From positions 1-40,038 of IMG/VR virus record IMGVR_UViG_3300046002_006899: DNA of 40,038 nucleotides; one strand, given 5' to 3'. Position 1 is the first letter of the stretch. The number at the start of each line of letters is the position of its first letter. A model generated the notes under the pieces. That model had not been told where the DNA came from. It made no database searches and saw only the letters and a list, made by a program, of their open reading frames with translations. A program made the position numbers and the translations under genes. Origin of the DNA: a virus (Duplodnaviria > Caudoviricetes). Positions 1 to 40,038 of this stretch are shown piece after piece.

Positions 1-127
1 AGGATGTAATGGAAAGTTTTGCGGCCTTCGCGGCTTTACGGACTCGGCGGGAGAGTGTTCTTGGGACATAGAAGCCGAGCATTTCTTTGTCTGAGGCGTG
101 AACGTTTGGCATAAATGGGGGGGGGGG
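1..127 (+). repeat. Terminal direct repeat, left copy (probable assembly overlap)
   Basis: Identical to 39912-40038; 127 is a common assembler k-mer size. Confidence 0.95.
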
Positions 128-128
128 G
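117..128 (-). repeat. G12/C12 homopolymer 4 nt upstream of the RHH gene start codon
   Basis: Minus strand reads GA-C12-ATTT-ATG; the ATG at 112 equals 40023. Confidence 0.9.
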
Positions 129-156
129 TCTTGGTCGTGTTGTCGGGTGCGTGCTG

Positions 157-177
157 CGCTCTCAGTGTGTGAGAGCG
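157..177. promoter_or_regulatory. Inverted repeat CGCTCTCA-N5-TGAGAGCG (operator or leader hairpin)
   Basis: Perfect 8-bp arms between attP and the RHH gene. Confidence 0.5.
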
Positions 178-189
178 ACCACTGCCTCA

Positions 190-202
190 GGTTACTAGAA
201 CC
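190..202. promoter_or_regulatory. Operator variant GGTTACTAGAACC
   Basis: One mismatch to the motif GGTTACTATAACC found four times elsewhere, here in the opposite orientation. Confidence 0.6.
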
Positions 203-266
203 AGCAAGCGGAGATTTATTTATTTATCGCAACCCGTCCACTATTTCATATCAACCGCTTTCAGCA

Positions 267-288
267 ATGGCACAAATTGCCCACAAAT
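267..288 (+). promoter_or_regulatory. Integrase arm-type sites (P arm)
   Basis: Tandem 11-mers ATGGCACAAAT and TGCCCACAAAT resemble TGACCACAAAC on the other side of the att core. Confidence 0.65.
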
Positions 289-323
289 GAGGGTAAGGCA
301 TTGAACTGCAAGAGCAAAACCCT

Positions 324-381
324 AGACTCAAAATCTTGTATCCGTGAGGATGTGTCGGTTCGAGTCCGACCGCCGGTACCA
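324..381 (+). other. attP: attP core: 3' half of tRNA-Leu(CAA)
   Basis: Anticodon loop CTCAAAA, long variable arm ATCC-GTGA-GGAT, T arm GTCGG-TTCGAGT-CCGAC, acceptor strand CGCCGGT-A-CCA. No D arm or 5' acceptor strand. About 100 bp upstream of the integrase. Confidence 0.92.
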
Positions 382-442
382 TCAAAGAAGGCCGCTTTAC
401 TGGGAGGAGTGGACGTTTCAGGCAAATGGGTGCAGGATTGCC

Positions 443-484
443 GACCATAGCAACCGACCACACTTTGACCACAAACTGACCACA
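443..484 (+). promoter_or_regulatory. Integrase arm-type sites (P' arm)
   Basis: GACCACA at 456, 467 and 478 (11-bp period) plus GACCATA at 443; the last copy abuts the integrase ATG. Confidence 0.7.
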
Positions 485-1566
485 TGAGCGACTCCCACAC
501 CGTCACATGGCAGCGAAAGAACTACACGCTCACTCCCCACCGCGAGGGCTGGAGACTCCGCAGCCGCGCCCGAGGCAACAGGATAGACCTCGTTTTCCCC
601 TCGTGCTCCATCACGAGCGCGAAGCGTCAGGCCCGCGAACACTTCGAGGGAGAGCAGAAGATACTAGCCCGAGGCGACAAGGCGACACTTGAGGAGGTGC
701 TCGCTGTTTACCGACAGATGCCCAAGAAAGCAGGCGAGAAGGCCGCATACATAAACGAGTGCCGACTGCGGGCCGTGATCCGCACCACACTCAAGAGAGA
801 ACTGCGCGACGTGACAGTGAGCGAGATCGGCCCTCAGCTTTGGCTTGATTACATGGCCTCGAAGCTTGGCGGGAAAATCGACCTCGCCCGCCGCCGCCCA
901 GGCAATGCGGCCGTAAATTCTGCCGTGCGTTGTGCGGCCTCGATCTTCATCGAGCGCCTACGTCCAGGCTACCGAGCCCTCGGGGTGATCGTGCCAGACG
1001 ACGCGACGAATATTCAATGGCTCCCCACGATGCAGATCCCCAAGCCCTCGGTGCGGCCCGAGTTGCTCGAAATATGGGGAGCCATGAACAAGGGCGCGAT
1101 GTACTGGACGATTGGCCTCGCCCGCTTTGCTGGCCTTCGTCGCCACGAGGTGAGCGCCTGCTCTCGCTCGTGGATAGTCGAGGACAAGACAGGGGTGTAC
1201 GTCGAGATGCGCGACCGACCAGAGGAGGGGTTCACCCACAAAACGGGAGAAGTATATCGAGCACGAGTCACGAGCCCAGCCTTTGCCGCTGAGTTGCTCG
1301 CTCGACCTACGGGCCTGATCGTTCAAGAGACAGCCCCAGGCATGACGCGAGATTACTGGTTCCGCTACTACCCGCCCGAATGGCTCAAGCCCTTCACAGG
1401 CACCGCATACAAGCCGCTGCACCGCCTGCGCAGCCTCTACGCCGATGAGGTAAAGAAGCTCACAGCGGATGCGGTAGCAGCCCATCAGGCAGGCGTGAAG
1501 GCCGCGAGCTTTGCTCTCGGACACACGAACACGGACACGACCGAGAAGGCGTATCTCACAGCGTAG
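484..1566 (+). CDS. int: Tyrosine integrase
   Basis: Catalytic motifs AGLRRHEV (R), LHRLRSLY (HxxR) and LGH...AY; adjacent to tRNA-derived attP. Confidence 0.92.
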   Translation: MSDSHTVTWQRKNYTLTPHREGWRLRSRARGNRIDLVFPSCSITSAKRQAREHFEGEQKILARGDKATLEEVLAVYRQMPKKAGEKAAYINECRLRAVIRTTLKRELRDVTVSEIGPQLWLDYMASKLGGKIDLARRRPGNAAVNSAVRCAASIFIERLRPGYRALGVIVPDDATNIQWLPTMQIPKPSVRPELLEIWGAMNKGAMYWTIGLARFAGLRRHEVSACSRSWIVEDKTGVYVEMRDRPEEGFTHKTGEVYRARVTSPAFAAELLARPTGLIVQETAPGMTRDYWFRYYPPEWLKPFTGTAYKPLHRLRSLYADEVKKLTADAVAAHQAGVKAASFALGHTNTDTTEKAYLTA

Positions 1567-1957
1567 GAGGGGGCGGCAATCTTCCAGCCTCGACCATTTG
1601 CCGCTCATCAAGAGCCAGCGCCTTAATCTCATCAGGCAAAGAATCGAAGACATTAATATTCCTACCCCTCCCTGCATCTAGTCGCCCTTGTAAGATTGAC
1701 AACGTATCAACCGCGAGAGCCCCAGCAGAAATTAAAGGTTGGACTAGGGGAGCGATCTCCTTCAAGTCGGCCCGCTTATGGACGCGTACGGCCCGCTGAT
1801 CGTCCAGCACTACCCACCAATCACCCAGCAGGTCTTGCTTCACCAGACACAGAAACTGTGTTACTTCGCCAGGGGTTCGCACCGCTGTGGGACGGGAGAG
1901 AGCAAAAAAGGCCGCGCTCAAATCCTGAGCTTTCGAGGCTGGAACAAACATCTTCAT
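1556..1957 (-). CDS. Hypothetical protein (possible fibre/RBP partner)
   Basis: ATG at 1957 overlaps the upstream stop (ATGA); converges on int. Confidence 0.7.
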   Translation of the reverse strand: MKMFVPASKAQDLSAAFFALSRPTAVRTPGEVTQFLCLVKQDLLGDWWVVLDDQRAVRVHKRADLKEIAPLVQPLISAGALAVDTLSILQGRLDAGRGRNINVFDSLPDEIKALALDERQMVEAGRLPPPPTL

Positions 1958-2838
1958 GCCATCAGGGCGCTCCTGATCGCCGCTTCGTTCGCTGTTTGGT
2001 CGCTGGTCCAAATGGCCATCTCTTGAATGGAGTTAGTATCTGAAGTGTATTCAGATGTCCCACTAAACATCCCTATGGCAATCTGGTTGAAGCTAATGGC
2101 TGCCGGTTGGGATATAACCCATGTATTGGTGCCGTCCCTCAGTGTGATACTGCCAGCTCCGTCAAAAATAATAGAGAGCAGATAATTTGAATTAAAAGCA
2201 CCAGAGAAGTCACCAATCCAGGTCAGTGTGCCAGCACCAGTTCCATTTCTATGACAGAACGCGGGCTTTGATGCCCCGTCGCCAAAGCTTCCACTTAGGC
2301 CGAAGGAAAAATAACAGTCAATAATGCTGTTAAAAACTCCGCTGTAAGTTCCATGTTCACCGCGCAAGAAAATACTGACCGGATTACCATCGCTCACCCC
2401 GAACGCATTAGTGACAAGGCTTCCGCCGTGATCGGGAGTCCCGCTTGACACGCGCAATCCACGGCTCGCTGCCTTGCCTCCCACCGTCACCAGACTACCC
2501 GCATCCACCAAAATGCGTTGTTCGTCAGCTGTCGCTTGCAGCAGATCATACCCATTCACCTGCCCCCGCAGCGCCGCCACCGCCACCGAGTTCGCACCCG
2601 CAAAGCTCAGCAGCCCAGCCGCATCAAGCTCCCCATCCGCCAGCGCGCTGACATCCACAGGCGTGTCATCACTCGTCCGCCGCCCTTGCAGCAGCGCCCC
2701 CGAGTAAGACGCCACCAACTTGCGCCGATGGCTCCACGCCTCCAAAGGGGCCGTAAACCCATCCAGAGCGCCCACGAAAGGAGACGACCCACGCGGGCGA
2801 TTCTGACCAGTGAGAGAATTAGAATAGCCGAGCTTCAT
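1954..2838 (-). CDS. Concanavalin/arabinofuranosidase-B-like lectin-fold protein, putative receptor-binding protein
   Basis: N-terminal AWSHRRKLVASYSG..RRTSDD..G.LD resembles the AYSLRKL..YTG..RRSSD phage lectin-fold family; beta-rich C terminus. Confidence 0.6.
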   Translation of the reverse strand: MKLGYSNSLTGQNRPRGSSPFVGALDGFTAPLEAWSHRRKLVASYSGALLQGRRTSDDTPVDVSALADGELDAAGLLSFAGANSVAVAALRGQVNGYDLLQATADEQRILVDAGSLVTVGGKAASRGLRVSSGTPDHGGSLVTNAFGVSDGNPVSIFLRGEHGTYSGVFNSIIDCYFSFGLSGSFGDGASKPAFCHRNGTGAGTLTWIGDFSGAFNSNYLLSIIFDGAGSITLRDGTNTWVISQPAAISFNQIAIGMFSGTSEYTSDTNSIQEMAIWTSDQTANEAAIRSALMA

Positions 2839-2844
2839 AGGAGA

Positions 2845-3105
2845 TCAGTCAAGCCAACCAAGAGCCGCGCCAGTCGCCGGGGTGATGGCAGTAAAAGGGA
2901 TGGGATAGTACACGCCGGCGAGAAACGTTAGCGTCGCCAGGAAAGTAGCATCACCCACATACCCGCGACCTGCGCGAGACGAGGGGAACGTGATAGATGA
3001 GAGCGTGAAGTCACCGTTGACCGGGGTAAACCCTTGGCAGGATGAGGTGATAGCATCGGTGCCGTTGAGCTTCTTATGCCCTGCGTTTGCGTGAGAGTCG
3101 TTCAT
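2845..3105 (-). CDS. Hypothetical small beta-rich protein, possibly virion-associated
   Basis: Coupled ORF (ATGA overlap) in the late operon. Confidence 0.7.
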   Translation of the reverse strand: MNDSHANAGHKKLNGTDAITSSCQGFTPVNGDFTLSSITFPSSRAGRGYVGDATFLATLTFLAGVYYPIPFTAITPATGAALGWLD

Positions 3106-3458
3106 GGCTGGACGTTTGGGATGGGGTTTTTAGGCTGGAACTTTGACCGCTCATTCACCGCCACCGGAACAGCGGCCATGAATGCAGACTTACCGGCGCT
3201 CAGCCAGCCCGCGCCAGTGATGCCGCCGAAAGTCTTCGCGCCGTCACTGTTGACCGCGCAGGACGTGAGGCAGAGAGCACACGCGATGATGAGCGGAGTC
3301 TTGATAACGAGACCCACATGCTTGAGCGCCTCAACGAAGGATTCGAGAGCGGTGTCGTCCTTTGGTGTCGGGGTGAGCTTCACGATGAGGCGGGCTGTGA
3401 GAATGATGCCCGTAAGAGCGGCGATGATGTCGGCCCAATGGGCGAGGAGGTAGTTCAT
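3102..3458 (-). CDS. Holin-like membrane protein with internal lipobox-like segment
   Basis: N-terminal TM helix followed by IVKLTPTPKDD; second hydrophobic stretch ending CLTSC. Confidence 0.6.
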   Translation of the reverse strand: MNYLLAHWADIIAALTGIILTARLIVKLTPTPKDDTALESFVEALKHVGLVIKTPLIIACALCLTSCAVNSDGAKTFGGITGAGWLSAGKSAFMAAVPVAVNERSKFQPKNPIPNVQP

Positions 3459-3712
3459 GGTAGGGTATGGTTAGCGTTTTTTGAGACTGCACCGAGATGA
3501 TGCAAAAGCATGTTGCGGAGTTCGAGGCGATCAGCGTCACAAGCTACGATGTGCGCCTCCATCCCATCGAGCCGCTCCGACCTCTCCGCATTGAGAGCAG
3601 CCACGAGCGAGGTGTTGCCCCGCTGGAGATACCACACAGCGATACCCATCAGGAGGGCAGGGAGGCCAGCAGAAGCGAGAGATTGCCAGATGTCGAAGGG
3701 GGCGGGATTCAT
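3455..3712 (-). CDS. Single-TM plus coiled-coil protein (holin or i-spanin-like)
   Basis: ATG at 3712 (ATGA overlap); GLPALLMGIAVWYL TM segment, then a charged helical tail. Confidence 0.6.
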   Translation of the reverse strand: MNPAPFDIWQSLASAGLPALLMGIAVWYLQRGNTSLVAALNAERSERLDGMEAHIVACDADRLELRNMLLHHLGAVSKNANHTLP

Positions 3713-4350
3713 AGAGTGACAGAAATCTTCCCGCCTTCTTGGCGGATGAGAGGGGGCGAGGAATAACCGTAGAGGACGCGCCCGCTCTTCTGGTCGCAGA
3801 GCGTCGAGCTTGGGGCGATTGACACCTTCATTCCGCGCTGAACGCAGACAGAGAGCCAATACTCAACGCACGCCCTGCCGGTCTGGCCGTCTGCATGCTG
3901 GCCCGCTGTGTAGTCGCAGCCGTAGAGCTTGAGATGCCGCACCTTAAGTAGCAAGGCCATACCGACCGCATAGGCGACTGTGTTGTTGAAGTAAGTGTAA
4001 CGGCCATCGTTGAGCACGTCCTCAAGAGGGAAGGCAACCGAGCCAGGGAACCCCTCATAGGCACGCTGAGAATAGACCGGGCCGGGATGCTTCACGAGCC
4101 AGTCACCAAAGCCAGCAAGCGCAGGGTTTGCCTCGCGGCCTGCCTTTGCAAAGTAGGGTAAGGCATCCATGCAGAAAAGACGGTCGTGTTGAATGACGCC
4201 GCCCATCGCATTGATTGCCCAAGTCTCATCAGCGACCGCATGCCGCGAAGACTTGGCGATGCAATCGTTCATGTAATCGGAGCGACTCGGACCCATGGCG
4301 ACGATTGCGACGCAGTAGGGAGCGCCGCTGTCCCCCGTGGAGGTGCTCAC
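3709..4350 (-). CDS. Sialyltransferase/Maf/MptE-like fold protein
   Basis: VAIVAMGPS, WAIN, DRLFCMD, NTVAYAVGMA and LKLYGCDY follow the motif order of that fold. GTG at 4350 overlaps the fibre stop; alternative start 4365. Confidence 0.55.
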   Translation of the reverse strand: MSTSTGDSGAPYCVAIVAMGPSRSDYMNDCIAKSSRHAVADETWAINAMGGVIQHDRLFCMDALPYFAKAGREANPALAGFGDWLVKHPGPVYSQRAYEGFPGSVAFPLEDVLNDGRYTYFNNTVAYAVGMALLLKVRHLKLYGCDYTAGQHADGQTGRACVEYWLSVCVQRGMKVSIAPSSTLCDQKSGRVLYGYSSPPLIRQEGGKISVTL

Positions 4351-5708
4351 TGTCCGGCCTCCCATCGTTCGCCCTTTTCAGGGAGGTATTCGCCATCCCA
4401 GAACGCCACCGAGTGAGCGCGCTGCTTCTCAGTCGCCCGAGGCATGAACCACGAGGGGAACTCACGACGCACACCGAGGCACATCTCATGGAGGCCGTCG
4501 CTCGTGTTGAAGCGAAGAACTTCGCCCGTGATCGTTTCAAGGAAGGCAGGGGGCAGGGGCGCACCCACTGGCTGCACATGGAAGAAGTAGGGACGGGTAG
4601 CCTCAGCACAAGCAAGCTCGTAAATGCCTGACTCCGTTTTGACGAAAGAACCTTTCGGGCCGGTTGGACCCATTGGACCGGCGACCGTTGACGCCGCGCC
4701 AGTTGGACCAGTGGAGCCAGGACTGCCGGTCGTTCCCGCTGGACCGGTGGGACCGGCTACCGTTGATGCTGCACCGGTCGGCCCTTGAATTCCTTGAATT
4801 CCTTGAATCCCCTGAATGCCTTGGATTCCTTGAAGTCCCGTAGCTCCAGCAACCCCTTGGATACCTTGGATACCTTGAGTGCCTTGCGCCCCCGTCAATC
4901 CAGTATCGCCAGTGAGACCTGTTCCGCCCTGTGCGCCAGTCGCACCAGTGTCGCCCTTGGATGCGAACAGAGTCCAGTCAGAAGGGGACGAGCCGGGGGT
5001 ATCGGCGACGGTTGTGCGCAATGCAATCCATGCGTCGCCCGCATACGTTACGACTTCGCCGGCAAAGTATGTCGTGTCCGCATTGTAGGCGAGACGGAAA
5101 TTCATTGGAGGCCCGACAATACCTTGAATGCCTTGGATGCCTTGAGGCCCAGTCGGACCGACATCGCCGACGACAGCAAGCACCCAGTCACCCACGGACG
5201 CGGAGGCGGAACGGTAAAGCGCCTCGGTGTCGTATTGGATACCGAGTTGACCAGCGCGCCGAGGCTTAACCGCTGCACGCGCCGCATCATTGGCCCAGGC
5301 GTAAGTATCGCGAAGAGCGCCGTCGCCTTCACCGCTCACATAGACCCCGTTCCCGTCGATGGCACGGGCGAGTTGCTGCGTTAGCATCGTCTGTCTATCA
5401 AATGCCTGCTCGATTTGAGCGGCAGACATCGCGCCGGAGGCGGGGAAAACGGTCGGCTGAGTCAGTGGCAGGAACCGATAGACCACGAGCTGAACGTCCG
5501 AGGCGATGGCCGGATTCGTTTTGACCTCAGCGGGTGATGCCGTGACGACGTAAAGATTCTCGTCGAGATCCACGATAGCGCCCGCGCCGTTCAAGGTGCC
5601 GACCTTGACGTGAGCCACGTCGAGGAAAGTGAAGCTAATGGGATACGCGACAGTGGTCGAGCCATTGCCCGTAAAAACTAGCCGCGTAATTTCTGAATCG
5701 ACTGCCAT
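4347..5708 (-). CDS. Tail fibre: T7 gp17-like N terminus, CBM5/12-like module, collagen repeats, possible C-terminal chaperone domain
   Basis: FTGNGSTTVAYPISFTFLD anchor; YNADTTYFAGEVVTYAGDAW...PG...W; long Gly-X-Y runs. Start taken at ATG 5708, downstream of the promoter motif. Confidence 0.85.
   Translation of the reverse strand: MAVDSEITRLVFTGNGSTTVAYPISFTFLDVAHVKVGTLNGAGAIVDLDENLYVVTASPAEVKTNPAIASDVQLVVYRFLPLTQPTVFPASGAMSAAQIEQAFDRQTMLTQQLARAIDGNGVYVSGEGDGALRDTYAWANDAARAAVKPRRAGQLGIQYDTEALYRSASASVGDWVLAVVGDVGPTGPQGIQGIQGIVGPPMNFRLAYNADTTYFAGEVVTYAGDAWIALRTTVADTPGSSPSDWTLFASKGDTGATGAQGGTGLTGDTGLTGAQGTQGIQGIQGVAGATGLQGIQGIQGIQGIQGIQGPTGAASTVAGPTGPAGTTGSPGSTGPTGAASTVAGPMGPTGPKGSFVKTESGIYELACAEATRPYFFHVQPVGAPLPPAFLETITGEVLRFNTSDGLHEMCLGVRREFPSWFMPRATEKQRAHSVAFWDGEYLPEKGERWEAGQ
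4783..4836 (-). repeat. 9-bp tandem repeats encoding (GIQ)n collagen
   Basis: About six CCTTGAATN-like units with synonymous variation. Confidence 0.85.
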
Positions 5709-5719
5709 GTCGCCAACCG

Positions 5720-5744
5720 GGGGAATCACTGAGGTCGAAGTCAA
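5720..5744 (-). promoter_or_regulatory. Late promoter motif (tail fibre)
   Basis: TTGAC-N12-GATTCCCC, 11 nt before the ATG. Confidence 0.75.
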
Positions 5745-5794
5745 CCGCTATATTAGCGATGGACGCGTGCGCTTTTGGAGTGCATTAGGTGACT

Positions 5795-5938
5795 ATGAAA
5801 ATCGCACTCATTGCCATTGCGGCCCTTGCTCTCGGATACGTCGCAGGAATCTCCCGCGAGAGCGCCCGACGCGACTCCCTTAAGAGCCGCGTCGATTCGT
5901 TCATTCTCGGAGTCGAGAGCGAAGTCGCCCGCCGTTAA
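5795..5938 (+). CDS. 47-aa single-TM protein on the opposite strand (moron-like)
   Basis: MKIALIAIAALALGYVAGISRESARRDSLKSRVDSFILGVESEVARR*; fills an intergenic gap; its stop overlaps the giant ORF stop (TTAA). Confidence 0.65.
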   Translation: MKIALIAIAALALGYVAGISRESARRDSLKSRVDSFILGVESEVARR

Positions 5939-8900
5939 TCGAACGCGTTCCCGATCATCTTCGCGGCGTCAGTGAAGACGTGCGACATCGCAGCAATGCC
6001 CGCGAGGTTGTCAGCGCCAGGGATAGGCAGCAGCGCAGAGGCAGAGAGAATCGTATCCACGTCCTTGATGAGCTTCACCGCATCATCCTCGCCATTGAGC
6101 AGGCGCTCGATAGCCGCAGGGGAATGCACGAGGCCGCTCAGCATGCCGCCGTTCCCGCTGAGTTCATCCACGAGAGGGATACCATGGAAGGGCGAGGCGA
6201 GCGTCTGACTCATCAGATGCGCGACGCTCCACTTTTCTTTTCTGTCATCGCCACCGGCTTCCTTGAGCAGGTTCTTAAGCACAGCGGGAAGCAAGCCACC
6301 GACGACCGTCGCGAGGAAAACAACCTTCGCCGCGTACACCGGATCTTTCTTGGCATTCACGATACCCCAGGCAGCGAGCGCGAGCTTCTGCCGAGCCTCG
6401 GAGGCGTAGGCCCATCCAACTTTTGCGAGAGGGTTTGTCGAGGCCACCTCGAAGAAGGAGCGCGTCGCCATACGGACAGGCTGAGCGACCTGCTCAGTCT
6501 CCCGCTCAGCTTCACCGTGAGCATACGTCTCAAGCTCCACACCTGTGAGTAGAGCCTTGCGCCCCTGCTCACGATGGAAGTCGAGAAGGATTGCATACGT
6601 GCCACCTGTAAAGAGACCGTCAGCAGCAGAGACCAGTTGACCGAGCCAGCGAACCGAGCGGCTGATTTGATTCGGACTCTTGGCGGTCGCGAGCGACTGC
6701 ATCGCCTGCCGCACAATCGGCGGAGCGTTCTTGATACGCCGCTGCATGAAGGGCGAGTTGATTGCATCGCCCCATCCAAGCTGCCCCCTGTTGAGCTTGT
6801 AAAGGCGCGTCGTGAAATCGAGAACAGGCATCTTTACCGATGCCGCCGCAAGCTGAGTGCTCTGGACAGCCAGCACCGAGATACGACCGAGCAGGCCGAC
6901 CGTAGCCGCTCGATTCGTCACGGCCCGCATTCCTTCCGTCAGTGCCACACCTGCCGAGGCATCCTTCACGCCGTTCGTTGCGATGGCATCGCGCCACTTG
7001 CCAACCATGAGAACAGCCTCGCGGCTTGCCTTTGCCTCAACTGCGTTCATCACCTCGCGATTGCCGAGGATGCCCGTCATTTCCTGAGCGAGATCGTAGT
7101 AGGCTTTCCAATGAGCCATCATCTTTTTGTGAGCGATGATCTTCGTCACTGCGTCGCGGAAGTCAGGCTCAGCGACCGCCGACACCGAGCGCGTGCGGAG
7201 ACTGCCAGGGGTGAGAATCGAGCCCGTCGTCGAGTGCCCCGTTGAGGGGTCGATCATCTCGCCTTGCTTCGCCGTGACAGGCTTCACAGAGATAGGCGAG
7301 TAGAGGCTATTGTGAGCCATGTTTACGCCGTTGCGCTCACGATAGAGCGGGTTCAACTGCGACCACTCGGAGGCGTAGTTGTCAGAGACCCACGCCATCA
7401 CCTCGAACGCCTCGGGAGACATCGCCGCCGTGACGCGATCAATCCAGGCCTGATCGTAATGCCATGCGCTAGTGACCTTGCCGCTCTCGTCGAAAGTCCC
7501 TTCCATGTGGCGACGACCGTCCTCTTGCCGCCAAGTGAGGAAGGCGTCGATTGCTTGGAGTTGTGAGATTGTGCTCGTGCCCGTGTCGATGTTCTTTTGT
7601 GACATCGAGAACCGGAGACGCTCACCCGCGAGTTCATCGCTTTCGAGCTTCTTGCCACCACCAGCCAAGCGAACGAACAGAGCTTCTAGGCCATCGGCAA
7701 ACTCTTGATTTTCGTCCTCGTATTGATTCGATGCGCCTCGCTCCATATCGATGAGCGCATTCACGAGGTCGCTCTCTCCGAAGCTATATGTCAGCAACTC
7801 GTGAAACGAGGAGAGTGAGAGCATTGCGCTCCTGAGCTTCCCCGTGAATGTCGCCGCGACCTTCTCCGCAGCATCCCGCCCGCGCTGAGTGCCCGCCGTG
7901 CCAGTCGAGGCGATGAGCGCCCGTTGCATGGCCTGCCACCGCTCACGCCTCGCAATGAGACGCTGCTTCTGTGCAAGGGTGCCGTAGCGCATGAGATCCG
8001 TGAGCGCGTCAATCGCTGAGTAAATCCGCCCCACGTCCGCGCCATCATAGCCGCGCACCCGCACCGGGTTTCCCTTCACGTTGATCTTGCCCGAGTCCAT
8101 CGAGCGAGGGAACAAGTTCCCGCAGAGTTCAACGATACCGCGCTCCATCTCCGCAGTCACCGCCTCTTGCGGAGTGAGTGTGTCACTCGCGAGAATAACG
8201 TCGAGCTTCGCAAGCTCACCGGCGACCTGCACCTCAGTCATTCGAGAGACGGCCTCGGCACGTTGGAAGAGGAAATGCTCATCAGCGCCGAGCTTACCCT
8301 TTGCTTTCTTGCCTGCCGTGTAGTCAGCCGCCGCCTTCTTGAAGAGAGCCGTCACTTCGTCGAGCCCCTCCTTGCGGAGCCACTTCGCAAGCTCTTCATC
8401 GAGCTTCTGAATGCGAGCCTCGATTTCCTTGAGCATGGCCTCGTCTGTAGCCAGACCGGCCAGCTTCACGTACCCGCCGACCTTCACGCGCACCTCGGCA
8501 GGCACAGCAGATAGAAGAGCGTCGAGAGTGCGCAGCCCGCCTTGCAGCATCTTGCGCTGTGTTGCGTCACTGCCCGACGTTGCCCGCTCCTTGTTCGCCC
8601 AGGCCGTAGCCTCAAGCTTCGCGTCAGCTTTTGCGCGCGCCCGAATATCCGCAGCCTGAGCGAGCGCCTGCTTATATTCAGCGTTGCCCTTCTCGATAGA
8701 GGCGAACGTCGAGGCGATAGCGTCCCAGAGATCGTCAGTCTTGTCACCAGCCACGAGGCCGGGATTGTCACCCTCAAGGATGGAATTCAAAAGCTGGTCG
8801 GGAGTCGCCCCGCCGCCATACATCCACGATGGAAGCACAGGCATGCCGTTATATTGATCGAGCGTCTTACCTTGTCTCTTGGCCTCAGTGAAGGACATGA

Positions 8901-11900
8901 GCCGACCAGTGCGACGCTTAACGACGTTGCCCGACGAGTCACGCTTGAGCACTTCCTTGTCGCCCTTGATTGTGGACACCGGGACCATCTTCGTGATTTC
9001 TTGGATCAACGGGAACTCTCCCGCCTTCGTCATCATGCCGTCAGACTCCAACGCAGCACGCAGAGCCGGACCCATAGCATCGAGACCGTCATTCACCCGC
9101 TGAGCGTAGCCGACCGCTTCACGCATAGCCGCCTCCTTATTGATCGACCTCGCGCCGCGCTGCTTGGCAGACTGAGCGACCCACTCAGCGCCGACACGCT
9201 GCACACGAGCGAGGGCAATCTTCGACATCTCGCGCCGGAGGGCGGGGGACGCATCGAAGGGAGACATTGCCGAGGCCATACGGGCCGCGAAGTCGTGGCT
9301 CGTGAGCGAGAGAGTGATTCGATTGCTTGCGGGGTTAAACCGCTTCGACAATGGAACAACATCGCCACCCTCACGAGTGACAGGCTCCGCGCTCTTAACG
9401 TTCTCGGGAGAAAAAATAATCCAGTCCTCATCAAGGTGAACACTCTCGAAGTCTCTCACGATTTGATACTCGCCGAGCTTGTCGTATTCCGTCCATCCAG
9501 CGGCCCGACCAGTGCGCAGAAATACCGGCATAATTTTTTTGATGCCTTGCGCGCCTGCATCGCCCGACGCGATCCTTTCGCGATCCTCGGAGAACCAGAG
9601 AGCGCGACCGAATTGAGCCTTGAAGATTTTGAAGTTCTTGCTCGTGCCATGGTAAGCCTTCACGTCATAGCCCGCAGACTTTGCAGCAGCCTCGACCATG
9701 GCGCTTTGCTTGGCGACATCGCGAGACTTCACGGCCTCCATGTATTCGGCATCTTGCGCGGGAGTCACGAGAGAGAAGCTGATACGAGAGTCATTCGCCG
9801 AGAACTCGCCGGAGTTTGGGACAGCGCCAACAATAGGCAGACGATCAACCCGCGAAAGCATCGCGCCGGTGAGAGCAGACTTAGCTTGTGATGGATTGAA
9901 CCAAACGAAAACACGAGCCGGACGCGAAGACTTGCTCACCTTGTAGTCGTCAACGACGTTCTCAATAATCATGCCGTCCGCATCGCCGACTTTAGCCTTA
10001 GCTATGGCATCCTTCATTGCCTGATAAACGATATTGTCAGTCCACGAGCCGCCCTTCGCGTCGATGATTACAGGGTTCTGAATCGACAAATAAAGCGGGA
10101 TAATTCCCGGCTCCGCATTCTGATAATCTGACGAGCGCCGGTCGTCCGCATACGTTGCTGCCTTGCGCTCTGAATCCGTCGCGAAGAATACCGAGCCACG
10201 ACTGAACGCCTTGAACCCTTCCGAGAAGATACCACGAACGTCTGGCGCTCCATGAAAGACGACGAGAGGCTTGCCACCATCGACGACTTTCGACTCCTTG
10301 AACCACTCCTTAAAATTAGAACTCGTGAGCGAGAACGTCGCTCCACCAGCGAGCGCCATCTCGACACCAGCACCACCCACGCGGAACGGGCCAGCCGCCT
10401 CGACGCTCTTCATCGTCTCAGTGAGGCCGACGAGAATCTTGCCGCTGTCGTTCGCCTCATTGATTTGCTGCATGAACCGCTCAGCCGTGAGGCCGGGGGC
10501 GTGCTTCTTCATTGCATCATAGACCGCACGGATAGGCACCATGGCCGAACTCGTGCCACGCTGCGCCGCCTGATAGGCCAGGATGAGCGACGACTCTCCA
10601 CGCGCTTTCTGTGCAGCCTCAGCGAGGCCCGCAGGAATTGGAAACTTGCGACCGAGAGAGAAGGTTTCACCATTCGGTCCCGGCGTTTCCTCCGAATAGC
10701 CGGACGTGTCTACCATCTCAGCGGCCAGCATATCAGCGACGGACTGCTCGTGAACAGTCTGCCCGTTGCTCCCGGTGAGTTGATCGAAAAGAGAATCATA
10801 GTCAGCGCCAAGCTTGCCCTCAGAGCGTGCCGTAAACAGCTTGTCAGCAATGTCGAGTACTGCCTTAAAGAACTCGGAGAAGGCCCGCAGGATGGCAGCA
10901 AATGCGCCCATTTGCCTATCATTCAAATCGAGCGCGCCGCCGATTGAGCCGGGAGCGATACGCTTGCCATCTTGAAGACGACCGAGCACGTCAGCCACAA
11001 CGATGCGACTAATCGCTTCCGTGAGCGCACGAGGGGACGCTTCCGCTGATGCGAGCACCTCCTCATGTGTCGCGCCTTCGAGGAACTTCTCGCCCGTGGC
11101 TTGCTCCGCCATCTTTACCCAGGCGACGCCTTGCGCCTTCGTGAACTTGCCAGCATCGAGCCCGCCCTTCCATCGTCCTTCGACAGTCTCCTCGACCACC
11201 GTCAGGAATGGGTGAGCGTTCCCTTGAAGGTTGACCGTCGATTGAGACTTGTCGCCGCTCACTTGATTCGAGCCGAGCGCGACGAGATTCGTCACCGTCT
11301 GCCGAATCGATTCTGTGCGAGCGTCCACCGTCTCGCCGCCGAAGACGTGATGAGCGATAGATTTCGCCTCCTGAGCCGAAACTCCCTTGAGTAGACCCGC
11401 AGCGATAGCCGCGTCCATCGCCTCGACTGGTGTCGTCTTTCCGGCCTGCACACGTTCGCCGAGGGTCTCGCCCTTCTGAACTGCATCGACTGACTCGCCA
11501 TCGCGAAGCATCAGCTTGTCAGCCATGGCCGCGACCATTTCCGACTGGTGACGCTCGACTTCCGTCATGTGCTGCGTTGCCACGTCGCGAGCTTGATCCC
11601 ACGTTGAGAAGCGCGCAGTCTGCCCGCCGCTCGTTACCGTGTAGCCCGTGCCATCGCGCCGGATGTCAGGGAGCAGGCCGCGCCGGACGTACTCAGCCGT
11701 GACGCTGGCAGTCTGAGCGTCTGCCGCCTGCATGCGATCTTGATACTCTGCCGCGACAGTTGCGTCGCGACGACCCCAGGCATCCCGCAGGAGGCTTTGC
11801 GCAGCCTCAACGTTGCCCGACTGAGCGGCCTCGGAGATGGCGACGCGATCCGGTTCCACGATGCCCTGAGCGCCGAGCTTGTCGGACCATGAGAGCAGGG

Positions 11901-13617
11901 ACTTAGCGCCGCGATACTCTTGCACGCTGGCCGCGCCGATGCCGAGCAGTGTTAAGGGAAGCATGCCTATTGCCACGTTCACCCGCCCCCCCTTAAACTT
12001 CTCAAATTCCTTGCCCCAGTCATAGCCGGGAACGTCCGACGTGAGCGCAGCCATGAGGGCCGGGGTCGCGATGTCCTGCCCAGCCTCGACAACGTTCTCG
12101 ACGATGTACGCACCCGCTGCACGACCGAGCGCCCGCTTGACGAGCTCACCCTTCCAATTGCCAGCGATGAGAGACTTGAGGCCGGGGAGGTTTTTGAGCG
12201 CCGAGAACTCAACGAAGTCGCCCGCCGCCTGAATCGCGCCAGACATGCCGGAGACCATCGACTTGTCGGCGTGGCTCATTTGTGGATACTTCACGCTCAA
12301 CTCTTCATATTCCGCGCCCTTGTAAAGGCCAGCGAGCACGGGGGCCGCAGTGCCACGAGTCGCTGCAATCACACCAACGAGCGCCGCGCTCGTGCCGATT
12401 GTCGAAGCGAAAAGATTCGGGATAGGATCAACGGCGGAACCGATGGAGTCTAGTTCTTGCCCAGTGCGAACGGCGCGAGAAGCGCGATCCTTGGCCGCAT
12501 TGATGAGCATCGTCTGCTCTGGTGTAAGGGTGATGTCCTCGCCCTCTTGACGAACGGGGGCGGGGTTGGGGGATTGATCGTTGAACCGCTGGCCGCTGGC
12601 GTAGCTCAACGCATCGCTCACATAGCGGTCGGCATCAGCCGCCGAGGTGAGAGGACCATTCACACGCACCGAGCCGGACACAGGCAGAGCATCGAGAGTC
12701 TGTACAATATCGGCATTGCTTGAGCCGGAGAGCCCAGAGTTGAGCAGCCGCCCGCCCGCCTCGCCGACTTGCTGCCAGAAGGTGCCATTGTCAGAGACGT
12801 ACTCGCCACCCTTTTCCGCTGAGTTGACCTTGCCCCTCTTCTCCGCCTCTGTTCTCAGCGCAGCGAGCACGATTCTACGCTCTCCGCCAGGGAGATCGAC
12901 CAAAGAGGCACGAGCCGCGCTCAACGTCTCAGAATCGCCCTCTTGAGGCTTGCCGAGCATGTCGCGCTCCATCGGGTCAATGATCGAAGTCAGCAGCCCG
13001 CGATGCTTCGAGAGCACGTCGCCCGTTCTCTTGTAGGCTCCGAAGAGAGCCTTGTGCTTCACCTCTTCATCGGGCGAGGCCATGGCATCAGCCGCAAGCC
13101 CAGGCATCGCGTCAAACGTTCCCATATCAGAGAGTGCCGCCCGCATGCCTTCGTGAGCGCTAGCGAGGGCCGTCTCCTCTTTCGCGGCCTGCTCGTTCAC
13201 CTCTTTCGCCGCGAGGCCGTAGAATGCCTTGTCGTCGATCCCACCGGGGACGTTGAACTTCTGCCGAGCATACTCGCCCCGGTAGTAGTCGGGACGGTCG
13301 GCGATGGTCTGAGCCGGGAGGTTGAACCGCTGAGCGAGGAAAGGAATGTTTGCATGAATCGCCTTATCGCGGTCGGGGTCATCAGAATACGGAGAAACGG
13401 AGGCCGTCGATTTATCGAGTCCTTGGAACTGCGAGCGGAACGCCTTCGTTGCTTCTTGGCTTGCGGCCTCCTCAGCAGGATAGAGAGGAGCACCGAACTC
13501 GGCTTGCTGGTTTGCGTAACGTTGCAGCCATTGACGAGCGACAGGCTTCTCGTGATCTCCGAGGAGGTCGAAGGTGTCGCGAACTTGAACGGCGTCGTTT
13601 TCTGTGAGGAGGGGCAT
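5935..13617 (-). CDS. Giant internal virion (ejection) polyvalent protein with two ADP-ribosyltransferase-like domains
   Basis: 2560 aa at the T7 gp16 position; FKEWF..SKVV..PLVVFHG..FF..PLYL.I.NP..F.P.Q.KS and AYHGT..WFS..PVFL..FSPENVKSA..PLSKRF match the ART-PolyVal pattern. Confidence 0.8.
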   Translation of the reverse strand: MPLLTENDAVQVRDTFDLLGDHEKPVARQWLQRYANQQAEFGAPLYPAEEAASQEATKAFRSQFQGLDKSTASVSPYSDDPDRDKAIHANIPFLAQRFNLPAQTIADRPDYYRGEYARQKFNVPGGIDDKAFYGLAAKEVNEQAAKEETALASAHEGMRAALSDMGTFDAMPGLAADAMASPDEEVKHKALFGAYKRTGDVLSKHRGLLTSIIDPMERDMLGKPQEGDSETLSAARASLVDLPGGERRIVLAALRTEAEKRGKVNSAEKGGEYVSDNGTFWQQVGEAGGRLLNSGLSGSSNADIVQTLDALPVSGSVRVNGPLTSAADADRYVSDALSYASGQRFNDQSPNPAPVRQEGEDITLTPEQTMLINAAKDRASRAVRTGQELDSIGSAVDPIPNLFASTIGTSAALVGVIAATRGTAAPVLAGLYKGAEYEELSVKYPQMSHADKSMVSGMSGAIQAAGDFVEFSALKNLPGLKSLIAGNWKGELVKRALGRAAGAYIVENVVEAGQDIATPALMAALTSDVPGYDWGKEFEKFKGGRVNVAIGMLPLTLLGIGAASVQEYRGAKSLLSWSDKLGAQGIVEPDRVAISEAAQSGNVEAAQSLLRDAWGRRDATVAAEYQDRMQAADAQTASVTAEYVRRGLLPDIRRDGTGYTVTSGGQTARFSTWDQARDVATQHMTEVERHQSEMVAAMADKLMLRDGESVDAVQKGETLGERVQAGKTTPVEAMDAAIAAGLLKGVSAQEAKSIAHHVFGGETVDARTESIRQTVTNLVALGSNQVSGDKSQSTVNLQGNAHPFLTVVEETVEGRWKGGLDAGKFTKAQGVAWVKMAEQATGEKFLEGATHEEVLASAEASPRALTEAISRIVVADVLGRLQDGKRIAPGSIGGALDLNDRQMGAFAAILRAFSEFFKAVLDIADKLFTARSEGKLGADYDSLFDQLTGSNGQTVHEQSVADMLAAEMVDTSGYSEETPGPNGETFSLGRKFPIPAGLAEAAQKARGESSLILAYQAAQRGTSSAMVPIRAVYDAMKKHAPGLTAERFMQQINEANDSGKILVGLTETMKSVEAAGPFRVGGAGVEMALAGGATFSLTSSNFKEWFKESKVVDGGKPLVVFHGAPDVRGIFSEGFKAFSRGSVFFATDSERKAATYADDRRSSDYQNAEPGIIPLYLSIQNPVIIDAKGGSWTDNIVYQAMKDAIAKAKVGDADGMIIENVVDDYKVSKSSRPARVFVWFNPSQAKSALTGAMLSRVDRLPIVGAVPNSGEFSANDSRISFSLVTPAQDAEYMEAVKSRDVAKQSAMVEAAAKSAGYDVKAYHGTSKNFKIFKAQFGRALWFSEDRERIASGDAGAQGIKKIMPVFLRTGRAAGWTEYDKLGEYQIVRDFESVHLDEDWIIFSPENVKSAEPVTREGGDVVPLSKRFNPASNRITLSLTSHDFAARMASAMSPFDASPALRREMSKIALARVQRVGAEWVAQSAKQRGARSINKEAAMREAVGYAQRVNDGLDAMGPALRAALESDGMMTKAGEFPLIQEITKMVPVSTIKGDKEVLKRDSSGNVVKRRTGRLMSFTEAKRQGKTLDQYNGMPVLPSWMYGGGATPDQLLNSILEGDNPGLVAGDKTDDLWDAIASTFASIEKGNAEYKQALAQAADIRARAKADAKLEATAWANKERATSGSDATQRKMLQGGLRTLDALLSAVPAEVRVKVGGYVKLAGLATDEAMLKEIEARIQKLDEELAKWLRKEGLDEVTALFKKAAADYTAGKKAKGKLGADEHFLFQRAEAVSRMTEVQVAGELAKLDVILASDTLTPQEAVTAEMERGIVELCGNLFPRSMDSGKINVKGNPVRVRGYDGADVGRIYSAIDALTDLMRYGTLAQKQRLIARRERWQAMQRALIASTGTAGTQRGRDAAEKVAATFTGKLRSAMLSLSSFHELLTYSFGESDLVNALIDMERGASNQYEDENQEFADGLEALFVRLAGGGKKLESDELAGERLRFSMSQKNIDTGTSTISQLQAIDAFLTWRQEDGRRHMEGTFDESGKVTSAWHYDQAWIDRVTAAMSPEAFEVMAWVSDNYASEWSQLNPLYRERNGVNMAHNSLYSPISVKPVTAKQGEMIDPSTGHSTTGSILTPGSLRTRSVSAVAEPDFRDAVTKIIAHKKMMAHWKAYYDLAQEMTGILGNREVMNAVEAKASREAVLMVGKWRDAIATNGVKDASAGVALTEGMRAVTNRAATVGLLGRISVLAVQSTQLAAASVKMPVLDFTTRLYKLNRGQLGWGDAINSPFMQRRIKNAPPIVRQAMQSLATAKSPNQISRSVRWLGQLVSAADGLFTGGTYAILLDFHREQGRKALLTGVELETYAHGEAERETEQVAQPVRMATRSFFEVASTNPLAKVGWAYASEARQKLALAAWGIVNAKKDPVYAAKVVFLATVVGGLLPAVLKNLLKEAGGDDRKEKWSVAHLMSQTLASPFHGIPLVDELSGNGGMLSGLVHSPAAIERLLNGEDDAVKLIKDVDTILSASALLPIPGADNLAGIAAMSHVFTDAAKMIGNAFD

Positions 13618-13623
13618 GGTGTG

Positions 13624-15375
13624 TTATTTGGAAAGGAGGATGGCACGAGTCTTGTCGAGGCTTGCGCCCAGGTCGATGTGAGGGGCGGAGTCGGGAAAGA
13701 GAGAAGGGAGCGCGGCCCGCTGGCCCACGGTGCTCTTGTCATATTGAGCGCGCAGTTCTTGAGGCGTGGCTTTCGGGTTTGCTTTCTTCCACGCTTCGAG
13801 ATTCGAGAGCGCGTCGCCGTATCGACGTTGTGCCGCCGTCGCCTTGTTGGAGTCCTCGACGAAATGATTGCGGAAGTTTTCGCCATCCGCAGGCTTGGGG
13901 TTGTTGCGCTGATACCACACATCACGAGCGCGCCCTTCGAGGAAATCGTTGTACGCTGGCTCAGCCGCGAGACGCGCCTTCTCGGCATCCGTCAGAAGCT
14001 CCGCCTTGATTGCGTCCACCTCCATGCGGGCCTTGGGAGGTAACGCCGTTTTGAGATCCCCGAGAGCGCCGTGAAGCTCACCGAATCGGCCTGCCGATAG
14101 GTCATCTTTTGCGAGCGAAAAAACTTCATTCATCGAGCGCGTAAGCTCGTCTGGATTTTTGTTCTTCACCGTCTCGCCAAGCTTGCCGAGCACCTTGCTT
14201 TGAAGGTCGCCATCGAGTGCGATACTTGCCCGCTGAGATAGAACTGCATACTCGGGAGAGCTTTCGTCTCCCTTGAAATTCGCGGCATCAGCGAAGAGCG
14301 TCGCGTAAGCAACGGGGTCGTTCTTTGGGCCGGTGTCTTGGAAGGTCGCGAGTTGCTTGCGGTCGAAGTCAGAATAAAACGGATTATTAATCAGCGCCTC
14401 AGCAGTGAGACGACCGCCGCCGTTGATGGTCTCAGCGTCCGCCTTGAGTGAGTCGGCGCGCTTCTGCTGAATGCTGCTCTCGATTTGTTTAACGAGGCGA
14501 ACTTGATCCGGCCCGCGCACGTTATGCGTGCCCATCAGTTCAGCCGCACGAAATGGGTCGCTCTCCGCCATTACGGCGAGATCCTCAATCGAGGCCTGAT
14601 ACTCCATCCCACCCATGCGGCTCTCACGAGTCTGCTTGTCGAAATGAGGATTCGCATCATAGAGAGCTTTCACCTTTGGCACCGCAGCCGCGCCCTCTTG
14701 CTCGATGAGAGTCTTAGCCTGAACGTCTGTGTCGGTCATTTGAGCAGCGACACTTTGAAGGCGCGCATCTTCCATTGCGGCAGGCCCAAGGTAGGGTTTC
14801 ATATTCTCCTCGATACCACTCGCCGCGCCGTAGTCCTTCGATGCGATGGCCTGAGAATGCGCGACCTTGAGAGTCTGAGCGGTAAGCTCAAACTGGCGAC
14901 CGATGGCCGAAAGTTTCGTCTGCCCAGCCAGGCGAATCCCCCACTCAGCGGCGTGGAGTTCAATTTGCTGGCGAGCAGCCGGAGAGTCTGAGGGCGTGAT
15001 GAGATTCTTCGTCGCCTCACTCGCTCGCTTTGACGCGATGCCTTCCCACTTTGTAGGGTCGGGTTCTTGCGCGATCTCTGCCGCGATGTCTTGGCTTGCC
15101 TGCGCAGTGCTCAAGCCTGCCTCTGTGACGCGCCGGACGTTGACCGCGTGAGACATCGCCCCTTGGACCTGCAAGAGACTGCTACTCGCATCCTGCAAGC
15201 CGCCGCCAATGGCTCCCATACCTTGAGCCTGAGAGATGAATCCACGAGCGTCAATCTGCGGAGCCGCCGCATAGTGCAGAGGCGCAGCCTGAAACCCGCG
15301 ACCGACAGGAGCAGAGAGGACGGGAGCGATAGCGCCGCCCGTCTTGAGTGTTGGCTGAGAGAGAATTGTGTTCAT
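13624..15375 (-). CDS. Internal virion protein (gp15 position)
   Basis: 583-aa helical Ala/Gln-rich protein; synteny. Confidence 0.7.
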   Translation of the reverse strand: MNTILSQPTLKTGGAIAPVLSAPVGRGFQAAPLHYAAAPQIDARGFISQAQGMGAIGGGLQDASSSLLQVQGAMSHAVNVRRVTEAGLSTAQASQDIAAEIAQEPDPTKWEGIASKRASEATKNLITPSDSPAARQQIELHAAEWGIRLAGQTKLSAIGRQFELTAQTLKVAHSQAIASKDYGAASGIEENMKPYLGPAAMEDARLQSVAAQMTDTDVQAKTLIEQEGAAAVPKVKALYDANPHFDKQTRESRMGGMEYQASIEDLAVMAESDPFRAAELMGTHNVRGPDQVRLVKQIESSIQQKRADSLKADAETINGGGRLTAEALINNPFYSDFDRKQLATFQDTGPKNDPVAYATLFADAANFKGDESSPEYAVLSQRASIALDGDLQSKVLGKLGETVKNKNPDELTRSMNEVFSLAKDDLSAGRFGELHGALGDLKTALPPKARMEVDAIKAELLTDAEKARLAAEPAYNDFLEGRARDVWYQRNNPKPADGENFRNHFVEDSNKATAAQRRYGDALSNLEAWKKANPKATPQELRAQYDKSTVGQRAALPSLFPDSAPHIDLGASLDKTRAILLSK

Positions 15376-16094
15376 CAGATTTTAGCCGTGCGCGGGGTTT
15401 GCCATCCTACGGTGTACGCCGACTTCGCAATGCTCCCGCCGCTGGCGATGAGATTCGCCGTCCCTTGTCGAGCCATGCCGGAGGCCGCTGCGTTCGACGA
15501 GTACAGATCAAGCTGAGCCTGCCCGAGTTGATTTGTCGCAGAGAGCCGCGCCGCGCCGCCTCGGGCCTGAGCGCCGAAGACATCCATCAGAGCCGCCGTC
15601 CCTTGATTGCGCTGGTTGTCAGCCTCACGAAACAGGCCGCGCCGCTGGCCTTCCGTCTGGTAAAGCTGCTCGTCAACGGCTTGCTGCTCACCGACCGCGC
15701 TCGCAGCCAGGAGAGACATAGGAGAGCCGGAGGTGTCAACGACGCCAGACTTGCCGATTTGAGCACGCTGAGCAGCGATCATGCGAGCGTAGTCCTCACG
15801 AGTGCGTCGCCTGTTCTCACTGCCCGCCTGAGTGTTGACGCTGGCCTGTTGTTCGAGGGTGAGCGCGTTGCGATCCATCGACGCCTTTTCGTTGCTCGCA
15901 ATCTGCGCAGCGATACGAGCTTGCATCGACTGAGCTTCGCCTGCTTGTCGAGCCGCCGCAGACTGTGCATTGAAGTTTGCGAGTGCTGACTCCTTCTGAG
16001 ACTTGGCCGCATCCTGAGAGGATGAGTAAGCCAGACCAGCACCAGCAGCGGCAACAACGACCCCGATAATTCCGACAATAACCTCGATGCCCAT
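15375..16094 (-). CDS. Internal virion protein (gp14-like)
   Basis: Hydrophobic Gly/Ala N terminus, Q/A coiled coil, SGV...GSP motif; synteny. Confidence 0.75.
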   Translation of the reverse strand: MGIEVIVGIIGVVVAAAGAGLAYSSSQDAAKSQKESALANFNAQSAAARQAGEAQSMQARIAAQIASNEKASMDRNALTLEQQASVNTQAGSENRRRTREDYARMIAAQRAQIGKSGVVDTSGSPMSLLAASAVGEQQAVDEQLYQTEGQRRGLFREADNQRNQGTAALMDVFGAQARGGAARLSATNQLGQAQLDLYSSNAAASGMARQGTANLIASGGSIAKSAYTVGWQTPRTAKI

Positions 16095-16098
16095 AATT

Positions 16099-16545
16099 TT
16101 AATCCTTTCGCATGATGAAGCCGCTCAGCGGCACGGTGGAACTCGAAGAAAATCCGAGGCTTGGCAGAATGCGCGCAATGCTTGGGATGGTTGAGCAGCG
16201 AAAGAGACAGTAATCGCCACCCTGCTCCTTTGCCCGAGCCTTGACGATGGCGATACAGGCCTCGACCGCATACCCGAAGACGCTCATCAGCATTTTAATC
16301 GGCATGCCAGGGCGCGAGATTGGAAACTCCAAGAACGCCACACCGATACCGAACGACTCATAACACCACAGCGCCGCGCACTCCTCGCCGTCCTGCTCGA
16401 CAATCACGCCGACAGGGGGAAGCACGGTCTCGGTGAATAGCTCATCCTTGTGCTTCCCCCACCAGCCAGAGACAAGCTGATAGTCTCCCATTTTCGAGCC
16501 ATAGAGGCGCGCAGAGAGCGCGGGAGGGGCGTCGTTAGGTTCCAT
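16099..16545 (-). CDS. GNAT-fold protein (gp13 position)
   Basis: LPPVGVIVE..AALW and C-terminal LGF; lies after tail tube B. Confidence 0.55.
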   Translation of the reverse strand: MEPNDAPPALSARLYGSKMGDYQLVSGWWGKHKDELFTETVLPPVGVIVEQDGEECAALWCYESFGIGVAFLEFPISRPGMPIKMLMSVFGYAVEACIAIVKARAKEQGGDYCLFRCSTIPSIARILPSLGFSSSSTVPLSGFIMRKD

Positions 16546-19180
16546 AAACGTCGAGCGTGGGAATCAAGCTCAGAACATTCAAGGGCATAATCGAACTCGT
16601 TTTGACGACAACACTCGCGTCATCCTTGTACTGGCTCATGGTCGTGAGCCGCTTCATTCCGGTAAACGCAGGGGGCGCAGTGTTCGGGTCATCGGTTGCC
16701 TGCCTCGTAATGAGAGGGTAAAACGGAGCCGTGAGGCTGTCGCCATACTGCCCAGCTTGGGACTTGTAGAGAACGACGACTAACTCTGTCACCTTGAACT
16801 TGCGCCCCTGAGCGGTGCCGTCTTGAAGAGGAACCTCGAAAGGCATCGGCTGAATCATCGACTCATAGGGCAGGCCGACTACGGCGTGAAGAGTGCCAGG
16901 GGGAACGCTCACCGAATTGGACGTGACACGCTGAGGGGGCATCTCGGAGCCGTCCGCAATGATTACCACCTCCTTGCCCTCGATGTGAGCAAGGCCCGTG
17001 ATCGTCGAGAAGGTGCCAGTCTTTTCGATGGCCGCGTCTGCATGCCACACCTGCTCTCCACGTTCGAGCGCCGCCCAGTAGCCGGAGCGTAGCCTCTCAA
17101 TGCGTCGAGTGCCTCCACGGTTCACAATCAACCACACCTCATCACCGGAGGCCGGGAGGCCATAAACGGAAGACACCGACTCGACGAGCCCGTCAGTAGG
17201 ATGAGCCGACCACGCGACGACCTGCTCCTCGCGCCGATACGTGCAGGAGAGAAGAAGGCCGTCGTTCGTCACGACCCAAAGGATTTGCTCAGGATTTTGA
17301 GAGAACGCAACCGCACGGATGCCAGCAAGGGTGCGATGGCTGAATAACTGCGTCACGTTCGGAGCAATATAGTTTTGACTCTCCCACTGGAAAACATACT
17401 CGCGCAACGAGAGCCCGCCCCGCTGAACGAAGAGCACCGTCGAGCCGACGAGCACCGGCTGCACACGGGAAGAGCCGTAGCCGCTTTGCCGCTTCGTTGT
17501 GACATTGCTAGGCGTGAGTGCGTTCGAGCCCCCAGTGAGAAGCCACTCGTCGCCATCGGTGCCCACGATGAGACCGTCCTGAGACACGAGCCAGTTGATC
17601 GGGTTATTTTCCTGCGCGCCGATTTGATAAACGAAAGAACCGTCATCAAGGCCAGTCTGCCGGAAGTTGCGGAAGTCGCCCGTCACGCTGCCGAAGATGG
17701 TCTGAGGCTGGCTTGCGGTGCCTGCGAAGATAAGGCGCTGCTCGTGCATTGCGACGGCCCCAGGGTAGCCACGAACGGCAGAGAAGGCCCCTTCGTCCCA
17801 CGACGCCGTTGCAGTCGTGGAATATGCGGCCCGCAGGACGTTAACTGTCACCTGCCGAGGCCCAGTATAGCCGACCACCTGCACGAGGCCGCTGATAAGA
17901 GGATCTGTTGCTTCGAGCACCCAGCGACCCTTAGCCACATCAGAAGCCGGAGCCGCGTAGATGTTCGCCCCGCGAAGCCGAAGAATAGCCTCCCCGTCAA
18001 CCGTGCCCGACGCGGAAATATTACGATCCATCGCGCCCGTCCAACGACGCAGCACATCCCACAGGCCAGCAGGATTCTTTTGTTCGAGGTACATCTCGCC
18101 AGCCCATCGGCCATACGTGGACAAGTCCCATTGCCCCGTGATAGTAATCTCATTCGAGGGACCATTCGCGAAAGCGGGAGCGACAAAGGAGAGCGTCTGA
18201 GGACTCGTGGAGGTGGGGCCGATGCCAATCGTATAAGTCACCGTTGAGCCAGGAGACACAGTGACATCCTTCACACGGATTCTAAATCTGCCGATACCTG
18301 TCCCGGTTTCTGAGAGTTGATTGCCCGTCTGAATCTCCCGCTGAATTACCACATCATAAGCCGAATCCGTGACGTTCCATTGCTCAACGAAGAGCGTCCC
18401 CGCCCACTGGCCGGACGTGGTAATGCGCCAGTCTTGTGGCTGAGTCACGGCAGGCAATGCAGGAGACCACGACCAAACAGGAGGAGGGACAACCGGAGTT
18501 GTGCCGAGCGTTACGTCTGCCGTCTGCCCACTGCGCAGAGGGTCAGGGGTGAACGTTAATTCTGTTGAGAGCACCCCGCGAAAGTGTGACACCTGCCAAT
18601 AGCTGCCGACGTGCCCAGCTTGGAACGTGTCTGCGCTCGCAGTCATCAGCACCCCGTTACCAGTCACGGCAGCAAGGGCGAGAGTTGTCGCGCTCGTGTT
18701 TGTGTCGCGCATTGGAGGGAATGCGCTCTCAAGAGTCCAAGGAATAGGCCCGAGCGTCCAAGTCGTATCCGAGAGCCGGATGAGTTCTTGCGTTGCCACC
18801 TCGGGGTGAGACAGCCACATGACGTTATTCACCTGCGTGTAAAAAACAGAATCGATCTGGCTCTCTGTCCATGGAGCAGCCGACGACGCCAGGACGATAG
18901 CCGCCGTGTCTGCGTTGTGGATTTGAAAGGTCATGTGACCGAGCACGATCTTGAATTTCTTCACCGTCGAGAAGGTGAACGGAATCAGCCGCGAGTGACG
19001 CGCCGGGTCGATGGTCATACCGACGTGCATCATCGACGGGCGACGAAATGCGCCACCGAAGACGCGAGCAATGAAGTTGCTAAGAGACTTGCAGGCCCGC
19101 CGCAGATTTTCGAGATCCACACGACCGACTACCAGGGGAGTAACCTCGCCCGTATTGAATGAGTTGATAAGCGCCTTCAC
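16535..19180 (-). CDS. Tail tubular protein B (nozzle)
   Basis: NSFNTGEVTP, GGAFRRP, GYPGAVAMHEQRL, VVAWSAH, VVGLPY motifs. Confidence 0.9.
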   Translation of the reverse strand: MKALINSFNTGEVTPLVVGRVDLENLRRACKSLSNFIARVFGGAFRRPSMMHVGMTIDPARHSRLIPFTFSTVKKFKIVLGHMTFQIHNADTAAIVLASSAAPWTESQIDSVFYTQVNNVMWLSHPEVATQELIRLSDTTWTLGPIPWTLESAFPPMRDTNTSATTLALAAVTGNGVLMTASADTFQAGHVGSYWQVSHFRGVLSTELTFTPDPLRSGQTADVTLGTTPVVPPPVWSWSPALPAVTQPQDWRITTSGQWAGTLFVEQWNVTDSAYDVVIQREIQTGNQLSETGTGIGRFRIRVKDVTVSPGSTVTYTIGIGPTSTSPQTLSFVAPAFANGPSNEITITGQWDLSTYGRWAGEMYLEQKNPAGLWDVLRRWTGAMDRNISASGTVDGEAILRLRGANIYAAPASDVAKGRWVLEATDPLISGLVQVVGYTGPRQVTVNVLRAAYSTTATASWDEGAFSAVRGYPGAVAMHEQRLIFAGTASQPQTIFGSVTGDFRNFRQTGLDDGSFVYQIGAQENNPINWLVSQDGLIVGTDGDEWLLTGGSNALTPSNVTTKRQSGYGSSRVQPVLVGSTVLFVQRGGLSLREYVFQWESQNYIAPNVTQLFSHRTLAGIRAVAFSQNPEQILWVVTNDGLLLSCTYRREEQVVAWSAHPTDGLVESVSSVYGLPASGDEVWLIVNRGGTRRIERLRSGYWAALERGEQVWHADAAIEKTGTFSTITGLAHIEGKEVVIIADGSEMPPQRVTSNSVSVPPGTLHAVVGLPYESMIQPMPFEVPLQDGTAQGRKFKVTELVVVLYKSQAGQYGDSLTAPFYPLITRQATDDPNTAPPAFTGMKRLTTMSQYKDDASVVVKTSSIMPLNVLSLIPTLDVYGT

Positions 19181-19791
19181 CAGTTTCTAAAACCCTCCCG
19201 AGCTTTGAGCCATTCACTATCTGTCTGAGCCCTGATTACTGTCGGCATTGTCTCGCGGTCATCAGGCCCGAGAGCATCAGTGAAGAATGCGCTCGCCTTG
19301 CTCAACATCGAGTCAGCGATTGAGCTCGACGAAGAGAGGGCCGGAGCAATCGCAGCCGCCAGAGCAAAGCCGAAAGCCTGACAGAATGAGTCATCCCACA
19401 AAGTGACGTTTTCCTCGCGCCGAACATATTTCAACTGTGCCCGCTCAGTTCCACCGGGGGCCGTCTCGATATTCGCGAGCAGTCGGCCCGCCTCGATCTC
19501 AAACGCTGCCTTGCCCGTGCCCGCCTGCTGCCCGTTCCACTCAATCGCCAGGACGTAATCGGCAGGCAGAGCATAAGCCGCCTCGTAGCCGAAGAGCGGA
19601 GCCGTAGAGTATCGAGAGAGTGTCGCTCGATTGATGGCGAAGTTCCAAGCTCGCTTTCTAAGCATCGAGTCGCGAGTGATGTCCCACATTCTCAGGCAAT
19701 GCTGAGCAGCGGGAGACACCTCTTCAATTGACTGGATGAGCGCAGAGCCGAGGTGCCCGAGGGCAATGTTCGCGAGAAGAGTCTTGTTCAT
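19177..19791 (-). CDS. Tail tubular protein A (adaptor)
   Basis: ANIAL..LG, RD..L...WNFA, YALPAD motifs. Confidence 0.88.
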   Translation of the reverse strand: MNKTLLANIALGHLGSALIQSIEEVSPAAQHCLRMWDITRDSMLRKRAWNFAINRATLSRYSTAPLFGYEAAYALPADYVLAIEWNGQQAGTGKAAFEIEAGRLLANIETAPGGTERAQLKYVRREENVTLWDDSFCQAFGFALAAAIAPALSSSSSIADSMLSKASAFFTDALGPDDRETMPTVIRAQTDSEWLKAREGFRNW

Positions 19792-19800
19792 TTTGAGGGT

Positions 19801-19841
19801 AAAAAGAAGCGGCCCGTCTCACACCACTAAGACGGGCCGCT
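19801..19841 (-). terminator. Intrinsic terminator after the head genes
   Basis: 12-bp stem AGCGGCCCGTCT/AGACGGGCCGCT followed by TCTTTTT on the minus strand. Confidence 0.85.
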
Positions 19842-19885
19842 CGTGCCATTGCACCACACACCAAACCAACAGCATTTTTTGAGGC

Positions 19886-20368
19886 TTACTCGACGGTGTA
19901 AGCGATCTCGGCGACATAGGTATTCGTAGCAGCGAGAGTGATGGTCGTCCCGGTGCCGTAGTTGAGCACGACCTTGAGAAGATCGTCAACGGCGAGCGCG
20001 GTCGTGTCGGGAGCAGCCGCCACGGGGGTGAGAGCCGTCACGGTGAGAGGGTCGGTAAGCTGCGCAGTGATGGCAGACAGAGCGACAGATGTCGCACCGG
20101 CTGCGGTCGTCTTTTGCAGCGTCATCTTGACCGCAGTCGTCACGGTGCCGGTGCCCTTGATGCGGCTCAGGGAAGGAATGACGCGAGCGCCAGCGATACC
20201 GAGAGAGCCGAGAGTCACAAGATCACCGTCAGCGTGGGATGCTGTCGAGGTCCATGTGAAGCGCGCAATGTGCAGCTTGGAAGCGACAGGGGCGCGAGAA
20301 GGGGAGTAGTTGCGGGAGGAGGCAGCGAGAACGACAGCGGCCTGAAAGTCGGAATTGATGGAAGCCAT
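19886..20368 (-). CDS. Capsid decoration/cement protein
   Basis: Thr/Ala-rich beta protein directly after the capsid gene. Confidence 0.65.
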   Translation of the reverse strand: MASINSDFQAAVVLAASSRNYSPSRAPVASKLHIARFTWTSTASHADGDLVTLGSLGIAGARVIPSLSRIKGTGTVTTAVKMTLQKTTAAGATSVALSAITAQLTDPLTVTALTPVAAAPDTTALAVDDLLKVVLNYGTGTTITLAATNTYVAEIAYTVE

Positions 20369-20401
20369 AAGATTGAAAGAGTGAAGAGTAGAAATTGAGG
20401 A

Positions 20402-20429
20402 TTAAAGCCCGCCCCGGCTAAGGGGCGGG
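20402..20429 (-). terminator. Hairpin or weak terminator after the capsid gene
   Basis: CCCGCCCC/GGGGCGGG stem followed by CTTTAA. Confidence 0.55.
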
Positions 20430-20441
20430 AGAAGTCACAGA

Positions 20442-21392
20442 CTAGGGGGATGGGTCACAGGGGATTTTGAGGACCATCTCATCGAAGACGCGGAAGGCTC
20501 CGAACTTGGCGTACCCGGCGATTTGCAGCGCATGGCGGGCCTCGGGAAGAATGTCCATCTTCGTTTCGATGCCGCTCATAGGAGCGACGCAGAACGCACG
20601 CTTAGCGAATGCGACACAGGTGCGGACACCAGTGCCGGAATCGACATCCAGGCGCTCAGAGGACACGACGCGGAAGCCCATCAGCTTCGCCTCTTTGTTG
20701 CCAGAGAGGCGCTGATTGAACCATTCAATCGTGACCTTGGCCCAGGCGTTATTTGGAGCGGCCTCGGCGGAGAGCATGAGCTGCATCTCTTCTTCCGAGG
20801 AGATAGCGAGAACCATGTCCTCACGGTCGAAGTCGATGAAGGTCGCGAGGAACCGGCGACGAGCTTCGAGCACCTTCCACGGAGTGAGGCCCTGATTCGC
20901 GCCAACGGCGACGAGAGGCTTGATATACCCGACATCGATAGCGTTCCCGGCAGGGAATGCGGTCGGAGTGATGTAGGGCTCAGCGCCGCCGAGGGCGGGG
21001 GCAGTAGCGGCGACGATGAATAGGTCATCCTTGATACGCTCGAGCCCTGCCATGAACTCGGTAATCACCGGGCCAGTCGGCAGGGGAATCGAGTCGAGAA
21101 GAGCTTGGTCGATGCGGTCGAACTTGACCGGAATCGCTTCGAGCGAGTTCCAGAAGCCGGAGCGGAAGCCAGCCTCAAACTCGACAGCGGCGTTCGTGCC
21201 GAAGCGGGTGTTATTGACGCGCCACTCGCGAGTCTGAGCCATGCGCTTGACGTACTGCTTGGCAGTCCAAGCGGGGTCAATGTTCATGACGGGAGCGAAC
21301 TTGCTGTCGTTCTGAGCGATGGCGGCCTCGAAGCCGTCTTGAAGCTGGCGACGAGTGTGTTCGGGAATCTGAAAAGTAGGTCCAAAGGACAT
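20442..21392 (-). CDS. Major capsid protein
   Basis: 316 aa after the scaffold; R..DD.FI.AA, LMGFRVV.SERL and GAFRVFDE.V motifs of BPP-1-like capsids. Confidence 0.88.
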   Translation of the reverse strand: MSFGPTFQIPEHTRRQLQDGFEAAIAQNDSKFAPVMNIDPAWTAKQYVKRMAQTREWRVNNTRFGTNAAVEFEAGFRSGFWNSLEAIPVKFDRIDQALLDSIPLPTGPVITEFMAGLERIKDDLFIVAATAPALGGAEPYITPTAFPAGNAIDVGYIKPLVAVGANQGLTPWKVLEARRRFLATFIDFDREDMVLAISSEEEMQLMLSAEAAPNNAWAKVTIEWFNQRLSGNKEAKLMGFRVVSSERLDVDSGTGVRTCVAFAKRAFCVAPMSGIETKMDILPEARHALQIAGYAKFGAFRVFDEMVLKIPCDPSP

Positions 21393-21462
21393 GAGAAAAG
21401 AGGGGAAAGAAGTTGTGAACGATTGCCTTTTGAGGGGCAGGATTTGCGTTGCACTTCGCTCT

Positions 21463-21527
21463 CGGTAAGTCCTGTTCGGAGCCGGTTACGGAAGGGGCGG
21501 GGCGAGTAAGTCTTTGCAGAGTTCGCC
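21463..21527 (-). ncRNA. Candidate structured leader of the capsid mRNA (two hairpins with GACUUAC)
   Basis: GGCGA-ACTCT-GCAA-AGACTTAC-TCGCC and CGG-CTCC-GAACA-GGACTTAC-CG. Confidence 0.45.
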
Positions 21528-21530
21528 ACC

Positions 21531-21568
21531 AACAAAGAAGCGGTGGGAATCACCCCACCGCTTTGCAA
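21531..21568 (-). promoter_or_regulatory. Late promoter motif overlapping an intrinsic terminator
   Basis: TTGCA-N12-GATTCCC lies within the stem AAGCGGTGGG/CCCACCGCTT, followed by CTTTGTT. Confidence 0.7.
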
Positions 21569-21587
21569 GAACTATTTACAGGCTTTG

Positions 21588-22481
21588 TTATTTGCCGCTC
21601 GCATAGCCTGCCGCGACCTTCGCCATCACTGCCGCGTCGCCCTTGTGATAGAGTGCGTACTCGGGGTGAGTCTTGTCGCTCATCACTGCCTTTGCTTGCG
21701 CCATGGTGAGCGTGCCACCACCCACGCCACCACCACCCGCCCCGCCGCCGTTGTCTTCACCACTGGCCTTTGCAGCCCACGCGAAAGACTCAAGGGCATC
21801 AGCGCCCCAGAATCCTTTTTCGTTGGTAGGGTCGAAGGCACCGCCAGCGATTGCAGCCTTGAGCGACTCAGGCACACCGGGACGATTCGCGAGGGACTTC
21901 GCCAGAGTGACAGTCTTGTCGATCTCAGGGAAGCGAGCAGCTAGAGCCACACGCTCCGCAGCGATGCCAGCGGCATACTCATCAGCCCGCCCCTTGAGTT
22001 GTGTCGCAGTGTCAGAGAGATGCTTGTTCAGCAGTTTCTCAGCCGCACCCTTTGGGATGCCCAAGGCCTTGAACTCTGCGCGCCACGCATCCATTTGCTT
22101 AGCGTCGATGTTTTCCGGCTTGATGCCCTCGGGGAGGGTATAGCCGTAGTCTTCGAGCTTATCAGGCACACCGAGCGCCTTGTGATAGGCCGCGATGTCC
22201 TCCGCTTTTGCATCAGCCCCAGGCACGCGAATCATGCCCTCGGTTTTTGCACGAGCCGCAGTCATCGAGTCTGAGAGCATCTTGCTCACGTCTCCGAATG
22301 TCTTAGCGCCAGCGAGCGGCCCCTTGTAGTCAGCGCCGAACGCCTTAGCCGTCCAGTTGTCAGCGAAAGCACCGTCAGCGCCGAGCACACCGTCGAACGA
22401 AGGAACGAAGGCCGGAGGAGCACCGCCGCCCCCGCCTGCTTCCGGTTCACCTTCGAGTAAGAATTTTGGGAAGAGCTTCAT
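21588..22481 (-). CDS. Capsid scaffolding protein
   Basis: LGVPDKLEDY motif, helical body, C-terminal MSDKTHPEY..GD; lies between portal and capsid. Confidence 0.8.
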   Translation of the reverse strand: MKLFPKFLLEGEPEAGGGGGAPPAFVPSFDGVLGADGAFADNWTAKAFGADYKGPLAGAKTFGDVSKMLSDSMTAARAKTEGMIRVPGADAKAEDIAAYHKALGVPDKLEDYGYTLPEGIKPENIDAKQMDAWRAEFKALGIPKGAAEKLLNKHLSDTATQLKGRADEYAAGIAAERVALAARFPEIDKTVTLAKSLANRPGVPESLKAAIAGGAFDPTNEKGFWGADALESFAWAAKASGEDNGGGAGGGGVGGGTLTMAQAKAVMSDKTHPEYALYHKGDAAVMAKVAAGYASGK

Positions 22482-22484
22482 GGA

Positions 22485-22832
22485 TTACTTACCCCCTTTC
22501 TGTGCAGCCTTCCAGGCAATGAGGCGCGGACACTTGTCGCCGTTGATTGGGTCGCGCTCAGGCTTGGGATAGGTAGGAGCGGAAACCGGGCCGGGAGGGC
22601 CAGCGTCGCCAGGAGTGCCGACCGGGCCGCTCTCACCTTCTGCGCCTTCGTCTTCGCCCGCGCCGTCCTCGGCATCGAGCACGACAAACGAGAGTTTGGA
22701 CCCATGAGCAGCCGAGGCCGCGCTCTTTACAGTCGGGCCGACTGCCTTCAAGAGAGAGCACACGTTGCCCTCGATTTTGCCGATTTCTTCGCCGTCTTTG
22801 GAGACGATGGAATTTGTGATGGTAACGATCAT
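22485..22832 (-). CDS. Hypothetical protein with short collagen-like segment
   Basis: ATG at 22832 (ATGA overlap); GESGPVGTPGDAGPPGP. Confidence 0.7.
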   Translation of the reverse strand: MIVTITNSIVSKDGEEIGKIEGNVCSLLKAVGPTVKSAASAAHGSKLSFVVLDAEDGAGEDEGAEGESGPVGTPGDAGPPGPVSAPTYPKPERDPINGDKCPRLIAWKAAQKGGK

Positions 22833-23089
22833 ATTTTTGTTGGTTCTGTGGTTTGTGGTTTGGGAGGCGTGAGGCTTGCGGCCCCGAACCTCCAAAGTGT
22901 TGCGACTACTTCGTGACGACCGTGCTCGTGCTCAGTCATGCCGGGGTAGTGTTGCATTGGATGCGCGACAGCGCAGAGCCGGGTTAAAAGACGCTGCCCC
23001 GCAGGCGAGTCGAAGGCATCGCGGCAATCGAGTGCGAAAGCCTCGGCTTGCTCCTTGTCAGGACAGAGAAGAGCTTCGAGCGCCTTCAC
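22829..23089 (-). CDS. Bbp19-like protein
   Basis: FDSPAGQRLL..L and G...VV motifs, directly after the portal. Confidence 0.65.
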   Translation of the reverse strand: MKALEALLCPDKEQAEAFALDCRDAFDSPAGQRLLTRLCAVAHPMQHYPGMTEHEHGRHEVVATLWRFGAASLTPPKPQTTEPTKI

Positions 23090-24741
23090 GCCGCAGCCCC
23101 TCCCTTGAGCATTGGAAGGGCAGCATCGACGAGCGGCTTGCTCTTCATGGCCTCCATAGCCATTTGCTTCTGCTCCGCAGCCTGCGCAGCCTGAGCGCGT
23201 CCGGCGCGCAACTGCTTAACAGTGTCCTCATTCACGAGGTAATCGGCAGGAAGCCCCTCCCCGCGTGAAAGGTCGCGATAAGCGCGGTCGGAGTCGAGGT
23301 TGTCGAACACGGGCATGCCAGCAGCAGCCAGCGGCCCGAACATGGCGACGAGGTCACTGAGCCCCGACTTCTTAGCCTGCTGCATTGCGAGGCTCATTCG
23401 ATTCGTCTGCACGCACCGAGGGAAGAGAATCGTTGAGCGCCCCAGGGCATCGAGAACGTAAGCCTCACGGGGAGCCGGAGGGAGGAGACCGCCACGGAAG
23501 AGCAGCATAAACACGCGCTCGACTACGGGATTGATAAACTCGCTCGTGAGCGCCGTAAACGCTGGAGAGAACCGCGAGAGCTTCTCAGCTTCGAGAGCGC
23601 GGACGTGAGGAATATTCAAGTCGCCCGTGCGGTTATTGAACATCTCGAACAGCGAGCGATGGAAGGCCTCATTCACTGCCTTCTCTTTCCGCTCAAGCAG
23701 ATTTAAGCCGATGTCGAAGCGCCCGCCCGTGCCCCACTCTTTCGGGAAGGTGTCTTGAGTCGTGCCGCCCATGGTGATGCCACCGGCGCGAAGATCCGGC
23801 ACACCTTGGAACCCTTGCGGGAGAATGATGCGGGGATTCACCGTGACCTCGGCGAGGGTAGCCATCAGCAATTCGAGGTAATTCACGCCGCGAATCTCAG
23901 CAAGGGCGCGCATGGCCGGACTCACACCGTAGGCACTCGACTCGCTCCATTTGAGATACCTAGTAACGAAGGCCGGAAGCTCTTCAAAGCCCGACTCCTT
24001 CACGACTGACTTGCTTTCCTCGTGGATGTAGATCGAAGCGAAGGGCATCCCGCGAGCGCCTTTCTCTGCCGATTGCGCAGTGATCTCACGGGGGAAGATG
24101 CACTGGAGATACCGAGTCTTTGTCTCAATCTTGCCTGTCGAGAGATGAAGCTGGACGGCAGCGGGGAGCGTGTCGAACTCCTCCTTAGCTTGGCGAGCGG
24201 TGCGCTCAATCGAGCGAAAGACCACATCACAATATCCCTCGGCATTCTCGCTCACAACGAAGGTTCCGACATCCCAGGCGCGGAAGTTGAGCGGCCCACG
24301 AACGCCAGCCTCAGCCCAAAGCGAAGCCGTGCCGTAGGTGCTGCGATCTTGTAGAACCTCATGCGTGCGAGAGTAGAAATTCGAGGAGAACAGAATCGCT
24401 TGAGCGACCTCAGTGCAGTGTTGAAGCCACTCCTCAACGGCGTCGTTGCCCTCTTGCTGAGGCGATGGTTTCCAGACGAACCAGCGCCCCTCGCTTGGCA
24501 TAATCCACGACATGCAGCCGGAGGCGAGAATCTCGTTCGCCTCGACCGCTACCGAGTTGAGGAGTCGAGTCTCAGGGCGATAGTTGTCAGACGTGGAGCC
24601 CTTGGCCTGAGCCGTGACGAGGCTCGACACCTTGCGAGTGAGGCACATGCGCCCGCACTCATCCCATAGGCTCATCATCGAGCTTGCATCATTGCGAAGC
24701 GAGTCATGCAGTTGAATCAATGCAGTGGGGGAAGTGTCCAT
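23086..24741 (-). CDS. Portal (head-tail connector) protein
   Basis: LASG.MS...P...WF, SNFY, YGT, YGVSPAM.AL and EFINPVVER motifs of T7-type connectors. Confidence 0.92.
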   Translation of the reverse strand: MDTSPTALIQLHDSLRNDASSMMSLWDECGRMCLTRKVSSLVTAQAKGSTSDNYRPETRLLNSVAVEANEILASGCMSWIMPSEGRWFVWKPSPQQEGNDAVEEWLQHCTEVAQAILFSSNFYSRTHEVLQDRSTYGTASLWAEAGVRGPLNFRAWDVGTFVVSENAEGYCDVVFRSIERTARQAKEEFDTLPAAVQLHLSTGKIETKTRYLQCIFPREITAQSAEKGARGMPFASIYIHEESKSVVKESGFEELPAFVTRYLKWSESSAYGVSPAMRALAEIRGVNYLELLMATLAEVTVNPRIILPQGFQGVPDLRAGGITMGGTTQDTFPKEWGTGGRFDIGLNLLERKEKAVNEAFHRSLFEMFNNRTGDLNIPHVRALEAEKLSRFSPAFTALTSEFINPVVERVFMLLFRGGLLPPAPREAYVLDALGRSTILFPRCVQTNRMSLAMQQAKKSGLSDLVAMFGPLAAAGMPVFDNLDSDRAYRDLSRGEGLPADYLVNEDTVKQLRAGRAQAAQAAEQKQMAMEAMKSKPLVDAALPMLKGGAAA

Positions 24742-24744
24742 GAT

Positions 24745-25245
24745 TCAGATCGTGAAGCGGATGCGGGAGCGGATGAGATCGACAGAGCGCACGCCTTCGC
24801 AGACCATGCCACCCGTGCGCGAGCCCTTGGCGTTTGAGTTGCCCTCGATAGTCGTGATGAAGCCGCGACCATCAGGCGCGCTCGTTGCGATGCCGATATG
24901 AGAGAAGGAGAAAATAACGAGGTCGCCTCGCTTGATGTCGAGACCGCACGGCTTGCGCGTCTGAGTTGTGGAGTCCTGAGCGAGTGACCACTTCTCGAAG
25001 CCGAATGCACTCGCGGTGCGAGGGCGCTCAAAGCTGGACGTGACAACCGGAAGGTGCCAGGCGACGAGAGCCTCGCGGACACAGAAGCAAACGAAGGCCG
25101 CACACCACGCGCCCCAGTCTTTGACTTCGAGCCAGGTCGCCCGCTGATAGTCATCGACGCGAGGCCCGCGATTCGTTAAGCCCGTTTCTTTCACGCCGAC
25201 CTCGGCTTGAGCGACCTCGATAAGTGTCTCGATGAACGCGCTCAC
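24745..25245 (-). CDS. CHAP-domain peptidoglycan hydrolase (endolysin)
   Basis: EVGVKE..N.G, WCAAFV, GDLVIF..SHIG and TIEGNS motifs. Confidence 0.85.
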   Translation of the reverse strand: MSAFIETLIEVAQAEVGVKETGLTNRGPRVDDYQRATWLEVKDWGAWCAAFVCFCVREALVAWHLPVVTSSFERPRTASAFGFEKWSLAQDSTTQTRKPCGLDIKRGDLVIFSFSHIGIATSAPDGRGFITTIEGNSNAKGSRTGGMVCEGVRSVDLIRSRIRFTI

Positions 25246-25619
25246 GGTGCTGAGGCCCCCAAGGTAGCGAGTGAGCCGAGAGCGTTCGTGTCTGCCGTCT
25301 TGGAGTAGCCAAAGCGACGGCCCGCCTTGCGACGAGAGTCGAGGCCTGCGGCGACCGTATCGACAGAAGCGGCAGCAGGAGCTGACGCGGGAGTAAACTG
25401 CGGAGAGGATACCTCGGAAGCAGAGCGAGCTTGTGCTCGAAGCTGCCGCATATTATCCTCGTGCTGCTTCTGACTCTGTGCCGCACTGGACGCAGCAGCA
25501 GCGCCCGCGCCGCCGTCTCCACCACCCCCGCAGAAGCGATTAAGGCGACCGTCAGGCCCGAAGATGTCGGGGGAGTAATGCGGCCCGCCAGGGTCGAGAG
25601 AAGCGTCGAAGTGTTTCAT
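25242..25619 (-). CDS. Small pre-portal virion/assembly protein
   Basis: FCGGGG, Ala/Gln helix, basic RRK and LG terminus, as in pre-portal genes of podoviruses. Confidence 0.6.
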   Translation of the reverse strand: MKHFDASLDPGGPHYSPDIFGPDGRLNRFCGGGGDGGAGAAAASSAAQSQKQHEDNMRQLRAQARSASEVSSPQFTPASAPAAASVDTVAAGLDSRRKAGRRFGYSKTADTNALGSLATLGASAP

Positions 25620-25631
25620 CGACCCCGACCG

Positions 25632-25656
25632 GGGGAATCAACCGCAGAGAATGCAA
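25632..25656 (-). promoter_or_regulatory. Late promoter motif (head operon)
   Basis: TTGCA-N12-GATTCCCC, 12 nt before ATG 25619. Confidence 0.75.
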
Positions 25657-25985
25657 GCAATCTCTTGAGCCCGCTTCAAAGGATAGAAGCGCACCGGCTG
25701 GCCGAACCTCGAAGCACCCAGTAAGGGCAAGGGGTAAGGCATGCGTTTGTAAATCTCGTTTACATCGCCCGCTACCATCCAGATAAACCACGCGTCAGGC
25801 TTCGCGAAGGTACACCACGGGTTTGCAAGGATCTCAGGGGCCGCAGTCGAGTCCACAGGCCGAAACATCGCGAACAGAGTCGGCGATGAAATGACGTAGC
25901 CGCTCACGAGGTGCGGGAGCAAGTCCGCTTGAAAGTCTTCGTTGTCGGGGTAGAGCGCCGCCGCTTGTTCGTAGGGGGTTTGCAT
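25638..25985 (-). CDS. Hypothetical protein (possibly GNAT-like)
   Basis: MQTPYEQ start at 25985; GYV.S.P..FAM.RPV, AWFIW..AG and R.Y motifs. Confidence 0.65.
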   Translation of the reverse strand: MQTPYEQAAALYPDNEDFQADLLPHLVSGYVISSPTLFAMFRPVDSTAAPEILANPWCTFAKPDAWFIWMVAGDVNEIYKRMPYPLPLLGASRFGQPVRFYPLKRAQEIACILCG

Positions 25986-26299
25986 GATGGAAGTATTCGG
26001 TTGTCGATGAGCATACCGTGACGACGTGCGTCGAGAATGATGGAGCACCCGGCCATGACGTGCCCCAGGTGATGAGCGCCGCTCTCCTTGTCGATGTCCA
26101 CGCCATCGAGCACCTTGTCGATGTGACGCTTAGCCGCTGAGAGATACGTCAGCAACTCGACCTTAGCCCGCAGCCAGTTGCGAGGACCATACTTCTTCGC
26201 ACCGAGGGCGAGGGCGAGAGCCTGCTCATCATTGCCAGCGGGAGGGATGAGATGCAGTTGCGGCTTTGCCTCACCGTGCCGTTGTTTGGGGTCGGTCAT
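25904..26299 (-). CDS. dATP/dGTP diphosphohydrolase (DUF5664)
   Basis: KP.L.LIPP, GAKKYG..NW, AA.RH, D.ESG.HHL.H and L.DNR motifs. Confidence 0.85.
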   Translation of the reverse strand: MTDPKQRHGEAKPQLHLIPPAGNDEQALALALGAKKYGPRNWLRAKVELLTYLSAAKRHIDKVLDGVDIDKESGAHHLGHVMAGCSIILDARRHGMLIDNRILPSCKPPTNKRRRSTPTTKTFKRTCSRTS

Positions 26300-26490
26300 T
26301 GGAAGCGTGCGAGGGTAGCCACTGGAGCGGGCGGGGGATTCGGAGAGAGTCGAGCAGCGAAGCAGGCCGGACAGAACGGGCCAACCAAGGAAGCGCCAGC
26401 GACGAACACGCCGCCTTGCCCGTTTGGAATGTCGCGAGCCTCGTATGTGGCAAGGGTGCGACCGCAGTCGATGCAGGAGAGAACGCTCAT
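26296..26490 (-). CDS. Small zinc-ribbon protein
   Basis: CIDC and CPAC; ATGA coupling at both ends. Confidence 0.6.
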   Translation of the reverse strand: MSVLSCIDCGRTLATYEARDIPNGQGGVFVAGASLVGPFCPACFAARLSPNPPPAPVATLARFQ

Positions 26491-26684
26491 CCTCTCGCCC
26501 TCCTTGGACACCTGCGCGCCATGCGACGACGAAAGTCAGGAAAGACGTACACGCGTTGCCTTCGCGCCTCCCTGTAAAGCTCCGACAGTTCAGCCCTTCG
26601 CCATGAGCGGAAGATGCACGAAGGCAGACGAAAGAGATTCATCAGTTCAGGAAGCCACCATTTCACGTTTCGATATTCGCTCAT
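26487..26684 (-). CDS. Hypothetical basic protein
   Basis: Translationally coupled to terL. Confidence 0.55.
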   Translation of the reverse strand: MSEYRNVKWWLPELMNLFRLPSCIFRSWRRAELSELYREARRQRVYVFPDFRRRMARRCPRRARG

Positions 26685-28003
26685 CCTCTCATCCCGGTAA
26701 TCGCCACGATGGGGACGCGTCTAACGTCTCCCTGCGGTGCAGAATAGTTCTTTGGGATCAAGCCGAGAACATCAGCCTCGGCCATCGTCCGCACGCCGTC
26801 AGAAACATGTGAGGCCCAAGTGTGCAGCGGGAGGTTGACCGTCACGCCCTTGCTTGAATCAGGGGCCGACTCGTAAGCCTTAAGCCCCTTGATACCGATG
26901 TCACACCCAGGCGAGCGGAACTCGAAGGATGGCATAAGCTGAGCAACGTAGTCGATGCCTTGCCACACGTCGGGAATGACAGGCACGACCACGAGGTTCT
27001 TGAATCCTGCGTCTGTCATATCCTGCTCGAAGGTGCGGCCTGAGCGCGCAGTCTGTCGAGCATCATGGGGAAGGTAGTGGTTGCCGTACATGTAGCCCTT
27101 CGCGTCCATGTGAGCCTTGCGGGCCGGTAGACTGTCGAGGTTGAGGCCGTAGTCGCAATCGATCCAACGGAAGCGCCCGAAGGGGAGCCGTTGACCATAC
27201 CAGACGACAGTATTGCGAGGCCCGCCGAGATCCCAAAAGGTATGCACCGGAGAGCGCCCGTCGATAGGGAAGGCTCCGATTCGTTGCTCCGCGAGTGCTG
27301 CGTTCATTTGACGGCCGTAAATCGCGGCCTCGTTCGGTGCCGAGAAGTCACAGTAAAACTCCTGCCGAATCAGAGCCTCGCTCATGCCCGACCGCCGCTC
27401 TTCTTGGATGTCGGCAGCAGAGACGGCCTTCGTGTCATCGACGCCGAGCACCTGAGTGAACCAAGCCGGGTTGTCCGAGTTGATCCGCAGCATCTCGAAG
27501 AAGTGATTTTCTCCGCGAGGCGTGCCGTTGAACCATGCGAAGCCGCCGTTTTCCGCGAGGATGGGGCGAGTGTAGTCCCAAGCCAGCGGGTTCTGTGACT
27601 GGTACTCGGAGAACACCACGCCGAAGAAGTTCCCCCCGACCACGTCGAGGTTGTCAGTGCCGAGGATCTGAATCGTGGAATCGTTCTTGAGCTCGATTCT
27701 CATATCCGTCTCGTTGACCTTCTTCTTGAGTAGGTCGGTCGGGATGTGGTCAATCACTCGGAGCCCGTTGCGAACATCGACGTTCGTCCATAGAGCCTTA
27801 CGGCCAAGCTTAGCGGTCGGGAAATAGTAAGCCATGTTGCAAGGGGTCTCAGCAGCCTTACAAATCATCTTGTTGAACATGAGCTTGTCTTTCCCGGCGC
27901 GACGATGCCACACAGCCATTACCCGCTTCTTGTTGTCCATCTCTCGCCAGAGTGGAAGCTGGTAATCCCTTGGGTCGTACCGGTGAGGGAGAGAGATGGT
28001 CAT
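26681..28003 (-). CDS. terL: Terminase large subunit
   Basis: PRDYQ, WHRRAGKD (Walker A), VVFSE (Walker B), GTPRGENHF, QEFYCDF, WDLG and SH.SD nuclease motifs. Confidence 0.95.
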   Translation of the reverse strand: MTISLPHRYDPRDYQLPLWREMDNKKRVMAVWHRRAGKDKLMFNKMICKAAETPCNMAYYFPTAKLGRKALWTNVDVRNGLRVIDHIPTDLLKKKVNETDMRIELKNDSTIQILGTDNLDVVGGNFFGVVFSEYQSQNPLAWDYTRPILAENGGFAWFNGTPRGENHFFEMLRINSDNPAWFTQVLGVDDTKAVSAADIQEERRSGMSEALIRQEFYCDFSAPNEAAIYGRQMNAALAEQRIGAFPIDGRSPVHTFWDLGGPRNTVVWYGQRLPFGRFRWIDCDYGLNLDSLPARKAHMDAKGYMYGNHYLPHDARQTARSGRTFEQDMTDAGFKNLVVVPVIPDVWQGIDYVAQLMPSFEFRSPGCDIGIKGLKAYESAPDSSKGVTVNLPLHTWASHVSDGVRTMAEADVLGLIPKNYSAPQGDVRRVPIVAITGMRG

Positions 28004-28497
28004 ACTCGGTGACAGGTGAATTGCCCATGAGCCGCTTCGCGTGCTTCCCTGACGGCTACCTCAGCGGCATCAGGCGTAGAGAAGTATCCAACGTGCTTAC
28101 CATTGACGTAGCCCATCCATTTGCCCTTCCATTTGTTCCAGCACACGCCTTTGATTCCGCTCTTGTTGTCATGGTCGGCCCTGCGGTTGTGCATGTTCTC
28201 GGCGTGGCTGGCCTCCCGTAGGTTCTCGATTCGGTTGTCTGAGCGATTACCGTTCGCATGGTCAATGTCGCCAGCGGGCTCTCTGCCGTGATGTAGAAGC
28301 CAAGCAAGGCGATGAGCCTTCAAGAGCCTGCCCTTGATACCGATGAGGATATAGCCTTGAGCTTCACAACCTGCCACGCTTCCAGCCTTGGCCTTGCCTG
28401 TGCTCTTAACCCAACGTAATAGGCCCGTGTCAGGGTCGTAACTCAGCACCGAGGCAATGGTATCGAGTGGGGGGAGTGGCTTGGTATTCTTCTGCAC
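28000..28497 (-). CDS. HNH homing endonuclease with AP2-like C terminus
   Basis: YDPDTG, AHRLAW, IDHANGNRSDNRIENLR, SGIKGV.W motifs. Probable GTG start at 28497; ORF track gives 28527. Confidence 0.9.
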   Translation of the reverse strand: MQKNTKPLPPLDTIASVLSYDPDTGLLRWVKSTGKAKAGSVAGCEAQGYILIGIKGRLLKAHRLAWLLHHGREPAGDIDHANGNRSDNRIENLREASHAENMHNRRADHDNKSGIKGVCWNKWKGKWMGYVNGKHVGYFSTPDAAEVAVREAREAAHGQFTCHRV

Positions 28498-28507
28498 CCA
28501 CAAGCTA

Positions 28508-28532
28508 GGGGAATCAACTTGGAGCAAGTCAA
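28508..28532 (-). promoter_or_regulatory. Late promoter motif (HNH-terL)
   Basis: TTGAC-N12-GATTCCCC-TAGCTT, 10 nt before GTG. Confidence 0.75.
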
Positions 28533-28556
28533 CAAGCTATTTACGCTATTACTTCC

Positions 28557-28652
28557 CTAGACCTCGAGACCGTCAGGAGGTGGGGGACGCAGGAAGTCAA
28601 AGGCCAGGATGAGCAGGCCCATGATGCAGAGAACGAGGAAAGGCTTACTCAT
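28557..28652 (-). CDS. 31-aa single-TM peptide
   Basis: MSKPFLVLCIMGLLILAFDFLRPPPPDGLEV*; ATGA-coupled to the upstream ORF. Confidence 0.6.
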   Translation of the reverse strand: MSKPFLVLCIMGLLILAFDFLRPPPPDGLEV

Positions 28653-28792
28653 CGTGTGGCTTGCTGGTTTGCAATGCGTGCATTGAGTTGCGCCTCCGCC
28701 TTCGCTTCACGAGCCGCATCGAGCCCGAGGAGGTACAGGCCGGTGCGACAGGAGCAGAGAGAGAGGCAGAGGATGAAGAGTAGGGGTCTCAT
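28649..28792 (-). CDS. 47-aa predicted lipoprotein
   Basis: MRPLLFILCLSLCSC lipobox-type signal; ATGA-coupled to terS. Confidence 0.65.
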   Translation of the reverse strand: MRPLLFILCLSLCSCRTGLYLLGLDAAREAKAEAQLNARIANQQATR

Positions 28793-29247
28793 AGCTTGCG
28801 GATGATGATCTCGATTGCCTTGTTCGCCCCTGCCTCAGCGCCATCAACTGCGAGGTCGTTGTCGAGCTTGATGGCTGCAAGCTTGTCGGGCATGGCGTAA
28901 ATCCTCGCGCCCTCCTTGGAGTAGCTGAGCCCTTGCACGAGGTGCGCGTCCTTCCCGTGAACGTCGAGGTTTGCACCCTGAGCGCGCACGACAGAGGCGC
29001 AGAAGTCGCGCTTCTCTTTGATCGTCAGGAACGTCTCGGCCTCGGCTTTCTCTGCGACCATGGCGCGAAGCTCATCGAGTCGGGCTTTGACGGCTGGCTT
29101 CTGCTGAAGCTGAGCAGACCCAGCCTCTGCGCTCGTTTGCTTTGTTCCCTTCTTGGCAACGATACGCATGTAAGCCCGAGAGCCCGCCTCGCCTTTGACG
29201 ACGGCGTGACAGTAAGCTTCGTGTTTGGCGTTCTTGACGGCTGGCAT
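28789..29247 (-). CDS. terS: Terminase small subunit
   Basis: KNAKHEAYC...AY...V.ARLDEL and DKLAAIKL motifs; upstream of terL; start ATG 29247. Confidence 0.8.
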   Translation of the reverse strand: MPAVKNAKHEAYCHAVVKGEAGSRAYMRIVAKKGTKQTSAEAGSAQLQQKPAVKARLDELRAMVAEKAEAETFLTIKEKRDFCASVVRAQGANLDVHGKDAHLVQGLSYSKEGARIYAMPDKLAAIKLDNDLAVDGAEAGANKAIEIIIRKL

Positions 29248-29257
29248 CCCCAAGGTA

Positions 29258-29282
29258 GGGGAATCAACTCGGAGGCTGTCAA
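29258..29282 (-). promoter_or_regulatory. Late promoter motif (terS)
   Basis: TTGAC-N12-GATTCCCC-TACCTT, 10 nt before ATG. Confidence 0.8.
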
Positions 29283-29656
29283 GCCCCAAGCCAAAGGGGA
29301 GGGCGTGCGATAAGCTCAGCCAGATCGACGGCTTCCATTGCCACGCCCTCAGCGTAACGAGCTTCTGCCCGCTCAAGCTCGCCAGCATCTACCGTAGCGC
29401 GAAAGTGAGCGCGCAGGCTCTCCTTGATCCGCTCAGGTGCCCCGCTGAGTAGATCGATGCTGGCCTTCTGCCCCGCAATCACGCCATGCAAGCGAGCAAT
29501 CTCGACGGCCTCGGTGCGGTCGCGGTAGATGTGCAGCCGACGCTTAAGCTCATCGACGCGCCCGAGGTTGTAGGTGAGCAGGCGACGCAAGCGGTCGTTC
29601 TCGTGGAGGGTCTCGCCCAGGCGGGAGAGTAGGGGGAACTCGTCAGGCTGGCTCAT
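29279..29656 (-). CDS. Hypothetical coiled-coil protein
   Basis: ATG at 29656 overlaps the upstream stop. Confidence 0.65.
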   Translation of the reverse strand: MSQPDEFPLLSRLGETLHENDRLRRLLTYNLGRVDELKRRLHIYRDRTEAVEIARLHGVIAGQKASIDLLSGAPERIKESLRAHFRATVDAGELERAEARYAEGVAMEAVDLAELIARPPLWLGA

Positions 29657-29925
29657 TGCTGGCCTCCTTCCCGACGCAGGCGGCACGGCAAGCAAATACA
29701 ATCGTCAAGATGCCCCGCAGTCGGCAGCATTCTCACCATTGCCATAGCATCAACCAACCGCTCAACCAGCTTAGGCCAGCTTAAGCCAAGGGCATTCTTT
29801 AACGTTTCCAGCCTCTTGAGCGCGTCGGGAGTGAATCGTAGTGTCCTTGCCTGCATCGCTGGCTTGTCGCTCGCCTTGCGGCCAGCGTTTGAGCGTGCGC
29901 CCCCGTGGGTGAGTTTGTGCTTCAC
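29653..29925 (-). CDS. DNA-binding protein (HGGxRxNAGRK plus RHH-like, C-terminal Cys cluster)
   Basis: HGGARSNAGRK followed by a strand-helix-helix pattern; CICLPC. Confidence 0.65.
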   Translation of the reverse strand: MKHKLTHGGARSNAGRKASDKPAMQARTLRFTPDALKRLETLKNALGLSWPKLVERLVDAMAMVRMLPTAGHLDDCICLPCRLRREGGQQ

Positions 29926-30332
29926 TCGATTTCCTCCTTCAAGACTTCAAACATGGCGTCGCACTTGGCTTTGCCGACCCGCTCGACGAATGCAGGCATA
30001 TCGAAGCGCGCATTGATCCGCCGCATCTGGTCGCGTGACTCGGTGCCCTCGACGAGCTTGCGGAACTCGATCAACTCCTTCGCGGAGTAGGCGACAGGGG
30101 CCGCGCTCACTGCCGAGTCGATGGATGAAGCGGCATCCTCAAGATTCGAGATAGCAGACTCCATAGCCTGACCGTTCTCGGCTTGCTGGAGACCCTCGGG
30201 CAAGTTGTCGAACTTCTCTTGCTCCTCATCGCGGAGAGCTTCGATCTTGTCTTTGATCTCGCCGAGTTGCCCCGAGAGGTCGCTGATCTTTTCCCGAATC
30301 TCTGAGATGGCTTTGCGTTGTGCTGCGTTCAT
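29922..30332 (-). CDS. Coiled-coil hypothetical phage protein
   Basis: MNAAQRKAI...DEEQEKFDNLPEGLQ; start ATG 30332 after an AC-rich leader. Confidence 0.75.
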   Translation of the reverse strand: MNAAQRKAISEIREKISDLSGQLGEIKDKIEALRDEEQEKFDNLPEGLQQAENGQAMESAISNLEDAASSIDSAVSAAPVAYSAKELIEFRKLVEGTESRDQMRRINARFDMPAFVERVGKAKCDAMFEVLKEEIE

Positions 30333-30380
30333 GGGTGCTGTCGTGTTGTTTGGTTTCGTTGCTCCGTTGTCGGAAAGGGG

Positions 30381-30399
30381 AAGGGTTATAGTAACCCTT
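30381..30399. promoter_or_regulatory. Palindromic operator AAGGGTTA-TAG-TAACCCTT
   Basis: Intergenic; its 13-bp core occurs exactly four times. Confidence 0.85.
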
Positions 30400-30405
30400 G
30401 AGAAA

Positions 30406-30600
30406 TTAAGCGAAGCGAAGGACTCCATACTTCGAGCCCGAGGGACGCGTCACGACTTCGAGCGCGAAGACATCCTCGAACGCCTCGGGGAAGGCCGCAT
30501 CGTTGAGCACGCAGGCACGAAGGGAAGACTCAGCACCAGCAAGCAAGCGAGTGTCGAAGGTGGTATTGTTGACGAGCCAGACGCTTTCGTTCGTGTTCAT
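30406..30600 (-). CDS. Hypothetical protein
   Basis: 64-aa ORF tiling the operon. Confidence 0.6.
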   Translation of the reverse strand: MNTNESVWLVNNTTFDTRLLAGAESSLRACVLNDAAFPEAFEDVFALEVVTRPSGSKYGVLRFA

Positions 30601-30615
30601 GGGAGAGGGGAGTGG

Positions 30616-30798
30616 TTAAGCGATGCGAACCTTGATCTTGAGGGGGCCGTCATACTTCGTCCAGCCGCGCCCGACCATTACCCGCCTCGCCTGCTTCCGT
30701 GCATCGTTGGAGTCGATGGCGCGAATGCCTTCGATCTCGTTGCGGTCGTCGCCGTTGACGATTGCGTTGTAATTCTTGCGTGCGGTCGGGGTGCTCAT
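30616..30798 (-). CDS. Hypothetical basic protein
   Basis: 60-aa ORF directly after a promoter/operator. Confidence 0.65.
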   Translation of the reverse strand: MSTPTARKNYNAIVNGDDRNEIEGIRAIDSNDARKQARRVMVGRGWTKYDGPLKIKVRIA

Positions 30799-30804
30799 GC
30801 GCCG

Positions 30805-30833
30805 AGGTTATAGTAACCTTTGATTCTATGCAA
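30805..30833 (-). promoter_or_regulatory. Sigma70-like leaderless promoter overlapped by the operator
   Basis: TTGCAT-17-TAACCT-6-ATG; operator AGGTTATAGTAACCT (30805-30819) covers the -10 element. Confidence 0.7.
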
Positions 30834-30894
30834 CTACCTTTCGCTTTTTCTTTTGCTCTTCTGTTCTGGCATCAGAACTCTGGTAAACCGCCTC

Positions 30895-31040
30895 GGGGTG
30901 TGTGTTGTCAAAAGACACACACCTATATATTTATATATAGTGCGCGCGCGTTGGCACGCTCTGGAACGCATAGTGACCTCGTGCCTGGCACGCTCTGGAA
31001 CGCGTTCCAGACGCTCAGAACGCGTTCCAGCGTTCCAGCC
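30895..31040. other. Putative replication origin
   Basis: TGGCACGCTCTGGAACGC x2, convergent CTGGAACG/CGTTCCAG iterons, AT-rich palindrome CTATATATTTATATATAG; directly downstream of the primase-helicase gene. Confidence 0.7.
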
Positions 31041-31113
31041 GACCCAAGAAACGGAGTAGATACTCGGATTTTGATAGACCATATTCGTATAATGATTATC
31101 GGTTGCTATGCAT

Positions 31114-31143
31114 AAAAAGGCCCCTCGAATTGCTCCGAGGGGC
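31114..31143 (-). terminator. Intrinsic terminator after primase-helicase
   Basis: GCCCCTCG/CGAGGGGC stem followed by CTTTTT. Confidence 0.85.
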
Positions 31144-31158
31144 GCACGATCGACACTA

Positions 31159-33132
31159 TCAAAACGGCAGGCCAGCACCGCGCCAGAGCTTCGTTCCTGA
31201 GTCGTAGTCGAGGAATCCATACTCAGGCTTGCGAAGGGAGTTCCAGACCCTCAGAGCCTCGTCGCTGGTGACTCCGATAGCCTCAGCCAGCCACACGACC
31301 GCATCGTCTCTCAACATTTCCGGCATCATGCGGACGATAGGCCCGTGCTGGTCGGGAGCCGTGCCCTCCTTTGGCTTGAGGATAAACTTCGGCTTGCCGA
31401 CCGCCTCGAAATGGTAGCCCTTCCAAAACAGCCGCTTCATCTCCTGCGGAGGGTGCGCTCGCAGGTTCATATCAAGCTCAAGGTCGTGCTCAGCATCGAC
31501 GAAGTCCTTGCCGTTCTTGACCGGCTCAGGAGGCGTCAGGGTAAGCACTGCGTCAGGGTCACGAGCCCACACGCCGGAGCCGCTCATGCGGTCGATGCTG
31601 GACTTCTCGCGACTGTTACCCTTGGCGTAGTGATGCGCCAGGGCGAACGCTACGCCGGTCTGACTACACACGGCCTCCATCTCGTTTTGAAACTTATTGA
31701 TGTCGCCCGCAGCGTTCTCGTCACGGTCGCCCATGGCCTTATAAGCGGGGTCCATCACCACCAGCGAATACCCGCCGCCCTTGATTGCTTCAATGAGCGG
31801 CGCCGTTAACTGAGCGATGTCGTGAATCTTCCCCCGCAGGTTCCAGAATTGCAGCCAGTCGCCCCGCTCCCCGAGTTGCATCATGCCGCGGCTCTCCGCG
31901 ATCTTCGCGACGCGATCCCATAGCATCCACTCGGTGAGCTCGAAGTTGATAAATAGCGCCTTGCCCTCCTTGCACTCGAAACCCATCCACGGCCGGCCGA
32001 GTGCCACGCTCATGCAGAGATCGAGCAGGCACCACGACTTGCGCGCCTTCGACGGGCCAGCGAGCAGCAGCTTGAGCCCCATATTGAGCACGCCCTTAAT
32101 CACCTCGGGAGTCGGCTGCGGGTTAAGCCTTGAGAGTTGAGTCAGCGAGACGATGGGAGGGAGGCCGACCCGCTTCGTCTCCCACTCTCCCCAGGACTTC
32201 GCGCCGATGTTCACCGCGAGAAGCTTTTGAACCCGAGGCTCTTCACCCACGAGACGCACGGCACCCGCGCACCGGCTCACCCGAGCGAGATCCTTGTTCT
32301 TCTCGTCGCACCCCATCTCCTTGAAAATCACGTCGCGACGGTGCTCCCATTCCTCCCGCGTCTTTGCATCGACGCGCACCCAGGCATGAATTGATTTCTT
32401 CGCGGAGTCGATGAGCAGCGTCACGGGTAGATTGCTCGCCTCGACCTTTGCCCGCTGATCCGCACGCTCGCTCCCATCCTCCGGCCCGTCCCACTCGCAG
32501 AGCACATGCCGGAACGCTGCGACATTGTCGTTCGAGCGCGACTCGCTCCCCTCGCGCAGAGGATTGATTGCCATGTAAGCGCCGCCCGGTTGCCCACCGA
32601 AGCGCACACCGATGCCGCCCGCCTTCTCATGCCACCGCTCCCAATCGGTGCGGCTCATAATGTCAGCTTTCCCCGGCTTCCAATCGCCGCTGTCGTTCTC
32701 GTAGCAGTTCACGACCGCGACCCACTCGTGAGGCTGAAATGCCGCTTTAATCGCCCGTAGGAAGTCCGGCTCTGTTTCCGCTATCTTTGCCGCCCGCTTC
32801 ACTTGCGACGCCTCAGCACGAGCAGACAGGGGCTCAGTGACGCGGCTGGACTTATAGGCGGAGCGAATGGCTTGGAGAACCTCAGCCTCGACCTTTGGCC
32901 CTCCTTGCGAGACCGCGACCGAAACGATGCGCGACTCCGCCTCACTGATAGGCAGCTGGCAGGCATGAAACTGCTGAGCGACCTTGAAAACCATCTCGTT
33001 GCGTTCGCCCTCGGGAGCCCCCTCGCTGAGGTATTGATGAACGAAGGGAGGCAAAGGGAAGCCGGATACCTCGACAGGGAGACCAGGGCGCGAGGATACC
33101 GACCCGCATACGAACTTGATGCCGCTGCTCAC
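31159..33132 (-). CDS. Primase-helicase (PriCT-like, RepB'-like primase, RepA/AAA_25 helicase)
   Basis: EGERN, INP..FRH.L.E.D..SA.KSIHAW..SR primase motifs; GPSKARKS, LVVMDP, HH and GS...DPD helicase motifs. Confidence 0.85.
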   Translation of the reverse strand: MSSGIKFVCGSVSSRPGLPVEVSGFPLPPFVHQYLSEGAPEGERNEMVFKVAQQFHACQLPISEAESRIVSVAVSQGGPKVEAEVLQAIRSAYKSSRVTEPLSARAEASQVKRAAKIAETEPDFLRAIKAAFQPHEWVAVVNCYENDSGDWKPGKADIMSRTDWERWHEKAGGIGVRFGGQPGGAYMAINPLREGSESRSNDNVAAFRHVLCEWDGPEDGSERADQRAKVEASNLPVTLLIDSAKKSIHAWVRVDAKTREEWEHRRDVIFKEMGCDEKNKDLARVSRCAGAVRLVGEEPRVQKLLAVNIGAKSWGEWETKRVGLPPIVSLTQLSRLNPQPTPEVIKGVLNMGLKLLLAGPSKARKSWCLLDLCMSVALGRPWMGFECKEGKALFINFELTEWMLWDRVAKIAESRGMMQLGERGDWLQFWNLRGKIHDIAQLTAPLIEAIKGGGYSLVVMDPAYKAMGDRDENAAGDINKFQNEMEAVCSQTGVAFALAHHYAKGNSREKSSIDRMSGSGVWARDPDAVLTLTPPEPVKNGKDFVDAEHDLELDMNLRAHPPQEMKRLFWKGYHFEAVGKPKFILKPKEGTAPDQHGPIVRMMPEMLRDDAVVWLAEAIGVTSDEALRVWNSLRKPEYGFLDYDSGTKLWRGAGLPF

Positions 33133-33362
33133 TGTGCTGCTCCTTCACGTCCGGCTTTTGTCCATGCCTGATACTCGTGCTCGACTTCATAGGTGCAATA
33201 GCGCCCATCTAAGTAAGCCGTGAGGTTGCGAGATGGGTGCGCAGCCGCGAAGTCCATCCGCAGGAAGCCGAAGCCGACTCTCTTCGCGAGCGTGATCGTC
33301 CGCCCGTTGCGATAGAACCGCAGGCCGTGTTTCTTGCACCACTCCACCATATCGACTCCCAT
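33129..33362 (-). CDS. Hypothetical protein
   Basis: Coupled to the primase gene; start uncertain (ATG 33362 or 33350). Confidence 0.5.
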   Translation of the reverse strand: MGVDMVEWCKKHGLRFYRNGRTITLAKRVGFGFLRMDFAAAHPSRNLTAYLDGRYCTYEVEHEYQAWTKAGREGAAQ

Positions 33363-33402
33363 CGCATAGACGCGAGGGAATGAGCACGTCCCACCGATGG
33401 GA

Positions 33403-33819
33403 CTAGAAAGGACAATCAGAAGGGCAGACTCCAGAGCCGCCGTTGTTGTTATTACAGACATAAGATTTTCTTTCGCTCCATGCACCTTTGGAACAGTTTT
33501 GTGATGCGGTTAAAATTTGGATATTGTCGAGCGAGTAGCCCTTCGTTGAGTCCTTGCGGTCGCAGTGAACCGAGTCAGGAGACCGACCAACGCGGGCGAG
33601 GTAATCGTTCTCGATGGCCCACGTTGAGAACTCGTCGAAGGTGATAGTAACCTCGATGCCGCGCTTCTCTGCCGACCTGAGCAGCCAGTTGAACTGCGCA
33701 CGCATTGGATTCCTCGCCCGCCACGTCCGCATGGCGCACTTCGAGCAGACGGGAGACCTCGCGCCCCGAGTTCCCTGACAGTAACGAGTCTTGCAAAGGT
33801 GGGAGGCTTCACGCGGCAC
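33403..33819 (-). CDS. His-Me finger/HNH-like endonuclease
   Basis: Zn motif, A.KRGI...IT.DEF and DRKDSTKGYSLDNIQ....N.SKG. Confidence 0.75.
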   Translation of the reverse strand: MPREASHLCKTRYCQGTRGARSPVCSKCAMRTWRARNPMRAQFNWLLRSAEKRGIEVTITFDEFSTWAIENDYLARVGRSPDSVHCDRKDSTKGYSLDNIQILTASQNCSKGAWSERKSYVCNNNNGGSGVCPSDCPF

Positions 33820-35440
33820 GCCTCCCGCTCATTTGCGCGTCGATGAACTCGCTCGCATCACTGAACGACACCGACTCAGGTGCCGGGTGGCGAAAGCGAG
33901 CCATGAGCCGGACTTGCTTCGGAGTCGCGAGATTTTCGAGTCTGCGGACGTTCAGCTTATCCATGATGGCGGAGGCATGCCCGAAGCAGGTAATCGAAGC
34001 AGGGTCGAAGCCGAGCCGCTCAAGGGTCGCGAGTTGCCCAGCAGTTGCAGGCCTCGCCTCTCGTGGAGATGTCGGGACGTATTTCGCGAGAGCCTCATCA
34101 CCGAGGGAGAGGCACATCGCGACCGCATCGTGAGTGCCAGGGGGCCGCTTGTGATTCTCCTTGAGCGCCTCGATTACTTTCTTCATCCGCTGCTCTTCGA
34201 TGGTGTCGCCGAGGGCTAGCACGTCTTGATCTTCGCTCCCTTCACCACCCGCCGCGAGAGCCTCGCCGATGGCCTTCACAGTCGCCTCGTTCTCTGCGAA
34301 TAGATTCGCCGCGCCCATGAGCGACAGCTTCTCAGACTGCCAAAGGAAATCGAGCAGGAGCAACTCAGGCTTTGAGCTTGCAGCGATAGCCGCCCGCCTC
34401 TCCTCAGCGGTCGGGAGTGCATCGACATTCGCGACGACCCTCGTCCCTCGCCCGACCATTTGAGTATAGAGCGAGCGGACAGCAGTCGGGCGAAGGTTAA
34501 CGATACAATCCACGTCCTTCTGATCGTATCCCTCGGTGAGCAGCATCGCGTTGCAGAGAGCAGACCCAGGAGGGGCAGAAGCAAACCACGCGAGGGTATC
34601 GGCCCGGTTCTCGTCGTTGCCATGGACAAAGCGCGACTCGATGCCGTTCTTCGTTAGAATCTCGCTCATGCGCTGGCTCGTTTTCACGAGAGGCAGGAAG
34701 ACGATTGTTTTTCTGTCCCAGCACTTAGAGGACATGACGAGCGCCACACGCTCAAGCCAAGGCTCAATCTTCTTGCCGAGTTGATCCACCGAGAAATCCC
34801 CCGCCATCTTCCGCACGCCGCTAAGGTCGATCTTCACCGGCAGAGTCTCGACCTTGATAGGAGAGAGAAACCCCTCACGGATCAGTCGGGCGAGTGTGAT
34901 CTCGAAGGCCACCCGCTCGAAGACAGAGCCGAGGTTCTTCTTGTCGCCACGGTCGGGGGTCGCTGTCACTCCGAGGACTTTCGCGCCGGTGAAATGAGCC
35001 AGGACTCGGAGATACGAATCGGCTAGGACATGGTGAGCTTCATCGACAACGATCAAGTCGAAGTGATCCGCAGGAAACCGCTCGCACCTACCGGTGAGAG
35101 TCTGAACACTGCCAACCACGACGACCGCAGAGAGCGAGGCCCGACGCTCCGCCTTCTCAATCTCAGCATGGAGACCAGTCGCCGCGAGCACCTTGCTCTT
35201 GGCTTGTTCGAGCAACTCCTCACGATGCGCGATGATGAGCGTCCGGCCCGGTGCGTAGTGCTTCGCGAGCCATGCGAAGAAGATCGTTTTCCCGCCCCCA
35301 GTTGGAATAACGACAAGCTGCTTCGTCACTTCATCGAAGCCGGTTATCGTTGAGTCCTTTGCTTCTGCCTGATAGTCGCGCAGAGGCATCGACGCAGAGA
35401 CAGCAACGACCACAGGGGGCGGGTCAAATAGATCGTACAT
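33809..35440 (-). CDS. Superfamily II DExH helicase
   Basis: LRDYQ, PTGGGKT, DEAHH, TATP, LTEGYD and QMVGRGTR motifs. Confidence 0.95.
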   Translation of the reverse strand: MYDLFDPPPVVVAVSASMPLRDYQAEAKDSTITGFDEVTKQLVVIPTGGGKTIFFAWLAKHYAPGRTLIIAHREELLEQAKSKVLAATGLHAEIEKAERRASLSAVVVVGSVQTLTGRCERFPADHFDLIVVDEAHHVLADSYLRVLAHFTGAKVLGVTATPDRGDKKNLGSVFERVAFEITLARLIREGFLSPIKVETLPVKIDLSGVRKMAGDFSVDQLGKKIEPWLERVALVMSSKCWDRKTIVFLPLVKTSQRMSEILTKNGIESRFVHGNDENRADTLAWFASAPPGSALCNAMLLTEGYDQKDVDCIVNLRPTAVRSLYTQMVGRGTRVVANVDALPTAEERRAAIAASSKPELLLLDFLWQSEKLSLMGAANLFAENEATVKAIGEALAAGGEGSEDQDVLALGDTIEEQRMKKVIEALKENHKRPPGTHDAVAMCLSLGDEALAKYVPTSPREARPATAGQLATLERLGFDPASITCFGHASAIMDKLNVRRLENLATPKQVRLMARFRHPAPESVSFSDASEFIDAQMSGRRAA

Positions 35441-35445
35441 AATGG

Positions 35446-35661
35446 CTAGGCGCAGATGTTGCAGAGGGCGACGCGTGGATTAAACCCGCGATTGATAACT
35501 TCCAGCGTGTCACAGACCGCACGGCACGACTTACAATGAACTGTCCCGAGGGGATGCTTCGCGATGCGTGCGAGATGCCGCGCAGTCTTAAGCTTGCTAT
35601 CCTCGACACTCACAGGAGCAACGGGAGCGTTCACATTCCACATATTGAGAGAAACATTCAC
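35446..35661 (-). CDS. Small Cys-rich hypothetical protein
   Basis: CKSC..C and CNIC; ATGA coupling. Confidence 0.6.
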   Translation of the reverse strand: MNVSLNMWNVNAPVAPVSVEDSKLKTARHLARIAKHPLGTVHCKSCRAVCDTLEVINRGFNPRVALCNICA

Positions 35662-36026
35662 GGCTCAACCTCCTCAGTGATAGTTAGCTCGACACGAGGA
35701 TTCTCTTTGTCAGTGGCGAACACTGGACGCAGGGGCCAAAGTCCCTTGTCATCTTCGACAATACCAGCGTCCTCAATGCCGTCGATTGTTGCCTTGAGTG
35801 AGCCGATGAAATTCATAGGGTCGGGGTGATTTGCAGTCTTGAAAAACGCCTTAATGCCGAGAGTCGCCCGCTTCCAGCGAGGGGCGTATTCGGTCGACTT
35901 GAGGCATTCAATCCCCGCCTCGGTGCGCTGCTTCTTTGTGGCAGCAGCCTTTGCCCAGATACCTTTACGACCATTCTGCGAGACGGCACGCTCAGGCAGG
36001 GGGAAGGTGACAGTAATGGAGTTCAT
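35658..36026 (-). CDS. rusA: RusA-like Holliday junction resolvase
   Basis: S.N, DPMN...LK..IDGI..AGIVEDD and PRVELTI motifs. Confidence 0.8.
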   Translation of the reverse strand: MNSITVTFPLPERAVSQNGRKGIWAKAAATKKQRTEAGIECLKSTEYAPRWKRATLGIKAFFKTANHPDPMNFIGSLKATIDGIEDAGIVEDDKGLWPLRPVFATDKENPRVELTITEEVEP

Positions 36027-36040
36027 AGCCGTGTAGGAGA

Positions 36041-36111
36041 TGCCAACTCGTGCGCCGAATATTCGGTTAGCTTGCCATTACGCGGAGCTTGCTCCGACGC
36101 ACGAGAGGGCA
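36041..36111 (-). ncRNA. Candidate multibranch structured RNA or ssDNA element
   Basis: Closing stem CTCGTGCG/CGCACGAG (extended by TGCC/GGCA) encloses two hairpins. Confidence 0.5.
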
Positions 36112-36118
36112 GATTCGT

Positions 36119-36523
36119 TTATGCTTCCCAGGTGAAGGCAGCGACTTCGTTGCGCTCGTCGCCCTTGTTGTTCTTACCGACCTTGATGTCTGCGAAGCCC
36201 TCTGAGCCGATGAGGTCGAAACAGTCGATCTCAATAAGAGCGCCCTCGCCGGGATGCTTGCCGATGGCCTTGAGCATGCTATCAATCTTCCACGCCGTCT
36301 TGCTGTGAAAGTAAAGGTTGTCGAACACCTTCACCGTTTCCTCGGTCGTGGGATTTTTAATCTTGAGCGTGAGCTCGATGAACTGCGTCCCCTTGGGGAG
36401 GCTGCTCCCGTCCTTGTCCATCTTGCCTTCTTTGGCATCGACGATCTCGAAGGGATAGTTACCCTTGGGGAAGATGGTAAATTTTGATGCTGTCGGGGTG
36501 CCTGCGCTGAATGAAATAGCCAT
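36119..36523 (-). CDS. DUF669-like single-stranded DNA-binding protein
   Basis: PKG.Y..EI.DA, VFDNL, WKI...L.AIG, DLIG and RNEV motifs; lies in the Sak4 module. Confidence 0.75.
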   Translation of the reverse strand: MAISFSAGTPTASKFTIFPKGNYPFEIVDAKEGKMDKDGSSLPKGTQFIELTLKIKNPTTEETVKVFDNLYFHSKTAWKIDSMLKAIGKHPGEGALIEIDCFDLIGSEGFADIKVGKNNKGDERNEVAAFTWEA

Positions 36524-36542
36524 GATGTTTTGATTCGTTGAT

Positions 36543-36557
36543 GGGTTATAGTAACCC
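36543..36557. promoter_or_regulatory. Palindromic operator GGGTTA-TAG-TAACCC
   Basis: Intergenic, upstream of the SSB gene. Confidence 0.85.
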
Positions 36558-36568
36558 GTTTTGTTTTT

Positions 36569-37615
36569 TTACTTCTTTGCCTTTTTCTTCGACTTAGCCA
36601 GATAGGCCGCGCCGTGAGATTCTTTAATGATACCGTCTGGTAAAGCCTCAGCCTCGCCGTAGATCAAAGCCCACAGAGCCTTGAACTTGCCGCCCGTGAT
36701 ATTCCCGCATGCCGCGAGAACCCTTGCACTGCCGCCATCCTTGAGCGGATTCTTCCGCCCGTAGTTTTCGCCTAGCATGGTAGCTTCCACGCTCTCAGAC
36801 TTGCGCCCGCTCATCAGCGACCACCCAGGCACCGCGACCCCGGCCAGCACATGCGAGAGCGCCGACCGGCGAAGCTCATCATGCAGACCATCGTCGCGAG
36901 TGATCTCGTGCGTGATGTCGAGCAGCGTCGCCAAGTCCTCAGGGTGCTGTTTGATCGTGGCAAGGTCGAGCTTGCCCGGTGCCCCCATGAGGAGAATCGA
37001 GAGAGGCTCAAGCCGCTCTTTGCACGTCCACCGATGAGCACACCACCCGCAGTATTCGTTAGGAGTCGGCGCGATGCCGACAGTCTGAACTCGTGCGATA
37101 ATTGGAGCGATGAGAGCGGTCGCGCTTTCGAGTGTCCATCGACGAGTGACGACTTGCCGCTCGTCGCAGAACAGGAGGTGAGTTGTCCACTCAGAGACAA
37201 ACTCGCGTTCCATGAACCCGACAGCATAAGCCGCCTGTTGCTCGTCATAGTTGCGCACCTGCCCGCTCTTCAAATCGCCAGAGCACCGCTGAACAGGAAC
37301 CGCATAATCAGCCGTCCCCTTCATGCCCAGCATTTCAACGAATAAGTCGCTCTCCTCGCTTTGCACTGCATCACTGCCAGCAAAGAGACGAACCTTCGCG
37401 ACTGCCCACTCGATAGCCTCGCGGTCATCTTGTGAAGTTTCAGGAGCCCAGGCGACGAACGTCCCGCCAAGGAGGGCGCGAAAGACTCCATCCATCGCCG
37501 TTCCACGCTCCGCAGCCGGACCGGCGAACTCACTCCCTTGAAAGCTGGAGCACTCCGCCAACTTTGGCAGAGCCGAGGGACGCAGAGCCACGAGCCGAGG
37601 GATGAGCGCGCTCAC
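36569..37615 (-). CDS. Cas4-like PD-(D/E)xK exonuclease (DUF2800-like)
   Basis: PS..P....C, AAERGT, GTAD, DLKSG, Q.AAYA and C.WC.....C motifs. Confidence 0.85.
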   Translation of the reverse strand: MSALIPRLVALRPSALPKLAECSSFQGSEFAGPAAERGTAMDGVFRALLGGTFVAWAPETSQDDREAIEWAVAKVRLFAGSDAVQSEESDLFVEMLGMKGTADYAVPVQRCSGDLKSGQVRNYDEQQAAYAVGFMEREFVSEWTTHLLFCDERQVVTRRWTLESATALIAPIIARVQTVGIAPTPNEYCGWCAHRWTCKERLEPLSILLMGAPGKLDLATIKQHPEDLATLLDITHEITRDDGLHDELRRSALSHVLAGVAVPGWSLMSGRKSESVEATMLGENYGRKNPLKDGGSARVLAACGNITGGKFKALWALIYGEAEALPDGIIKESHGAAYLAKSKKKAKK

Positions 37616-37791
37616 AGCTTCGCCCCCCTATCGTATCCGAGAGTGCCGTCATTGTAGCCCGTGGCATAAGCCAGAGCGCGAACACGAGCGCACTCGCTCA
37701 CGAGCTTGTCGCGGAACTGGCGTTCGATGCAGCCAGCGTAGAACCACGCCCCGAGGGAGACGATCATCGAGAGGATTGAGAGAGCAATCAC
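37612..37791 (-). CDS. Small membrane protein
   Basis: GTG at 37791 overlaps the upstream stop; N-terminal TM segment. Confidence 0.55.
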   Translation of the reverse strand: MIALSILSMIVSLGAWFYAGCIERQFRDKLVSECARVRALAYATGYNDGTLGYDRGAKL

Positions 37792-38912
37792 GCCGCGACT
37801 CCCTTCATAAACTGAGCGACCCAGGCCGCAGGTGAACGGAGGCACCGCTCGACATACTTAGCGGTGACATCGCGGAACGTCTGCCCCGCCTTAATCTCTG
37901 ACCGGCTGAGAAGGTAGGAGTTTGCCGCCGCTTCATTCTCGCCGACCACGGCAGAGAGCGGATGCTCACCAGTGACGACGGACGTCTCGACATCGACGAC
38001 CGGCGACAGATGGGGAATCGTGTCATCCTTTGCCGAGATTGTCGTGTCGATTTTTGCAGGAGTCTCGACGGCCAGAACCAATTCGGCAGGCGATGCAGCC
38101 GCGACCGTCTTAACCGCTTCCGCGATCTTCGCGACATCAGGCTTTGCAGCCACGGGCGCAGCCTTCACGACCACGGCAGGAGGCGTAGAGACCGGAGCAC
38201 CGAGGCAGCGGTTCAATGTTGCAACGCTCCATTCCTCTTCCTCCTTGAGGCCATGGCGATTCTTCGCGTCAGACGTGGCGGAGTGAGAAGCGAAGAGTCG
38301 GCGAACCTTGCCGCCGATGCCCTTAAACTTCGTCTTGTCCCCCTCTTCAACTTCGCGAGTGCTCGTCTTCCAGTTGCCAAACAGGAGAGCGTCGCACCAC
38401 TCAGAGACGAGGGGCCGGACGTGCTTCGAGAGCTTCAATTCCCAGCGATCATATGCGCCCGCTGAATCAGGAAGCTCGAACTTCTTCACCTGAACATGGC
38501 CCAGGCCGACGATGTTCATTTTCAAGGCCAGCTTATTAAGCAGCGCCAGCACATCGTTGAACCGCTCGCCGACAATGATAGGACCCTTGCCGTAACCGAA
38601 GGCCTCGATTGATTTCTTGTCATTGACGCGGAGAACGTCAGCAATAACAAACTCTTCGAGCTTGTCGAGGGTGTCGATGAAGAGGGTCCTAAATCCCTGC
38701 GCATCACGCAGCAGAGAGTTGATAATTTCCTCGAAGCCCTTCAAATCGGAAGGCTCAAGACGTGCAACGTCGAGGTGATGAGTGCCCTTTTCCAAGTCGA
38801 TAAAAAGAGCATCAGGCACCCCACTGCCGAGGGTGGATTTGCCGAGGCCGTGAGGGGCGTAGAGGACGATGCGTTGAGGGCGGCGGACTGTGCCGCGTGT
38901 GATGGGAAGCAT
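37788..38912 (-). CDS. Sak4-like AAA_24 ATPase (recombinase)
   Basis: LYAPHGLGKST, FIDLEKG, TLFIDTLD, FGYGKG, YDRW.LKL, EWCD and AKNR motifs. Confidence 0.88.
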   Translation of the reverse strand: MLPITRGTVRRPQRIVLYAPHGLGKSTLGSGVPDALFIDLEKGTHHLDVARLEPSDLKGFEEIINSLLRDAQGFRTLFIDTLDKLEEFVIADVLRVNDKKSIEAFGYGKGPIIVGERFNDVLALLNKLALKMNIVGLGHVQVKKFELPDSAGAYDRWELKLSKHVRPLVSEWCDALLFGNWKTSTREVEEGDKTKFKGIGGKVRRLFASHSATSDAKNRHGLKEEEEWSVATLNRCLGAPVSTPPAVVVKAAPVAAKPDVAKIAEAVKTVAAASPAELVLAVETPAKIDTTISAKDDTIPHLSPVVDVETSVVTGEHPLSAVVGENEAAANSYLLSRSEIKAGQTFRDVTAKYVERCLRSPAAWVAQFMKGVAA

Positions 38913-38936
38913 GATGGTGTGAGGTCTGGGGTGGCG

Positions 38937-39170
38937 TTACTTGCTGATGGTTGGAAGCTGAAGACGAACGCGGCGAGCTTGCGCCTGCTTCGTCTGGTAG
39001 TGGTCGTGAATCGCTTGAGCCTTTGCCCGTTTGTCGAAACGCTGCATCGCTCCATTGAAGCCGATGCGATACGGCCCGCCTTTGCGGCGAGGATTGGAAG
39101 CCGCGAGAACGATGGTCACGAGGTCGTTTTTGTTCGCGCCCTTGGCGATGATATTGAGAGGCTTAGGCAT
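38937..39170 (-). CDS. Hypothetical basic protein
   Basis: ATG at 39170 after an AC-rich leader. Confidence 0.65.
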   Translation of the reverse strand: MPKPLNIIAKGANKNDLVTIVLAASNPRRKGGPYRIGFNGAMQRFDKRAKAQAIHDHYQTKQAQARRVRLQLPTISK

Positions 39171-39210
39171 GGTGTGTTGTCTGTGTTGTTTCGTTGCGTT
39201 GAAGCTCGCC

Positions 39211-39633
39211 TTATTTGACGAGTGATTTACTGACTGCGTGCATGCACTGGCGGCAGCGACGCAGGAAAGGGGAAGGGTGCCACTGTGCCCACTGCGGAAG
39301 CTTTGCCCCGGTCGGGCTGTTGTGACATGCGTTCTTGCCCGCTGTGACGAAGTGAGCGGAGTCGAGGAGCGCCGACTGCATCCATTCACCAGGGGCCTCG
39401 ACGACCACCGGAGCGACCACAACGGGCGGCAAGATGGTCGGAGTCAAAACCGCAGGAGAAAGGGAGATGGTAGGGAAGTGCTTCTTGAGCCACTTCTTTG
39501 CCTCCGTCGCAGTGATCCGCAGACCGAGGACGCCGGGATACGTGCGAGCCTTGAGCCATCCCTGACGGTGATGGTCGCGAATGGTTCCGCGTGTTTTGCC
39601 TGTAATGTCTGCGAGTTGCGAGATGGAGAACAT
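39211..39633 (-). CDS. Excisionase/MerR-like HTH protein with C-terminal Zn-binding domain
   Basis: FSISQLADITGKTRGTIR....GWLKA; Pro/Val linker; H..C...CxxC. Confidence 0.7.
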   Translation of the reverse strand: MFSISQLADITGKTRGTIRDHHRQGWLKARTYPGVLGLRITATEAKKWLKKHFPTISLSPAVLTPTILPPVVVAPVVVEAPGEWMQSALLDSAHFVTAGKNACHNSPTGAKLPQWAQWHPSPFLRRCRQCMHAVSKSLVK

Positions 39634-39677
39634 TTTGTACAAAAAATATAAACAGAAGGGTTAACCTAGACTAGGAG

Positions 39678-39690
39678 GGTTATAGTAACC
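39678..39690. promoter_or_regulatory. Palindromic operator GGTTATAGTAACC
   Basis: Intergenic, upstream of the early operon; an additional GGTTAACC lies at 39659-39666. Confidence 0.85.
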
Positions 39691-39707
39691 GCGAGGTTTA
39701 AAAAAAG

Positions 39708-39902
39708 CTAAGCGACTGAGGCCTCCAAGAGCGCCCGCCCCAAAGCGGAAACGCTGAGACCCCGCTCAGCCGCGAGCCTTTGCACCTTTAGAACGAGTTC
39801 CCTGTTGAACCTGTTTGAGATCATGCCGCTCTGTGGCGTCGGCAATTTGGCGATAGTCTTCGGGCGTGAGTTCGATTTTTTGCGTGGCAGTGGTGAGGAC
39901 AT
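39708..39902 (-). CDS. Second ribbon-helix-helix protein, overlapping the first in another frame
   Basis: MISNRFNRELVLKVQRLAAERGLSVSALGRALLE is CopG/Arc-like; start at 39902 or 39824. Confidence 0.65.
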   Translation of the reverse strand: MSSPLPRKKSNSRPKTIAKLPTPQSGMISNRFNRELVLKVQRLAAERGLSVSALGRALLEASVA

Positions 39903-40023
39903 TTTCAATGTAGGATGTAATGGAAAGTTTTGCGGCCTTCGCGGCTTTACGGACTCGGCGGGAGAGTGTTCTTGGGACATAGAAGCCGAGCATTTCTTTG
40001 TCTGAGGCGTGAACGTTTGGCAT
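39766..40023 (-). CDS. Ribbon-helix-helix repressor
   Basis: MLGFYVPRTLSRRVRKAAKAAKLSITSYIENVL is Arc/Mnt-like. Confidence 0.75.
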   Translation of the reverse strand: MPNVHASDKEMLGFYVPRTLSRRVRKAAKAAKLSITSYIENVLTTATQKIELTPEDYRQIADATERHDLKQVQQGTRSKGAKARG

Positions 40024-40038
40024 AAATGGGGGGGGGGG
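39912..40038 (+). repeat. Terminal direct repeat, right copy
   Basis: Identical to 1-127. Confidence 0.95.

Follow-up and report, generated by a model that had tools for sequence, protein, structure and literature searches.

The window, that is, the whole 40,038-nt stretch of DNA analysed here, comes from a complete virus record with terminal repeats. Its largest gene, an ORF at 5935-13617 on the minus strand, encodes a giant protein of 2,560 aa. Portal, capsid, tail tube, internal virion protein and tail fibre genes are its neighbours, and it follows the tail tube genes and an internal-virion-protein match (phrog_418) and precedes the tail fibre gene. In the podophage T7, the ejection proteins are ordered gp14-gp15-gp16. 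The giant gene resembles those of podophage ejection proteins in its size and in this placement, but its product differs from them in having no sequence match to a known one and in carrying a variable array of cargo in mid-protein. According to a recent preprint, gp47 of phi24B (2,811 aa, with LPD domains) has been detected in virions, and its ejection has been proposed (bioRxiv 10.64898/2026.04.10.717836). Judging by gene order and by analogy with gp47, the giant protein is likely to be a virion component that enters the host cell by ejection. The gene at 21588-22481, in the scaffold position of the window, gave a weak match to a PHROG 'protease' (E 7e-4, with no passing stretch) and is Gly/Ala-rich.

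In relatives, constant N and C scaffolds enclose a middle part that varies. The N-terminal scaffold (aa 1-988; 10654..13617, minus strand) is common to relatives, with BLAST matches stopping at aa 985-990, and contains hydrophobic stretches at aa 399-417 and aa 546-564. The C-terminal scaffold (aa 1439-2560; 5935..9303, minus strand) shows the strongest conservation in the family; as a query it retrieved 148 homologues, the best 120 of which were listed, and matches in close relatives began at aa 1440-1442. One relative bears the source label Verrucomicrobiales. A search with this scaffold of 50,697 GenBank phages gave no match, so no cultured relative was found, and a whole-protein profile search of PDB sequences gave nothing credible.

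Between the scaffolds, the first-pass annotation had described tandem modules bounded by FSL-type motifs. This arrangement was confirmed: three modules are bordered by four in-frame motifs of the form [TS]-[FL]-S-L, all on the minus strand. Junction 1 (TFSL, aa 985-988; 10654-10665) occupies the position of the single motif found in most cargo-less relatives. Module A (109 aa including junction 2; 10327..10653) ends at junction 2 (TFSL, aa 1094-1097; 10327-10338), module ART1 (186 aa; 9769..10326) at junction 3 (SFSL, aa 1280-1283; 9769-9780) and module ART2 (155 aa; 9304..9768) at junction 4 (TLSL, aa 1435-1438; 9304-9315). Junction 4 is unlike the usual FSL-RSG of relatives and resembles junction 2. 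A fifth [FL]SL sequence, MLSL at aa 1933, lies inside the scaffold, and the strict motif was absent from 17 of the 18 other window ORFs tested. Module A had no family match in Pfam, PHROG or NCBIfam and matched only unnamed clusters in the ESM Atlas; it takes different ranks in relatives, the nine members of its cluster having eight different upstream and five different downstream neighbours. The ART-like assignment of the other two modules stood in full for ART1, an ART-PolyVal domain (PF18760, 51.1 bits against a gathering cut-off of 31.2), while the divergent core of ART2 matched the same family below the cut-off (29 bits, E 2e-6). This ART2 core is flanked by conserved N- and C-terminal arms, which an alignment of 62 ART modules shows to be shared by most such modules in the family. 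With an identity of only 21.5 %, ART1 and ART2 cannot be a recent tandem duplication.

The candidate processing protease, a domain that the first-pass annotation overlooked, lies just before the first motif. This gluzincin-like, metallopeptidase-type domain (aa 767-952; 10762..11319, minus strand) has the pattern [HE]Exx[HE]...E across the family. The window copy carries EETVE (11179-11193) in place of the HExxH of zincins, which part of the family has, together with the general-base E810 and the third ligand E867 (11017-11019), both on predicted helices. With Glu at both His positions, it departs from the textbook HExxH, and hence may be a pseudo-enzyme. Among 174 relatives, the ligand sites were EExxE in 71, HExxH in 46, HExxE in 25, EExxH in 25 and other in 7; the general base was Glu in 171 and Asp in 3, and E867 was kept in 173. 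At least 14 switches between His and Glu ligands were counted on a FastTree phylogeny (233 rows), and the domain is present in at least 751 clusters at 50 % identity. The AF2 model contains a helix, two strands, the motif helix and the Glu helix, as against the N-terminal helix, three-stranded sheet and two C-terminal helices of the gluzincin core fold. For the HExxH relative L023, the best Z by VIA-align was 5.5; 3dl1 (Z 5.1, rmsd 3.6, 92 aligned) and 2l0r (Z 4.7, rmsd 4.2, 89 aligned), which we take to be zincin-fold structures, were in the noise band. Foldseek gave no PDB match for the L023 model; in BFVD, the best-scoring rows (E about 0.01) were polyvalent proteins from uncultured phages. 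The window domain, modelled from an alignment misregistered in the strands, had no Foldseek match at E ≤ 0.001 and a best VIA Z of 6.3, with zincins not listed. Profile searches of PDB sequences gave nothing credible for the domain, the ESM Atlas offered only unnamed clusters and none of 60 members had a meaningful match to Pfam peptidase families; no description of EExxH proteases was found in the openly available literature searched. Complex prediction of the window domain with a 32-residue junction-3 peptide scored 0.01, with controls that did not fold, and weighs neither for nor against recognition of the motif. The residue pattern and the predicted topology together make the domain a candidate peptidase.

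The boundary motif of the family as a whole is [TSP]-[FY]-S-[LIV], and it is concentrated in the variable region. In 29 close relatives, the variable region (17,190 aa) contained 108 motifs and the scaffold (57,929 aa) 5. The counts were 246 in 57,246 aa against 30 in 128,848 aa for 73 of the 76 locus genes, and 198 in 57,329 aa against 38 in 180,971 aa for 101 of the 126 proteins from a later, separate search, representing a 16-18-fold enrichment in these two sets. The strict motif was missing in 23 of 275 proteins. Of the 28 proteins whose middle part is shortest, 21 had the motif and 19 had exactly one. Gly, Pro, Asp and Asn are frequent among the residues preceding it, as in exposed linkers, and motif variants, such as the ETFSLR, APFSLA and NYSIG types, tend to agree within a protein (0.43 for the residue after the motif, compared with 0.17 by chance; 745 pairs). 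No described junction motif was found in the openly available literature covered.

Domain content had been expected to change at the motif, and it does. The closest relative, P0002, which is 77-90 % identical part by part, has an additional module of 331 aa precisely at junction 1; far from sharing an invariant domain set, 174 proteins displayed 122 distinct module strings. Variable arrays hold up to about nine units, and the modules in our sample fell into 134 clusters, with cargo including ART-PolyVal, PBECR5, MuF_C, LPD3/13/23, Kinase-PolyVal, RadC, PRTase and ParB-like domains. Among 397 module alignments of at least 60 % identity, 318 started and 296 ended at module edges. Near-identical pairs differ by whole modules: L010 and L012, with 99.6 % identical genes, by one 402-aa PBECR5 module; L016 and L017 by one 149-aa ART-type module; and the HExxH relative L028 and L098 by two modules. 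Conversely, L031 and L082 have a module in common at 85 % identity on scaffolds that are only 24 % and 46 % identical. The first protein BLAST breakpoint tests placed 16-17 % of ends within 5 aa of a motif, compared with 6 %, a weak signal, since conservation of the arms and variability of the inner loops obscure where homology stops. With a threshold of at least 50 % identity, protein-level breakpoints lay within 6 aa of a motif for 15/63 starts and 15/46 ends (null, approximately 5 %). A DNA breakpoint test, counting both partners of each pair, replaced the BLAST test: a motif lay no more than 20 nt from 41 of 79 ends of DNA homology inside the variable region, whereas 1,000 null draws averaged 5.2 such ends and never exceeded 14. 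The proposed mapping of breakpoints to the motif holds for these ends; the other 38 lay off it. The best-resolved event, in L010/L012, was a replacement patch with crossovers approximately 45 and up to approximately 190 nt from the motif, and the only clean-looking 9-nt microhomology indel was that of L016/L017. In the sequences compared, the family thus has fixed scaffolds, a variable array and whole-module exchange at or near the motif, and we are close to certain that exchange occurs at the motif.

On balance, we lean towards the giant protein being a polyvalent protein in which the motif is a putative processing site for the adjacent predicted metallopeptidase and the cargo is restocked by homeologous recombination. 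Proteolytic release, a side remark in the first-pass annotation, thereby becomes the leading explanation for retention of the motif; whether the adjacent peptidase-like domain itself does the cutting we regard as evenly poised. The ancestor would have had one motif between the two halves of the protein. New domains may have entered at this site and been retained only when in frame and terminated by a motif, since only then, as we propose, would they be released in working form. Exchange would proceed by ordinary homeologous or short-homology recombination, at the codons of the motif and in the conserved arms, 30-60 codons long, of adjacent modules, and likely through the phage's Sak4-like annealase. 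This single-strand annealing protein (37788..38912, minus strand; phrog_124, E 1.2e-40; phrog_69, E 3.5e-10), whose gene adjoins an exonuclease gene (36569-37615), is the recombinase candidate that we infer for module exchange. Cutting would probably take place during or after ejection, and would free ART and other effectors to act against host functions.

A rather unlikely alternative is that the motif acts at the protein level without being cut by the adjacent domain. It would be read by a host protease, or would be a docking or unfolding signal threading cargo through the ejection conduit, and the Glu-liganded domain would be a binder or pseudo-peptidase. His ligands have given way to Glu in 121 of the 174 relatives without loss of motifs, and the motif number per protein in EExxE lineages (3.2), no lower than that in HExxH lineages (2.8), fits either retained activity or a catalysis-independent motif. 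The motif variant correlated with the peptidase-like domain at rho 0.23 and with the C scaffold at rho 0.19 (125 proteins), and is thus not clearly tied to the domain. In the main text of the 2017 polyvalent-protein study, moreover, the MPTase-bearing N4 virion RNAP, ArdC and TraC1 are delivered uncut, N4 RNAP being packaged intact with such a peptidase domain (PMC5512222). Nevertheless, the near-invariance of the general-base and third-ligand Glu, the alternation of the ligand sites almost only between two metal-binding residues, the location of the domain directly upstream of the first motif and the specificity of motif variants to phage lineages all argue against this alternative.

We also analysed the junction DNA, where the first-pass annotation had placed the mechanism. 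It is improbable that in-frame direct repeats drive deletion, insertion and shuffling, with the peptide motif as their translated trace. The two exact repeats reported earlier, of 11 nt (10653-10663 and 9768-9778, the latter at junction 3) and 13 nt (10322-10334 at junction 2 and 9299-9311 at junction 4), were confirmed, each occurring exactly twice in the window. When codons were resampled according to the usage of the gene itself, without altering the protein, 0.12 % of 20,000 draws contained two junction pairs reaching 13 and 11 nt, so codon preference alone does not explain the window repeats. Runs of at least 11 nt were found in 38 of 408 junction pairs (null 13.7) and runs of at least 13 nt in 20 (null 5.2), more alike than codon usage predicts. 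The L016/L017 indel lies within a 9-nt exact, 11-of-12 microhomology, and copies of the N-scaffold tail recur within arrays. In a read search, one run, stored as contigs and possibly the origin of the window itself, contained the stretch; deletion joints were not seen in it, a result that does not speak against such deletions. Against such a role for repeats, the remaining four junction pairs of the window have only 4-5 nt in common, and the median exact run over the 408 pairs was 3 nt. Both serine codon families are used at background rates (AGY in 74 of 246 motif Ser codons; 66.5 expected), and TCN and AGY vary at the same junction among close relatives. Pairs with the same core tripeptide within a gene were identical over 9 nt in 27 of 193 cases. 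Synonymous identity at junctions was 1.18 times the expectation within genes, compared with 1.13 times between genes and 1.09 times for control tripeptides. The L010/L012 crossovers fall in the flanking arms, and the lone motif of 19 of the 28 shortest relatives could not serve as a repeat. As far as these sequences go, the motif is conserved as amino acids and not as DNA, and selection on it very probably acts at the protein level. The window's exact repeats would then be a side effect of the copying of junctions; recombination could use them as microhomology but would not depend on them. The earlier interpretation is thus partly supported, with its DNA-level mechanism revised.

A structural role is, if anything, a little less probable still: the motif would be a linker, such as a short strand capping domains or packing on the scaffold, without which fusions misfold, and no cutting would occur. 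The small-aromatic-Ser-aliphatic pattern does look strand-like and unrelated folds all terminate in it, but a fold-specific role leaves unexplained why ART, PBECR, kinase, RadC, PRTase and LPD modules end alike, and the Gly/Pro/Asp/Asn-rich residues before the motif point to exposed linkers. An integron is an ordered cassette array at one site, with attI/attC DNA sites, a linked IntI and promoter-driven separate genes. The giant gene is like this in outcome only, in that an ordered array gains and loses units at one site; it has no attI/attC-like DNA site, linked IntI or promoter-driven separate genes. A true integron-like system, in which a site-specific recombinase such as the window's tyrosine integrase (484-1566, approximately 7.7 kb from the giant gene; phrog_1, E 4e-9) moves cassettes at an intragenic DNA site, would account for whole-module gain and loss but is extremely unlikely. 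Codons at the junctions vary freely, which already refutes it in large part; the junctions have no conserved DNA core, no stable hairpin at the four window junctions (z -1.6 to +0.7) and no local inverted repeat on any junction, the integrase having no NCBIfam match and tblastn finding no stand-alone cassette matching 385 modules in the 1,001,662 nt that flank 76 genes (flanks of ≤10 kb).

By its composition, the giant protein belongs with polyvalent proteins: it is one large polypeptide of disparate domain activities with two ART-PolyVal matches, it is phage-encoded among virion and head genes, and polyvalent-family domains occur in its relatives as well. As in the main text of Iyer et al. 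2017 (PMC5512222), where polyvalent proteins are predicted to autoproteolyse via such peptidase domains, a large multidomain protein of the virion gene block combines polyvalent-repertoire cargo with a zincin-like peptidase, and shows domain accretion and mosaicism. That main text makes no mention of FSL, a short motif, a linker or shuffling; by comparison with the proteins it describes, the cargo here sits in one socket between fixed scaffolds, each unit is motif-terminated, exchange is mapped at the nucleotide level and His/Glu ligand swaps are repeated. Polymorphic toxin and MuF toxin cassettes, outlined in part there, likewise recombine effectors at a conserved border with autoproteolytic release (here proposed), but vary one C-terminal tip from stand-alone cassettes, whereas units here stack in mid-protein and the flanks searched held no donor cassettes. 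The accessible part of a preprint on crAss-like phages proposes that a virion RNAP polyprotein with the zincin-like gp65 is cut into components (bioRxiv 10.1101/2020.03.07.982082). The two systems have in common a virion-packaged giant protein, as suggested here by gene order, with a zincin-like domain, but the crAss-like system, as described there, is a fixed set of three fused proteins without a swappable array or recurring motif.

More broadly, we suggest tentatively that in a widespread podophage family the ejection protein may be a plug-in delivery socket, into which motif-tagged domains are recombined, injected and cut free by a built-in protease whose His-to-Glu ligands still work, perhaps with another metal. 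If so, polyvalent proteins would have a defined cleavage code, zincins a new active-site type, and injected effectors could be parsed from sequence alone. The 2017 proposal that polyvalent proteins process themselves named no cleavage site; this family offers a candidate site and an adjoining candidate enzyme. If Glu-liganded copies are active, annotation based on HExxH misses EExxE-type peptidases. The natural near-identical pairs that differ by one module bear on how domains are gained and lost without breaking a 2,000-residue virion protein. The motif also divides the variable region into clean units: Pfam matches were obtained for 22 of 70 module representatives, and the other 48, whose borders are known, are candidates for injected proteins that counter defences or take over the host.

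Finally, we compared the ART modules with the H-Y-D triad given as the active site of ART-PolyVal (Tox-ART-HYD2 clade) in the main text of PMC5512222. The strand-1 His is present in both, the strand-2 aromatic residue is Phe or Trp rather than the Tyr of the triad and the strand-5 acid has no confident placement; a downstream Tyr that the family conserves occurs in ART1 but is missing from ART2. The ART region is AT-richer, as noted earlier, with a GC content of 0.537 compared with 0.582-0.634 in equal-size windows over the rest of the gene and with 0.569 ± 0.008 predicted from its own amino acids; module A, at 0.629, is not AT-rich.

The largest ORF of the window (5935–13617, minus strand) encodes a giant protein of 2,560 aa. 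It lies past the tail tube genes as well as two smaller ORFs and ahead of the tail fibre, which matches the T7 gp14-15-16 gene order; by this analogy, the product is probably an ejection protein, with no sequence match to known ejection proteins. The first-pass annotation had described three modules in its middle, bounded by four copies of an (F/L)SL motif, [TS]-[FL]-S-L in the window protein (junctions 1–4, N to C), and its motifs, repeats and coordinates were all correct upon re-examination. The two DNA repeats are longer than the peptide and codon preference would yield (0.12% of 20,000 draws); the remaining four junction pairs have just 4–5 nt in common. Junction 4 (9299–9315) is unlike the usual sequence of relatives and matches junction 2 (10322–10338) over 13 nt, possibly by junction-to-junction conversion specific to this phage. 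The AT-richness of the ART region exceeds that attributable to amino-acid content, and GC was lower in the variable region than in the scaffold for 57 of 60 relatives, as expected of acquired DNA. Of the two modules proposed as ART-like, ART1 was over the ART-PolyVal cut-off, while ART2 was slightly under it. Domain and family searches gave no family assignment for module A, between junctions 1 and 2.

A search with the C-terminal part matched 148 proteins, 120 of them listed. In the 29 closest relatives among the matches listed, window protein included, the N-scaffold match stopped within 4 aa of a motif in 25; in 26, a motif lay within 6 aa of where the C-scaffold match began. From 100 loci, 76 non-redundant genes of at least 1,500 aa were obtained, including the window gene; compared with the scaffolds, the middle had an 18-fold higher motif density in 73 of the 76 genes, and a 16-fold higher one in 101 of 126 proteins from a later profile search. 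When 174 of the 184 proteins were divided at their motifs, 385 segments resulted, which fell into 134 clusters (89 of them singletons) and made up 122 distinct strings. The counts are only rough, since the pattern skips degenerate motifs (e.g. TLSL in the window protein) and a few domains are broken up by fortuitous matches. Module A occurred at ranks 1 to 4, its 9 members having 8 different upstream neighbours. Representatives of 70 of the 134 clusters were scanned, and 22 of them had Pfam matches, the families being ART-PolyVal, PBECR5, MuF_C, LPD3, LPD13, LPD23, Kinase-PolyVal, RadC, PRTase, ParB_N, DUF7178 and DUF6098. The two scaffolds reassort independently, with pairs approximately 95% identical in one half and far less in the other (locus genes L009, L034 and L053; proteins P0003 and P0014). 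A 28-aa mini-module, possibly a released peptide or spacer, lies between two motifs in 24 proteins (19 times at first rank; just after junction 1 in L012, L013 and L034, among others), and 9 other proteins have a 31-aa analogue.

Domain content changes at the motif, as had been proposed. P0002, the closest relative among the matches listed, is 77–90% identical to the window protein part by part and carries one additional module, of 331 aa, precisely at junction 1. Locus genes L010 and L012 (99.6% identical) are one 402-aa module apart, L016 and L017 one 149-aa module, and L028 and L098 two modules; in several other locus pairs, replacements end within approximately 12 nt of the motif. L031 and L082 have a common module 85% identical and scaffolds 24% and 46% identical; judged from these sequences, the module is a horizontal transfer bounded by motifs. 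Exchange of modules at the motif is well supported. The expectation that breakpoints map to it held in part: in the variable region, 41 of 79 DNA homology ends were within 20 nt of the motif (5.2 expected; each pair contributes both of its partners, so the 79 ends are not independent of one another), whereas the other 38, and most protein-level ends, were elsewhere. Many off-motif ends coincide with the inner boundaries of the conserved arms, approximately 35 aa long, around most ART cores, suggesting a second, nested level of exchange. Most ART modules (9304–9768 in the window, and relatives) have one such arm at each terminus and a highly variable core, and some cores are no longer ART-like; the arrangement resembles a cassette within a cassette. 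The N-scaffold tail preceding junction 1 is recopied at internal module borders (L009 from aa 1331 onward, L068 at aa ~1105, P0031 at aa 810–820), which points to junctions being copied as modules were captured.

At the end of the N scaffold is a gluzincin-like domain missed by the first-pass annotation, with [HE]-E-x-x-[HE] (EETVE in the window) and a conserved Glu approximately 55 residues on. E810 was kept in 171 of 174 relatives (Asp in three) and E867 in 173, and both His ligand sites were His or Glu in 167. A FastTree of 233 rows implies 14 or more switches between the His/Glu combinations; it is a quick tree with long-branch warnings, and its starred branches force fewer switches. Since His to Glu takes two base changes, such recurrent exchange of one metal-binding residue for another suggests that a metal site has been kept. 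In the AF2 models (pLDDT 78.5 and 82.6), the motif and the conserved Glu each lie on a helix, and a further helix and two strands are predicted; fold searches gave no clear structural match. The domain was found in 751 clusters at 50% identity. Of the 28 relatives whose middle is shortest, 19 have exactly one motif, in most cases immediately behind this domain; the motif is thus present where there is neither cargo nor a second repeat to pair with. It is missing from 17 of the 18 other window ORFs tested, among them the capsid, scaffold and portal genes, which argues against a general head-maturation protease. On balance, we lean towards the motif being the processing site of an injected polyprotein that would cut itself at the motif copies; selection would keep releasable in-frame units, so that ordinary recombination would mimic cassette exchange. 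Cleavage at the motif is a specific prediction and cheap to test. A less probable alternative, though one to be taken seriously, is that the motif is a signal for the ejection machinery or for a protease of the host, the adjacent domain being a pseudo-peptidase. The ligand swaps between metal-binding residues speak against this reading; in its favour, motif variants, although common to the copies within a protein, track the peptidase-like domain just slightly better than the C scaffold.

An array driven by DNA microhomology is unlikely. L016/L017 does fit a clean indel within a 9-nt microhomology, and exact runs of at least 11 nt are in excess at junctions (38 of 408 vs 13.7), indicating that some junctions were copied from one another; the window repeats probably arose in this way. 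Among 246 motifs, the serine codon was AGY in 74 (66.5 expected) and Phe and Tyr codons were mixed, and TCN vs AGY at the same junction differed even between L010 and L012. Synonymous identity at junctions was 1.18 times the expected value within genes and 1.13 times between genes, against 1.09 for control tripeptides. As far as sequence comparison goes, DNA identity is not the conserved feature of junctions. A structural linker is likewise unlikely. A true integron is scarcely credible: no attC-like hairpin was found at the four window junctions, no IntI-type integrase is linked to the gene, and no spare cassette turned up in 1.0 Mb of flanks of the 76 locus genes.

The difference between L010 and L012 is a replaced patch, its mismatches clustering over approximately 190 nt on the upstream side and 45 nt on the downstream side, the hallmark of homeologous recombination involving a related donor. 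Phage annealases such as lambda Red recombine diverged DNA (PMC2327257) and Sak4 is an ATP-dependent annealase (PMC5928155); the Sak4-like gene of the window may carry out this exchange.

The giant protein is polyvalent as Iyer et al. 2017 (PMC5512222) use the term; they describe mosaic domain sets and predict that such proteins self-process by means of zincin-like domains. The main text of that paper describes no junction motif, and its FTP alignments may show one; literature searches found no published account of it. A related proposal has been published for crAss-like virion polyproteins, virion packaging has been reported for phi24B gp47, and the injected-ART idea has been restated (PMC9503650). 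The array with motif-bounded modules is a real feature. New from this locus is proof at the nucleotide level, in the aligned sequences, that modules are gained, lost and transferred at the motif. Also new are the test that tells selection on the peptide from selection on the DNA, the cargo-less forms that have a single motif, and the switching of ligands between His and Glu.

The record is a complete virus of 40,038 nt with direct terminal repeats and a podovirus-type gene set: portal (PF12236), capsid (PF19821), tail tube genes, an internal-virion-protein match and tail fibre, and further an integrase, the Sak4-like annealase, an exonuclease and RusA. The tyrosine integrase (484–1566, plus strand, opposite to the giant gene; phrog_1) suggests a temperate phage. 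On the minus strand, an HNH endonuclease gene (28000–28527) lies between the small and large terminase genes, and the gene at the scaffolding-protein position (21588–22481) has Gly-rich runs and a weak PHROG 'protease' match (E 7e-4). The collagen-repeat tail fibre (4347–5744, minus strand) has a weak CBM_5_12 match, and the ORF at 1954–2838 (minus strand) a weak arabinofuranosidase-B catalytic match.
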